DNA from: an uncultured bacterium
GTDB lineage: Bacteria; Acidobacteriota; Thermoanaerobaculia; Multivoradales; JAHZIX01
Direction of reading: 5' to 3'
Assembly (NCBI GenBank): GCA_965368975.1
Contig: CBDUPA010000015.1
Coordinates: 96,001 to 160,000, forward strand
Length of the DNA stretch: 64,000 bases
Shown here: one piece after another, positions 1-64,000 of the stretch
Numbering within the stretch: position 1 is the first letter of the stretch
Layout of the letters: every line of letters begins with the position of its first letter
Notes under the pieces: generated by a model
The model's input: only the letters and a program-made list of their open reading frames with translations
What the model was told of the DNA's origin: nothing
Database searches by the model: none
Made by a program: the position numbers and the translations under genes

Positions 1-1
1 G

Positions 2-559
2 CTTGGCTTCGAGCAGCCGCACGTCTTGCTCCATCTTCTTGTCGTCGTACCACTCGTCCTGCGTACCGCGCCCGATGAGCGCCGACGGCACGTGCGACAG
101 GTCGACCTGCCCCAGTTCGGGCGGCACGTCGCCAGCCAGTTGCAGCACGCCCTGGCAGCGATGCCCGGCCAGCGCCGCGGCGCGCCAGGCCATGGCGACA
201 CCTTGCGAGAAGCCGGCGTAGACCAGGACGTCACTGACCGGCAGGTCGCGCCGTACTTCGGCGACCACGTCGGCGACATAGCGAATGTTGTCCTGGATCA
301 CCAACTCGCGATCCTGCCGCGTCATCCAGCTGGCCAAGATCTCCTGGCTGCGCGGATGGTAGAAGCGCGATGGTCCCTGCACGGCGCAGCGGACCCAGCC
401 GCCGGTGTTCGGAATCTCGGACAGCGCGTCGAGATGCTTCTCCGCGTTCTCGGCGTATCCGTGACAACCCACCAGCAGCGGGAAGGGACCTTCCCCCTCC
501 GGTACAGCCAGCAAGTAGCGGCCATGAGTCAGCGTCGCAATGGTCTTGACGAGTGGCAT
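2..559 (-). CDS. Phospholipase/carboxylesterase-family alpha/beta hydrolase (3' end outside window)
   Basis: Manual translation from the ATG at 559: MPLVKTIATLTHGRYLL...LVGCHGY...YAGFSQGVAMA, a GxSxG nucleophile elbow. Starts 1 nt after the trpA stop. Absent from the ORF track because it runs off the window edge. Confidence 0.8.
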   Translation of the reverse strand, partial: MPLVKTIATLTHGRYLLAVPEGEGPFPLLVGCHGYAENAEKHLDALSEIPNTGGWVRCAVQGPSRFYHPRSQEILASWMTRQDRELVIQDNIRYVADVVAEVRRDLPVSDVLVYAGFSQGVAMAWRAAALAGHRCQGVLQLAGDVPPELGQVDLSHVPSALIGRGTQDEWYDDKKMEQDVRLLEAK

Positions 560-560
560 C

Positions 561-1394
561 TTATCCCCACAATCTCCGCTTCTTGGCTTTGCCCGCGCGC
601 AGTGGGGCGGTCAGATCGGCGACGCGGGCTTGGAGCGCGGCGGGCAAGTCCGGGGAGCTACCTTTCTCTTCGATCAACTGCACCAGGGCGCTACCCACGA
701 CGACACCGTCCGCGATGGCGCCCACAGAGGCGACTTGTTCGGGGGTCGAGATACCGAAGCCGACGGCGACCGGTAGCTTGCCGGCAACGCGACGAACGCG
801 CTTGACTTCGGAAGCCAGCTCCTTGGGCAAGGCGTCGCGTTCACCGGTGACGCCGGTGCGCGAGACGTAGTAGACGAAACCGCTGCTGGCGTCGACAGCG
901 CGGCGCATGCGCTCCTTGGTGGAGGTCGGCGCGAGCAGGAAGATGGTGTCGACGCCGTATTCGTTGAACACCGGCACGAACTCGTGCGCGGCTTCTTCGG
1001 GTGGCAGGTCGAGGCACAGCACCCCGTCGACGCCGGAGGCCGCGGCTTGTTCGGCAAAGGCCGAGATGCCGCGGGCGTGGATCGGGTTGAAGTAGGTGAA
1101 GAGGACGATCGGTACGTCGATCTTGTCCCGGTAGCGGGCGATCGTCTCGAGAATGCCACCGACGCGCGTGCCCGCGGCCAGCGCGCGCATGGCGGCCCGC
1201 TCATTGGTGGGGCCGTCAGCGATCGGGTCGCTGAAGGGAATCCCGAGCTCGATCAGGTCGGCCCCGCCTGCCGCCAGGGCTTCGAGCAGCGGACCGGTGG
1301 TCTCCGGGTTGGGATCACCAGCAGTGATGTAGGCGATGAAGGCGGCGCGGTTCTGCTCGCGGCAGCGGTCGAAGACGCCTTGGATGGAGCTCAT
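561..1394 (-). CDS. trpA: Tryptophan synthase alpha subunit
   Basis: [48 protein letters not shown] motifs; ATG overlaps the trpB stop (ATGA). Confidence 0.97.
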
Positions 1395-2665
1395 GTACGC
1401 TCTCCTTGGCCGTGGTAGGTGGGACGGGGAAAGTACTCGACGTTGTCCAAGGCTTGCTGCGAGGCATGACGCTCGTCGTAGTCGAGCACGCTCTCGACAT
1501 CTTTGTCGCCGCGCCCCGAGAGGTTCATCAGGATGACGTGATCGCGGCTCAGATGGGGCGCGCGGCGGGCGACCTCGGCAAGAGCGTGCGCGCTCTCGAG
1601 CGCCGGCAGGATACCCTCGGTTTCGCACAGCAAGTGGAAGGCGGCGATCGCCTCCCCATCGGCGGCGCTCGCGTATTCGATCCGGCCCCGCTCCTGGTAG
1701 TAAGCGTGTTCGGGACCAACGGCGGGATAGTCCAGGCCAGCAGATACGGAGTGGGTCGTCGACACCTGGCCGTCCGCGTCCTGCAGCACCAGGGTGCGCG
1801 TACCATGCAGCACGCCCAACTTGGCTCCGGCGAAGCGTGCAGCGTGCTCGCCCGGCGCCGAGCCGTAGCCTCCGGCCTCGACACCGATCAGGCGCACCTT
1901 CGGCTCCTGCAGAAAGGCTCCAAACAATCCCATGGCATTGCTCCCCCCGCCGACGCAGGCGATCGCCAGGTCCGGGGAGTTACGCCGGGCCTGCTTCTTG
2001 AGTTGCCTCTTGGCCTCTTCGCCGATCACCAGGTGGAAGTCGCGCACCATGCGTGGGTATGGGTCAGGGCCGAGTACCGAGCCGAGCACATAGTGGGTGT
2101 TGCGCACGTGGGTGACCCAGTCGCGCAGGGCTTCGTTGATCGCGTCCTTGAGCGTACGGCTGCCGGAATCGACCTGCGCCACCTCGGCCCCGAGCAGGCG
2201 CATGCGGTAGACGTTGAGGCGCTGGCGGCGCATGTCCTCGGCCCCCATGTAGACACGGCAGTCGAGTCCCAGCAGCGCCGCAGCGGTGGCGGTCGCAACC
2301 CCGTGCTGCCCGGCGCCGGTCTCGGCGATCACACGCTCCTTGCCCATCGCTTGCGCTAGCAGGCACTGGCCCAGAGCGTTGTTGATCTTGTGCGCCCCAG
2401 TGTGCGTCAGGTCTTCGCGCTTCAGATAGATGCGCGCGCCCCCTAGCTGCTCGGTGAGACGCTCGGCGAAGTAGAGCGGCGTTGGACGCCCGACGTAGTC
2501 AGCTTGCAGCTGGCTCAGTTTGCGCCGGAAGCCGCGCGTGCGGCGGATCTTGTCGTAGGCCTGGGCCAGCTCGGCCAGCGGCGCCATCAGGGTCTCTGGG
2601 ACGTAGCGGCCGCCGTACGAACCGAAGTAGCCGTCGCGGTCAGGAAGCGGCAGAGTCTTGGGCAT
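1391..2665 (-). CDS. trpB: Tryptophan synthase beta subunit
   Basis: [24 protein letters not shown] (PLP lysine), [26 protein letters not shown]. Confidence 0.98.
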
Positions 2666-3302
2666 GGGAGAGCTCCTCGAAAAGTCGTCGAAGTCGGACC
2701 GGATCCTTGATGCCGGGCTTGATCTCGACGCCGGAACAGACGTCGATGCCGTGGGCACCGCTGGCGGTCAGGGCAGACACCGCGTTGTCAGGCCCGATAC
2801 CGCCGGCCACCAGGTAAGGGCGGCCGAGACGGAGGGCGGCAAGGGAGCTGTAGTCCCACGAGACGCCGGTGCCGCCAAAGCCGCTGTCATGTCGTACGTC
2901 GAAAAGGTAACCGGAGATTCCCGCCAGCTTCGATGAAGAGGCACTCAGAGCCGCCAGCTCGGCAGCTTCCCCGGTGGTGCGCACCGCCTTGATGGCACGC
3001 GCGCCCCAGGCAGCTACCTCGTCGTCACTCTCATCGCCGTGAAATTGCAGCAGGTCGAGACCAAGAGCACCATCGATCGCCTTGACCAGCGTCGGTGTGG
3101 CGTTGACGAAGACCCCGACCAACGCCACACGACCGCGCACCCGGTCGACGATGCGCCGAGCCGCCGCTGGCTCCAGTGATCGCGGGCTCTTGGCGTAGAA
3201 ATTGAGACCGAGGTAGTTGGCCCCCAGGTCGACGGCCAGCTCGGCATCTTCCGGACGGGTAACCCCACAGATCTTGACCAGCGGCCGGCCCAACGGTTTC
3301 AT
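2640..3302 (-). CDS. trpF: Phosphoribosylanthranilate isomerase
   Basis: [32 protein letters not shown]. Confidence 0.96.
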
Positions 3303-4172
3303 TCAGCCTACCAGTTCTCGCAGCTTGGCCGCGGGATCGTCGGCGAGCAGCAGGGCCTCACCAACCAGGAAAGCCTCGAAGCCGGCGCTCTGCAACTGCT
3401 CGACCTGCGGTCCGCCGCTGATACCACTCTCAGCAACCTTGAGCGCGCCGGCAGGCAGGGCCCGTGCCAGGTCCATCGAGTGCTCGAGGTCGACGTGGAA
3501 GGTGCGAAGGTCGCGGTTGTTGACACCGACCAGCTCCCAGGCATCGGCTCGCGCTCCGCCGGGAGCTTGGGTCCGTCCGCCATGGGTCAGTGCGCCAGCA
3601 GCGGCCAAGTGCTCGACGTCCTCCTCGCTGTGCGTCTCGATCAGCGGCACCAGCCCGAGACCGCGTGCCGTATCGGCCAGGCGCGCCAACTCGTCCGCCT
3701 CGTAGAGCGCCGCGATCAACAGTACCGCGTCGGCACCTGCCATGCGCGCCCAGTGCAGCTGCACGCTGTCGACTACAAAGTCCTTGGCGATCGCCGGCAA
3801 GCCACCCGCGGCCTCGCGACACTCGCCGATCAGGTCGTAGCTGCCGTGGAAGTAGTCGGGTTCGACCACCACCGACAGCGCGGCAGCACCGTTGTCCGCA
3901 TAGATCTTGGCCTGCTCGGCCGGGTCGATCAGATCGACCAGTGAACCGATACGCGGCGAGCCGAGCTTGATCTCGGCAATGATGGCGCGCCCGCGGTGGG
4001 CGTCGAGCGCATGCAGAAAGGCGTTGTTGACCGGCGTTCGCAAACCACCGTCGTCGTCCCCCATCGACGGTACCGCCAGCAGCGTTTCAGCAGACTCCAC
4101 CACGCGCCGACGCCGCGCCTCGACGATCTCCTGCAACACTCCGGCCAGCCGTGCTTCCCGCTCCCGACTCAT
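3303..4172 (-). CDS. trpC: Indole-3-glycerol phosphate synthase
   Basis: IIAEIK..SP, AALSVVVE, KDFVV, GVNNRDL, VAESGI, AFLVGE. Confidence 0.96.
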   Translation of the reverse strand: MSREREARLAGVLQEIVEARRRRVVESAETLLAVPSMGDDDGGLRTPVNNAFLHALDAHRGRAIIAEIKLGSPRIGSLVDLIDPAEQAKIYADNGAAALSVVVEPDYFHGSYDLIGECREAAGGLPAIAKDFVVDSVQLHWARMAGADAVLLIAALYEADELARLADTARGLGLVPLIETHSEEDVEHLAAAGALTHGGRTQAPGGARADAWELVGVNNRDLRTFHVDLEHSMDLARALPAGALKVAESGISGGPQVEQLQSAGFEAFLVGEALLLADDPAAKLRELVG

Positions 4173-5239
4173 CCTGCACCTCCACGCCCGGCGCTATTCC
4201 CGGCACTGCCGTCGTGCTTGTGCAGGCACAGGCGCGCCAGCACTCGTGCCGCCTCGCCGGACGCCAGTAGTTGCCGCGCCGCATCGACACCCGCGCGCAG
4301 GCTCCGCGCCTTGCCACCAACGTACAGTGCGGCGCCGGCGTTGACTGCGGTGATCGTCGTCAAAGGTCCGCTTTCCTCGCCACTTGCTTCTTCGCCGCTC
4401 AGCACGCGCCGCATCAGCTCCGCATTGTGCTCTGGATCGCCTCCAGCCAGGTCGGACAAGGTAGCCTGTTCAACGCCGAGGTCTTCCGGTGCGACCTCGT
4501 AGACTCTGACATCCCCATCCGACACTTCCGCCACCGACGTCGGACCGGTGATGGTGATCTCGTCGAGGCCGTCGCTACCGTGCACCACCAGCGCATGCTC
4601 GGCACCCAACTCGGCCAGCACGTGCGCAATCCGCTCCACCAGGTCGGCAGCGTAGACACCCACCACCTGACGGCGAGCGGCCGCCGGATTGGTCAGCGGG
4701 CCCAGTACGTTGAACACGGTCCGCATGCCCAGCTCGCGGCGTACCGGCATCACTTCGCGCATCGCCGGATGCAGCTTGGGGGCGAAGAGGAAGGCGATGC
4801 CGACCTCGGCCAGGGCGCGGCCAGCCTCAGCTGGCGTCAATTCGATGTCGACACCGAGCGCGGCCAGCACGTCGGCACTGCCGCTGCGGCTCGATACGGC
4901 CCGGTTGCCGTGCTTGGCCACCGGCACACCGCCCGCGGCGGCAACGAAAGCCGCGGCGGTCGAGATGTTGAAGGTACCCAGCCCGTCACCCCCCGTACCG
5001 CAGGTGTCGACCACGGCGTCGAGCTGGTGCGGGATCGGCACGACCCGTCGACGCATGGCCGCGGCAGCGCCAGCGATCTCCGACGGCTGCTCGCCCTTCA
5101 TGCGCAGCGCCACTAGCAAGGCCGACTTGAGCACATCGCTCAGCTCACCGTCCATCAGCGAGCCGAAGAGAGCTTCGGTCTCGCGCCGGCTCAAGTGCTC
5201 GCCGGCGGTCAGTCGGTGCAGTGCGTCCTTGGCATCCAT
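4169..5239 (-). CDS. trpD: Anthranilate phosphoribosyltransferase
   Basis: DTCGTGGDG, FNIST, KHGNRAVSSRSGSAD, RTVFNVLGPLTNP, GLDEI; start could alternatively be 5272. Confidence 0.97.
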   Translation of the reverse strand: MDAKDALHRLTAGEHLSRRETEALFGSLMDGELSDVLKSALLVALRMKGEQPSEIAGAAAAMRRRVVPIPHQLDAVVDTCGTGGDGLGTFNISTAAAFVAAAGGVPVAKHGNRAVSSRSGSADVLAALGVDIELTPAEAGRALAEVGIAFLFAPKLHPAMREVMPVRRELGMRTVFNVLGPLTNPAAARRQVVGVYAADLVERIAHVLAELGAEHALVVHGSDGLDEITITGPTSVAEVSDGDVRVYEVAPEDLGVEQATLSDLAGGDPEHNAELMRRVLSGEEASGEESGPLTTITAVNAGAALYVGGKARSLRAGVDAARQLLASGEAARVLARLCLHKHDGSAGNSAGRGGAG

Positions 5240-5332
5240 GTCGTCGCTATCCTTGAAGCCGAACCTTATCACTCGGTCCGATCCGCCACTCCAATCCGTC
5301 CGTCGGCCCGATCAGCCCGTACCACCACTCGA

Positions 5333-5926
5333 TCAGCTCACACCACCACAGAGGCCGAGAAAGCGCTCGATCAGCGGAATGCCGACCCGCGTCAGGATCG
5401 ACTCCGGATGGAACTGCACGCCCCAATACGGCAACTCGCGGTGACGCATGGCCATCAGCACGCCATCGTCCTCACTCCAGGCGATCGCCTCCAGCTCGTC
5501 CGGAAGCGACGCCTCGTCGACCGTCAGGCTGTGGTAGCGCGTCGCCTCGAAGGGATTGGGCAGCTCACGGAGCAGTGCCGCATCCGTGTGCTTCACCGGC
5601 GACGTCTTGCCATGCATCAGGCGCGGTGCGGCGACCACGTCGGCACCGAAGGCATACCCCAGCGCCTGATGCCCCAGGCACACCCCGAGCAAGGTCACCG
5701 GGGCTCGCCGCCGCAACAACTCGACGCACACGCCGGCGTTCTCCGGCCGTCCCGGTCCCGGCGAGATGACAATCCCGTCCGGCTTGCGCGCCAACAGCTG
5801 GTCGACCGTCGCGGCATCGTTGCGCACCACGTCGACGTCGGCACCGGCGCCCTCCAGGTACTGCACCAGGTTGAAGGTGAAGGAATCGTAGTTGTCGAGC
5901 ATCAGAATGCTGGCTGCGCGGCTCAC
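5333..5926 (-). CDS. trpG: Anthranilate synthase component II (glutamine amidotransferase)
   Basis: DNYDSFTFNL, SPGPG, GVCLGHQ, TRYHSL, QFHPES. Confidence 0.96.
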   Translation of the reverse strand: MSRAASILMLDNYDSFTFNLVQYLEGAGADVDVVRNDAATVDQLLARKPDGIVISPGPGRPENAGVCVELLRRRAPVTLLGVCLGHQALGYAFGADVVAAPRLMHGKTSPVKHTDAALLRELPNPFEATRYHSLTVDEASLPDELEAIAWSEDDGVLMAMRHRELPYWGVQFHPESILTRVGIPLIERFLGLCGGVS

Positions 5927-7440
5927 GGTGCCTCCTCCGCGTGCTCGCGCTGCAGACGGGCCGCCAGCTGCTCCGCCAGCGCCACCGCCGCCATCATGCC
6001 CGCCGCTTTGTTCTCCGTCTCCTCCGCTTCCTTGAGCGGATCCGAGTCGGCGACGATGCCGGCACCGGCGGTCACCGAGGTCTCGTCGCCCCGCACCACC
6101 AGCGTGCGGATGGTGATGCAGGTGTCGACGTCACCAGCGTAGGAGAAGTATCCAATGGCGCCGCCATACGGACCCCGCGCCTCCGGCTCCAGCTCGTCGA
6201 TGATCTCCATCGCCCGAATCTTGGGCGCACCCGACAGCGTGCCAGCCGGGAAGCACGAAAGCATCGCGTCCAGTCCGTCCTTGCCCGCCGCCAGCTCCGC
6301 CTCGACGCTGGAGACAATGTGCATGACGTGGCTGTAGCGTTCGATCTCCATGAACGTCGGCACGCGCACCGACCTCGGCTGCGCCACGCGTCCCAGGTCA
6401 TTGCGTCCCAGGTCGACCAGCATCACGTGCTCAGCGCGCTCCTTGGGATCGGCGAGCAGGTCTTCGGCCAGCCGGCGGTCGCCATCGGCATCCGCACCCC
6501 GCGGCCGCGTGCCGGCGATCGGTCGCGTTTCCAGCACGTGCCCGTGCTTGCGCACCAGCATCTCCGGTGAAGCCCCCGCCAGCGACACATCCGGCGTCTC
6601 GAGCAGCACCATGTACGGGCTCGGATTGACGATGCGCAACGCCCGGTACAGCGCCACCGGATCGAGCCGCCGCGGCAGCCGCCAGCGACGCGCCAGCACC
6701 ACCTGGAAGATGTCGCCGTCCGTGATGTAGCGCTTGGCGCGACGTACGTTCTGCTGGAAGGTCTCGGAATCCAGCGTCGGCTCGAAGTCCACCGGCCGCG
6801 ACGGCCGCTCGGCCGGCATCACCACCGAGCCCGCCCCTCCGGAACGGGTCAGCACGTCCGTCAACTCCGCCAGCCGCCGTTCGGCCTCGTCCACCGTCAC
6901 CTCACCCTCGATCTCGTTCGAGATCGCCAGCACACGCTGATACGCGTGGTCGAAGACAACGACGGTATCGATGCGCGCCAGCAGTGCGATCGGCAGCTCG
7001 AACGCGTCCGGTGGCCGGTTGGGCAGCCGCTCGACCATGCGGATCAGGTCGAAGCCGAAGTAACCGACAAAGCCGCCAGTGAAGGGCACCAGCGAGCGCT
7101 CCGACTTCACTGACGCCAGCACTTCGTGCAGTGCCTGCAGCGGCTCCCCCGGCAGCACACGTCTTTCGCCACTGCCACTCCTGCCTGGGCTGCAAATCTC
7201 GACCTCGAGCCGGTCGGCATACAGCCGGTAGATCTCGCGCGGCGCTGCACCCAAGAAGCTGTAGCGCGACACCTGTTCGCCGCCGCTGATGCTCTCAAAC
7301 AAGAAACGCGTCGGTGACGTCTTCGCCAGCCGTCGATACACCCCGAGCGGTGTCTGCGTATCCGCCAGGAATTCGCGCGTGTGCGGAACAGCGCGGCGCG
7401 CTCTTGAAGAGTCAGGCGAAGAGTGGGGCGTGGTCGTCAT
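5923..7440 (-). CDS. trpE: Anthranilate synthase component I
   Basis: FLFES, GDIFQVVL, NPSPYM, TRPIAGT, KERAEHVMLVDLGRNDL, PAGTLSGAPK, AGAGIVADS. Confidence 0.96.
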   Translation of the reverse strand: MTTTPHSSPDSSRARRAVPHTREFLADTQTPLGVYRRLAKTSPTRFLFESISGGEQVSRYSFLGAAPREIYRLYADRLEVEICSPGRSGSGERRVLPGEPLQALHEVLASVKSERSLVPFTGGFVGYFGFDLIRMVERLPNRPPDAFELPIALLARIDTVVVFDHAYQRVLAISNEIEGEVTVDEAERRLAELTDVLTRSGGAGSVVMPAERPSRPVDFEPTLDSETFQQNVRRAKRYITDGDIFQVVLARRWRLPRRLDPVALYRALRIVNPSPYMVLLETPDVSLAGASPEMLVRKHGHVLETRPIAGTRPRGADADGDRRLAEDLLADPKERAEHVMLVDLGRNDLGRVAQPRSVRVPTFMEIERYSHVMHIVSSVEAELAAGKDGLDAMLSCFPAGTLSGAPKIRAMEIIDELEPEARGPYGGAIGYFSYAGDVDTCITIRTLVVRGDETSVTAGAGIVADSDPLKEAEETENKAAGMMAAVALAEQLAARLQREHAEEAP

Positions 7441-7567
7441 GATCAGCATCGAGCGTCAAGTCCGGCACCCGGAGGTCGAGCGCAGAGTCTACACGAGCCG
7501 CCTCCCCCCGTCGTGGACCGTTCTGTCAGCCCTGCGTCAGCCCTGCGGGTCTCCTGCAGTTCCGGCC

Positions 7568-7993
7568 TCAATCCTCCCAGCGTCGCACCCCACGTCGCAG
7601 CTTCTTCACCTGCCCCCGCTGCTTCTTGCCCTCCAAGCGGCGCCGCCGAGCTGCGGCCGACACCTTCCGCTGCTTGCGCTTCTTGGGCACGTGCAGCGCA
7701 CCGCGCAAGAGGTCCGCGAACCGCTCCACCGCGTCCTCCCGATTGGCCGCCTGCGTCCGGTGACGCTGACTGACCACTTGCAACACACCCTCGCGGTTGA
7801 TGCGGTTGCGCAGCCGGGTGTGGACGCGGCGCTTCTGGTCTTCGCTGAGGCTGGCGGAGGCGTCGAGGTCGAACTCCAGCGTCACCTTCGTCTCCACCTT
7901 GTTCACATTCTGGCCGCCAGGGCCGGAACTGCGCGAGGTGGCGAAGCTGAACTCGTGCTCGGGAATCTCGAGGTCGGGACGAACTTGAACCAT
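7568..7993 (-). CDS. arfB: Alternative ribosome-rescue peptidyl-tRNA hydrolase ArfB
   Basis: SRSSGPGGQNVNKV (GGQ motif), RTQAANR, basic C-terminal tail. Confidence 0.93.
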   Translation of the reverse strand: MVQVRPDLEIPEHEFSFATSRSSGPGGQNVNKVETKVTLEFDLDASASLSEDQKRRVHTRLRNRINREGVLQVVSQRHRTQAANREDAVERFADLLRGALHVPKKRKQRKVSAAARRRRLEGKKQRGQVKKLRRGVRRWED

Positions 7994-8090
7994 GAGTCCA
8001 TGGTAGCGCTTTCTTTGGATAGAGTCTCTGGACAGAGAACGCACACCCGCCCTCCGAAGGAGTTGCGCGTATCCAGACCCGATGGGCCAA

Positions 8091-10385
8091 CTACTGCGTC
8101 CAGCGCAGCCGCAGGGCGTTGCCGATCACCGACACCGAACTCAGACTCATCGCCGCCGCTGCCAGCATCGGGCTGAGCAGCAGGCCGAAGAAGGGGTAGA
8201 GGACCCCCGCGGCAAGCGGCACGCCGAGGCTGTTGTAGCCGAAGGCGAAGACCAGGTTCTGGCGGATGTTGGTCATCGTCGCTCGGCTCAGTCGGCGTGC
8301 CCGTACGATGCCGCGCAAGTCGCCTTGCACAAGCGTGACCGCGGCGCTTTCCATCGCCACGTCGGTGCCGGTGCCCATCGCAATACCGACGTCCGCGCGC
8401 GCCAACCCCGGCGCGTCGTTGATGCCGTCGCCCGCCATCGCCACCGTACGTCCTTCGCCCTGCAGTCGCTCGACCTCCGCCGCCTTCTCTTCCGGCAACA
8501 CCCCAGCCAGGACCTCGTCCAGCCCCAGTTGCTCGGCCACCGCGCGCGCTGTCGTTTCGCTGTCGCCGGTCAGCATTACCAGGCGCAGCCCTTCTTGCCG
8601 CAGCTGCTGAACGGCCTCGGCGGTCGTCTCCTTGATCGGATCGGCAACACCCAACAAGCCCGCGACACGCCCAGCACCCGAGACGCCATCTCCAGAGCCG
8701 CCAAGTACAACGAACATCACCGTCTGCGCCTCGCCGCGCAGTTCCTCGGCCCGCTCCAGCACGGCTGCGTCGGCCTCGACCTGCAACTCGTCGAGCAAGG
8801 CGCGGTTGCCCAGGGCTACATCTGAGCCCTCTATCCGGCCGCGCACACCCTTGCCGGTCAGCGACTCGAAGCCCGACGCTGACGCCAGCTGCACGTCACG
8901 TTCCTTGGCACCGAGCACGATCGCCTCGGCCAGCGGGTGCTCACTGCTCGTCTCCAGCGACGCCGCCAGGCGCAGGAGCTCGTTCTCGTCCACTCCGTCC
9001 GCTCCGTCGCCACTTTCCAAGACCTCCACCGTCACTAGCGTCGGCTTGCCCTCGGTCAGGGTCCCGGTCTTGTCGACCACCAGCGTGTCCACCTGCCCCA
9101 GCCGTTCGATCGCCTCGGCGTCGCGGAACAGCACCCCCTGCGTCGCCGCCTTGCCGGTCGCCACCATGATCGACATCGGCGTCGCCAGCCCGAGCGCGCA
9201 CGGACAGGCGATGATCAGCACCGCGATGGCATTGACCAGCGCGTGCGTCATGCGTGGGTCCGGCCCGAAAAAGGCCCACAGGAGGAAGGTCAGTGCGGCG
9301 ACGCCGACCACCGCCGGCACGAAGTACCCGGCAACCTTGTCTGCCACCTTCTGGATCGGTGCCCGGCTGCGCTGCGCCTGCGCCACCAGCGTCACGATGC
9401 GCGACAGGAGTGTCTCCGAGCCGACGCGTTCGGCGCGCATCACCAGGGAGCCATTGCCATTCACCGTCGCGCCGATCAGCTCATCGCCCTCTCCCTTGGC
9501 CACCGGCATCGGCTCGCCGGTCACCATCGACTCGTCGACCCGGCTTTCCCCCTCCAGCACCACCCCGTCCACCGGCACCTTCTCGCCCGGTCGCACGCGC
9601 AGCCGGTCACCGGCCTCGATCGCGTCCAGCGCGACGTCCTCTTCCTCGCCAGCGTCCGTGAGCCGCCGCGCCGTATCTGGCGCCAGGCTGAGCAACGATC
9701 GGATCGCCGCACCCGTCTGCCGCCGCGCGCGCAATTCGAGAACCTGGCCGAGTAGGATCAGCGTCACGATCACCGCCGCCGACTCGAAGTACACCGCCAC
9801 GGTGCCGTCACCGTGCTCGCCCTGCAGGTGGAACGACGCAGGGAAGATCCCCGGCACCAGCGCCGCCACGACGCTGTAGCCGTACGCGACGCTCACCCCC
9901 AGCCCGATCAGCGTGAACATATTCAAGTTCCAGCCACGGATCGACTCTACGGCGCGCACGTAGAAGGGCCATGCCGACCACAAGCACACCGGAGTCGAGA
10001 AGGCGAGTTCGAGCCAGATACGGACCCGCGGTGAAAACCAACCTTCGATCGGATTGCCGGGGATCATGCTCCCCATCGCCAGCACGAAGACCGGAAGCGT
10101 CAACGCCGCCGCCGTCCAGAAGCGCCGCGTCATGTCGCGCAGTTCGGAGTCGTCCTCCGCCAACGTCGGCGCCACCGGCTCCAGCGCCATGCCGCACTTG
10201 GGGCACGAGCCGGGGCCCTGCTGCACCACTTCCGGGTGCATCGGGCAGGTGTAGGTAGCGTTGGGGTCGGCCTTGGCTGGCTTCTTGTCAGAAGCCGGAC
10301 CGTCGTGGTCGTGGTGACAGCAGGAGTGAGACTCTTCGGGTGGGCCGTGCTCTTCGGAGGAAGCGTGAGGGTCGTGGCTAGGCAT
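8091..10385 (-). CDS. copA: Copper-translocating P1B-type ATPase
   Basis: His-rich N-terminus, [18 protein letters not shown] metal-binding domain, [33 protein letters not shown] and MSLSS Cu(I) signatures. Confidence 0.95.
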
Positions 10386-10441
10386 CGGTCTCTCCTTCGC
10401 ATCTCACACTAGCACCAATACCGGGACTGCTTGAGCCTCCT

Positions 10442-10822
10442 TCACCGCTCGTACGGCCGCTGCAGATCCAACTCTCCGATCTGGTTGTAATGCTTGGCGT
10501 TGAAGGTGAACAGCGTCGCTCGTTGTCCCACAGCTGTAGCGGCGATCAGAGCGTCCAGCAAACCAACCCCATGCGACAGGTGCAGTGCCGCGAAGTCCTC
10601 AAGGGCACGACGACAATCCTCATCGGTCGGCCATATAACTTCGAAGGGTGCCACCAGTTTCCGCGCCCGAGCCATCCGTATCTTGTTGTCTGCGGCCTGG
10701 ATCAACTCCATGACGACCAAGCCAGGGACCGCTGGCACGAAGGGCAGCTCGGAGAACCAGGTCAAAGCCGGCGGATGACCTCGAAGAACATCGATCAGGA
10801 CATCGGAGTCCAGAAGTACCAT
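10442..10822 (-). CDS. vapC: PIN-domain toxin (VapC family)
   Basis: LLDSDVLID, E, LDALIAATA, TFNAKHY acidic PIN motifs. Confidence 0.88.
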   Translation of the reverse strand: MVLLDSDVLIDVLRGHPPALTWFSELPFVPAVPGLVVMELIQAADNKIRMARARKLVAPFEVIWPTDEDCRRALEDFAALHLSHGVGLLDALIAATAVGQRATLFTFNAKHYNQIGELDLQRPYER

Positions 10823-10837
10823 TCCTACAGTCGACTC

Positions 10838-11101
10838 CTATAGTTGACGCCGCGAGGCCTGCCGGCGGATCTGGCGAGCGTAGGTCGGCCCATCTTCGAT
10901 ATCCGGCCGCGAGCCGATGACACCCTCACGTTCCCAGTAGCGCACCAGTTCAGCTCCAGTCTTGGGCACCTTGCCGGGCGCCTCTGCCCGCAATGCACTC
11001 AACCGCCGGAGTACATATTGCTCGATCGATTCACCCCATCTGGCAGCTTCGCGAGCGAGCTTGGCTTCGAGATCTTGTGGCACTTCCAACGTCAGAGTCA
11101 T
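10838..11101 (-). CDS. Putative antitoxin partner of the PIN toxin
   Basis: 87 aa with a ribbon-helix-helix-like N-terminus (MTLTLEVPQDLEAKLAREA); ends 15 nt upstream of vapC. Confidence 0.7.
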   Translation of the reverse strand: MTLTLEVPQDLEAKLAREAARWGESIEQYVLRRLSALRAEAPGKVPKTGAELVRYWEREGVIGSRPDIEDGPTYARQIRRQASRRQL

Positions 11102-11230
11102 GGTGTGGCTCCCTTCAAGCCATCATTGTACCTCGGCTCTTCAGGCTCTTCAGCTCTCAGCCGAGAGCTTCCACCCCCCGACGGAAGGGGACGATCGAAT
11201 CCGGCGGCCCGTGAGAGCCGGTCTGCCCGC

Positions 11231-14200
11231 TCACACCCCCAACAACACACCTTCCGCCTTCCCGCCCGTCATGCGCTCCAGCGCCACGACGTACCAGGCC
11301 AGTTGACGCCGGTACTTGTCCTCGACGGCCTTCAGATCCGGATCAGTCTTGAAGTCGACCACCACCCACTGCCCCGTCGCGTCCGGCCGTTCGAAGGCGA
11401 GGTCGAAGGTCCCTTCCAGGATCTCTCCTTGGCGCGGTCCATCCTCCAGGGGCAGCAGGAAGGGTGTTTCCCGGTAGCACCTCGACGAGCGTGCGGCGTC
11501 TTGCAGCAACTCGTGCGCAAGTGCCGCTTGCACCACCTTGACGCCGGCTTTGATCTCTTTGCCGGTCGCCTCCAGCGCACGGCCGTGCAGTTCGGTCAGC
11601 TTGGAGATCTCGGACGCTTCGGCGTCGAAGGAGACGTCGCGCAGCACGGTATGCACCAGGGTGCCGAAGCGCATGCCGGAAGGGCGACTCTTCGGCCGGG
11701 GTAGCACTTCGAGGCGAATGGGCGGCGCGAAGCCGGGAGGAGGTTCTTCGGTGTCGGTGGGCAGGGTGATGCGGAACTCGGGGACGCCGCCAGCTTCGAG
11801 GGCATCGTAGCGGCGGGCACGCCAGGCGGTGTAGCGGGCGACGCCTTCAGGAGTGGCGGTGCCGTCGTCGTCTTCGGCCAGCAGGTCTTCTTGTTGCAAG
11901 CCGTAATTGCCGCGCACTCGGAGCCGCAGCGTCTTCGGGTCCCACCAAACGACCGGATGCTCGCCTTCTTGCGGGTAGTGCAGACCGGGCAGGACGGACG
12001 CTTCAGGACGGCCGTCGTGGTCCTGGGGACGGTCGAGAATGGTGCGGTCGCCGCGCCGCGGGCAGCCAGGGGCCTGCGCTGCGCGACGCCAGTTTTCTTG
12101 GGTGGGATAGAGACCACGGTGCAGGGGGCTGAGCCAGGCGTCTTCGAGCACGGTGCCGTGGGCGCCATCGCCGAGAACCGGGGCGACGACGAGGTCGCGG
12201 GCGCGGGTAGCGGCGACGTAGGCGAGACGGACGCCTTCGGCCTGGTCGCGCTTGCGTTCGAGGTCGGCGTGGTCGGTGAGTTCCCAGGGGGCACAGCCGA
12301 GGAGCTTGTAGGCGGCGAGGTGGCTTTCGGGGTCGACGTAGAGGCCGGGTTCTTCGCGCGCCAGCTTGGCGGTGGGGTCGGCGAGCACGACGATGGGGAA
12401 TTCGAGTCCCTTGGCGGCGTGGACGGTCATCAGGCGCACGCCTTCGGCACCTTCTTCGAGCACCGGCGAGCCACCGCCGCCGACCTGCTCGGCTTCTTCG
12501 TCCAGGCGCTCGACAAAGCCACGGAAGGAGAGGGCACCGACCAGGTTGGCGGAGAGCTCGAAACGGCGGGCCAGGTCGCTGACGCGCTGGACGTTGGCCA
12601 GCACCTGGTTGCCGGCGGGACGCAGGGCGAAACCGGCGTGGGCGCGGGTGTGAGTGAGCAGGCGGTGGACGGTTTCGGCGACGGGGACGCGGTTGCGGCG
12701 GCGGTGCAGTTGGGCGAGGTGGTCGAGGGCGTCGGCGATGGGCTCGTAGTCGAGGTCTAGCTCGCTACCGGCGACCGCGGCTAGCGGACGAAAGGGGTGC
12801 AAGGAACCGACGTCTTCGCGGAAGCGCAGCAGTAGCTCGTCGGGAATGGCGAAGAGCGAGCCCTTGAGGGTGGCGAAGACGGCGAGTTCGTCGTCTGGCC
12901 ACTCGACGGCGGTGAGCGCGGCGCGCAAGGCTTCGACTTCTTCGCGCTGGTGGAAGGAGCGACCACCGATCAGCAGGTGCGGGATGCCGCGCGCTTCGAA
13001 CGCCTGGGTATACGGACGCGTGACGTCGCTGCCCCAGGAGAGGAAGCGGCGGAAGAGCAGGCAGATGTGGCGCGGGCGGATGGGCTCTCGGGCTTCACCG
13101 TCGTCCGAACCGCCTTCTTGCGATCCCACCGTCCAGCCACTGTCGTGCAACAGCCACTCGACGAAGCCAGCGACCGCTTCGGGCAGGCACTCTTCGATCG
13201 CGCGGCCGGTGACTTTGCCCCAGGGGCCGTAGGGGGCGTGCGCGGGCAGGGCGATCCAGGCGGGCTGATCTGGGCGGTCGGGACGCTGGCGGTCGAGCGG
13301 CACGTAGGTGGGCTGACCGCTCTCGTCGTCGCCGGTCATCTGCGCCGCGAAGACGGCATTGACGCCCTGTTGCAGGCTGCGCACCGCACGGAAGCTGCGC
13401 GACAGGTGCACAAGGCCGACGCCGGCACCTTCCGGAGGTGCCCCTGTGAGATGGCTCTGGATCTGGCGGTAGAGCAACACATCAGCGCGACGGAAGCGGT
13501 AGATGCTCTGCTTGGGGTCGCCGACCAGGAAGAGCTTGCCTGGCACGGGACGCGCGGCGCGCCAGTCGGTCTCGTCGGGGTCGTCGGCGGCGAGCAGCAG
13601 CAGGATCTCGGCCTGCAGTGGGTCGGTATCCTGGAACTCGTCGACGAAGATGTGGCTGAAGCGCTGCTGTAGATGGTGCCGGACCTCGGGCTGGTCGCGC
13701 ACCAGGTCACGGGCGAGCAGCAGCAGGTCGAGGAAGTCAAGGTAGCCGCTGCGCCGCTTGAGCTGTTCGTAGCTCTCGAGCACGTCGCTCAGCTCGCGCC
13801 GCAGCTCGACGGCAAGGTCGGCATCAGCGGCTTGACGGAAGGCGTCGAGGGCGGCGAGCAGGGCGTCGCGGCGGGCCTGGACGTCGGCGCGTGGCAGACC
13901 GGGGGCGTACTCTTTGCCGCGGCCTTTCCAGCCTTTGGTGCGCTTGCACTGCCGCAGCAGGTCGAGTAGCTCGGCTTCGAGGCGGTCATAGTCACGACGG
14001 CCGGAGTCGTTACGGCGGTCCGTTTCCCCTGCCTCCTCGCTCAGGCCCTCGGCGCGGGCGACGGCGGCGGCGAGGGTGCACACGGGCTCGAGGGCGCGAC
14101 GCAGGTAGTCGCCACGGTTGCGGCTGCGGGCGGCCTGTTCGGCGAGATCGGCGAGGTCGACGAGCAAGTCGTCGATGGCGGCCTCACGATCGAAGTCCCG

Positions 14201-14830
14201 CTGCTCCCATTCGGCGGGAAAGTCGCGCCAGTCGACCAGGCTCCAGCCGGCGGCACGCAGGCGGTCGAGCGGGCTGGTGCCGTCGAAGCTACGGCGACCG
14301 GCTTCGCGCGACAGGGCACGGCGCAGGCCCTCGGGCATGTGGTCGAGGCGGCGTTCGATCCAGGCGCGGAAGGCCTGCTCGTAGACGCGGCGGGCGTCGT
14401 CGTCGTCGAGCTCGCGGAAGGCGGGATCGATGCCGGCCTCGACGGGACGAGCGCGCAGGATCTCAGCGCAGAAGCTGTGGATAGTGCCTATGTGGGCTTC
14501 TTCGAGACGCGCGATGGCGTCCCCCAGCCGGCGCCGCTCAACGCGATCATCACTGGCGGCACGGGCACCGTCCAGGCGGTGGCGCAGGCGCAGCTGCAAC
14601 TCGCCGGCGGCCTTGCGCGTGAAGGTGACGGCGACCAGGCGGTCGACGGTGGTCTTGCCGGCGGCGAGTACGGCGACCAGGCGCGACACCAGCTCGGTGG
14701 TCTTGCCGGTGCCGGCGGCAGCCTCGACCAGCAAACTTTCGTCGAGGCTGCTACGGATGCGCTCGCGCGCCTCGTCATCCCGGGCGCGCGCGGCGTCATC
14801 CTCGCTGGCGTGGGCCAGCTCGTCTCTCAC
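11231..14830 (-). CDS. addA: UvrD-family helicase/PD-(D/E)xK nuclease, AddA-like
   Basis: EAAAGTGKT, TFTRKAA, VDEFQD, VGDPKQSIYRFR, MTVHAAKGLEF, YVAATRA, C-terminal G..DL...VDFKT..QLAWY; GTG start overlaps the addB stop. Confidence 0.88.
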   Translation of the reverse strand: MRDELAHASEDDAARARDDEARERIRSSLDESLLVEAAAGTGKTTELVSRLVAVLAAGKTTVDRLVAVTFTRKAAGELQLRLRHRLDGARAASDDRVERRRLGDAIARLEEAHIGTIHSFCAEILRARPVEAGIDPAFRELDDDDARRVYEQAFRAWIERRLDHMPEGLRRALSREAGRRSFDGTSPLDRLRAAGWSLVDWRDFPAEWEQRDFDREAAIDDLLVDLADLAEQAARSRNRGDYLRRALEPVCTLAAAVARAEGLSEEAGETDRRNDSGRRDYDRLEAELLDLLRQCKRTKGWKGRGKEYAPGLPRADVQARRDALLAALDAFRQAADADLAVELRRELSDVLESYEQLKRRSGYLDFLDLLLLARDLVRDQPEVRHHLQQRFSHIFVDEFQDTDPLQAEILLLLAADDPDETDWRAARPVPGKLFLVGDPKQSIYRFRRADVLLYRQIQSHLTGAPPEGAGVGLVHLSRSFRAVRSLQQGVNAVFAAQMTGDDESGQPTYVPLDRQRPDRPDQPAWIALPAHAPYGPWGKVTGRAIEECLPEAVAGFVEWLLHDSGWTVGSQEGGSDDGEAREPIRPRHICLLFRRFLSWGSDVTRPYTQAFEARGIPHLLIGGRSFHQREEVEALRAALTAVEWPDDELAVFATLKGSLFAIPDELLLRFREDVGSLHPFRPLAAVAGSELDLDYEPIADALDHLAQLHRRRNRVPVAETVHRLLTHTRAHAGFALRPAGNQVLANVQRVSDLARRFELSANLVGALSFRGFVERLDEEAEQVGGGGSPVLEEGAEGVRLMTVHAAKGLEFPIVVLADPTAKLAREEPGLYVDPESHLAAYKLLGCAPWELTDHADLERKRDQAEGVRLAYVAATRARDLVVAPVLGDGAHGTVLEDAWLSPLHRGLYPTQENWRRAAQAPGCPRRGDRTILDRPQDHDGRPEASVLPGLHYPQEGEHPVVWWDPKTLRLRVRGNYGLQQEDLLAEDDDGTATPEGVARYTAWRARRYDALEAGGVPEFRITLPTDTEEPPPGFAPPIRLEVLPRPKSRPSGMRFGTLVHTVLRDVSFDAEASEISKLTELHGRALEATGKEIKAGVKVVQAALAHELLQDAARSSRCYRETPFLLPLEDGPRQGEILEGTFDLAFERPDATGQWVVVDFKTDPDLKAVEDKYRRQLAWYVVALERMTGGKAEGVLLGV

Positions 14831-17800
14831 GGTGTCTCCCGGAGGCGGTTCAGCTCGGCCAGGCGTTGCGGCTTCTTGCGACGCAAGCGTTGCTCTTCCA
14901 GAGGACCACACACCGGCCGGAAGTCGCACCAGCGGCAGGCGTCCTCTTTGGGCGCAGCGGGTAGGAAGCCTTCGGCCAGGTGATCGTCGATGATACGCAA
15001 CACGGCCCCAGCAGCGGCGCGGCGTTCTTCGTCCAGCGGTACGCTGACGACCTCGTAGCCACCACGACGCGTGCAGTAGAACAGGCGCCCCTCCTCCACC
15101 GGCTGCTCGAGCAGAGCTTCGGCGGCGAGGCCATAGAGTACCGGCTGCAGCAGCTCACCGCCGCCCACCGACACTTGCTGTCGCAGGCCACTCGGCTTCT
15201 TGCCGGTCTTGTGGTCGGTGACGCGCAAGCGCCCCCCGTCGGCGTGTTCTTCGAGCAGGTCGATAGCGCCACGCAGCCGAGCCCCGCCCGGCAGGCCGCC
15301 GAGCGCCAGGTCCGCCGCTGGTTGTGCGTCGGTGTCGTGGCCTTTCTGAGCCTCGTCCAGGCCAGGGCCGGGACGCTCTCCGAGACCGAACGAGAGTTCG
15401 AAGCGCGACGGGACCCACGGCTCACCGGCGTCGACGACGGCACGCAGCCAGCCACGCAGGTCGAGGCCGAGGTCGCGGATCTCGTCGTCCCAAACGCGCG
15501 GAATCGCCGGTGCTAGTGTCTCCCGGTACTGGCCGGCGACCTCGGCCAAGACATCGGCGGCAAGCTCGCTGGCGGCCTCGGCGCGGTCAGGCGTCAGGGG
15601 TAGCAAGTCCCTGGCTTTCAGACGCTGGAAGAGCCTGTGTTGGACTTCGTGGAAAAGACTGCCTCGGGTCAGCGGGTCGAGTTGTTCGAGCGGACCGGGA
15701 CGCTCGCGCGGACGCAGGCGGTGGACGGCGTGCAACAGGAATCGATACGGGCAGGCGGCGAAGCCTTGCAGGGCGGTCGGCGAGTAGCTACGGGCCGCCA
15801 GGCGGTGGCGCTGCAGCACGGCGAGGGCGGAGGGCTGCGGGTCGACCAGGCCGTCGGCGCCGGAGAAGAAGTTGCGCCAGCGACGGCCGCGAGTGCGCAG
15901 GGAGCGCGCCAGGCAGCCGTTGGCGTCGACGCCCGGTTGCAGCAGGTAGCGGGCTTGCCCCTTGGCGGAACTCTTCACGGAATTCTTCAGAGTCCCCACA
16001 CCGAGCAGCGGTTCGAGCACCGCCAGGTCGAATTCGGCGTTGTCGATGGCGCGCTCGAAGTCGGCGGGTGCCGGCCAGCCGAGGCGGCTACCCGCGGCTT
16101 CAGCGGCCTGCGCTTCGAGCTGACGCACGTCGGGCAGCGCTCCCTGCGCGGCGCGCAGCAGGTCGAGAGCGTAGAAAGATGGTACGCGCGCTCGGCCCTG
16201 GACGGCATCGAGGTTGGGGTAACTGGCGACCAGGCGCTGGCGAGCGGCGCCAGCAGCCAGCCGCAGGCGCAGGCGCTCTTGCTGCACGCGCAGGTCCTGG
16301 CGCGGCAATGCGGCGTCAACCGACTGGCGGGCGGCATCGAGCAGCAGCGGATCTTCGGCGGCGCGGCGCGGGAAGATGCCCTCGGCCAGGCCGGGCAGAA
16401 AGACGGTGTGGAAGTCGCGTCCGCGCACTTCATCGACGGTGCCGACGAAGACCTGGCCGTAGCGTCGCTTGGACGGCTCGGTGCGCAGGAAAGCGAGGCG
16501 ATCGGCCAGCACCCGGCGTACCTCCGGCAAGCCGACCGGACCGACCTCGGCCATCGGCGCTAGTTCGCGCAGCACCTGCAGCACGCTCTCGGGGCGACGG
16601 AGAGCGACGTTGGCCAGCCGGCGCAGGTGGTCGAGCCAGGTACCCCAGGTCGCGCCCTCGGGCAGTTTGGCGAGGCGGTCGATCAACGGCAAAGCAAAGC
16701 GGCGCAGGTGGTCGAGCCGGCGCAGTTGACGCTCGATCGCCTCGGCGCGACCTTCGCCGCTCTCGGCTCCTGCCTGGCCGCCCGATGGTAGTCCAGACTG
16801 GCTGCCCGATTGGCCGTCATCGTCCTCTTCCCCACGGTGCTCCAGCCGCAGCCGCAGCTCGGCTTCGAGACCGTCGAGCCGGCGTTGCCAGCGCTCGCGA
16901 CCGCCGACCACGGCGGCGTCGACCAGCAATTCTTCCCAGCGCTGCGGCGTCTTGAGCGTACCGGCGATGACCGCGCTGTCTCCATCTTGCCCAGCTGGGT
17001 CTTGCTCGGTTTCGTCCTCCGCCTCGTCGTCAGGCACCCAGCCCAGACGCTCGAAGCCCCCGGGAGCCTTGAGCACCAGCTGTTCCCCGGTCGGCTCGAC
17101 CCACGGTTCCTCGCGCTCAGCCGGTGCACCGTCGTCGTCCACTGGGGGCACTTCACCGAGCGACAGGTACTCGGCGAAGCGGCTGGCGGAGAGTCGATCG
17201 GCGGCGCAGGCGAGCAGCGCCAGCAGGGCACGGCCGGCAGCGTGCGGACGCGCGGTACCGCGACTGAAGTAGGCGGGAATCTCGGCCCGGTGCAGGGCTT
17301 CTTCGAGCAGCGGCAGGTAACGCTCCCGATCGCGCAGCAACACGGCGACCTGATCGAAGGGAACGCGGTCGAACGGCACGGGCTCCTCATAGCCCGCTGT
17401 GGCTGACGCGGCCTCCAGGATGCGGCGCGCGATCTCAACGCACTCGCGACCTTCGCCCGGTGCACCCAACAACTCGACGCTGCGGTCGTCAGCGCGCGGC
17501 GGTGCCCCCGCGGCAAGCTCGGGACGGAAGACGCCACGGCGCAGGCGCTCCAGGCGCGGCAGGTGGTCGATGTCCCCGGCAGAGCTGGCGTCCGCGTCGG
17601 CAACGACGATCTCGGTGCCTGGACCCAGCACTTCGACCAACCGCGCCAGGCCCTCTTCGTCACCCGTGGCGACGGTGGCCAGCAGCGACGGTGCCCGTGC
17701 CGCCAGCGGTGCCAACAGGTGCTCCTCGGCCCGGCCGTCGGGCGACAGGTCGAGCCACAGCAAGGGCAGGCCGACGCGATAGGGCACCTTCCCGTCCCCC

Positions 17801-18429
17801 ACTTCGCGCAGGGCGTCTCCGGCCAGGCGCAGCAAGGCCGGTGGGTCGACCAACGAGCGCGTCGACAACTCGGCCTCGTAGTCCTTCAATAGCTGGGCCA
17901 AATCGCTGCCCGCCGGGCCGGCGTCGGCAGCGGTCAGCGCCTCCGGCGTCACCTCGTAGCGTCGCAGTTCGCCGAGTGTGCGCGCCAGCTGTTTGGCGAA
18001 GCCGGGCATGTCCGCGACGCGCTCGAAGTACTCCAGCTCGCCGCGCTTGCGGCAGCGCGCCACGGCCCGTGCGGCCAGCGCTTCCAGAGCCAAACCGGCA
18101 ACGCTGGTCAGCTGGCGCCGCGCCAGCATGGGTGTCGCCAGTTCGGCGGCCAGTTGCAGTACCGTCGCGCGGTGCGCGCCCAGCAGACCAGCGCGGTGCG
18201 CGCCCAGCAAACCCGTCGCAGGCTGTCTCGACAGCAGGCGACGCACGAAGTCATCGCCACCACCGCGCCCCGACGACAGAATCAGCGTCTCGCCGCTCGC
18301 TGCCGCCCTACTCTGCACATCGAGCAGCCAGGCGGACGCGGCGGCGAGACGGCGGTCCGCGGCGCTACTGACCAGGATCCGGCGCACAGAGCGCTTGTCT
18401 ATCGCTCGCGCTGGTCCCGGTTCCGGCAC
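14827..18429 (-). CDS. addB: AddB-like inactive helicase with C-terminal Fe-S PD-(D/E)xK nuclease
   Basis: LAEGIFP, SPTAL..FAACPY, RGSLFH, LRGAIDL, TDHKTG, LQPVLY, CRWCDFRPVC four-Cys staple; paired with addA. Confidence 0.85.
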   Translation of the reverse strand: MPEPGPARAIDKRSVRRILVSSAADRRLAAASAWLLDVQSRAAASGETLILSSGRGGGDDFVRRLLSRQPATGLLGAHRAGLLGAHRATVLQLAAELATPMLARRQLTSVAGLALEALAARAVARCRKRGELEYFERVADMPGFAKQLARTLGELRRYEVTPEALTAADAGPAGSDLAQLLKDYEAELSTRSLVDPPALLRLAGDALREVGDGKVPYRVGLPLLWLDLSPDGRAEEHLLAPLAARAPSLLATVATGDEEGLARLVEVLGPGTEIVVADADASSAGDIDHLPRLERLRRGVFRPELAAGAPPRADDRSVELLGAPGEGRECVEIARRILEAASATAGYEEPVPFDRVPFDQVAVLLRDRERYLPLLEEALHRAEIPAYFSRGTARPHAAGRALLALLACAADRLSASRFAEYLSLGEVPPVDDDGAPAEREEPWVEPTGEQLVLKAPGGFERLGWVPDDEAEDETEQDPAGQDGDSAVIAGTLKTPQRWEELLVDAAVVGGRERWQRRLDGLEAELRLRLEHRGEEDDDGQSGSQSGLPSGGQAGAESGEGRAEAIERQLRRLDHLRRFALPLIDRLAKLPEGATWGTWLDHLRRLANVALRRPESVLQVLRELAPMAEVGPVGLPEVRRVLADRLAFLRTEPSKRRYGQVFVGTVDEVRGRDFHTVFLPGLAEGIFPRRAAEDPLLLDAARQSVDAALPRQDLRVQQERLRLRLAAGAARQRLVASYPNLDAVQGRARVPSFYALDLLRAAQGALPDVRQLEAQAAEAAGSRLGWPAPADFERAIDNAEFDLAVLEPLLGVGTLKNSVKSSAKGQARYLLQPGVDANGCLARSLRTRGRRWRNFFSGADGLVDPQPSALAVLQRHRLAARSYSPTALQGFAACPYRFLLHAVHRLRPRERPGPLEQLDPLTRGSLFHEVQHRLFQRLKARDLLPLTPDRAEAASELAADVLAEVAGQYRETLAPAIPRVWDDEIRDLGLDLRGWLRAVVDAGEPWVPSRFELSFGLGERPGPGLDEAQKGHDTDAQPAADLALGGLPGGARLRGAIDLLEEHADGGRLRVTDHKTGKKPSGLRQQVSVGGGELLQPVLYGLAAEALLEQPVEEGRLFYCTRRGGYEVVSVPLDEERRAAAGAVLRIIDDHLAEGFLPAAPKEDACRWCDFRPVCGPLEEQRLRRKKPQRLAELNRLRETP

Positions 18430-18431
18430 GG

Positions 18432-19664
18432 CTATCCGGCTTGCTCCGGTACGGCAGTCGCTGGTGGATCGGCGTAGATCGTCCGGTTCTTGCCCTGCTC
18501 CTTGGCCACGTACATGCGCCGGTCGGCGATACGCAGCAACTCGTTCTTCACCTTGACCGGGCTGAGATTACGGCCGCCGGCCCCCGGCAGTAGCAGGCCT
18601 TGCAGGTCACCGTGCAACGTCGCCAACCCGGCGCTGCAAGTGACGACGCCGTGAATCTCGAATGCCGGATTGTTCTCTGGATCAGCCGGGTCCGGACGCT
18701 CCAGGAAAACGTGCTTCTCGATGCTCTTGCGGACCGTCTCGGCCGCCCAATAGACCTCCTGGTGCCCCGATTCCGGCAGGATGATCACGAACTCGTCACC
18801 GCCGTAGCGGGCGCCCACCGAGTGCCCGGGCAGCACCTGGCGCAGGATGTCGCCGACCTCGGCCAGGACTCGACTGCCAGCCAAGTGGCCGAAAGTGTCG
18901 TTGACGTTCTTGAAGTGGTCGAGATCGAAGAAAATGACGCCACAGTCCTGCCCATCGGCCACCGATTCTTCGAGCACCTGGCTCAGGCGGTAGTGCATGT
19001 AGCGATCGTTGTAGAGCCGCGTCAGGTCGTCACGCCGCGCCATCTCGCGCGCCCGCTGCGCTTCGATGGCGTTGGCCACGGACACTGAAATCGTCTGCGC
19101 GAAGATCTCTAGCAACTCCAGCTCGCGCTGCGTGAACACCTCTCCGTCGCGCCGGTTGATCAGCTGCAGCACCCCGACCACGTCGCGCTCGACGGTCAGC
19201 GGCAAGCAGATGACCGAGCGGGTCGTGAAACCGGTGAGGCGGTCGACGGCGGCGAAGAAACGCTCGTCCTGCGCCGGCTCGCGGCTGACGTACGCGTCAC
19301 CGGTGCGGAAGACGTGCCCAGCAATACCCCGCTCGACCGGCATGCGCGTCCCCGCCAGCCGCTGCGCGTGCTCGCCGAAGCTCGCCGCCACGATCAGCAT
19401 GGTCTCCTTGCCGTCTTCGCCCTGCACACCCTGGTCGCCGTCCTCCATGCCAGCCGGGCTGTCGCTGGCACTGGCACCGTCGCTGTCTTCGGTCAAATCC
19501 TTGAGGAAGATAGAGCCCGCCTCGGACGGTACAAAGTCGTTCGCCCGGCGCAGGATGTCGCAGAACACGGCACTCAAGTCCAGCTCGTACGACGGCGTGC
19601 CGCTCGGCTCCTTGGGCTTGAGGAAGTGCACCAGTTCCAGGTTGCTGATCGAGTAGGTCTTCAT
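18432..19664 (-). CDS. GAF-GGDEF diguanylate cyclase
   Basis: GAF domain (RGIAGHV, TRSVICLPL, GVLQLINR) plus DDLTRLYN, DLDHFKNVNDTFGH, RYGGDEF; alternative GTG start at 19688. Confidence 0.92.
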   Translation of the reverse strand: MKTYSISNLELVHFLKPKEPSGTPSYELDLSAVFCDILRRANDFVPSEAGSIFLKDLTEDSDGASASDSPAGMEDGDQGVQGEDGKETMLIVAASFGEHAQRLAGTRMPVERGIAGHVFRTGDAYVSREPAQDERFFAAVDRLTGFTTRSVICLPLTVERDVVGVLQLINRRDGEVFTQRELELLEIFAQTISVSVANAIEAQRAREMARRDDLTRLYNDRYMHYRLSQVLEESVADGQDCGVIFFDLDHFKNVNDTFGHLAGSRVLAEVGDILRQVLPGHSVGARYGGDEFVIILPESGHQEVYWAAETVRKSIEKHVFLERPDPADPENNPAFEIHGVVTCSAGLATLHGDLQGLLLPGAGGRNLSPVKVKNELLRIADRRMYVAKEQGKNRTIYADPPATAVPEQAG

Positions 19665-19703
19665 CAATCTTGCTTTGGCTTGTGCCACAGGATCCCGCTG
19701 GCG

Positions 19704-20363
19704 CTACTTGGTTCCGAACATACGGTCACCAGCATCTCCGAGGCCAGGTAGGATATATCCGATCTCGTTGAGCTGGCGATCCATGGCCGCGGTAAACACC
19801 GGCACATCCGGATGCGCCTCGGCGAACGCCCGTGCCCCTTCCGGTGCTGCCACCAGGCACACGAACTTGAGTGATCGCGGCCCCTCTTGCTTCACTCGCG
19901 CCACCGCCGCAGCCGCCGAGCCGCCCGTGGCGAGCATCGGGTCGACCATGATGACGTCCCGATCACTGACCGCGCCCGGCAGCTTGAAGTAGTACTCGTC
20001 CGGCTCCAACGTCTCCTCGTTGCGCGCCATACCGACATGCCCCACGCGCGCCGACGGCAGTATCTCGAGCATGCCGTCGAGCATGCCGTATCCCGCCCGC
20101 AGCACCCCCACTAGCACCACCTTCTTGCCATCCAGCACCGGCGCCTCGATCGTCTCGAGCGGCGTCTCGATCGTCTTGGTCGACATCGGCATGTCGCGCG
20201 TGACCTCGTAGACCATGAGCATGCTGATCTCTTTCAGCAACTGGCGAAATTTCGCCGTGCCGGTCGTCTTGTCGCGCATCAAGCTGAGCTTGTGCCGAAT
20301 GAGTGGATGGTCGAGTATGGTCAATGGGGCTTCGGACATCTGGGCTTCAGCCAGTTCGGACAT
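19704..20363 (-). CDS. upp: Uracil phosphoribosyltransferase
   Basis: [34 protein letters not shown]; GGAGGAG RBS before the ATG at 20363. Confidence 0.96.
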
Positions 20364-20610
20364 GTGTGGAGGCTCCTCCGCCTGCGCGTCAGTCAACAGC
20401 TCGGCCAACCGAGCACAGATCAGTGCAGATCACTCTGCTAACGACATCAGTTCCCCAAGTTTAGACCACCTGCCGTTGCAAGCGAAGCCTCGGACCTCCA
20501 AGTCGTCCAAGGCCGGCACGATTCTGGCCGGTTATCCAATTTGCGGGCGGAGAACTCGAAGAGCTGCGACGCGCCTTGACTCACTGAAGACTGGATCCTC
20601 GAAGACCAGC

Positions 20611-20664
20611 TCACCCCACCTCGCCGCCCCGCACCGGCCTAGCCTGGCCTGGCCTGGCCTGGCC
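20611..20664. repeat. Degenerate pentamer array (NNNCC)n / (GGNNN)n, 11 units
   Basis: tcacc ccacc tcgcc gcccc gcacc ggcc tagcc tggcc tggcc tggcc tggcc. Confidence 0.75.
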
Positions 20665-20694
20665 ACGGCAAAGTTGACCTTGCGTTGTACTTCA

Positions 20695-23600
20695 TCACCC
20701 CAGCGCCTCGGGGACGGAAATCCGAGGCTTGGACGCGTCGTCATCGAAGCGGATTCCGAAGAACAGCGAGTACAGCACCGGCACGACACCAAGCGTCAAG
20801 GCGGTGGCGAAGACGAGGCCGAACATGATCGCGACTGCCATCGGTTCCCACATCGGACCACCCCCCAGATAGAGCGGAATGAGACCGCCCAGGGTCGTGA
20901 AGGTCGTGAGCAAGATTGGACGCAGGCGCCGCTGCGCCGAGTCAATGATCGCGGTAGCTGGGTCCATACCACCGGCAATCTCGGTGTCGACACGGTCGAT
21001 CAAGACGATCGCGTTGTTGATCACGATACCGGCCAGCGAGATGACGCCGAGCAAAGTCATGAAACCGAAGCTCGACTGCATCACGAGCAGTCCCACGACG
21101 ACGCCTATCAAACCCAAGGGGATGGTAATCAGGATGATCAAGGGACGGCGAAGGGAATTGAACTGGCCGACCAGCAGCAGGAGGATGATCAGGCCGGCGA
21201 TCGGTAGTTTCTCAGCGATCGATGCGTTCGCCTTGGAAGAGCCTTCCGACTCGCCTCCCAGCTCCCAGCTGGTTCCGCGCGGCCAGGCGGTGCTTTGCTC
21301 CTCGAGCCAGGGCAACAACTGTGCATTGACTTCGGCGGCGGTGACACCCGGTGCCAAGCCGGCCTCGACGGTGACGGTGCGCAGGCGGTTGCGACGACGG
21401 ATGTTGGCGGGCTGCCAGGCAACTTCGATCTCGGCCACCTGGCTCAGGGGCACCGAATGGCCCGTAGCCTGCGCGAAGACGTTGAGCGAGCCTAGCTTGC
21501 TCAGGTCGAGACGGTCCGCGCCGACCGAGCGCAGGGTGACGGGAATGACTTTGTCGCCTTCACGGTACTCGGTGGTTTCGATGCCGGAGAGCAGGGTCTG
21601 CAGGGAGATCGCGATGTCCTGATGGGTAACGCCGGCGGCACGCGCCCGCCGTTCGCGGATATGAACACGCAGCTTCTTCGACCGCGCGCCCCAGTTGTCG
21701 CTGACGCGTCGCGTGCCGGGGATCTCGGCCAATCGCTCCTGTACCTGCGCCACAACTTCGAAGATGACGTCCGAGTCACGGCCGGCGATGCGCACCTCGA
21801 TCGGATTGTCGGTGGGTGCGCCGTTGGACAACGTCGAGATGCGTGCCCTGAGATCCGGGAAGGTCTGGTTGCAGTAGGCCAGCAGACGCTCCTGGGCCAG
21901 GTCCACGAACTCGCGGTCATTGGCGTTGACCAGCAGGATCGCATACTCCGGGCTCGACTGCTCCGGACCGTAGGAGAGCACGAAGCGGGGTGCCCCGGCG
22001 CCGATGAAGGTAGTCCAGTCGGTCACGCCGACCTGTCCCTGCGCGGCCGCCTGCGGGTCGATCAGCAGCTCGTCTTGCAGAAAAGACTCCACCTGATCGA
22101 CGACCTGCTGGGTGGCGGCCAGCGGCGTACCGGTAGGCAGGAACAGTTCCACCTTGAGCAGCGGCTTGTCGTTGGGCGGAAAGAAGATGACCGGCACAAG
22201 ACGGAACAAGGCCATCGCCGCGACGAAGACGACAGCCACCCCAATCAGCGTCAATACCCGATTCCGGAGGGCGAGTTGCAGGAGCCCACGATACGTGCGG
22301 TAGAAGCGGGTATCGTAGGCCGCGTCCCCGCCGGCATCCACTGCCTGGTGCTTCTTCACCTTCAGGAAGGCGACGCACAGTAGCGGAATCATGGTCAGCG
22401 ACAGCACCCATGAGCACAAGAGGGTGATCGTGACGACCTTGAACAGCGGCGCGGTGTACTCGCCGGTGGTCGACTCCGCCAGGTAGATCGGTAGGAAGGC
22501 CGCAGCAGTCGTCAGAGACGAGGTGAGCAGCGGAATGCGCAGTTCGGCAGCCGAATCGATCGCTGCCTGACGCGCACTCTTGCCCTCCCCCATCTGCACC
22601 AGTACCGACTCCGACATGACGATCGCGTTGTCCACCAACATGCCGAGCGCGATGATCAGCGACGCCAATGACATCTGGTCAAGGCCGATGCCAAAGAAGG
22701 ACATCACCAGCAGACTCATGACGATGGCTGATGGGATCAAGCTCGCCACCACCAGCCCCGTGCGCACACCCAGACTGATCAGCATGACGCCAATAACGAT
22801 CAACACCGCCTGCAGCAAGTTGCCGACGAAGTCCTGGATCTTCTTCTCGACCGCAGCCGCTTGATACTGCGCGAAGCTCAGCTCGATACCGTGGGGATAG
22901 GCCGCCTGCAGACGCTCGACCGTCTCGGTGACGGCAAGACCGAGGTCGAGGATATTGCCCCCCTCGCGCATCGACACGGCCAGGACCAGGCCCGGCTCGC
23001 CATTGACACGCACCCTCGTGCGCGGCGGATCGACGTAGCCTCGATAGATGTTGGCGACGTCCTCGAGAAAAATCAGCTGCGCCGGTGACGGCTGCCCTTG
23101 GGCGTTGGCACCCCCACCGAGGTTGATCACGGTGCGCCGCAGATCGTCGACCGACTCGAAGTTGCCGGTCGGCTCGAGCACGATTTTCTCGTTCGGCGTG
23201 CGGATCTCACCGCCTGGGATGATGATGTTACGCGCCTCCAACAGGCTCTGAAGTTGACCGGGCGACAAGCCCAGCTCCGCCAGACGGGCGTTGTTGTACT
23301 CGACAAAGATCCGCTCGTCCTGAGCACCGTGGATCTCGACCTTGGCGACCTGCCCCAACAACAACAGCTCGTCGCGGACTTCGTCGGAAATGTCCTTGAG
23401 TTCGGCGTAGGTATAGCCATCGCCGGTGAGTGCGACCAAAGTGCCGAAGACATCGCCGAACTCATCGTTGACCGTCGGTCCGATGATGCCGGCCGGCAAG
23501 TCCGACGCTACCCTCTCCACCTTGCGGCGCAGCGAGTCCCAGATCGGACGCATGTCGGTGTAGCTCTCCAAGACATTGACCGACAAGATCGACACGCCGG

Positions 23601-23856
23601 TCTTCGACTGGCTGCCGATGAAGTCGAGCTCCGGCATCTCCTGGATCGCCTTCTCCAGCCTGTCGGTAACGAGCTGTTCCACGCGCTCGGGGCTGGCGCC
23701 GGGGAAATGCGTAACGACGGTAGCCGTCCGAATGATGAACCCGGGGTCCTCGGCTCGCGGCAAGCCGGTGTACGCCTGGACGCCAGCCAGCAGCATCACC
23801 ACCAGCGCCACCGCGGTGATCCGATTCTTGTCGATCGCCGTTCGTGTCAAGCTCAT
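20695..23856 (-). CDS. RND efflux permease (AcrB/AcrD/AcrF family)
   Basis: 1053 aa; PGASPERVE, GMLVDNAIV, RRLRPILLT; two large periplasmic loops. Confidence 0.93.
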   Translation of the reverse strand: MSLTRTAIDKNRITAVALVVMLLAGVQAYTGLPRAEDPGFIIRTATVVTHFPGASPERVEQLVTDRLEKAIQEMPELDFIGSQSKTGVSILSVNVLESYTDMRPIWDSLRRKVERVASDLPAGIIGPTVNDEFGDVFGTLVALTGDGYTYAELKDISDEVRDELLLLGQVAKVEIHGAQDERIFVEYNNARLAELGLSPGQLQSLLEARNIIIPGGEIRTPNEKIVLEPTGNFESVDDLRRTVINLGGGANAQGQPSPAQLIFLEDVANIYRGYVDPPRTRVRVNGEPGLVLAVSMREGGNILDLGLAVTETVERLQAAYPHGIELSFAQYQAAAVEKKIQDFVGNLLQAVLIVIGVMLISLGVRTGLVVASLIPSAIVMSLLVMSFFGIGLDQMSLASLIIALGMLVDNAIVMSESVLVQMGEGKSARQAAIDSAAELRIPLLTSSLTTAAAFLPIYLAESTTGEYTAPLFKVVTITLLCSWVLSLTMIPLLCVAFLKVKKHQAVDAGGDAAYDTRFYRTYRGLLQLALRNRVLTLIGVAVVFVAAMALFRLVPVIFFPPNDKPLLKVELFLPTGTPLAATQQVVDQVESFLQDELLIDPQAAAQGQVGVTDWTTFIGAGAPRFVLSYGPEQSSPEYAILLVNANDREFVDLAQERLLAYCNQTFPDLRARISTLSNGAPTDNPIEVRIAGRDSDVIFEVVAQVQERLAEIPGTRRVSDNWGARSKKLRVHIRERRARAAGVTHQDIAISLQTLLSGIETTEYREGDKVIPVTLRSVGADRLDLSKLGSLNVFAQATGHSVPLSQVAEIEVAWQPANIRRRNRLRTVTVEAGLAPGVTAAEVNAQLLPWLEEQSTAWPRGTSWELGGESEGSSKANASIAEKLPIAGLIILLLLVGQFNSLRRPLIILITIPLGLIGVVVGLLVMQSSFGFMTLLGVISLAGIVINNAIVLIDRVDTEIAGGMDPATAIIDSAQRRLRPILLTTFTTLGGLIPLYLGGGPMWEPMAVAIMFGLVFATALTLGVVPVLYSLFFGIRFDDDASKPRISVPEALG

Positions 23857-23859
23857 AGG

Positions 23860-25095
23860 TCAGGCTCCGGATTCCAGGACCTTGACCTCCAGCCCATCAC
23901 TCAAGCGACGCACACCGGCAGTGACCAGCAAGTCACCCACCGACAAGCCCTGTTTGATCTCCAGGCCTAGCTGACTGAGTTCACCGACAGTGACGCCTCG
24001 CCGCTCGACGGTACCTGTACCATCACTCCGTGGCTGGAGCAGGAAGACGAACCGTCCCGCTGCATCTTCTCCAACCGAGACCGGCGGCACATGGATGACA
24101 CGCGAGTTCTCGAGGGTCCCTGGCGGGGCCAGCGTCAGACTGACCTCGGCGGCCATACCGGATCGAATCGCGAGCAGTGCCCCCTCCGCGGCCTCCGCGC
24201 CAGTTTGCGACTCCAACTCGACGGTGAGCGGGAAGGTGGTCGCGGAGCCAATCGCGGCGACACCGACCTCGGTAACTCGACCACGGAAACTCTGACCAGG
24301 CAGTGCGTCGAAGCTGACCTCGGCCGCCATACCTGGAGCAATATCGGCAATGGTCACCTCGGGCACCGCTGCCTCGACTTTCAGCTCACCGCTGGCAGTG
24401 AGCAGCAGAATGCCCTGTCCAGCCTGAACGTTCTCATTGGCCTCGACAAAGACCGCTGCCACGGCACCGTCGAGCGGGGCCCGTAGTGTCGTGTAGCCGA
24501 CCTGCTTGCGGGTCAACTCGAGCTGTTTCTCTGCCGCCGCGACTTGGGCGCGCGCGGACTCCGCGTTGGCTCGGCCCGCGTCCAGCTCGCTCTTGGCTGC
24601 GTTGTTGTTCTCGTACAGGCCGCGCACCCGCTCGTAGTCGGCCTCGGCACGGCGGCGGCCGGCTTCGGCCTGCGCCAACGCGGCTTCGGACTGCTGCACT
24701 TGCAACTCGTAGTCCGTGGGGTCTACTCGGGCCAACAGCTGTCCCCGACGCACACGCTGTCCGACATCGACAGGTAGTGACTCGACAGTGCCGTTGACCC
24801 TGAAGCTGAGCTGGGTCTCGATGCCGGAACGAGCAACGCCAGCATAGGTGCGACGCACCTCGGCGCCATCGACCGTGACCGTTTGATAGCGAACCGGGCG
24901 CAGCGGTGGCTCTTGTGCCACTGGCTCCGCACACCCGGTCGTCAGCATCAGGAGTCCGACCAAGAGCCAGGCACCGATTCGAGTGAGACTGGCGAAATCG
25001 AGGGCGGTCACTTCGTATCCAGGCGGACCGAAGTTCTTCGAGCCGGAGTTCCCAGAGCCGGAGTAGAGCGTCGACACCGAAGCGGGGCGGATCAT
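23860..25095 (-). CDS. RND periplasmic adaptor (membrane fusion protein)
   Basis: LSFRVNG..V.VGQRVRRGQLLA, coiled coil, LRAPLDG, GLSVGDLLVTAG; lipobox-like TTGC; true start is probably downstream of 25095. Confidence 0.9.
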   Translation of the reverse strand: MIRPASVSTLYSGSGNSGSKNFGPPGYEVTALDFASLTRIGAWLLVGLLMLTTGCAEPVAQEPPLRPVRYQTVTVDGAEVRRTYAGVARSGIETQLSFRVNGTVESLPVDVGQRVRRGQLLARVDPTDYELQVQQSEAALAQAEAGRRRAEADYERVRGLYENNNAAKSELDAGRANAESARAQVAAAEKQLELTRKQVGYTTLRAPLDGAVAAVFVEANENVQAGQGILLLTASGELKVEAAVPEVTIADIAPGMAAEVSFDALPGQSFRGRVTEVGVAAIGSATTFPLTVELESQTGAEAAEGALLAIRSGMAAEVSLTLAPPGTLENSRVIHVPPVSVGEDAAGRFVFLLQPRSDGTGTVERRGVTVGELSQLGLEIKQGLSVGDLLVTAGVRRLSDGLEVKVLESGA

Positions 25096-25130
25096 GGTGA
25101 TGGGTCTCCTGCACCTTCTCCCGCGGACAG

Positions 25131-27626
25131 CTAGGGTCCGCCGGGCCTGTCGATGGAGGGTTGCGGTTCAGCTCCGGCCGCGGCATAGAACGAATCGAGA
25201 CGCTGGTACCAGGCGTCGCGCTCCTGGGGACCGAGGAAGAAGTCGAAGTGATTGGAGGCGCGCTCGACTTCGATCAGATCGATGAAGAAGTCGTAGACCG
25301 CGTTGGCGGCCTGGAGATCTGCGTTGAGCGCGGCAGCCTGGGCGTCGAGCAAATCGAGGATGGTCACGGCTCCGCTGGCGTAGGCGTCTACCACCAGTTC
25401 CAGGCTCCGGTGGGCGGCTTCGGCACCCGCGCGCGTCAGCTCGATACCAGCGTAGGAGGCGCCCATGGCATGCATGGCACTGCGCACCCGCTGCTCGATC
25501 TTCTCCGCCACCGACTCTTGCTGACGCTGCAACTGTTCCAGCTGCAGCCTGGCCTGCGCCTGCTCGGCGCGGCGGGCCCCTCCTTCGAACAGCGGCAAGG
25601 AAACGCTGATTCCCAGCGACCAGTTCGTGTCGTCCGCCGGACTCAGACCGGGCAAGCCACCTGCCACGTCCGCACCGGCCCCACCTTTCGCCAGCAGCTC
25701 GCTGAGGCTGAGCTGCGCAGCCACTGAAGGAGCCCAGAAGGCTCGCCTCGCCACCGTCACAGCGCGTTCCTGCGCGGCGATCGCCGCATCTAGCTGCCGT
25801 AACTCAGGAGCTGCGTCCATGGCCTCGCGCACCATGAAGTCGCGGAAGACCCGGAACAGCGCCGGCGTATCGCTATAACCACCAAAGCGCATGCGGCTGC
25901 TGACCAGGAACGGATCTTCGAGATCGACTTCGACGGTGCGGAAAGCTTCTTCTTGCGGCCGATGCAGCAGGCGGTTGACCGCCACTTCAGCTGCCTGCCG
26001 TTCGGCTTGGGCGTCGATCAGGCTCTTGCGATCAGCAGCGATCTGCGTCTGCCAGCGGTAGAGTTCGGCCGGATTGGCAACGCCCAGACGTTGCCGAAGC
26101 TCGGCCGCTTCCAGGTTCGAGCGTGTGACGCGAAGGTTGTTCTTGCGCACCCGCTCGAGGGTACGCGCGCGTAGCAAGTTGAGATACGTGGTCGCCGCCT
26201 CGCGCGCCAAGTCGAGACGCAGCTGCTCGAGTTCCATCTCGCGACTTCGCTGCGTCTCGCGCCGTATCTCGACGTTGCCGCGCGCGCCGTCCGAGTAGAG
26301 CAACTGGCTGATCGTCAAGTCACCACTGACACTACGTTCGGCCTGCGAACCGAAGGATGCCTCGGCGCGGTCCTCGTCGATCACCACGCCGCTGGCACTG
26401 GCCTCGACCTGGGGCAGAAGCTGCGCTCGCGCCACCTCGACGTCATAGGCGCCGACCTCGACACCCAAGCGACCGGCGAGCAGGTCCAAGTTGGCCTCGA
26501 TCGCTTCGCGCACTGCCTGCGGCAGCGACAACTCGCGCACCCCTTCGACCGCGTCCTCATGCAGCAATTCGGCTTCCTGCAACACTTCCCATCGCGGCGA
26601 CACACCGATGGCGCGCGCCGTCGCCATGTTGATCACCAACTCGGAGCGGGTGGCGAAATCGACCGGTAGCGTGCCGGCATCTTCACCCAGCAGGATACGT
26701 TGCAGGTTGAGCGCTACCCGGCGCGCCAACTGCGGGAAGAAGGTGTCGCTGCCACGGGTGGCCAGCAAGCCAAGCTCGACTTCCCGGCGGCCTAGCATCG
26801 AGAAGCTGGGGAGGCGTTTCTCTCGGAGTGCCCGTACCAGACGACCAAAATCGTCTTCGCTGAGCTGAAAGAGCGGAAAGACGATCACCGCGTCGGCGTC
26901 TGCAGGCAAGCGCGCCAGGGCGTCAGACACAGAATCCGCGACAGGCACGTACTCGACGTCGAAGCCACGCTGGCCGATGGTCTGACGCGTCCGAAAGAGC
27001 AGCTCCGGGATCTCTTCGAGCAGCCAACGGTTGGCCAGAATCGCCAGCTTGCGGAAACGCACCACCTGGTAGAAAGTCTCGAGATCGCGCGCCAGACTGT
27101 CCGGCAGCGCCACATAATTGAGGTTTGGTATGCCGCTACCGAGGCCGCCCTCGCTGGCATCAGCGCGTGGCAGCCCCTGCAGCTCAGCGTCGATGACGAT
27201 CGGTGCGATCACCGGTTTGGGAGGATGGCCGTAGCAGCACATGACGTGCGAACCAAGCGGTCCGAAGGCGAGAACGATGTCGACTTCCGGATCGGATAGA
27301 AGCTGCTCGATCGCGGCGCTGACACCGTCGAGGCTCCAGTCCGCGATCAACTGTTTGTCGACTGGAAAGCGTACGTCGAACTCACCAGCGGTCAATGTCC
27401 GTGTCTCGTCACGCACCATCTGGTGGATGCGCTCGTTCTCGCGCCAGGGACCATCGAGGACAATGCCGACGCGTACTACCGGTGATGGCTCGCCCATCCT
27501 ATCTTCAGCGGCCCTATTGTCCGCGGCCCTGTTGTCCGCGGCCCTGTTCTCAGCAGCCAGTGCAGGCAGGCCACCGGCAACCACGACGATCAGCAGGAGT
27601 ACCAGAGTCGGAAGGCCGAGTCTCAC
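25131..27626 (-). CDS. TolC-family outer membrane factor with N-terminal ABC substrate-binding-like domain
   Basis: Signal peptide; about 330 aa periplasmic-binding-like region (RILLGEDAGTLPV...LVINMATARAIG); then two OEP repeats (LSLPQAVREAIEANLDL; YASGAVTILDLLDAQ). Confidence 0.85.
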   Translation of the reverse strand: MRLGLPTLVLLLIVVVAGGLPALAAENRAADNRAADNRAAEDRMGEPSPVVRVGIVLDGPWRENERIHQMVRDETRTLTAGEFDVRFPVDKQLIADWSLDGVSAAIEQLLSDPEVDIVLAFGPLGSHVMCCYGHPPKPVIAPIVIDAELQGLPRADASEGGLGSGIPNLNYVALPDSLARDLETFYQVVRFRKLAILANRWLLEEIPELLFRTRQTIGQRGFDVEYVPVADSVSDALARLPADADAVIVFPLFQLSEDDFGRLVRALREKRLPSFSMLGRREVELGLLATRGSDTFFPQLARRVALNLQRILLGEDAGTLPVDFATRSELVINMATARAIGVSPRWEVLQEAELLHEDAVEGVRELSLPQAVREAIEANLDLLAGRLGVEVGAYDVEVARAQLLPQVEASASGVVIDEDRAEASFGSQAERSVSGDLTISQLLYSDGARGNVEIRRETQRSREMELEQLRLDLAREAATTYLNLLRARTLERVRKNNLRVTRSNLEAAELRQRLGVANPAELYRWQTQIAADRKSLIDAQAERQAAEVAVNRLLHRPQEEAFRTVEVDLEDPFLVSSRMRFGGYSDTPALFRVFRDFMVREAMDAAPELRQLDAAIAAQERAVTVARRAFWAPSVAAQLSLSELLAKGGAGADVAGGLPGLSPADDTNWSLGISVSLPLFEGGARRAEQAQARLQLEQLQRQQESVAEKIEQRVRSAMHAMGASYAGIELTRAGAEAAHRSLELVVDAYASGAVTILDLLDAQAAALNADLQAANAVYDFFIDLIEVERASNHFDFFLGPQERDAWYQRLDSFYAAAGAEPQPSIDRPGGP

Positions 27627-27636
27627 TCTGCCATTC

Positions 27637-28212
27637 CTACTCGGGCGGGAACTGCTTGAGGATGCGACGCACCGCCTTCGGTACTTTGCGGCGCATGGCC
27701 TCGTAGTCGATGGCGACGTCCGAAATCCAGCCGCTCCACACCAACTTGTTGGACTCGGCGTCGATGATGTCGATCACCAGCGTGCCCTCCTTGTATGAAC
27801 GCACCTGGGTGCCGCCGGTGTCCGACCAGGTCACCCAGCTCCCCAGCTCATACTCGCTACCCTGGATCTCGAGCTTGTCTTCGACCACCGCGTAGTAGGT
27901 GACGTAGAAATCCGGCGTCGCGCCTTCGCCGCGAACTTCGTGCAGACCTTCGCGGCCCAGGCGCTGGTTCACCGCCTCGATGATCTCCAGGTCGGCCGGT
28001 GTATCGGCGGGCGGGAAGCGCACTTCTTGCAGGCGCCAGGCGTAGGTCTGGTAGCCCGAAAAATCCGCTTCCGGATCATGCTTCGACTCCGCCTTGGCCG
28101 CCGACAAGGGCACCGCCACCGACACGAAGAGCCCGAGGAGGACCAGGATCGAGGCGAGGAATACGGAGGAATGGGAACGTGGCGAAATGGGCACGGTGGG
28201 GTCTCCTTGCAT
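27637..28212 (-). CDS. DUF4136-like secreted protein
   Basis: Signal peptide, DFSGYQTYAW, YKEGTLVIDIIDAESNKLVWSG, ends FPP. Confidence 0.75.
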   Translation of the reverse strand: MQGDPTVPISPRSHSSVFLASILVLLGLFVSVAVPLSAAKAESKHDPEADFSGYQTYAWRLQEVRFPPADTPADLEIIEAVNQRLGREGLHEVRGEGATPDFYVTYYAVVEDKLEIQGSEYELGSWVTWSDTGGTQVRSYKEGTLVIDIIDAESNKLVWSGWISDVAIDYEAMRRKVPKAVRRILKQFPPE

Positions 28213-28324
28213 GTCGGAGCCTGCTTGCCGCACAGGATCTCCTCGTATCTAGCCGGGCACTCGTCAACAGGCCGCGCAGATGGCTCTTTTCAGTATAGCG
28301 CTCAAAGCCGCCGCGCGTCTTGCT

Positions 28325-30823
28325 TCAAGACTTGTCATCGAACAGGCGTTCGGCCAAGAGTTGCAGCGGGAAGCGTTGCAGACTGCCGGTCGCCACCGCG
28401 CGCTCGCTGTAGGAGCCAACGTCGTCTGGCGGCTCCGCGCCTGCTCCGGCGGCAGGCGAACGCCAGACCAACACCGGCACAGGATCGGCAGCGTGCTGTC
28501 CGCTCTCGGACAGAGTCGCGTGATCTGCCGCGACGGCGAGCACGAACGGGCGTGCCTTCTCTTCCATTCGTTGCAAGAAGGCCGCAAGTGAACCATCCAG
28601 GCGTTCCAGGAACTCGACCTTGAGATCCGGACGGCGGTCGTGGGCGGCGATGTCGGCGCCCTTGAAGTGCAAGACGACCAGATCGCGCTCACGTAGAGAG
28701 GAACTGGCAGCGGCGAACTTGGCGTCGAGGTCGGTATCCAGGTTGGCGGTCATGACTTTGGTACTGATCGTGTCGGCGCCCAACCACGAGGCGATGCCGA
28801 GCAGCGTGCGATCACCGCTGATGCAGGTGACACGCAGTGGCAAGCCCTCGTGTTCGAGCGGTCCAACGCGGTGAAAGCGGCCGGCGCCGCGACTGATCAC
28901 CGTGTTGGCCGGCAGCTCCCCCTGGTCGAGCCGGCGCTGGTTTGCGGGATGCTCGACCAACACTTGACGAGCCTGCTGCTCGAAGACGGCGAGCAGGCGC
29001 GCGGTGCGCACCGCCGCCTCGTCGTTGGAGTCGATCGGCCGCGGGGCCAGCGGCGGTCCCGGCGCCGCACCGTCGCCGGGGTCACTGCCATAGATCGACG
29101 ACGACAGCCCAGGCCCGCGCAGCACCAGCGCCAGCCGGTGCTCCGTACCAGCACGCACGTGTACGGTGACAGCATCGTCGGGATCCAGCGTCATGCCATC
29201 GAGTGCTGATGCCAGTTCCGCAGCCTGCTCACGAATGCGGCCGGCACGGCGGTCGACCAGCACGCCGTGCTCGTCGATGGTGGCGAAGTTGGCGCGCAGC
29301 GCGATATCGCCCGGCTCCAGCTCCAGGCCAGCTCCCAAGGCTTCGACCGGGCCACGCTTGAGTGCCAGCGGCGAACGGCCGAAAAGCGCCAGCGAACCAG
29401 CGGCGGTGTCAGGCACGACGCCGGGGGCCACCGGATCGGCGAGCCCGCAGCGCCCCTCTTGTGCCAGGCGGTCGAGAGTCGGCGTCTCGGCAGCTTCGAG
29501 CGGCGTGCGGCCACCGAGTGCGCGCACCGGGTGGTCGGGCAGCCCGTCGATGATCGTCAACAGGGCCGGTACCGGCTGCTTGCCGCGCGGCTGCCAGCGG
29601 CTGACGGCTGGCACCTTGCGCTGTAGCAGATCGACCACCAGGCGGGTGCCGCGACCCACCAAGTCGCGCAGGTCCGAGGTGTCGAGCAGGGGAACGTCGT
29701 AGTTCTCGGCCTGGTGTAGTAAGTGGTCCTGGACGGCACGGATGGCACGAAAGTTCTCCAGGTAGTGATCAGCGCGCCGCGATCCGAGCAAGCCGCGATT
29801 GAGGAAGCGGTCGCGGTGCGCGTCCTCGTCCATCAGGGTCAGCGCGAAGGGAATCTGGAATGCGGCGCCCTCCAGATCGGCGAAGGGCACCAGTGGCGGC
29901 ATCAGGTGCACACCCTCGACCAGAATGTTGACGTTCTCGGCCACCGAGCGCTCCACCACCGCACGGACGCCTACGAGCACGCGCGTCGCTTGCTCGTAAA
30001 AAGCGTGCAGCACCCGCCGTTCGAAGGTGTCTTCGCCGTCCAGGCCGGTCAGCTCCGCCAGACCGGCGACCTCGCCCGCCGGGGCCTGTTCGAAGCTGGA
30101 GCGATGTAAGGCCGGCAGCATGGTGGACGAGAAGACCATGCGCATCACCTGCCGAATGGTGTCGGTCGAATTGACCCGGTAGATACGCAGCAGCGGCGCC
30201 AGCTCGAGTGCCAGTGTCGACTTGCCAGCGCCGCTGGCACCGGCAAGGTAGACCACAACCGGCCGTGGTAACCGACGCATGGTGCGCAGCACGCGGTAGC
30301 GACCGGCGGTATCTGCATCGACGTAGCGCTCCAACACTTCGCCGACGCGACTCGCCAGCTCCATGCTGTCGAGCGTGCGCACGCGTTCCTTGCGCAGGCG
30401 CTGCTGGACACGCCCGACCAGGCGGTAGGCACGATCAAGATCGACGCCAGCAGCGTAGATGCTGGTCGCCAATAGACCGCGCGAGAACGGCTGCGGCGGT
30501 CCTCCGCGGTAGGTCACCGTCAGCTCGGGCGTACGGCGTACCGGACGCCGCAGCTGCGCCGCAGCTTCGGGCCCGAGCATAGCGGTCAACTCCTCGCGCG
30601 CCAGACCCATCAACTCGCGAACCTGGATCTGCTCGCGCTCGGCCAGCCGATCGCGCAGCGCGTGCGCCACCGCGTAGGCATCCTCGAAGCTCAGGCCGCG
30701 CTGGACCAGTCCATGCGTCATCATGCCGCGCAGATACGGCGTCTGCTTACCGGCGGCGTCGATCACGTACGTAGTGCCCTTGCGCTTCGCCTTGATGTCG
30801 CCCTTGTCGCTCCTGGTTCCCAT
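28325..30823 (-). CDS. Fusion of two ATP cones, 2-phosphoglycerate kinase and BPG-independent (ApgM-type) phosphoglycerate mutase
   Basis: PYLRGMMT and PFSRGLLA ATP cones; LAGASGAGKST P-loop, STDTIRQVMR, VEGVHL; then IIDGLPD, TPLEAAETPTLD, DRRAGRI, HFKGADIAAHD, ADHAT, HAADPVP. Confidence 0.85.
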   Translation of the reverse strand: MGTRSDKGDIKAKRKGTTYVIDAAGKQTPYLRGMMTHGLVQRGLSFEDAYAVAHALRDRLAEREQIQVRELMGLAREELTAMLGPEAAAQLRRPVRRTPELTVTYRGGPPQPFSRGLLATSIYAAGVDLDRAYRLVGRVQQRLRKERVRTLDSMELASRVGEVLERYVDADTAGRYRVLRTMRRLPRPVVVYLAGASGAGKSTLALELAPLLRIYRVNSTDTIRQVMRMVFSSTMLPALHRSSFEQAPAGEVAGLAELTGLDGEDTFERRVLHAFYEQATRVLVGVRAVVERSVAENVNILVEGVHLMPPLVPFADLEGAAFQIPFALTLMDEDAHRDRFLNRGLLGSRRADHYLENFRAIRAVQDHLLHQAENYDVPLLDTSDLRDLVGRGTRLVVDLLQRKVPAVSRWQPRGKQPVPALLTIIDGLPDHPVRALGGRTPLEAAETPTLDRLAQEGRCGLADPVAPGVVPDTAAGSLALFGRSPLALKRGPVEALGAGLELEPGDIALRANFATIDEHGVLVDRRAGRIREQAAELASALDGMTLDPDDAVTVHVRAGTEHRLALVLRGPGLSSSIYGSDPGDGAAPGPPLAPRPIDSNDEAAVRTARLLAVFEQQARQVLVEHPANQRRLDQGELPANTVISRGAGRFHRVGPLEHEGLPLRVTCISGDRTLLGIASWLGADTISTKVMTANLDTDLDAKFAAASSSLRERDLVVLHFKGADIAAHDRRPDLKVEFLERLDGSLAAFLQRMEEKARPFVLAVAADHATLSESGQHAADPVPVLVWRSPAAGAGAEPPDDVGSYSERAVATGSLQRFPLQLLAERLFDDKS

Positions 30824-30933
30824 GCTCCTTGCTTGCCTCCTCCACAGCCGCCCCCGCGCAGTCTTTCGTGCACGCGCGGGTTTCGCTGCGCCGCGCAGTC
30901 TACACCCACGACGCCTCCATCGCCGGCACTGCT

Positions 30934-30965
30934 TTCGTCACCTCGCCGTCACACCGGCGTCGCCA
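30934..30965 (+). promoter_or_regulatory. Pho-box-like 11-bp direct repeats
   Basis: GTCAC at 30937, GTCAC at 30948, GTCGC at 30959, exactly 11 nt apart, upstream of pstS. Confidence 0.65.
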
Positions 30966-31084
30966 GCGCGTAGCGGCACCCACTTAGATTGGGTGTCGCT
31001 GAGGGCATCACTTCCATCCCATCCGAACCAACCTCGGCTTCATCCAACATCGAGCATCGGAAACGAAAGAGGAGATGACGCGTC

Positions 31085-32122
31085 ATGAAGAGGATTGTCC
31101 TTCTGTGTGCTGCGGCGCTGATCGTGCTGGCCGGCAGTGCCCAGGCCCAGCGTGACACCATTCGTATCGTGGGTTCGTCCACGGTCTACCCCTTCGCCAC
31201 CAAGGTCGCCGAGAACTTCGGCAAGAAGACGGACTTCCGCACCCCGGTCATCGAGAGCACCGGCTCCGGTGGCGGCCTCAAGCTTTTCTGTGCTGGCGTC
31301 GGCGTCGAGCACCCGGACATCACCAACGCTTCGCGTGCAATCAAGAGTTCGGAGGTCGAGGCCTGCCATACCAATGGCGTCACCGAGATCACTGAGGTCA
31401 AGATAGGCTACGACGGCATCGTGATCGCCAACTCGAAGAAGGCCCCGACCTTCCAGCTGACCCTGCAGCAGGTCTTCCTGGCGCTGGCCCAGCAGGTGCC
31501 CGGCGAGCGCGAAGGCGAGCTGATCGACAACCCCAACAGCACCTGGCGCGACGTCGACCCGAGCCTGCCCAACGTGCGCATCGAGGTCCTCGGCCCGCCG
31601 CCGACCTCCGGTACTCGCGACGCTTTCGTCGAGCTGGCGATGGAGGGCGGTTGCAAGACCTTCCCCTGGATCAAGGGACTCAAGGACTCGGACAAGAACC
31701 GCTACAAGGAAGTCTGCCACTCGATCCGCGAAGACGGGGCCTACGTCGAGGCCGGTGAGAACGACAACCTGATCGTGCAGAAGCTCGAAGCCAACCCGAA
31801 CGCCCTGGGCATCTTCGGCTACAGCTTCCTGGACCAGAACGCCGACAGGCTGCACGGCTCCGTCATCAGTGGTGTCGAGCCCACCTTCGACAACATCGCC
31901 AACGGCTCCTACCCGGTGTCACGCCCGCTGTTCTTCTACGTCAAGAAGGCTCACGCCGGCGTCATTCCCGGCATCGCCGAGTACGTGCGCGAGTTCACCA
32001 GCGAAGCCGCCTGGGGACCGGACGGCTACCTCTCCGAGGCCGGCCTGGTGCCGATGCCCGACGCCGAGCGCCGCCAGCTCGGTGGTCAGGCTCGCGAGCT
32101 GGCCAACAACGTCGGCAACTGA
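31085..32122 (+). CDS. pstS: Phosphate ABC transporter substrate-binding protein
   Basis: Signal peptide, GSSTVYP, STGSGGG, NASR, PTSGTRDAF, YPVSRPLFFY. Confidence 0.95.
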   Translation: MKRIVLLCAAALIVLAGSAQAQRDTIRIVGSSTVYPFATKVAENFGKKTDFRTPVIESTGSGGGLKLFCAGVGVEHPDITNASRAIKSSEVEACHTNGVTEITEVKIGYDGIVIANSKKAPTFQLTLQQVFLALAQQVPGEREGELIDNPNSTWRDVDPSLPNVRIEVLGPPPTSGTRDAFVELAMEGGCKTFPWIKGLKDSDKNRYKEVCHSIREDGAYVEAGENDNLIVQKLEANPNALGIFGYSFLDQNADRLHGSVISGVEPTFDNIANGSYPVSRPLFFYVKKAHAGVIPGIAEYVREFTSEAAWGPDGYLSEAGLVPMPDAERRQLGGQARELANNVGN

Positions 32123-32151
32123 CCGGCTTCGATCGGCACGCGTAAGAACCT

Positions 32152-32196
32152 CGGCGGCCCCTTGAAGCCTCAGGCACACGGGGCCGCCGCTCTCTT
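32152..32196 (+). terminator. Stem-loop between pstS and pstC (partial terminator or mRNA stabiliser)
   Basis: cggcggcccc (32152-32161) pairs with ggggccgccg (32180-32189), followed by ctctctt. Confidence 0.55.
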
Positions 32197-32225
32197 CACA
32201 TCACCCTTCTAGCTGGGCACCGTCG

Positions 32226-33602
32226 ATGCAAATCCTGATTCTCCTCTTCGTGCTGGCCGGCCTGGCGCTCGGCGGCTTCTACCTCGGACGCCGGCGCGCC
32301 GTGTCGCAGGTCGAGCATCCGCGGCAGCTGAACTCGCTTCCCGGGTACTACGGCTCCTACGTCCTGATGTGGTGCGCGCTGCCGGCCTTCGTCCTGCTCG
32401 CCGGCTGGGTCGCCCTGGAGCCGATGATCCTCGACCAGATGGTCCTCGCCAACCTCCCCGAGACCGTGCGCCAGCAACAGCCCGATCGGCTGAACCTCTT
32501 CCTCAACGACGTCAAGAACACGGTCAGCGGCAATATCGTCAGCAACCGGACGCCGGAAGTAGAAGCGGCCGCCGCCCACCTGACCCAGCTGCGCGGCATC
32601 GGCTTCGCCGCCCAGCTCACCCTGGTGCTCGGCCTGGCGCTCGCCGGCCTGTACTTCGCGTACCGCCGGGTGACACCAAAGCTGCGTGCCATGGTGCGCG
32701 TCGAGAGCGCGTTCAAGATCCTCTTGATGATCGGCTCGACAATCGCCATCTTCACCACCGTCGGCATCGTCGCTTCGCTGCTCTTCGAGGCCATCCGCTT
32801 TTTCCGCCTGGTGCCGCCCACCGAATTCCTGTTCGGCACCGAGTGGAGCCCGCAGACGGCCCTGCGCAGCGACCAGGTCGGTAGCTCCGGTGCCTTCGGT
32901 GCCATCCCGCTGTTCACGGGCACCCTGCTGGTCAGCAGCATCGCCATGGCGGTCGCCGTACCCGTGGGCCTGCTGAGCGCCATCTTCATGGCCGAGTACG
33001 CGAAACCACGGGTGCGCACCCTGGCCAAACCCCTGCTCGAGATCCTCGCCGGCATCCCGACCGTCGTCTATGGCTTCTTCGCCGCCCTCACCGTCGCACC
33101 GGCGCTGCGTGGCTTCGGCGAAACCTTGGGCTTGACTGTCGCCTCCGAGAGCGCCCTGGCCGCCGGCGGCGTCATGGGAATCATGATCATCCCCTTCGTC
33201 TCGTCGCTCTCAGACGACGTCATCACCGCCGTGCCACGGGGTCTGCGCGAAGCCTCCTACGGCCTCGGCGCGACCCAGAGCGAAACCATCCGCCACGTCA
33301 TCTTCCCGGCTGCGCTGCCGGGTATCGTCGGCGGCATCCTGCTGGCGGTGTCGCGCGCCATCGGCGAGACCATGATCGTGGTGATGGCCGCCGGCCTGGC
33401 CGCCAACCTGACCGCCAACCCGCTCGAAGCCGTGACCACCGTCACCGTCCAGATCGTCACTCTGCTGGTGGGCGACCAGGAGTTCGACAGCGCCAAGACG
33501 CTGTCCGCCTTCGCCCTCGGTCTGGTGCTGTTCTTCGTCACCCTCGTCCTCAACATCATCGCGCTGCACGTGGTGCGCAAGTACCGGGAACAGTATGACT
33601 GA
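32226..33602 (+). CDS. pstC: Phosphate ABC transporter permease
   Basis: LEILAGIPTVVYG, REASYGLGAT, SRAIGETM. Confidence 0.94.
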   Translation: MQILILLFVLAGLALGGFYLGRRRAVSQVEHPRQLNSLPGYYGSYVLMWCALPAFVLLAGWVALEPMILDQMVLANLPETVRQQQPDRLNLFLNDVKNTVSGNIVSNRTPEVEAAAAHLTQLRGIGFAAQLTLVLGLALAGLYFAYRRVTPKLRAMVRVESAFKILLMIGSTIAIFTTVGIVASLLFEAIRFFRLVPPTEFLFGTEWSPQTALRSDQVGSSGAFGAIPLFTGTLLVSSIAMAVAVPVGLLSAIFMAEYAKPRVRTLAKPLLEILAGIPTVVYGFFAALTVAPALRGFGETLGLTVASESALAAGGVMGIMIIPFVSSLSDDVITAVPRGLREASYGLGATQSETIRHVIFPAALPGIVGGILLAVSRAIGETMIVVMAAGLAANLTANPLEAVTTVTVQIVTLLVGDQEFDSAKTLSAFALGLVLFFVTLVLNIIALHVVRKYREQYD

Positions 33603-34923
33603 GCACGCCCCCTCCTCGCTGAGCCCCCCTTCCTCCCTGAGCACGCCTTCCTCGCTGAGCACTGGCGCGGTCCAGAAACGTCTGGGCCAGCGCTACCGTG
33701 CCGAGAAGCGCTTCCGGCTAGCCTGCGTCTCGGCCGTCGTCTTCGCCCTCTCCTTCCTGCTCCTGCTGTTCGGCAGCATCATCTCCAAGGGTTGGACGGC
33801 GTTCCTGCAGACCCACGTGCAGGTCGAGATCTTCTTCGACCCCGACGTCATCGACCCCTACGGCGAGCGCGAACAGCAGACTCTGTCCGAAGCCAACTAC
33901 GCCACGCTGGTACGCAACAGCCTCGCCGCACGCTTCGAGGTCAGCGGCCGCAGTGGACGGCGCGCCGTCTCGGCGCTGGTGAGCAGCAACTCGACCTACA
34001 AGCTGCGCGACATGGTGCTCGCCGACCCGTCGCTCCTCGGCCAAACCCGCGATATGTGGTTCCTCGCCTCGACCGACGTCGACATGCTGACCAAGGGTCA
34101 CATGGACCGCGAGCTGCCCGAAGACGAGCGCCGTCTCACCGACCAGCAGATCACGTGGGTCGACACGCTCGAGGGTGAAGGCCGGCTCGAGAAGCGCTTC
34201 AACACCGGCTTCTTCGCCCGCGCCGACTCGCGCGAACCCGAGCAGGCCGGCATCCGCGGCGCCATCGTCGGCTCCTTCTTCACCATGTTGGTGACCCTGC
34301 TGATCAGCTTCCCGCTGGCCGTCGCCACCGCCGTCTACCTGGAAGAATTCGCTCCGCGCAACCGCTGGACCGACCTGATCGAAGTCAACATCAACAACCT
34401 GGCGGCGGTACCGTCGATCGTCTTCGGTCTTCTCGGTCTGGCGGTCTTCCTCAATGTCATGCACCTGCCGCGCTCGGCGCCGCTGGTCGGTGGCCTGGTG
34501 CTCAGCCTGATGACCCTGCCGACCATCATCATCGCCGCCCGTGCCGCGCTCAAGGCCGTGCCACCCTCGATTCGCGAAGCCGCCTACGGCCTCGGTGCCT
34601 CGCCGATGCAGGTCATGGTCCACCACGTGCTGCCCCTGGCCATGCCCGGGATCCTCACCGGCACCATCATCGGCATGGCCCAGGCCCTCGGCGAGACCGC
34701 CCCGCTGCTGATGATCGGCATGGTCGCCTTCGTCGTCGACGTCCCCGGCACGATCCTCGAAGCGTCCACCGTCCTGCCCGTGCAGGTCTACCTGTGGGCC
34801 GACCTGCCTGAGCGCGGCTTCGTCGAGCGCACCTCCGCCGCCATCATGGTGCTGCTAGGCTTCCTGATCCTGATGAACGCGCTTGCGGTCGTCGTGAGGC
34901 GCAAGACCGAACGGCGCTGGTAA
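33595..34923 (+). CDS. pstA: Phosphate ABC transporter permease
   Basis: INNLAAVPSIVFG, REAAYGLGAS, AQALGETAPL. Confidence 0.94.
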   Translation: MTEHAPSSLSPPSSLSTPSSLSTGAVQKRLGQRYRAEKRFRLACVSAVVFALSFLLLLFGSIISKGWTAFLQTHVQVEIFFDPDVIDPYGEREQQTLSEANYATLVRNSLAARFEVSGRSGRRAVSALVSSNSTYKLRDMVLADPSLLGQTRDMWFLASTDVDMLTKGHMDRELPEDERRLTDQQITWVDTLEGEGRLEKRFNTGFFARADSREPEQAGIRGAIVGSFFTMLVTLLISFPLAVATAVYLEEFAPRNRWTDLIEVNINNLAAVPSIVFGLLGLAVFLNVMHLPRSAPLVGGLVLSLMTLPTIIIAARAALKAVPPSIREAAYGLGASPMQVMVHHVLPLAMPGILTGTIIGMAQALGETAPLLMIGMVAFVVDVPGTILEASTVLPVQVYLWADLPERGFVERTSAAIMVLLGFLILMNALAVVVRRKTERRW

Positions 34924-34970
34924 GAACTAGCTGGCAACTCCTTCCCAAACTCCAAAGGAACCACGCTCCC

Positions 34971-35471
34971 ATGGCCGACGAGACGCCCTTCAAGATCCTC
35001 TTCCTGTGCACCGGCAACTCCGCGCGCTCCATTCTCGGCGAGTACCTCCTGCGACGCCTGGCCCCGCGCCAGTTCGAGACCTTCAGCGCCGGCTCCAACC
35101 CCACCGGCAAGGTCAATCCCTACGCGGTGCGCGTGCTCCAAGAGCTGTACGAGATCGACGCCTCCGATGCCTCCAGCAAGTCCTGGGAGCAGTTCAAGGA
35201 CGCCGGCCTGGACTTCGTCATCACCGTCTGCGACCACGCGAGCGAGACCTGCCCGATCTTCCCCGGCCAGCCGATCGTCGCCCACTGGGGCATGCCCGAT
35301 CCGGCAGCTGTGACGGGCTCGGACGAAGAGATCTTCCGCGCCTTCAAACAGACCGCCAGCGAGCTCTACCGCCGGCTCGACCTCTTCTGCAACCTGCCCC
35401 TCTCGAAGCTACACCGTAAGCTCGACCGTCTGCGCCTCGAGCAGCTGACGCAAGAGATCAGCAGCAAGTAG
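34971..35471 (+). CDS. arsC: Thioredoxin-coupled arsenate reductase (LMW-PTP fold)
   Basis: LCTGNSARS P-loop, TVCDHASETCP resolving cysteines, HWGMPDP. Confidence 0.88.
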   Translation: MADETPFKILFLCTGNSARSILGEYLLRRLAPRQFETFSAGSNPTGKVNPYAVRVLQELYEIDASDASSKSWEQFKDAGLDFVITVCDHASETCPIFPGQPIVAHWGMPDPAAVTGSDEEIFRAFKQTASELYRRLDLFCNLPLSKLHRKLDRLRLEQLTQEISSK

Positions 35472-35498
35472 AGGTCCCGCTCCTCCCTTTCCAGCCTC

Positions 35499-36140
35499 TC
35501 ATCCCCCCGCCTCTTCGCCCCAAATCTCGCGCAGCCGCGCATCCCGCCCGCAACCCTGGCGGTAGCGCTTGTAGTGCTCCGGCTTCTTCTTGTAGAAGTC
35601 CTGGTGGTACTCCTCCGCCGGATAGAAGGTCGACGCCGGCTCGATCTCGGTCACCACGCGATCGACGATGCCGGCGTCCAAGATCGCCTGCCGGGTCGAC
35701 TCGGCGAGGCGCTTCTCGTCCTCGTCGCCGTAGTAGATCGCCGTCCGATACTGGCTGCCTCGATCGCAGAACTGGCGGTTGGTGACCGTCGGGTCGATGT
35801 TGCGCCAGAAAACGTGGAGCAACCGCTCATAGCTGATCTTGGACGGATCGTAGACGATCTCGATCGCCTCCGCGTGACTGGTGCGGCCATACGAGACTTG
35901 CTCGTACGTCGGGTCCTTTTCGCTGCCGCCGGTGTAACCCGACGTCGTCGAGAGAACACCATCGAGCTTGTCGAAAGGCGGTTCCATGCACCAGAAGCAG
36001 CCACCGGCGAAGATAGCGCGCGCGGTGCCGTCCGGAATCAAAGCCTCGTCAGCGGTCGTGACCGACGGCCGGAGGGTCAACATCAGCACCGCGAGCAGCG
36101 TCACGGACGCGAGGACGAGAACGAAACCAGCTTTGCGCAT
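35499..36140 (-). CDS. msrA: Peptide-methionine (S)-S-oxide reductase, exported
   Basis: FAGGCFWCME, SGYTGG, AEEYHQDFY; N-terminal signal peptide. Confidence 0.94.
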   Translation of the reverse strand: MRKAGFVLVLASVTLLAVLMLTLRPSVTTADEALIPDGTARAIFAGGCFWCMEPPFDKLDGVLSTTSGYTGGSEKDPTYEQVSYGRTSHAEAIEIVYDPSKISYERLLHVFWRNIDPTVTNRQFCDRGSQYRTAIYYGDEDEKRLAESTRQAILDAGIVDRVVTEIEPASTFYPAEEYHQDFYKKKPEHYKRYRQGCGRDARLREIWGEEAGG

Positions 36141-36264
36141 CGAGAGTCTCCCAACTTGGACAGGAACAGCGAGTGACAAGGGGCGAAGCAACGCGCCCTA
36201 TACTGGACGCCTACTCAGGCTTACGAATAGCAACTCCTTTTGGATGACCCGCGAGGAAACCACC

Positions 36265-36825
36265 ATGACGCGTACCTGGCCACTCCTGCTCCTTCTGCTA
36301 CCCATGATCACTCCGCCCTCGCTCACCGCTCAAGAGCCCCCCGTCGAAGAGAATCCCGCCGAGCGCACCATCCACGTCCCCCGAGGCTGGGAAGGTGCCT
36401 ACAAGTTCGGCTACGCACCGGTGATCCGCGTCGGCGAAACGGTGATCCTCTCCGGCGTCGCGGCCGGTGGCGAGGGTACCTACGAAGAACGCCTACGTGG
36501 CATGTACCAACGTGCGCAGGAGTTGCTGGAGGCCGCGGGTGCCACGTTGGAAGATGTCGTTGAACTGACCAGCTTCCATTCCGTGCCCAAGAACCCGGAC
36601 GAGTTCCACGCCGAGTTCGATCGTTTCATGCCCGTCCACAAAGAGTTCTTCCCTGAGCACCCCCCCGCCTGGTCGGCCGTCGGCGTCACTACGCTGTTGT
36701 CGCGCACGGCGGTGGTCGAGGTGCGGTTCGTGGCGGTGATTGGGTCGGGGGAGAACAGCAAGGTCGAGTTCGAGGCGCCACCGGAGGACCCGGAGAGCGA
36801 AGAAGCTGAAGGCGCAGGCCAGTAG
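36265..36825 (+). CDS. Rid/YjgF-family protein with signal peptide
   Basis: GYAPVIRVGETVILSG, LEAAGATLEDVV, PPAWSAVGV, VVEV; leader MTRTWPLLLLLL..LTA. Confidence 0.75.
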   Translation: MTRTWPLLLLLLPMITPPSLTAQEPPVEENPAERTIHVPRGWEGAYKFGYAPVIRVGETVILSGVAAGGEGTYEERLRGMYQRAQELLEAAGATLEDVVELTSFHSVPKNPDEFHAEFDRFMPVHKEFFPEHPPAWSAVGVTTLLSRTAVVEVRFVAVIGSGENSKVEFEAPPEDPESEEAEGAGQ

Positions 36826-36889
36826 CAATACGCCACTTGGCATTGATCGCGATGCCATTTGGCGCTATCCTGAGGTCAGGAGGTTCGAA

Positions 36890-37318
36890 ATGGCTACGCT
36901 GCCTATCGTCCAGACTCTGGGAGGCACCCAACTCATCGGTCCGATCTCGGATGCAGTCGACATGGCTCGACGCGTCCGAAGCGGCTTGCCTTGGGCCTGT
37001 CTCGAGTTCGTCAGTTCCACGCTGCACCTCAAGCAGGTCGACTTCGCGAACCTCTTGCACATCACTCCCAGGACGCTCAGCCGGCGCAAAGTCGAAGGCA
37101 AGCTAGAGGCGACCGAATCCGACCGCCTCTTCCGAGTCGCACGCGTGCTGGCTCACGCGGAGGATGTCTTCAACTCGCCGGACAAGGCCCGTGACTGGCT
37201 CGCCTCCGAGAACCGGGCCCTGGCCGGTCAAAGACCCCTGCAGTTGCTCGATACCGATGCCGGAACGCAAGAAGTCGAGAACGTCCTCGGTCGAATCGAG
37301 CACGGCATCTTCGGCTGA
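36890..37318 (+). CDS. Xre/MbcA/ParS-type antitoxin
   Basis: HTH (ITPRTLSRRK), ESDRLFR, ARDWL..ENRAL..RPLQLLDT, RIEHGIF; AGGAGG RBS. Confidence 0.9.
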   Translation: MATLPIVQTLGGTQLIGPISDAVDMARRVRSGLPWACLEFVSSTLHLKQVDFANLLHITPRTLSRRKVEGKLEATESDRLFRVARVLAHAEDVFNSPDKARDWLASENRALAGQRPLQLLDTDAGTQEVENVLGRIEHGIFG

Positions 37319-37812
37319 TGCGTGTGTATCGGCTGTGCAAAGCGCGCTGGGCTGCAACGGCTTTCTCCGGCGAGGGCAGCATGCGCTACGACGGCCGCTG
37401 GCACTTCGCGGGTGTGCCGATGGTCTACACCGCCTCCAGCCAGGCGCTAGCCGCCTTGGAAATCTTGGTCCACATGGAGATCCGTCATGCACCCACGGAC
37501 TTCGTGGTGATCCGGGCCGAGTTGCCTGCCAAGTTCGCCAAGCCGCTCAAGAGGCTTCCCAAGAATTGGGACCGTCTTCCACCAACGGAGGTCTCACAAC
37601 AGGTCGGCACAGACTGGCTCAAGTCTGGTACTTCTCTCGGTCTGCGGGTACCCTCCGTTGTTATCCCAAGTGAGACGAATATCCTGCTCAACCCACTGCA
37701 CCCCGACTTCCCGAGGATCAAGCTTCATGATCCACAGCCGTTCTCGTTCGATCCTCGGCTCTTGGAACGGCCCGCGCCCACAATGGACGCAGGAAAGCCT
37801 TCGCGTCGATGA
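37318..37812 (+). CDS. RES-domain toxin (NAD+-degrading family)
   Basis: VYRL, FSGEGS..YDGRWH, YTASSQALAALE, VPSVV, NILLNPLHPDF; TGATG overlap with the antitoxin. Confidence 0.9.
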   Translation: MRVYRLCKARWAATAFSGEGSMRYDGRWHFAGVPMVYTASSQALAALEILVHMEIRHAPTDFVVIRAELPAKFAKPLKRLPKNWDRLPPTEVSQQVGTDWLKSGTSLGLRVPSVVIPSETNILLNPLHPDFPRIKLHDPQPFSFDPRLLERPAPTMDAGKPSRR

Positions 37813-37960
37813 ATTCGGCGGTCCTGACATCCTGCGCTACGAAGACGTCCCGGCTCCCACCCCCTCCACCGGCGAAGTCCTCGTCGGCGTCCACGCCGCC
37901 GGCCTCGTCGAGGCGGTGGGAGACGGCGTGCTGGGTGTGTCGACGGGCGGTCGCGTCTAT
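37791..37960 (+). pseudogene. Remnant of NADPH:quinone oxidoreductase (MDR/zeta-crystallin family)
   Basis: RVDEFGGPDILRYEDVPAPTPSTGEVLVGVHAAG|LVEAVGDGV...GRVY; start degraded, internal deletion, truncated. Confidence 0.75.
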
Positions 37961-38148
37961 CCGCCAGGGGCGGCCGCACGGAGCCGCCGGCAACCGGGGG
38001 CCGGAAACGGAACCGGATCTCCGTTGCAGGAGGAACTCCCCACCCCACCCAGGTATTGCCTCGACTGCCAAAGTGTTCTAGAACTACCTTCATACGCAAT
38101 AGCCACCCCACCGCCCACCTCGACGAAGGCGGTCCGCGAGGAGACGAG

Positions 38149-39525
38149 ATGCTCGAAGACCTGACCCGCTACACCCGCGTGCTCGAAATCATCGGCGACA
38201 TGATCCGGGTGCAGGCCAAGGACGTGCCGGTGAAGACGCTGGCGGTGGTGCAGAACGTAGACGGTGAGGTATCACTGGCACGCGTGATCGAACTCGACGG
38301 CGACATGGTGAGCCTGCAGGTCTTCGCGGGCGGCAAGGGGCTGTCGACGGAGGCGCGGGTGCGCTTCCTGGGCGAGCCGCTGCAGGTGACGTACTCACCC
38401 AACATCCTGGGACGCATCTTCCGCGGCTCGGGCGAGGCGATCGACGGCGGACCGGATCTCTCGGCAGACCCAAAGATCGACGTCGCGGGACCGACCGTCA
38501 ACCCGATGATGCGCGTGATGCCGGCGAAGATGATCGAGACCAAGGTACCGATGATCGACGTCTTCAACTGCCTGGTGGAGAGCCAGAAGATCCCGATCTT
38601 CTCCGTCGCCGGTGAGCCCTACAACGAGTTGCTGGCGCGCATTGGCTTCCAGGCGGATGCGGATGTCGTCGTCTTCGGTGGTCTGGGCCTGATCTTCGAC
38701 GACTACCACTTCTTCCGTACCGCCTTCGAAGAGCACGGCGTGTTCCACCGCACGGTCATGTTCGTCAACCTGGCATCGGACCCAATCGTCGAGCGCTTGA
38801 TGGTTCCGGACCTCGCGCTGGCGGTGGCCGAGAAGTACGCGGTGGAAGAGGGCAAGCGGGTGCTGGTGCTGCTCACCGACATGACCGCCTACGCCGATGC
38901 GATGAAAGAGATCGGTGTGTCACTCGAACACATCCCGGCAACACGCGGCTACATGGGCGACCTCTACACGCAGCTGGCGTCGCGCTACGAGAAAGCGTGT
39001 GACTTCAAGGGCGCCGGCTCGGTGACCATCCTGACCGTCACCACCATGCCGGGCAACGACGTCACCCACCCGGTGCCGGACAACACCGGCTACATCACCG
39101 AGGGGCAGTTCTACCTCCAGGATCGCATGATCAACCCCTTCGGCTCGCTGTCGCGCCTGAAGCAGCACGTGATCGGCTCCGTCACGCGCGAGGATCACTC
39201 GCAGGTGATGAACACCATGATCCGGCTCTATGCCGGCGGCGTCGAAGCCGAGAAGAAGCAGGCGATGGCCTTCGACCTCTCTGCCTTCGACGACAAGCTG
39301 CTGCGCTTCTCGGACCTGTTCCGCGAGCGCTTCATGGACATCGAGGTGTCGCTGCCGCTCAACGACGCGCTCGACCTGTGCTGGCAGACGCTGGCGGAGT
39401 GCTTCGAGCCACAGGAGTTGCTGATGAAGCAGCACCTGATCGACAAGTTCTTCCCCAACCGCGATGCATCGAACCGCGACGATGACGCCAGCGGTGAGGT
39501 CACGGCCGCAGAGGACGCCGCCTGA
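38149..39525 (+). CDS. V/A-type ATP synthase subunit B
   Basis: VESQKIPIFS, LLTDMTAYADA, RGYMGDLYTQLASRYEKA, HPVPDNTGYITEGQ. Confidence 0.95.
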   Translation: MLEDLTRYTRVLEIIGDMIRVQAKDVPVKTLAVVQNVDGEVSLARVIELDGDMVSLQVFAGGKGLSTEARVRFLGEPLQVTYSPNILGRIFRGSGEAIDGGPDLSADPKIDVAGPTVNPMMRVMPAKMIETKVPMIDVFNCLVESQKIPIFSVAGEPYNELLARIGFQADADVVVFGGLGLIFDDYHFFRTAFEEHGVFHRTVMFVNLASDPIVERLMVPDLALAVAEKYAVEEGKRVLVLLTDMTAYADAMKEIGVSLEHIPATRGYMGDLYTQLASRYEKACDFKGAGSVTILTVTTMPGNDVTHPVPDNTGYITEGQFYLQDRMINPFGSLSRLKQHVIGSVTREDHSQVMNTMIRLYAGGVEAEKKQAMAFDLSAFDDKLLRFSDLFRERFMDIEVSLPLNDALDLCWQTLAECFEPQELLMKQHLIDKFFPNRDASNRDDDASGEVTAAEDAA

Positions 39526-40199
39526 TGGCCAAGCTGGCGCTCAACAAGAGTACGCTGCACAAGCGGCGCGAGCAGCTGAAGCTGTATCGCCGCGTGCTGC
39601 CGTCGCTCGACCTGAAGCGCCAGCAATTGACCGCCGAGTTGAACCGCATGAAGGCCGAAGAAGAAACCCTGCGCAAAGAGTTCGACGCCACCCTCTTCGA
39701 CGCCGGCGAACGCCTGCCGATGCTGGCGGACACGACGATGGACCTGCAAGGACTGCTGAAGGTCGAGGCGGTGGAATTGAGCGAGGAGAACCTGCTCGGC
39801 GTCAAGCTGCCACGGCTCGACCGGCTGCAGACGCGGGTACGGGATTACTCGCTGCTGGCCAAGCCGCATTGGGTCGACGTGGTGGTCGACCGCATGCGCC
39901 AGGCAGCGGAGTTGCAGCTGCGGTTGGAAGTGGCGGCCGAGCGGGTGCGGCGCACGGACCACGCGGTGCGGCGACTGACCCAGCGGGTCAACCTGTTCGA
40001 CAAGGTGCTGATCCCCCAGGCCCAGGACGACATCCAGCGCATCCGCATCTTCCTCGGCGACCTCGAGCGCGCCGCGGTCGTGCGCTCCAAGCTGGCCAAG
40101 AGCAAGTACCACAAGATGACAGCCCAACGGCAGGTCCAGCGCCAAGGCCACGAGCCGGGACGCGGAGACGGCGCCGAAGCGGCGGGGGGTGCGGCATGA
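39525..40199 (+). CDS. V/A-type ATP synthase subunit D
   Basis: LPSLDLKRQQL, TQRVNLFDKVLIP. Confidence 0.93.
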   Translation: MAKLALNKSTLHKRREQLKLYRRVLPSLDLKRQQLTAELNRMKAEEETLRKEFDATLFDAGERLPMLADTTMDLQGLLKVEAVELSEENLLGVKLPRLDRLQTRVRDYSLLAKPHWVDVVVDRMRQAAELQLRLEVAAERVRRTDHAVRRLTQRVNLFDKVLIPQAQDDIQRIRIFLGDLERAAVVRSKLAKSKYHKMTAQRQVQRQGHEPGRGDGAEAAGGAA

Positions 40200-41983
40200 T
40201 CGTGCCCTTGGTGCGCGTCACCTTCTACGGCCTGCTGGGCGAGAAGGCGCAGGTGCTCGAAGAACTTCAGGCCCAGGGCTGCTTGCACCTGCTGCCGCTG
40301 CGCGCGGGTGCCGAGGGCGAAGAGGCCGAACTGGCGATCGCGCAGGAGGTGCGCGACTCGCTGCAGTTCCTGCTCGCCTCGCCACTCAAGCGCCAGCAAC
40401 GGCACGACCCCGAGCAGTTCGATGCCGCTCGTGTCCAGCGCCACGCGTTGGAAACCCAGGCCAAAATGCGCGAGCTGGAGGACCGCCGCGACTTCCTGCG
40501 CCGGCGTATCCGCGACCTCGAACCCTGGGGCGATTTCACCTTCCCGCCGCGCGACCGACTGCGCCAACAGCGACTGTGGTTCTACATCGTGCCGCACTAC
40601 CTGATGCCGCGTGTCGCCGAGACGGAGCTGGTGTGGCAGACCGTGCACCGCGACACGCGCCACTGCTATGTCGTGGTCCTGGCCGAGGATGTGCCGCAGG
40701 GAATGCCGGTCGAGCGCACGCGCACCGGCGACCGGCCGCTGTCCGAACTGCGTCGCCGGCTGGAGCGCGTCGAGAGCGAGCTCGAAGACCAGCAGGTCGA
40801 GCGCTGGCGTCTGACCTGCTGGCTCGACCAGCTCGCCGGCTCGATGCACCGGCTGGAGAACCGCGCCGCGCGCGACCTGGCCGCCACCCGGACGCACGAC
40901 ACGGACCCGCTCTTCGTGCTGCAAGCGTGGGCCCCCAAGGACCACCTCGACGATCTGCGCACCTACGCAGAAACCAAGGGCCTGGCGCTGGTGACCGAAG
41001 AACCGAACGACGAGGATGCCCCACCGACGCTGCTGCGCAACCCGACCTTGGTGCGCGGTGGCCAGGATCTGGTGTCCTTCTACTCGACGCCCAGCTACGA
41101 TCTTTGGGACCCGTCGCCCGTCGTCTTCTTCTCGTTCGCCGTCTTCTTCGCCATGATTCTGTCCGACGCTGGCTACGCGCTGCTGCTCGGCCTGCCGCTG
41201 CTGTTCAAGTGGAAGGCGATGGGCACGACGCCGGTGCGCCGCGGTCTGCGCAACCTGTGGCTGACACTCACCGCCACCTCGGCTGCCTGGGGCATCGCGG
41301 TAGGCAGCTACTTCGGCCTGGCACCGCCCGAAGGCGGCCCACTGGCCAGCGTCAACCTGCTCGATGTGCGCGACAGCACAACCATGATGAAGCTCTCCGT
41401 CGCCGTTGGCCTGCTGCACGTCGCCTTCGCCAACGCGGTGGGTGTATGGCGGCTGCGTCGCTCGGCGGCAATGCTGGTGCCCCTGGGCTGGCTGGTGATC
41501 CTGCTCACCGCCGGCTTCTGGGGCCTCTCCCACGGTACCGTGCTGGCCGCGCAGGGAGCGCTCGTGGGCCCCTGGGGCCTGGCAGCCGGCGGTACGCTGG
41601 TCCTGTTGTTCAGCGGCTTGGGGGCCAAGCCCTTCGGGCGCCTGTTCCAGGGCCTGATCGGCGTCTACCGGGTGACCAACGCTTTCGGCGACGTGCTCAG
41701 CTACCTGCGCCTGTTCGCCCTCGGGTTGGCCAGTGCATCGCTGGCCACCGCCTTCAACGACCTGGCCCGTCAGGTCGCCGAGGACATGCCAGCCTTCGGC
41801 ATGCTGCTGGCCCTGATCGTGCTGCTCTTCGGTCACGGTCTCAACTTCCTGCTCGCCGTGGTCAGCGGCTTCGTGCATGGCCTGCGGCTCAACTTCATCG
41901 AATTCTTCAACTGGGGTGTGCCCGAAGAGGGCCGCCCGTTCCGCGCTTTCGCCAAGAAGGAGGCAGTCCAGTGGAATCCATGA
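40196..41983 (+). CDS. V/A-type ATP synthase subunit I (a)
   Basis: PPTLLRNP, FFAMILSDAGY, DVLSYLRLFALGLA (essential Arg), HGLRLNFIEF. Confidence 0.93.
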   Translation: MIVPLVRVTFYGLLGEKAQVLEELQAQGCLHLLPLRAGAEGEEAELAIAQEVRDSLQFLLASPLKRQQRHDPEQFDAARVQRHALETQAKMRELEDRRDFLRRRIRDLEPWGDFTFPPRDRLRQQRLWFYIVPHYLMPRVAETELVWQTVHRDTRHCYVVVLAEDVPQGMPVERTRTGDRPLSELRRRLERVESELEDQQVERWRLTCWLDQLAGSMHRLENRAARDLAATRTHDTDPLFVLQAWAPKDHLDDLRTYAETKGLALVTEEPNDEDAPPTLLRNPTLVRGGQDLVSFYSTPSYDLWDPSPVVFFSFAVFFAMILSDAGYALLLGLPLLFKWKAMGTTPVRRGLRNLWLTLTATSAAWGIAVGSYFGLAPPEGGPLASVNLLDVRDSTTMMKLSVAVGLLHVAFANAVGVWRLRRSAAMLVPLGWLVILLTAGFWGLSHGTVLAAQGALVGPWGLAAGGTLVLLFSGLGAKPFGRLFQGLIGVYRVTNAFGDVLSYLRLFALGLASASLATAFNDLARQVAEDMPAFGMLLALIVLLFGHGLNFLLAVVSGFVHGLRLNFIEFFNWGVPEEGRPFRAFAKKEAVQWNP

Positions 41984-42429
41984 CCCTGGTCCTCGGATGG
42001 CTCGGTATCTTCGCACCGGTCGCCCTGGGGGCGGTGGGCAGCATCATCGGCTGCGCGCGCGCTGGCCAGGCGGCTTGCGGGGCGCTGCTCGAGACCGAAA
42101 CCGGCCACGGCCGTTACATCGGCATCTCGGCCATGCCCTCGTCGCAGACCATCTACGGCATCGTCGTGATGCTCACCCTCAACCGTGCGGTCGACCTCGA
42201 CAACGCACCCGGCCTGTTCGCCATCGGTGTACTCTCCGGTGTGGCACTGATGCTCAGCGGCATCCACCAGGGCAACTGCTGCGCCTCGGCGATCAACGTG
42301 TCGAAGAGCAAGACGTCGATCTTTGGCCTGTCGATCGCACCAGCGGCGGTGGTCGAAGGCTTCGCCGTCTTCGTCTTCGTCTTCGCCTTGGTGCTGTCAG
42401 GCGGCCTACCGGGCGCCGGAGGGTCCTGA
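41971..42429 (+). CDS. V/A-type ATP synthase subunit K (c), four transmembrane helices
   Basis: GSIIGC, AMPSSQTIYG, HQG, VVEGFAVF; GTG start behind AGGAGG (ATG at 41980 is an alternative). Confidence 0.92.
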   Translation: MESMTLVLGWLGIFAPVALGAVGSIIGCARAGQAACGALLETETGHGRYIGISAMPSSQTIYGIVVMLTLNRAVDLDNAPGLFAIGVLSGVALMLSGIHQGNCCASAINVSKSKTSIFGLSIAPAAVVEGFAVFVFVFALVLSGGLPGAGGS

Positions 42430-42432
42430 GTC

Positions 42433-43125
42433 ATGCCCTCTCCAGCCACGCAGCACCCGGTGTCCTCGGGCGTCCAGGAGCTGATCGAGCGGCTGCGGCG
42501 CGAGGGCGTCGAAGCCGGTGAGTCCGAGGCACGCGACGCCGTCGCCCAGGCGCGCCGGCAGGCCGACGAGATCCTCAGCTCGGCACGCCGCGAGGCCGAA
42601 GAGCTGCATGCGCGCACACGTCGAGAACTCGCAGCCGAGCGCGACGCCGCGCACGAGGCTCTGCGCCTGGCCGCCCGCGACCTGCAGCTCGAACTCAAAG
42701 AGCGCCTGACCGCCCGCTTCGAGGCACAGGTCAAGCAGCTGGTGAGCGCCGATTTGTCGAGCCACGATGGCCTGCGAGCACTGATCCTCGCCGTCGCCGG
42801 CCACGTCGGTGTGGAGCTAGCGGACGCGGCCGACGCGGGCCAACAGATGCAGGTAGCCGTCAGCGGCGATCTGTCGAACGAGCAACTCGACACGCTGACC
42901 CGCGAACTCGCCGCCGGCCTGCTGCGCGAGGGCGTCGAGCTGGTGCCAGCAGCCGAGGGCGGCCCAACCGGTAGCACGGCCAGCGGTGCCCAAGACGGCG
43001 GTATCCGCGTCCGGCTGGCGGACCAGGACATCGAGGTCGACCTCAGCGCGAACGCTCTCGCCAGCTTGCTGCTGCGCCGCTTGACGCCGCGCTTCCGCGA
43101 ACTGTTCGCCGCACTGACGGCCTGA
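42433..43125 (+). CDS. V/A-type ATP synthase subunit E
   Basis: GVQELIERLRREGVEAG coiled coil, GGIRV, LTPRFRELF. Confidence 0.85.
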   Translation: MPSPATQHPVSSGVQELIERLRREGVEAGESEARDAVAQARRQADEILSSARREAEELHARTRRELAAERDAAHEALRLAARDLQLELKERLTARFEAQVKQLVSADLSSHDGLRALILAVAGHVGVELADAADAGQQMQVAVSGDLSNEQLDTLTRELAAGLLREGVELVPAAEGGPTGSTASGAQDGGIRVRLADQDIEVDLSANALASLLLRRLTPRFRELFAALTA

Positions 43126-43150
43126 GGCCCGAGCAGGAGAGAACTTCCCC

Positions 43151-43858
43151 GTGAGCAACCGTCACTACTACACGTTGATGGCCAGCCTGCCGCCGCTACC
43201 GCGCTTCGACCGCGCCGACCGGCTGCCGATCAACCAGGAGCGTCTCAACGAGCGCATGTCGATGCTCGAAGACGACGATGCCGACGTGGTGCGCGCCGCC
43301 GAGAACTACCTGCATTGGAACCGCCAGCCGGTCGATCGCACGTCGGCCGAGGTCGTCGAGTTCTACGGCCAGCTGATCGCTCGCTCCAGCGATGAGACGC
43401 TCAACGCCATGCTCGAGTACCGCATGACCGAGCGTACGATCATCGCCGCTCTGCGCCGCCGGCTGCGCGGGCACCCACCGCCGGCCGCCGGTGAGCCCTG
43501 GGGTGTTGGCCCGTGGGTCGGCCACATCGAGCGCAATTGGGACGCTCCCGACTTCCGTCTCAGCCCGGTCTTCCCGTGGTTGCCGGAAGCCAAGCGCCTG
43601 CTCGAAGACGGCGAAGCACGCGAGCTGCAACGCTTGCTGATGGGCCTGATCTGGGACCAGCTCGTGCGCCTGGCCGAGAACCGTCCCTTTCACTTCGACG
43701 CCCTGCTCTGCTACCTCTTCCGCTGGGACATCTTGCGCCGCTGGCTGAGCTACGAAGACACCGCCACGGCCCGTCACCGCTTCCGTCAGCTACTCAGCCA
43801 GGTGACCGCCGACCATCACCTGGAGTTCGCGCCTCCGACGTCGATAGCCGCCTCCTGA
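43151..43858 (+). CDS. DUF2764-like V-ATPase accessory protein (subunit C-like)
   Basis: YYTLMASLP, F.FDALLCYLFRW.IL.RW; lies between subunits E and A as in Chlamydia/Bacteroidota-type operons. Confidence 0.75.
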   Translation: MSNRHYYTLMASLPPLPRFDRADRLPINQERLNERMSMLEDDDADVVRAAENYLHWNRQPVDRTSAEVVEFYGQLIARSSDETLNAMLEYRMTERTIIAALRRRLRGHPPPAAGEPWGVGPWVGHIERNWDAPDFRLSPVFPWLPEAKRLLEDGEARELQRLLMGLIWDQLVRLAENRPFHFDALLCYLFRWDILRRWLSYEDTATARHRFRQLLSQVTADHHLEFAPPTSIAAS

Positions 43859-43877
43859 AATCCTGAGGACCGCCACC

Positions 43878-45695
43878 ATGCCCACGACCTCGCCCCCAAC
43901 TCCTCACACCGGCACGAGCCACGACCTCTCTGTAGGTCACGTCGTCGCCGTGCGCGACAACCTGCTGACGGTGAACGTCACCTCCGGCCCGATGATGAAG
44001 AACGAGGTCGCCTACGTCTGCCTCGGCGACCTGCGGCTGAAGGCCGAAGTCCTGCGCATCCAGGGCACCAGCGCGGACCTACAGGTGTTCGAAGAAACCG
44101 CAGGCGTGCAGGTGGGCGACCGCGTCGAACTGACCAGCGAGTTGCTCTCCGTCACGCTCGGCCCTGGCCTCTTGGGCCAGGTGTTCGACGGTCTGCAACA
44201 GCCGCTGAGCGAGCTCGCACGCCAGTACGGCTTCTTCCTGCCACGCGGCATCACGCTCGACCCGCTCGACCGCAGCAAGAAGTGGCCCGTCACCGCCGTC
44301 GCCGCTCCCGGTGACCGTGTTGCCCCCGGCGGTGTCCTCGCGACGGTCCCGGAAGGCCCGTTCGAGCACAAGATCCTGGTGCCGTTCAATGAACCGGAAG
44401 CCGTCGAAGTGACCTGGATCCGCTCCGGCAACCTGACGCTCGACGAACCCCTCGCCCGCCTGCGCGGCGCCGACGGCCGCGAGCGGGAGATCGGCCTGAC
44501 GCAGCGTTGGCCGGTGCGCAAACCCATCCCCGCGGGCTTGCTGCAGCGTCGCCACGCCGAGCGCCTCTATCCCAACGAGCCCCTGATCACGACCATCCGC
44601 CTGGTCGACACCTTCTTCCCCATCGCCCGCGGCGGCACCGCCTGCATCCCCGGCCCCTTCGGCGCCGGCAAGACCGTCTTGCAGAGCCTCTTCTCGCGCT
44701 ACTCCAGCGCCGACATCGTGATCGTCGTCGCCTGCGGTGAGCGGGCCGGTGAGGTGGTCGAGACGATCACCGAGTTCCCCGAGATGCAGGACCCGCGCAC
44801 CGGCGGTTCGCTGATGGACCGCACCATCATCATCTGCAACACCTCGTCCATGCCCGTCGCCGCCCGCGAGTCGTCGATCTACACCGGCATCACCCTGGGG
44901 GAGTACTACCGCCAGATGGGCTACAGCGTCCTGGTACTCGCCGACTCGACATCCAGGTGGGCCCAGGCGATGCGCGAGATCTCGGGCCGCATGGAAGAGA
45001 TCCCGGGCGAGGAAGCCTACCCCGCCTACCTCGACTCCTCGATCCGCAACATCTACGAACGCGCCGGCGTCATCCAATGCGCCGACGGCAGCGTCGGCAG
45101 CCTGACGCTCGTCGGCACGGTCTCCCCGGCGGGCGGCAACTTCGAAGAACCGGTCACGCAGGCTACCTTGTCGACCGTCAAGACCTTTCTCGGCCTGTCG
45201 TCCGACCGCGCCTACAAGCGATACTATCCCGCCATCGACCCCTTGCTCTCCTGGTCGCGCTACCTCGACCAGCTCGCCCACTGGTACAAGGACAACCTGG
45301 ACGACACCTGGGTCGCGGACGTCAAGGAACTCTCCGAGCTCCTACGCCGAGGCGACTCGATCCACCAGATGATGCAGGTGACCGGCGAAGAAGGCATCAC
45401 GCTCGACGACTATGTCGTATGGCAGAAGGCGACGCTCTTGGACCTGGTCTACCTGCAGCAAGACGCCTTCGACGACATCGACGTCTCGAACACGCTCGAC
45501 CGTCAGAAAGACAGCTTCCACCTACTGCGTGACCTGATCCGGCGGAGCTACAACTTCGCTGACAAAGACCAGGCACGCAACTACTTCACGCGCCTGACTG
45601 GCCTGTACAAGAACCTCAACTACAGCGCCGACGGTGGCCCAGAGCACCAGCGCTACAAGCAACAGATCACGGACTTGGCAGCGCAGTATTCGTAG
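43878..45695 (+). CDS. V/A-type ATP synthase subunit A
   Basis: LGPGLLG.VFDGLQ, PGPFGAGKT, ACGERAGE, ADSTSRWAQA, PGEEAYPAYL, VSPAGGNF. Confidence 0.96.
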   Translation: MPTTSPPTPHTGTSHDLSVGHVVAVRDNLLTVNVTSGPMMKNEVAYVCLGDLRLKAEVLRIQGTSADLQVFEETAGVQVGDRVELTSELLSVTLGPGLLGQVFDGLQQPLSELARQYGFFLPRGITLDPLDRSKKWPVTAVAAPGDRVAPGGVLATVPEGPFEHKILVPFNEPEAVEVTWIRSGNLTLDEPLARLRGADGREREIGLTQRWPVRKPIPAGLLQRRHAERLYPNEPLITTIRLVDTFFPIARGGTACIPGPFGAGKTVLQSLFSRYSSADIVIVVACGERAGEVVETITEFPEMQDPRTGGSLMDRTIIICNTSSMPVAARESSIYTGITLGEYYRQMGYSVLVLADSTSRWAQAMREISGRMEEIPGEEAYPAYLDSSIRNIYERAGVIQCADGSVGSLTLVGTVSPAGGNFEEPVTQATLSTVKTFLGLSSDRAYKRYYPAIDPLLSWSRYLDQLAHWYKDNLDDTWVADVKELSELLRRGDSIHQMMQVTGEEGITLDDYVVWQKATLLDLVYLQQDAFDDIDVSNTLDRQKDSFHLLRDLIRRSYNFADKDQARNYFTRLTGLYKNLNYSADGGPEHQRYKQQITDLAAQYS

Positions 45696-45720
45696 AGAGT
45701 CGTCTCGGCACGGACGTACC

Positions 45721-45886
45721 CCCGTGCACCTCTGCCCACCGCCTCATAGTCCCGAAGCGACAACGCGGGTCACTCTAGCCCGAACCTCGGAGCCGCATCG
45801 TCGCCCGAGAAGGGAATGCAGAACTCTGCAATGGGCCTGCGGATGTGCCCTGCGCCGGGACTCGGGTGGTGGCAGGGATGCACGGG
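45721..45886. repeat. Long imperfect inverted repeat (possible MITE remnant or structured RNA)
   Basis: Nested complementary arms: cccgtgca/tgcacggg, ctgcccacc/ggtggcag, agtcccg/cgggact. Confidence 0.55.
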
Positions 45887-45930
45887 TGTGCACCTCGCGA
45901 CTCCAAGAGGGGCGAGCTACAATCTTCTGC

Positions 45931-46461
45931 ATGTCTCCGCCTGTTCGTCGCGCCTCCGACAACCTCTTGCCGCGCCTCTACGACGAATTGCGCGCACTCG
46001 CACGTGCTCGCCTGGCGCACGAGCAGCCAGGGCAGACGCTGCAACCGACAGCACTGGTACACGAGGCGTACTTGCGCCTCGGCGGACCCGGCTCTGCGTT
46101 GTGGGACTCGACCGGGCATTTCTACGCCGCCGCCGCGCGTGCCATGCGGCGGATCCTGATCGAGCGCGCGCGGCGAGTGGCGCGAGTCAAGCATGGCGGC
46201 GAGCTGCGGCGCGTGACGCTGGACGGCGAGGTCGCGGGCTTCGAGCAAGATCCGGCGGACTTGCTAGCGCTCGATCAAGCGCTGGAAAAGCTGACCGAAC
46301 GCGACGCGGGCATGGCCCGGGTAGTGGAGCTGCGCTACTTCGCGGGCCTGTCGGTCGCCGAGACAGCGGAAGCGCTGGGAACGTCGACGCGGTCGGTGAA
46401 TCGGGCCTGGACATCGGCGCGGACTTGGTTGTTCCGGGAGCTGCGGAGTGACTCGAGATAA
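45931..46461 (+). CDS. ECF RNA polymerase sigma factor (TIGR02999-like, kinase-associated)
   Basis: LYDELRALA, TLQPTALVHEAYLRL, AMRRILIERAR...KHGG, VELRYFAGLS. Confidence 0.92.
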   Translation: MSPPVRRASDNLLPRLYDELRALARARLAHEQPGQTLQPTALVHEAYLRLGGPGSALWDSTGHFYAAAARAMRRILIERARRVARVKHGGELRRVTLDGEVAGFEQDPADLLALDQALEKLTERDAGMARVVELRYFAGLSVAETAEALGTSTRSVNRAWTSARTWLFRELRSDSR

Positions 46462-48577
46462 GCCACCGGCCGACGACTGGCAGCGCGTCTGGGACGCCTT
46501 CCACGACGTGCTGGTGGCTGATGCGTCGCAGCGCACCACCCTGCTCGAAGGGCTGCGCCCCGCGCTGCGCCGGGAGGTCGAGAGCCTGCTCGCCGCGCAC
46601 GACGACGCGGGTACCTTCCTGGAGTCGCCGCCGCAAGCCGCAATCGCCTCGTCCGAAGGACCGCTGCTCGGGTCGCGCATCGGCCCCTACCGGCTGCTGC
46701 GTCCGCTGGGAGCCGGCGGCATGGGGCTTGTTTACCTGGCCGAGCAGCAGGAGCCGTTCCACCGCCAAGTTGCCCTGAAGCTGATCCACCCCCGACTGCT
46801 CGCGTCGGCCTTGGCAACGGACCAGGAGATTGGGGTCGAAGGCTCGACATCCCCCACCCTACCGGGCGTGGCGGCCGATGTTGCCGCCCGCTTCGACGCC
46901 GAGCGCCAGGCACTGGCACTGCTGCGGCACCCGGGTATCGCGACGCTGTACGACACCGGCTCGATGGAGGACGGTGCACCGTGGATGGCGATGGAGTACG
47001 TCGAGGGCTTGCCGCTCGACGTCTATTGCCAGACACAGGGAGACGAGAACCATGGACTCGACCTCGACGCGCGGCTGCGCCTGCTGCACGAGGTGTGCCG
47101 AGCCGTCGGCCATGCCCACGCACGCGGCATCGTGCACCGTGATCTCAAACCTTCCAACATCCTGGTGACGCGTGTCGATGGCGAGGCCGCGGTCAAGGTC
47201 ATCGACTTCGGTATCGCCAAGGCGCTGGCGCTACCGCTCGGCGAGGTGCGCACACGCGCTGGGCAGTACCTCGGCACCCCCGCCTATGCCAGTCCCGAGC
47301 AACGCACTGGTGGTCCGGTCGACGCACGTGCCGATGTCTACGCGCTAGGCCTGATCCTGCGTCGCCTGCTGGAACCGCTGGGCCCGCCGCCCGCCTGGCT
47401 GCGCCGCGTGCTCGAACGAGCTCTGGCCGCCGATCCGGCCCGCCGCTTTGCCGACGCCGCGATGCTGGGACGCGCTCTGGCTGAGGGCAACGCCCAGCGA
47501 AGGCACCGTCGATGGCTCGCGGCAGCGGTGCTGAGCCTGCTAGTGCTGGTGCTCGGACTCGCCTGGATGAACCGTGATGCGCGTTCGACGGCACCCGGCG
47601 AGACGCAACAAGGTTCTGTCAACACGCCCATGACCGAAGATAGTCCTACCCTGGACGATCTCAGCGAAGAAAATTCACATAATGCGCTACTTGACAGAAT
47701 CGAACAGGCAACACACGCCCCCTCCCCTTTCTCGCACCGCGCCCTGGCCCTGACCTTCGACGACGTGCCGGACAACGGCGAGCTGCCCCGCGCCCGGCTC
47801 GAAGCGATGAATAGCGCGCTGCTGCAACACCTGCGTGCCCACGGAGCGCCTGCTACCGCCTTCGTCGACAGCGCGACGCTGACGACGGCTCCGCGTCTCG
47901 ACCTGCTTGGCGACTGGCTCGAGGCCGGACACACACTCGGCAACCACGCCGCTGGCCATCCCCACTTCCGGCGCACTCGCTTCGACGCCTACGCCGCATC
48001 GATCGAGCGCGCAGACACGGCCTTGCGCGCCGTACTGCGCCAGCACTCAGAGGCACCGCCCCTGCGTGCCTTCCGGCCACCGTATCTGGAGACCGGCAGC
48101 GATGCCGCCAGCCGCGCCCGGCTCGACAGCTTCTTGGCGAGCCACGACTACCGCCTGGTACTGGCGACGATCGAGGTCCTCGACTACCTCTATGCCGACG
48201 CCTGGGACCACCACCCAGACGAGCACGCGCGCCTGCGCACGGCCTACCTGCAGCACGTCGAGGACCGCCTCGCCTTCGCCGAGCGCAGCGCTCAGGATCT
48301 CTTCGACCGTGACATCGCACAGGTGATGTTGCTGCACGCCTACCCGCTCAACGCCGAACTGCTGGACGACTTGCTGCAGCGCCTGCAGGCGCGCGGCTAC
48401 CGCTTCGTGTCGCTCGACGAGGCGATGCGCGATCCGGTGTACGCGCTGCCCGACACCAGCACCAGCGAGGACGGCCTGAGCTGGCTGCCACGCTGGGCCG
48501 AGACGTTGGGCCAGGTCTACGACTTCGCCGGTGAGCCCGAAGCCCCCGCGTGGGTGCTCGAACTCACCGGCTCGTGA
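46448..48577 (+). CDS. Ser/Thr protein kinase - transmembrane helix - polysaccharide deacetylase fusion
   Basis: LGAGGMG.V, VALK, HRDLKPSN, DFG, GTPAYASPE; TM WLAAAVLSLLVLVLGLAW; NodB motifs TFDDVP, NHAAGH, RPPY, DY, LLH. Confidence 0.88.
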   Translation: MTRDKPPADDWQRVWDAFHDVLVADASQRTTLLEGLRPALRREVESLLAAHDDAGTFLESPPQAAIASSEGPLLGSRIGPYRLLRPLGAGGMGLVYLAEQQEPFHRQVALKLIHPRLLASALATDQEIGVEGSTSPTLPGVAADVAARFDAERQALALLRHPGIATLYDTGSMEDGAPWMAMEYVEGLPLDVYCQTQGDENHGLDLDARLRLLHEVCRAVGHAHARGIVHRDLKPSNILVTRVDGEAAVKVIDFGIAKALALPLGEVRTRAGQYLGTPAYASPEQRTGGPVDARADVYALGLILRRLLEPLGPPPAWLRRVLERALAADPARRFADAAMLGRALAEGNAQRRHRRWLAAAVLSLLVLVLGLAWMNRDARSTAPGETQQGSVNTPMTEDSPTLDDLSEENSHNALLDRIEQATHAPSPFSHRALALTFDDVPDNGELPRARLEAMNSALLQHLRAHGAPATAFVDSATLTTAPRLDLLGDWLEAGHTLGNHAAGHPHFRRTRFDAYAASIERADTALRAVLRQHSEAPPLRAFRPPYLETGSDAASRARLDSFLASHDYRLVLATIEVLDYLYADAWDHHPDEHARLRTAYLQHVEDRLAFAERSAQDLFDRDIAQVMLLHAYPLNAELLDDLLQRLQARGYRFVSLDEAMRDPVYALPDTSTSEDGLSWLPRWAETLGQVYDFAGEPEAPAWVLELTGS

Positions 48578-48598
48578 GTCACGCTCCGAGGTGCAGCG

Positions 48599-56638: not shown

Positions 56639-58044
56639 GCCGCCACCGCGGCCTTGTCGGCGGTCACGTCGTCCGAGGCGGCGCCAGCGCGGCGCACGGA
56701 CACCGCGACTCCGGCGACCTCGCACAGCTTCTTGCCATCCGCCGTGAAGGTATCGATCACGGTTTGGTCCAGACCGATGCGCAGAGGAACGCCGCCGATC
56801 GTCGGCGTGATCTCGGGCAACTGAAACACCGGAATCTTCAGCAACGCGATCATGTTGACGATGAGGTTGGCGATCGGACTCAAGAGCTCATCGACGATGC
56901 GTGACAGGAGCCGGTTGATGAATTCGGGCACCTCGTCGAACCGGAGGTCGATGTTCAAGCGCTGGGTCAGGCTGAATTGATGGAAGCGCACCCAGCCCTC
57001 AGAGAGCAGGACCGAAGCCACGACCTGCGGCCTGGCCAGAATCGACAGACCCACGCGGACCCAATCCCACCACTTCCAGAAAGCCCTGATGCGGAAGCCT
57101 GCCCGACCTGAACCATAGGCCTCCAGGGATGCCAGGGTCTTGTTGCCGTCCTGCAGCGCGAAGCGAGGACTGCGCAGACCGACGCTGAAGCTGGCGCGCC
57201 CTTCGATCCCCAACCCTGGCTCCCACTCTTCCTTGCCGTGGGCCTGCCCCGCCTGGCGCGTGTGCCGGAGAATGCTGGTCGCCGCGCCGTTGGCCACGGC
57301 GTCGTCGAAGTGCACGAAAACGCCCTTGCGGTTGCGCACGGTAATCCCCTCGGGCGCCTGCGTCGTCGACCCCTTGAGGGCCGCGTAGCCGGCAACCACG
57401 CCTTGGCTGACCCGCACGGCGGGCGCCGCGAACTCGACGCCCTCGAAGCGGATCGCTGGCAATTCGAAGCCCTTGCCGAGGTACTCATTGACCTTGGGCA
57501 GCAGTAAGGGAACAAGGTAGTCGTTGACCAGCCGTTCCAGCTCCGGGTCCGGCTTGCCGGTCAGCTGGACTCGGGCGGTCAGCGCCTGCGGCACCAGCCT
57601 CCAATCAGGCGTGAACTGGGCGACGGCACCGATCGAAACGGAGCCCTCGAACCGGCGCTCGGGCCGGCCGTTGATCGAAACACCCAGGATGACCTTGTTG
57701 GCCAAAACGTCGAAGCTGGCCCTGGAATCCACCATCCCGTCGATCAGCGAAGTCACGTCCGTCCCTTGCAACAACTCGGCGACGGCTGCCGCGCCAGCTT
57801 GCTCCGCCTGCGGCTGCGTCCAGCTGGCCAGCAATCCGGCCTTGTACTCGGCCACCAGCGCAGAGTTCTTGAACCGGAAGACGAAGGCCTGAGCCAGGTC
57901 GTAGGTCGCCTTGATCTTCAAAGGCTCGGTCACTTCGAGTTCGCCTTTGAGCGGAGCGTTGGGATAGATCTGAGCGTGGAGTTGCCTGGAAAGGTTGTTG
58001 AAACTCTCTTCTGTCGCGCCTGCTACCGCGTTGTACGTGGCCAT
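56635..58044 (-). CDS. Hypothetical protein, probable BPI/LBP/CETP (TULIP) lipid-binding fold
   Basis: 469 aa in two similar halves; LVNDYLVPLLLPKVNEYLGKGFELP resembles the BPI C-terminal LPRVNEKLQKGFPLP segment; GAGGAG RBS; stop overlaps the start of the GPLD1-like gene. Confidence 0.6.
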   Translation of the reverse strand: MATYNAVAGATEESFNNLSRQLHAQIYPNAPLKGELEVTEPLKIKATYDLAQAFVFRFKNSALVAEYKAGLLASWTQPQAEQAGAAAVAELLQGTDVTSLIDGMVDSRASFDVLANKVILGVSINGRPERRFEGSVSIGAVAQFTPDWRLVPQALTARVQLTGKPDPELERLVNDYLVPLLLPKVNEYLGKGFELPAIRFEGVEFAAPAVRVSQGVVAGYAALKGSTTQAPEGITVRNRKGVFVHFDDAVANGAATSILRHTRQAGQAHGKEEWEPGLGIEGRASFSVGLRSPRFALQDGNKTLASLEAYGSGRAGFRIRAFWKWWDWVRVGLSILARPQVVASVLLSEGWVRFHQFSLTQRLNIDLRFDEVPEFINRLLSRIVDELLSPIANLIVNMIALLKIPVFQLPEITPTIGGVPLRIGLDQTVIDTFTADGKKLCEVAGVAVSVRRAGAASDDVTADKAAVAA

Positions 58045-58204
58045 GCTCTTCTCCTCGTACCTGCACTCCTCGTCGAGCACGGGGAGACACAGGGAGCCTC
58101 GGGTTGTCTCTTGCAGTCATCCTCCGACGCTCGCAGGAAGCTGAAGAGTCTCGACCCAAGGCTGTCGCCAGGCGCGGCAACCTCTCACCGTCTTTGCAGG
58201 CCGC

Positions 58205-59191
58205 TCACTTCTCGTCGACCCAGGTCTGCCCTGCCTTCTCGACTTCACTGTCCCAGCCGCGCCGTGTGTCGTGGGTTTCCTCGTCGCCGCCGTTGACGCG
58301 GATCTTCCAGGTGGTGTCGCTCTTCATGTGGCCTTTGCCCGGCAGACAGGTGACTTCGATGTCGACCACATCACCCGCAGCCACCTCCACGGGTGCGTGT
58401 AGGGGCAGGCGCGGACGGCCCCAGTGGGTGTCAGGGGCTTCGGGGCCGGTGGACAGTTCGACGCCACCGCCCAGATCACTGGTGAACCAGAGCACGAAGG
58501 CGTTGAGACGACCCGCACGCTGGACCTCGAAGCTGGCACGGCCGTGGTAGGGCTGGCGCGACTCCGTGGCCGAGAAGGTATGGCAGTCGTGGCGCCACAG
58601 CTGGCTGGCGGGGGCCAGGAGTTCGGACGCCGGACTGGGCCGGCCCGGACGCTGGACGTTCTCGCACAGGACGTCCGCCATGCGGCCGAGCTCGACGCCG
58701 TAGGGCTGACCGCGCCAGAACTCCATGTCTTCGTGGAACTGGGCATTGTCGACCGGCGCGATGTAGACCGTGCAGTCGGCCGGCATCATGGCGCCGCCGG
58801 GCTTCAGGTACTTGTCGCGCGCGTCGAGCATGGCGGGCAGCATGTTCTCGTCGACGCCGTAGGTCCCCATCCACTCGGAGACGATCAGATCGACCTTGCC
58901 CGGCAACTCGACCTCGGACGCATCCGCTTCGAGCACCTCGATGCGGTCACTCAGGCCGTTGTCGGCAATGAAGTGACGGGCCAGCTGAGCCATGTGACTG
59001 ATCTCGACGGCGTAAACTTTCTCGGCCCCAGCGCGGGCCGCGAAGATGCTCAGCAAGCCACTGCCGGCACCGACGTCGAGCACGGTCTGCCCCGGCTGGA
59101 CGACCGCGTTCAGGGCCTGCTGGAACGCTTCGCAGCGGGCGCGGTCGCGCAGCATGATCAGGTGCATGACAATGGAGGCGTAGTGGTACAT
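58205..59191 (-). CDS. Eukaryotic-type protein arginine N-methyltransferase (PRMT-like)
   Basis: H..ML.D..R, VLDVGAGSGLL, VYAVE, VDLIVSEWMG...ENML double-E loop, ARDKYLKPGG, FW..PYG arm, LSTGPEAPDTHW loop. Confidence 0.88.
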   Translation of the reverse strand: MYHYASIVMHLIMLRDRARCEAFQQALNAVVQPGQTVLDVGAGSGLLSIFAARAGAEKVYAVEISHMAQLARHFIADNGLSDRIEVLEADASEVELPGKVDLIVSEWMGTYGVDENMLPAMLDARDKYLKPGGAMMPADCTVYIAPVDNAQFHEDMEFWRGQPYGVELGRMADVLCENVQRPGRPSPASELLAPASQLWRHDCHTFSATESRQPYHGRASFEVQRAGRLNAFVLWFTSDLGGGVELSTGPEAPDTHWGRPRLPLHAPVEVAAGDVVDIEVTCLPGKGHMKSDTTWKIRVNGGDEETHDTRRGWDSEVEKAGQTWVDEK

Positions 59192-59221
59192 GAGATCTCC
59201 TCGGTAAAGACTCGGCAGAGT

Positions 59222-62200
59222 TCAGACAGGTTCGTGGATATCGTCGCGCACGGCAGCGTGCCGGGCAGTCAAGATGCGGCGCAGGGTGGCGGCCACCGGG
59301 CCGACGTGCGGTTCGAAGAGGAAGTTGGAGTGCTCGCCGTCGAAGCGCTCGACGTCGATTGGCCCCGCGCACAGGCGGCTCCAGCCGTAGGTCGGATCCT
59401 CCACCATGTCGCGGATGCCGGGGGCGTCGCGCAGGTAAAGAGAGTCGTAGTGGCGCGTGCGTAGCAGCAGCAGGCGTGCCTGCCTCTGGGTGCCGCCGGG
59501 CCCGCCGAGATCGGGGTGGCCGTAGCCGCGCCCCTCGGCATCGCGGCTGGGCTGAAAGTCGAGACCACTCCGCACGCGCGCCCGGAAGCGGTCGAGCCAG
59601 TGTTCGAGGTAGGCGGGACCGGCGTCGGTGGGCAGCAGGCGTTGCTCGCGCATCAGGGCGAGCACGAAGCGGATCTGTTCGACGGTCTCCAGGCCCTGCA
59701 GGTCTTCGGCCGACAACGCCAGGTCGAGGTCGGCCTTGCGGGCGTGGATCTGGGCGATCTGGACCAGGATGTCGGCACTCGACTCGGCCAGTTCCGGCTC
59801 CTCGGCGGCGTCGACCGGCGCCCGGGTGTCGAACAGGACGACCAGGCTGGGCGAGCGCCCCTGGATGGCGAGCTGGCTGGCGATCTCGTAGGCCAGCAAG
59901 CCGCCGAACGACCAACCGGCGAGGATGTACGGCGCCGCACCCCGGGACGACCACCCCGCAGACGGCCACCGCCGGTCCAGCTCGCGCACGTGCGCCGCGG
60001 CCATCTCGGGAATGCTGCGGAAGGTAACGCCAGCCCCGGGACGGCTGGCCTCCGGGTCGCGCAGACCCCACACCGGCTGCTCCGAGCCCAGGTGGCGCGC
60101 CAGGTCATGGTACGAGATCACTTCACCGCCGAAGGCATGGACGCAGACCAGCGGCGCTAGACTGTCTTCCGAGGCACCCGAGACCGGCTCGGCATCCGCC
60201 TGCACCCGGATCGGCACCAAGATCTTCGACGGCGCCTCGGACGCCTGGCGCAGCTGCCGTAGGTGCGTCGCCAGACCGGCGATGGTGGGCGCCCTTAGCA
60301 GGTCGCCGATCTCCAGCTCGGCCGCGTCGCCACGACTGGCCAGCCCCTCGCGCAGGCGCCACACCAGCTGCAACGCCAGCACCGAGTGGCCACCCAGTTC
60401 GAAGAAATCGTCGTCGACCCCGAGCGCGTCGACGCCCAGCGCCTCGCTCCACAGCTCTGCGATCCAGGTCTCGAGCTCGCCCTCGGGCACTCGGTAGGCA
60501 GTACTGACGGCCGGACGCGACTGCCGGGCACCACTGCCGAACGGGGAGTCACTCTTCGACGACACCGCGGGCTCTTGCACGGGCGTGCTCGCCTGCCAGG
60601 CTACGGCCGGCGGCTGGTCGAGACAGAAGACCGTGGCTTCACCGGCCAAGCTCAGGAGCTGATCGAGGGACCGACCTCGCGAACGTGGCTCGGAGCCGAG
60701 CATGCCCCACACCAGGTGCTGCCAGGGCTGCGCGTCGCGCGCTCGGCTGCGGCGGGCGAAGGCGTCGAAATAGCTGAGCGCGGCGGCGGCGGGTGCGGAT
60801 GACGGCGGCCAGGCGGAGACGATCCACTTGATGGAGCAGGTGTCAGCGACCTCTTCCAGCCAGGCGTCCAACAGCCTATCCAGCACCCGCAGACCGTCGA
60901 GACGCGGCCGGAAGCTGCGCTTGAAGTCGACCAGATCGAGCGGCTCGACGCCCTCGGCTGCTGCGCCAGGAACCAGCACCGGGGCCTGACGTTCACCGGC
61001 CACCGCCGCGGCGTGCACGATCGCGCGAGGAGCCCCCCAGTCCCGCAGCTCGTCGAGCAGGATCTGCAACGCGCCGGCCTCGGCGACGTCGCAGCGCCAC
61101 AGACGCAGCTCGGCGCCGCGCGCTTCGAGCGCCTGCAGCCGCCGGATCGACGCGGCTTCCGGTGTGCCGACCTGGGCGTCGAGCCAGGCGTCCCAGTTCT
61201 CGCGCACCGGGAACGGGTTCTGGCTCACCAGTGCCAATCTCAACTGCGCTTGCGAAGCCACCAACATTTCGGCCACCGCCAGCCCCGGATCACTCAAACC
61301 ACCTGTGAGCAGGACGACGCTACCCTCCGGCAAGTACCGCGTGGAGAGTCCCTCTGTCCCTGGCCCTCCCAGAGCTTCGAGCGCCACGGCCGCCACCGGC
61401 TCGAACGACGGCAGCCACCGCTGGTCGCCGACCCAGGCGACGTGCGCCTGATCACCGGCCGTCGCAGGAACCGCGCGCTCGGCATCGTGCAACCAGCGGT
61501 CGAAGCAACGGTGGCGCACGGCTTGCGGCAGGCTGGCGCCGTGGCCGCCTTCCGGCAGGCGCAGATCGAGGACCCGCAGCGGCAGCCCAGGTGCCTCACG
61601 CCGCACCGCGTCGATCAACCCGTGCAGCACCGCTGCGGCAGGCCGGGGTGGCGACCCCGGCGCGCAACTAGCACCGCCGGTGACTACGACAAGAGGCTTG
61701 CCGGCGGGCGGGTTCGTACCCTCTGGGACGGAACGCAGCAAGTCGAGCAGAGCAGCCACGTAGGCGGCGACCCTGGACGCCGGGGGGGCGTCCTCCATGG
61801 CCTCCGGAGTGGCGACGAGGGCCAGGATGTCGGCGTCTTCAGGACGCTCCGCCAGCTGGCGGCCGTGACGCTGCAGCGTCGTGCGCCAGCCGTCGAGCAA
61901 GGCGGAAGGTGGCGCTCCGTGGCCTGGCGTCTGCAAGTACCAGCTGGGTGCGGACTCAGCTGATCGCAGCACCCCCGGCACTGGCGCAGCAGGCGACCAC
62001 CGCGGTAGGTAGAGTCCGTGCTCCGCGACCCGCGGCGCCTCGCTGCCGATCGCGGGTCGCCGGCGATCCAGCCAGTAGCGTCCGCCCTCGAAGACGGTGC
62101 CCGGCAGGCTGAGTCGACGACGGCCGCCGGTACTCTCGGGAGACGTGCCGTCGGGAGATGTGCCGTCGGGAGAAGGCTGGCCGTGGAAGGCCCGCGGATC

Positions 62201-64000
62201 GGCGTCGACGCCCGCCAGCCACAGCCGACCGAGGGTCTGCACGGCACGGGTCGCATCGTTCGTGGCTTCGGCGCCGGCACCGACCATGGTGCGCACGGGA
62301 CCGAGCGCGGGAATTGCGCGTCCCGGTACGGCGGCCGGCTGACGTCCGACCAATTTGCTCAGTGCGTCGCCGGGACCGACCTCGAGACACAAGTAGCCGG
62401 CGTCGAGCAGGTGCTCGACGCCGCGCGCAAAGCGCACCGGTCGGCGAAGCTGGTCGACCCAGGCGTCCGGATCGGTGGCTTGTTCGGCGGAAATCCAGGT
62501 GCCGGTCAGATTGGACAGATAGGGCGTCGACGGCGGCTGCAAATCGGCGGTGGCGACACAGGCGCGGAAGGCATCCAGCATCGGCTCGAAGGCGCGCGAA
62601 TGGAAGGCGTGCGAGGTGTGCAGGGGCCGGGCCGGCACGCGCCGCGCCTCCAGCTGCACGCGCAGCGCCTCGACGACATCGGCCGGACCGGCGACGGTGC
62701 ACAGCTCGGGCGCGTTGACCGCCGCCAGGTCGAGGGCCTGGAATGAGGGCTGCTGCAGCACCTCGAGGACACCCGCCTCGTCGAGTCCCACGCCCAGCAT
62801 GGCACCGGGCTGGGCTCCGGAAGGAATCGCGGCCATCAGCCGGCCGCGCTCGGCGACCAGCGTCAACGCCGTTTCCAGGTCCATCACCCCGGCCCGGTGG
62901 GCGGCGACGAACTCGCCGATCGAATGACCGAGGTAGGCCGTCGCGCGCACGTCCCAGCTCTCGAACAGCTCGGCCACCGCCACTTCGACAGCGAACAGCG
63001 CCGGCTGGGCGATGGCGGTGTCTTGTAGCTGGTGGGCGTGTGCGTCCGGCGCCAGCACGCCACGCAGGGTCAAGCCTCCTTGCTGCTCCCGCCACAGCGG
63101 ATCGAGCACGGCGGCGCAGCGATCGAGCGCGGTGCGGAACACCGGCTCATGGGCGTCGAGTTCCCAGGCCATGCCGGGGTGCTGCGTCCCCTGGCCAGGG
63201 AAGAGGAAGGCAACCGGCGGCGCGCCTTCGGTTGCGGTAGCGGTGGCAGTGGCAGTGGCAGTGGCAGTGAAGGTCGATTCCGAAGCCTGAGCACGCAGCC
63301 CCGCGACTGCCGACGCCACGTCGCGGCACACGATCACCCGCCGGTGCGGCTGCGACTTGCGACCGTCGGCGAGGGTGAAGGCGACATCTTCCAGCTCGAC
63401 ATCTTCCAGTGCGACATCTTCCAGCACGGGTGACTCGCCAGCTTCAGCGCGTGCCTGTAACCAAGCCGCCAAGCGCTCGGCCGCGGCGTCGAGCGCGCTG
63501 TCGGTTCGAGCCGACAGTCGTAGCAGCCGGTCCGGTCGTGATGCCGAGGTCGTCGTGGGCATTTCAGGTGCTTCTTCCAACACCACGTGGGCGTTGGTGC
63601 CACCGATGCCGAAGGAGCTGACGCCCGCGCGTCGCGGGTGCGTCTCGGGACGCGGCCACGGGCGCAGTTCGGCGTCGACGTGGAAGGGACCGGCGGCGAA
63701 GTCGATCTTGGGATTGGGGCACTGGAAGTGCAGCATCGGCGGGATCTCACGGTGGCGCAGCGCCAGGACCGTCTTGATCAGACCCGCGACACCCGCCGCG
63801 GCGTCGAGGTGGCCGAAGTTACTCTTGATGCTCCCAAGGCTGATACTTCCTAGGCTGGTACTGGCCGAGCTGGTACTGCGAGCATCCGCCGCGAAGACGC
63901 GGTGCAGGGCGTCGACCTCGACCGGATCGCCGAGCGGCGTCGCGGTACCGTGCGCTTCCAGGTAGCCGAGACTGGACGGCTCGACACCGGCGGCGGCCAG
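59222..64000 (-). CDS. Type I PKS terminal module KS-AT-KR(inactive)-ACP-TE (5' end outside window)
   Basis: EAHGTATPLGDP, KSNFGHLDAAAG, SFGIGGTNAH (KS); FPGQG, GHSIGE, HAFHS (malonyl AT); degenerate KR; FFELGGHS (carrier); GWSFGG and GEH (TE). Confidence 0.93.
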   Translation of the reverse strand: MAAAGVEPSSLGYLEAHGTATPLGDPVEVDALHRVFAADARSTSSASTSLGSISLGSIKSNFGHLDAAAGVAGLIKTVLALRHREIPPMLHFQCPNPKIDFAAGPFHVDAELRPWPRPETHPRRAGVSSFGIGGTNAHVVLEEAPEMPTTTSASRPDRLLRLSARTDSALDAAAERLAAWLQARAEAGESPVLEDVALEDVELEDVAFTLADGRKSQPHRRVIVCRDVASAVAGLRAQASESTFTATATATATATATEGAPPVAFLFPGQGTQHPGMAWELDAHEPVFRTALDRCAAVLDPLWREQQGGLTLRGVLAPDAHAHQLQDTAIAQPALFAVEVAVAELFESWDVRATAYLGHSIGEFVAAHRAGVMDLETALTLVAERGRLMAAIPSGAQPGAMLGVGLDEAGVLEVLQQPSFQALDLAAVNAPELCTVAGPADVVEALRVQLEARRVPARPLHTSHAFHSRAFEPMLDAFRACVATADLQPPSTPYLSNLTGTWISAEQATDPDAWVDQLRRPVRFARGVEHLLDAGYLCLEVGPGDALSKLVGRQPAAVPGRAIPALGPVRTMVGAGAEATNDATRAVQTLGRLWLAGVDADPRAFHGQPSPDGTSPDGTSPESTGGRRRLSLPGTVFEGGRYWLDRRRPAIGSEAPRVAEHGLYLPRWSPAAPVPGVLRSAESAPSWYLQTPGHGAPPSALLDGWRTTLQRHGRQLAERPEDADILALVATPEAMEDAPPASRVAAYVAALLDLLRSVPEGTNPPAGKPLVVVTGGASCAPGSPPRPAAAVLHGLIDAVRREAPGLPLRVLDLRLPEGGHGASLPQAVRHRCFDRWLHDAERAVPATAGDQAHVAWVGDQRWLPSFEPVAAVALEALGGPGTEGLSTRYLPEGSVVLLTGGLSDPGLAVAEMLVASQAQLRLALVSQNPFPVRENWDAWLDAQVGTPEAASIRRLQALEARGAELRLWRCDVAEAGALQILLDELRDWGAPRAIVHAAAVAGERQAPVLVPGAAAEGVEPLDLVDFKRSFRPRLDGLRVLDRLLDAWLEEVADTCSIKWIVSAWPPSSAPAAAALSYFDAFARRSRARDAQPWQHLVWGMLGSEPRSRGRSLDQLLSLAGEATVFCLDQPPAVAWQASTPVQEPAVSSKSDSPFGSGARQSRPAVSTAYRVPEGELETWIAELWSEALGVDALGVDDDFFELGGHSVLALQLVWRLREGLASRGDAAELEIGDLLRAPTIAGLATHLRQLRQASEAPSKILVPIRVQADAEPVSGASEDSLAPLVCVHAFGGEVISYHDLARHLGSEQPVWGLRDPEASRPGAGVTFRSIPEMAAAHVRELDRRWPSAGWSSRGAAPYILAGWSFGGLLAYEIASQLAIQGRSPSLVVLFDTRAPVDAAEEPELAESSADILVQIAQIHARKADLDLALSAEDLQGLETVEQIRFVLALMREQRLLPTDAGPAYLEHWLDRFRARVRSGLDFQPSRDAEGRGYGHPDLGGPGGTQRQARLLLLRTRHYDSLYLRDAPGIRDMVEDPTYGWSRLCAGPIDVERFDGEHSNFLFEPHVGPVAATLRRILTARHAAVRDDIHEPV
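63230..63268 (-). repeat. In-frame hexamer repeat encoding (TA)n in the KS-AT linker
   Basis: actgcc x4 then accgct accgca acc, giving TATATATATATAT. Confidence 0.85.

Follow-up and report, generated by a model that had tools for sequence, protein, structure and literature searches.

A PRMT-type Methyltransferase Gene Directly behind a Hybrid NRPS-PKS Assembly Line in an Acidobacterium

RESULTS

Gene Arrangement around P0001

The DNA analyzed, referred to as the window, is a stretch of 64,000 nucleotides from an acidobacterial genome that is very rich in megasynthases. The host is probably a member of the Thermoanaerobaculia: among RpoB relatives at 83-86% identity, all those with a named source organism read "Thermoanaerobaculia bacterium" or, in one case, "Acidobacteriota bacterium." The A subunit of the V-type ATPase was uninformative in this respect, its best hits (63-71% identical) being spread over many phyla. 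The features listed below all lie on the minus strand.

59222 to 64000, minus strand: 3' end of geneB, a hybrid NRPS-PKS gene, with a partial KS followed by AT, KR, ACP and TE in the window (Pfam)
59197 to 59202, minus strand: GAGGAG ribosome-binding site, 5 nt before the ATG of P0001, read from the sequence
58205 to 59191, minus strand: open reading frame of P0001, a PRMT-type methyltransferase of 328 amino acids, with an ATG start and the stop codon at 58205-58207
59057 to 59083, minus strand: motif I of P0001, VLDVGAGSG, the SAM-binding loop at residues 37-45, from the translation
58847 to 58879, minus strand: double-E loop of P0001, SEWMGTYGVDE, residues 105-115, containing E106 and E115
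58652 to 58750, minus strand: helical dimerization arm of P0001, about residues 148-180, from model helices 150-160 and 169-176
58421 to 58429, minus strand: THW loop of P0001, T255-H256-W257, from the family alignment
56635 to 58080, minus strand: orf481 (P0121), without a match in Pfam or NCBIfam and perhaps part of the P0001 operon
54164 to 56725, minus strand: orf853 (853 amino acids), with matches to Zn_dep_PLPC (zinc phospholipase C, 3.4e-11) and FG-GAP repeats (2.2e-31), a gene with which the operon may end
54126 to 54155, minus strand: terminator-like hairpin, the sole one found from 53500 to 59400 on this strand

The ATG of P0001 is placed 30 nt past the stop codon (TGA, 59222-59224) of the TE-ending NRPS-PKS gene on the same strand and has its own ribosome-binding site, an arrangement read directly from the sequence and already reported in a preliminary description of this DNA, which regarded P0001 as a PRMT1-like enzyme that probably tailors a biosynthetic product. 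P0001 is a separate open reading frame with its own start and stop and is not located inside an NRPS adenylation domain; the frame cannot be extended beyond its ATG at the 5' side, and its GC3 of 0.857 is similar to that of other host genes. The shared strand, the 30-nt gap, the ribosome-binding site and the absence of a terminator-like site on this strand between the end of geneB and position 54155 suggest that P0001 is co-transcribed with geneB. The hairpin at 54126-54155 is weak evidence by itself, with one site found compared with a mean of 2.5 in shuffled sequences. In a listing of sequencing runs, four DNA runs of a single study contained a 0.07 share of the sampled words and no RNA run appeared.

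The product of orf481 was not found in any of 40 relatives, and its comparison with the protein atlas stayed below the recognition mark, the weak leads being TULIP/BPI-like (0.85 and 0.83). A flavin amine oxidase gene carrying a TAT signal is located 6 kb downstream of P0001 (50581-52380), with two genes, the terminator-like site and a low-GC Mrr gene placed between the two. Upstream of the cluster are genes for a cytochrome c-like protein, a VTT-domain protein and a TonB-dependent receptor.

The Upstream Assembly Line

The gene preceding P0001 extends beyond the window. geneB runs to the end of contig C15 and then, via a 55-nt overlap, into contig C10; this 55-mer has exactly two occurrences in the genome. 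Joining the contigs yields a single open frame of 8190 amino acids that begins with GTG. geneB is preceded by a second NRPS-PKS gene, geneA, of 3538 amino acids. Together the two genes encode six A domains and three KS-AT modules, along with a single aminotransferase domain and a TE at the end, ordered A-T-C-A-T-KS-AT-KR-T and then C-A-T-C-A-T-KS-AT-T-aminotransferase-C-A-T-C-A-T-KS-AT-KR-T-TE, the last module of geneB being KS-AT-KR-ACP-TE. Counted with P0001, orf481 and orf853, the cluster spans roughly 40 kb. The preliminary description placed P0001 behind a PKS; the Pfam domains identify the upstream gene as an NRPS-PKS hybrid and not a pure PKS. Around geneA and geneB no second recognizable tailoring gene was found, and P0001 is the only one.

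The codes extracted from the six A domains are DLENLGAVS-, DACCVGVVVK, DPLLAGLVTK, DAFFLGVTFK, DTDDCSMVGK and DPLYQGQIDK. The sole assignable code, DAFFLGVTFK of module 4, points to Ile/Val and is printed for Ile/Val positions in Table 1 of PMC2533009, and this match validates the mapping of the A-domain columns. The five remaining codes had no match in the literature searched, and none of the six matched a printed Arg code. Acidic residues are present in three of the six pockets, as E239 in the loader, D239 and D278 in module 6 and D331 in module 7. Under the Stachelhaus logic acidic pocket residues fit cationic or polar long side chains, and the residues found in these three A domains are consistent with substrates of that kind.

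Family and Catalytic Residues of P0001

P0001 matches the Pfam family PRMT_C (PF22528) over residues 140-290 with a score of 64.2 bits against a cut-off of 27, and a phmmer search of the PDB aligns residues 4-305 with PRMT6 (E=3.4e-47) at an identity of 33-34%. Invariance was assessed in a family alignment of 25 rows drawn from bacterial relatives. In motif I, V37, L38, D39, G41, G43 and G45 are invariant in all 25 rows, and the same holds for the motif I/post-I columns, with post-I (VYAVE) at residues 59-63 of P0001. The double-E loop, aligning with SEWMG..HE of PRMT6, has S105, E106, W107, G109 and E115 invariant, and in the THW loop H256 and W257 are invariant, with T255 present in at least 90% of rows. 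Together with the helical arm and β-barrel of the model presented below, every element of the PRMT core listed in the preliminary description is accounted for.

In the phmmer alignment two methionines, M13 and M117, fall opposite Met residues that are conserved in PRMT6, and they would correspond to M48 and M155 of PRMT1, as had been proposed. In PRMT1 these residues are tied to asymmetric dimethylation. The N-terminal YFxxY helix, which closes over SAM in type I PRMTs, is represented in P0001 by its last Tyr only (Y4), the protein starting M-Y-H-Y. The YF pair is thus missing as first noted, but the N terminus is not clipped: in most of the 25 bacterial relatives no more than three residues precede that Tyr, four of the relatives starting with MY, and a truncated gene is rejected both on this ground and by the frame that cannot be extended.

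At conserved columns P0001 departs from the family in few places, with Y128 replacing Trp and S238 replacing Ala, and so carries no sequence sign of an altered substrate. Judged by its sequence, P0001 is a PRMT with a complete set of catalytic residues and the hallmarks of the type I enzymes.

An identity as PrmA was considered and rejected. The TIGR00406 equivalog model scores 45.5 bits against a cut-off of 183.15, and the Pfam PrmA match is limited to profile positions 153-233 of 296, corresponding to the Rossmann part. The point bears on annotation, as members of the PRMT family carry PrmA, RsmD, "RNA methylase" and "precorrin methylase" names in public records. One homologue of P0001 is named "50S ribosomal protein L11 methyltransferase" at NCBI, a mislabeling that had been anticipated, and others appear as "RsmD," "precorrin-6B methylase 2" and "RNA methylase."

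Predicted Fold and Dimer

The AlphaFold model of P0001 (pLDDT 91.7, pTM 0.89) shows a β-barrel and a helical arm, with strands from residue 129 to 308, helices at 150-176 and an 18-residue C-terminal tail of low confidence. The best Foldseek match is PRMT6 (5egs_A, E=3.4e-36) with a TMq of 0.84 over 320 columns. The structure prediction put forward earlier as a check thus returned the PRMT β-barrel.

The predicted homodimer scores 0.84 compared with 0.00 for the best control, passing a mark that is reached by 20 of 30 solved one-chain pairs and by one of 23 solved single chains, although the pass may stem from likeness to PRMT dimers that have already been solved. At least 44% of contacts are common to the runs, and the partner pLDDT is at least 88. 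To the predicted interface the arm contributes residues 158 and 163-175, which face positions 7-24, 46-53 and 66-78 of the partner chain, with the arm packing on the Rossmann helices in a head-to-tail arrangement.

Distribution of P0001 and the Cluster

P0001 is a singleton, with the best full-length relative at most 47% identical, and it was not found in any of five genomes of the same family. The best relatives of the aminotransferase and ACP-TE regions of the cluster are 57% identical (found elsewhere) and 39% identical, respectively, and an orthologous cluster was not found in the collections searched. The distribution of P0001, the cluster and orf481 is strain-specific.

Homologues of P0001 adjoin NRPS/PKS genes in one of 21 genome loci and in none of 80 metagenome loci, 23 of which are longer than 6 kb. 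Among PRMT-like loci of the same class none of the 20 fetched has NRPS/PKS genes nearby, and a PRMT-like gene is present within 6 kb of a related ACP-TE in none of 80 loci. Because its homologues almost never adjoin NRPS/PKS genes, the PRMT family to which P0001 belongs is not as such a tailoring family. No neighbors are conserved across bacterial PRMT loci beyond the genus level, and the surroundings of other PRMT or TE loci yielded no homologue of the amine oxidase, of orf481 or of orf853.

A second, independent case of a PRMT-like gene beside an NRPS is provided by locus L020, a Thermoanaerobaculia record. The PRMT-like gene there retains both Glu residues and the THW loop and is located between an arginine deiminase family gene with an ornithine carbamoyltransferase gene on one side and the NRPS on the other.

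DISCUSSION

Proposed Role of P0001

The best reading of the locus, held with moderate confidence, is that P0001 carries out a tailoring methylation of a guanidino group in the adjacent NRPS-PKS pathway. That P0001 is active as an enzyme, that its acceptor is a guanidino group and at which stage it acts are inferred from the PRMT identity of P0001 and the position of its gene. P0001 would be an active homodimeric, type-I-like enzyme of the PRMT fold, sharing its transcript with geneB, the second and last gene of the NRPS-PKS line, and acting as the single tailoring enzyme of the pathway. It would methylate a terminal guanidino nitrogen in a SAM-dependent reaction, so that an arginine-type residue would be methylated once or twice; at that point the residue could be an amino acid not yet loaded, a carrier-bound intermediate or part of the finished product after release. 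The tailoring role first suggested for P0001 is favored by the operon-like placement, by the absence of a second tailoring gene around the assembly line genes and by the strain-specific distribution, and further by the acidic pockets of three A domains, by locus L020 and by the published precedents. Against it stand the near absence of NRPS/PKS genes beside its homologues, the lack of an A-domain code matching Arg, the absence of PRMT-like genes within 6 kb of a related ACP-TE in the 80 loci and a sequence that hardly departs from its family.

The near absence of NRPS/PKS genes at these loci, together with the lack of a conserved neighbor, lends weight to a different explanation, in which P0001, as may be true of its relatives in other bacteria, is a protein arginine methyltransferase that either lies beside the cluster by chance or has a self-resistance or regulatory role, methylating a cellular protein such as the target of the product. 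The catalytic core of P0001 is nearly identical to the family consensus, and PRMT-like genes (E<=1e-20) are present in 73 of 401 genomes of the same class, the count including the genomes G000 and G201, the latter unpublished. Resistance methyltransferases are moreover common in gene clusters, SasO/SasN being an example in PMC12637814. The 30-nt spacing after the TE-ending gene speaks instead for a link to the pathway. The absence of P0001 from the five genomes of its own family argues against a housekeeping gene of the lineage. The distribution that it has in common with the cluster and orf481 also counts against this explanation, and a quick tree (with SH-aLRT support and with long-branch warnings) keeps P0001 apart from the PRMT-like genes of its own order. 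A protein substrate is accordingly considered unlikely, while retaining appreciable weight.

Distinctly less probable is the tailoring of a non-guanidino acceptor, a side-chain hydroxyl or amine, as has been proposed for PRMT-like methyltransferase domains embedded in NRPSs. In PMC10127204 a Tyr O-methylation is assigned to an embedded domain that resembles arginine methyltransferases at a similarity of about 30%, and embedded PRMT-fold domains are found both in the genome of the present host (contig C17, in a 5351-amino acid frame) and in its order (5392 amino acids in G021 and 3693 in G010). These domains differ from P0001 in the double-E and THW loops. The His of the THW loop is lost in both embedded domains that align there (YTW and YAW), the C17 alignment ending before the loop, and the Trp following the first Glu is lost in three of three (SEI or SNL), whereas P0001 retains E106-W107, E115 and T255-H256-W257. 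In the quick tree the embedded domains group in a clade of their own, on long branches.

That the gene is a remnant lacking function or expression, to which the singleton status of the protein might point, is very improbable given the intact frame with all catalytic residues, the high-confidence predicted fold (pLDDT 91.7), the host-like codon usage (GC3 0.857) and the good ribosome-binding site ahead of the gene.

If guanidino tailoring is taken as the working interpretation, a more specific proposal can be made, though it is tentative and more doubtful than the general one. P0001 might be the first stand-alone canonical type I PRMT acting on a non-ribosomal assembly line, yielding a mono- or asymmetrically dimethylated Arg residue in a peptide-polyketide of an uncultured-type acidobacterium, possibly the residue that is extended by the last KS-AT-KR into a statine-like unit.

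Significance

Bacterial PRMTs have already been linked to NRPS operons in the literature (PMC3417536). The present locus combines one tailoring enzyme of well understood chemistry with an orphan assembly line some 11,700 amino acids long, and a mass shift of 14 or 28 Da would offer a handle for discovery of the product. It also offers a clean and compact setting in which to examine whether arginine methylation in eukaryotes derives from bacterial peptide-tailoring methylases, with an enzyme of 328 amino acids, 34% identical to human PRMT6, encoded in a biosynthetic operon. Were the reading of P0001 as an assembly-line PRMT true, the enzyme would provide a bacterial system, accessible to experiment, in which to study the proposed origin of eukaryotic PRMTs from peptide-tailoring methylases.

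Comparison with Known Systems

P0001 has the two-domain fold, motif I, the double-E loop, the THW loop, the arm and the two Met residues in common with the eukaryotic type I PRMTs (PRMT6, PRMT2, PRMT1, PRMT3 and CARM1), which also form the arm-to-Rossmann type of dimer predicted here. It differs from them in having no N-terminal extension, only the last Tyr of YFxxY and an 18-residue tail of low confidence, and in being bacterial and encoded behind an NRPS-PKS gene.

The closest description of the genomic setting is that of bacterial PRMTs in NRPS operons, made by Aravind and co-workers by comparative genomics and cited in PMC3417536, which also names LSD1-related amine oxidases as typical companions. 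Like P0001 these are stand-alone bacterial PRMTs beside NRPS genes, and a flavin amine oxidase is likewise present here, although it is separated from the PRMT by 6 kb and carries a TAT signal. The operon description is a prediction from genomes and not a biochemical result, and most of the homologues sampled in the present analysis are not beside NRPS/PKS genes.

Methylation of arginine within biosynthetic clusters has parallels that can be likened to P0001 by description, as distinct from sequence comparison. According to PMC12637814, SznE is the arginine methyltransferase of the streptozotocin cluster and makes an N-omega-methylarginine building block, and the saskemycin cluster was located by means of a SznE homologue. 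Arginine methylation by a cluster-encoded enzyme of this kind is one of the options proposed for P0001, but these clusters are not NRPS-PKS assembly lines. BlsL, according to PMC5572114, is the sole methyltransferase of the blasticidin S cluster and carries out a late methylation of a guanidino nitrogen in an Arg-derived moiety, with the delta nitrogen being methylated and the enzyme having low similarity to GAMT and PRMT. P0001, as proposed, would resemble BlsL in being the sole methyltransferase of its cluster and in acting on a guanidino nitrogen.

The domains of the LynB3-OMT/ColG type provide a further case of a PRMT-fold methyltransferase in non-ribosomal peptide pathways. They are embedded in adenylation domains and about 30% identical, and PMC10127204 proposes them to be O-methyltransferases, whereas P0001 is a stand-alone enzyme.

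PRMT Gene and Protein

P0001, the product of the PRMT-type methyltransferase gene, is a real and complete PRMT, and its gene stands in an operon-like position behind geneB, an NRPS-PKS gene ending in a thioesterase (TE). The features downstream of geneB are as follows (all window positions).

59222-59224, minus strand: TGA stop of geneB, 30 bases from the PRMT gene start
59197-59202, minus strand: GAGGAG, 5 nt ahead of the PRMT ATG
58205-59191, minus strand: PRMT gene (P0001), 328 amino acids, ATG start
56635-58080, minus strand: orf481 (P0121), without Pfam or NCBIfam family
52703-53629, minus strand: Mrr-type restriction endonuclease gene, GC 0.553, far below its neighbors
50581-52380, minus strand: flavin amine oxidase with TAT signal, 6 kb downstream of the PRMT gene

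The 30-nt spacing and separate GAGGAG of the preliminary description are both read in the sequence. Its complete PRMT core is borne out by the match of residues 140-290 to PRMT_C (PF22528; 64.2 bits against a cut-off of 27), with many class I methyltransferase models in Pfam matching residues 25-140, by PRMT6 as the top match among all PDB sequences (E=3.4e-47, residues 4-305), followed by PRMT1-like, PRMT2, PRMT3, PRMT8, and CARM1, and by the catalytic residues, with motif I, S105-E106-W107, G109, E115, H256, and W257 invariant in an alignment with 24 bacterial relatives. The AlphaFold model built on this alignment (pLDDT 91.7, below 50 in the last 11 residues only; pTM 0.89) recovers the PRMT fold, and Foldseek places it on PRMT6 (5egs_A; E=3.4e-36, TMq 0.84, 320 columns). 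The YFxxY motif of PRMTs is reduced to Y4, as had been described, but the N terminus is not clipped; truncation was rejected because a short N terminus is typical among the aligned bacterial relatives.

The two-copy prediction for P0001 scores 0.84 against 0.00 for the best control, a mark attained in 20 of 30 cases where the solved structure is a pair of one chain and in 1 of 23 where it is a single chain. Its runs share at least 44% of contacts with pLDDT of at least 88, and arm residues 158-175 are placed against partner helices 7-24, 46-53, and 66-78. Because PRMT dimers are among the solved structures, this pass is a likeness and not a proof.

Megasynthase Genes

GeneB, previously read as a plain PKS, has the Pfam domains of a hybrid NRPS-PKS. 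It extends beyond the end of its contig (C15), and an exact 55-nt overlap, a 55-mer with exactly two occurrences in the genome, connects it with the beginning of contig C10, giving one open frame of 8190 amino acids. The Pfam domains of geneB and the preceding geneA are as follows.

geneA, 3538 amino acids: A-T-C-A-T-KS-AT-KR-T
geneB, 8190 amino acids: C-A-T-C-A-T-KS-AT-T-aminotransferase(class III)-C-A-T-C-A-T-KS-AT-KR-T-TE

By collinearity, the product would be built from six amino acids plus three C2 units. One of the C2 units would gain a β-amino group, and the last would lengthen the final amino acid to a β-hydroxy acid. Another megasynthase-type aminotransferase domain, 56% identical to that of geneB, lies on host contig C11 (31741-33081), in a 720-amino acid frame holding one in-frame TAG.

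After the six A domains had been aligned with MAFFT, ten specificity-code positions were read from each by GrsA numbering. The module 4 code, DAFFLGVTFK, equals one that Table 1 of PMC2533009 prints for cyanopeptolin synthetases at Ile/Val positions, which validates the mapping. For the remaining five (DLENLGAVS-, DACCVGVVVK, DPLLAGLVTK, DTDDCSMVGK, and DPLYQGQIDK) no printed match was found in the literature searched. Three of these have acidic pocket residues, which fit cationic or long polar side chains; Arg is assignable to none of the six codes.

Surrounding Genes and Host

Upstream of geneA lie genes for a cytochrome c-like protein, a VTT-domain protein, and a TonB-dependent receptor, and the PRMT is the only recognizable tailoring gene around the cluster. 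No counterpart of orf481 was found in 40 relatives searched, and its leads in a protein atlas are weak TULIP/BPI-like (lipid-binding) ones only. Beyond it come a protein of 853 amino acids, in which a zinc phospholipase C domain is combined with FG-GAP repeats, and then the sole terminator-like hairpin on the minus strand (scan of 53500-59400). The low-GC Mrr gene (GC3 0.537 against 0.77-0.89 in the remaining genes measured) is probably a separate insertion marking the cluster edge. As to the amine oxidase, LSD1-like amine oxidases are named as companions of bacterial PRMTs in a review (PMC3417536). A V-type ATPase operon occupies 38056-45695 (plus strand); the A subunit matches proteins of many phyla (Gammaproteobacteria, Planctomycetota, Desulfobacterales, Gemmatimonadota) at 63-71% identity, which suggests wide horizontal spread.

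Host RpoB shares 83-86% identity with its best relatives; where the source names an organism, it is "Thermoanaerobaculia bacterium" or, once, "Acidobacteriota bacterium." In the 7.1-Mb genome, 30 frames without a stop, each 700 amino acids or longer, run past contig ends; those examined are megasynthase genes, so the genome is unusually rich in NRPS/PKS genes, with the assembly breaking inside them.

Distribution and Link to the Cluster

P0001 is a singleton in a search of 5.8 billion clusters (8000 candidates scored, 361 hits), with the nearest non-self match at 47% identity. Among 1.84 billion representatives it represents itself at 50% identity; 14,637 proteins match at E≤0.001 and 1,494 at E≤1e-30, the nearest full-length relative being 45% identical. 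All five same-family genomes searched lack a counterpart (best E 3e-6, generic methyltransferases), and a PRMT-like match at E≤1e-20 is seen in 73 of 401 genomes of the class, counting the host and unpublished G201. In some bacterial genomes, two PRMT-like genes stand in tandem or at most 5 kb apart (L008 8910-10948; L015 9250-11470; G313 C66 17307-23071). In a quick tree of 60 rows (P0001, 21 of the 24 aligned relatives, 20 class loci, L020, three embedded domains, and 14 of 149 listed non-self representatives), P0001 is at the base of a clade that unites compact bacterial PRMTs across phyla (SH-aLRT 96) and joins neither the PRMT-like genes of its own order nor the embedded domains; this placement carries long-branch warnings, and the careful search is unfinished.

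The position and strand of the PRMT gene fit an operon with geneB. A second, unrelated case is the Thermoanaerobaculia record L020, where an arginine deiminase family gene, an ornithine carbamoyltransferase, a PRMT-like gene (401 amino acids, 30% identical to P0001, both Glu and THW kept), and an NRPS of at least 3075 amino acids follow on one strand (6381-20917). An A domain of L020 reads DFWNVGMVHK, one residue off the Thr-position code in Table 1 of PMC2533009. The link to the cluster is favored by the operon-like spacing and strand, the absence of orthologues of the PRMT, cluster, and orf481 from the relatives searched, the host-native codon usage of P0001, and L020. Counting against it, the bacterial PRMT family is not generally cluster-linked: NRPS/PKS domains lie beside PRMT homologues at 1 of 21 genome loci, none of 20 from the host's class, and none of 80 metagenome loci (just 23 exceeding 6 kb), and a PRMT-like gene accompanies a related ACP-TE at none of 80 loci. 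One metagenome hit with NRPS/PKS context (L313) was set aside as a generic methyltransferase match. An enzyme directed at protein, or one with a resistance role, would suit the count from the host's class and is an unlikely though serious rival, with the operon-like position on the other side; guanidino-methylating tailoring is the best reading, somewhat favored overall.

Acceptor and Comparison with Known Systems

A non-guanidino acceptor is improbable. It has a precedent in PRMT-like domains embedded in A domains, which are proposed O-methyltransferases (PMC10127204). Embedded PRMT-fold domains occur in the host (C17) and two genomes of its order (G021 and G010), the host example being as follows.

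C17 67593-83645 (L078 1594-17646): NRPS with embedded PRMT-fold methyltransferase domain, 5351 amino acids, TauD-type dioxygenase domain at its end

An A domain and its carrier domain flank this embedded domain, which shares 31% identity with P0001 residues 2-253 and has the first Glu replaced (SNL). The Trp after the first Glu is lost in all three embedded domains and the THW His in both of those aligned over this loop, whereas P0001 keeps both residues, which argues for a guanidino acceptor.

The locus offers a clean entry point for experiments. Bacterial PRMTs are described in NRPS operons, and PRMT domains also as parts of giant synthetases (PMC3417536). In blasticidin S, a guanidine nitrogen is methylated by BlsL (PMC5572114), SznE of the streptozotocin cluster is named as an arginine methyltransferase, and the saskemycin cluster was located via a homologue 31% identical to SznE (PMC12637814). 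A PRMT beside an NRPS is of a kind already described by comparative genomics.
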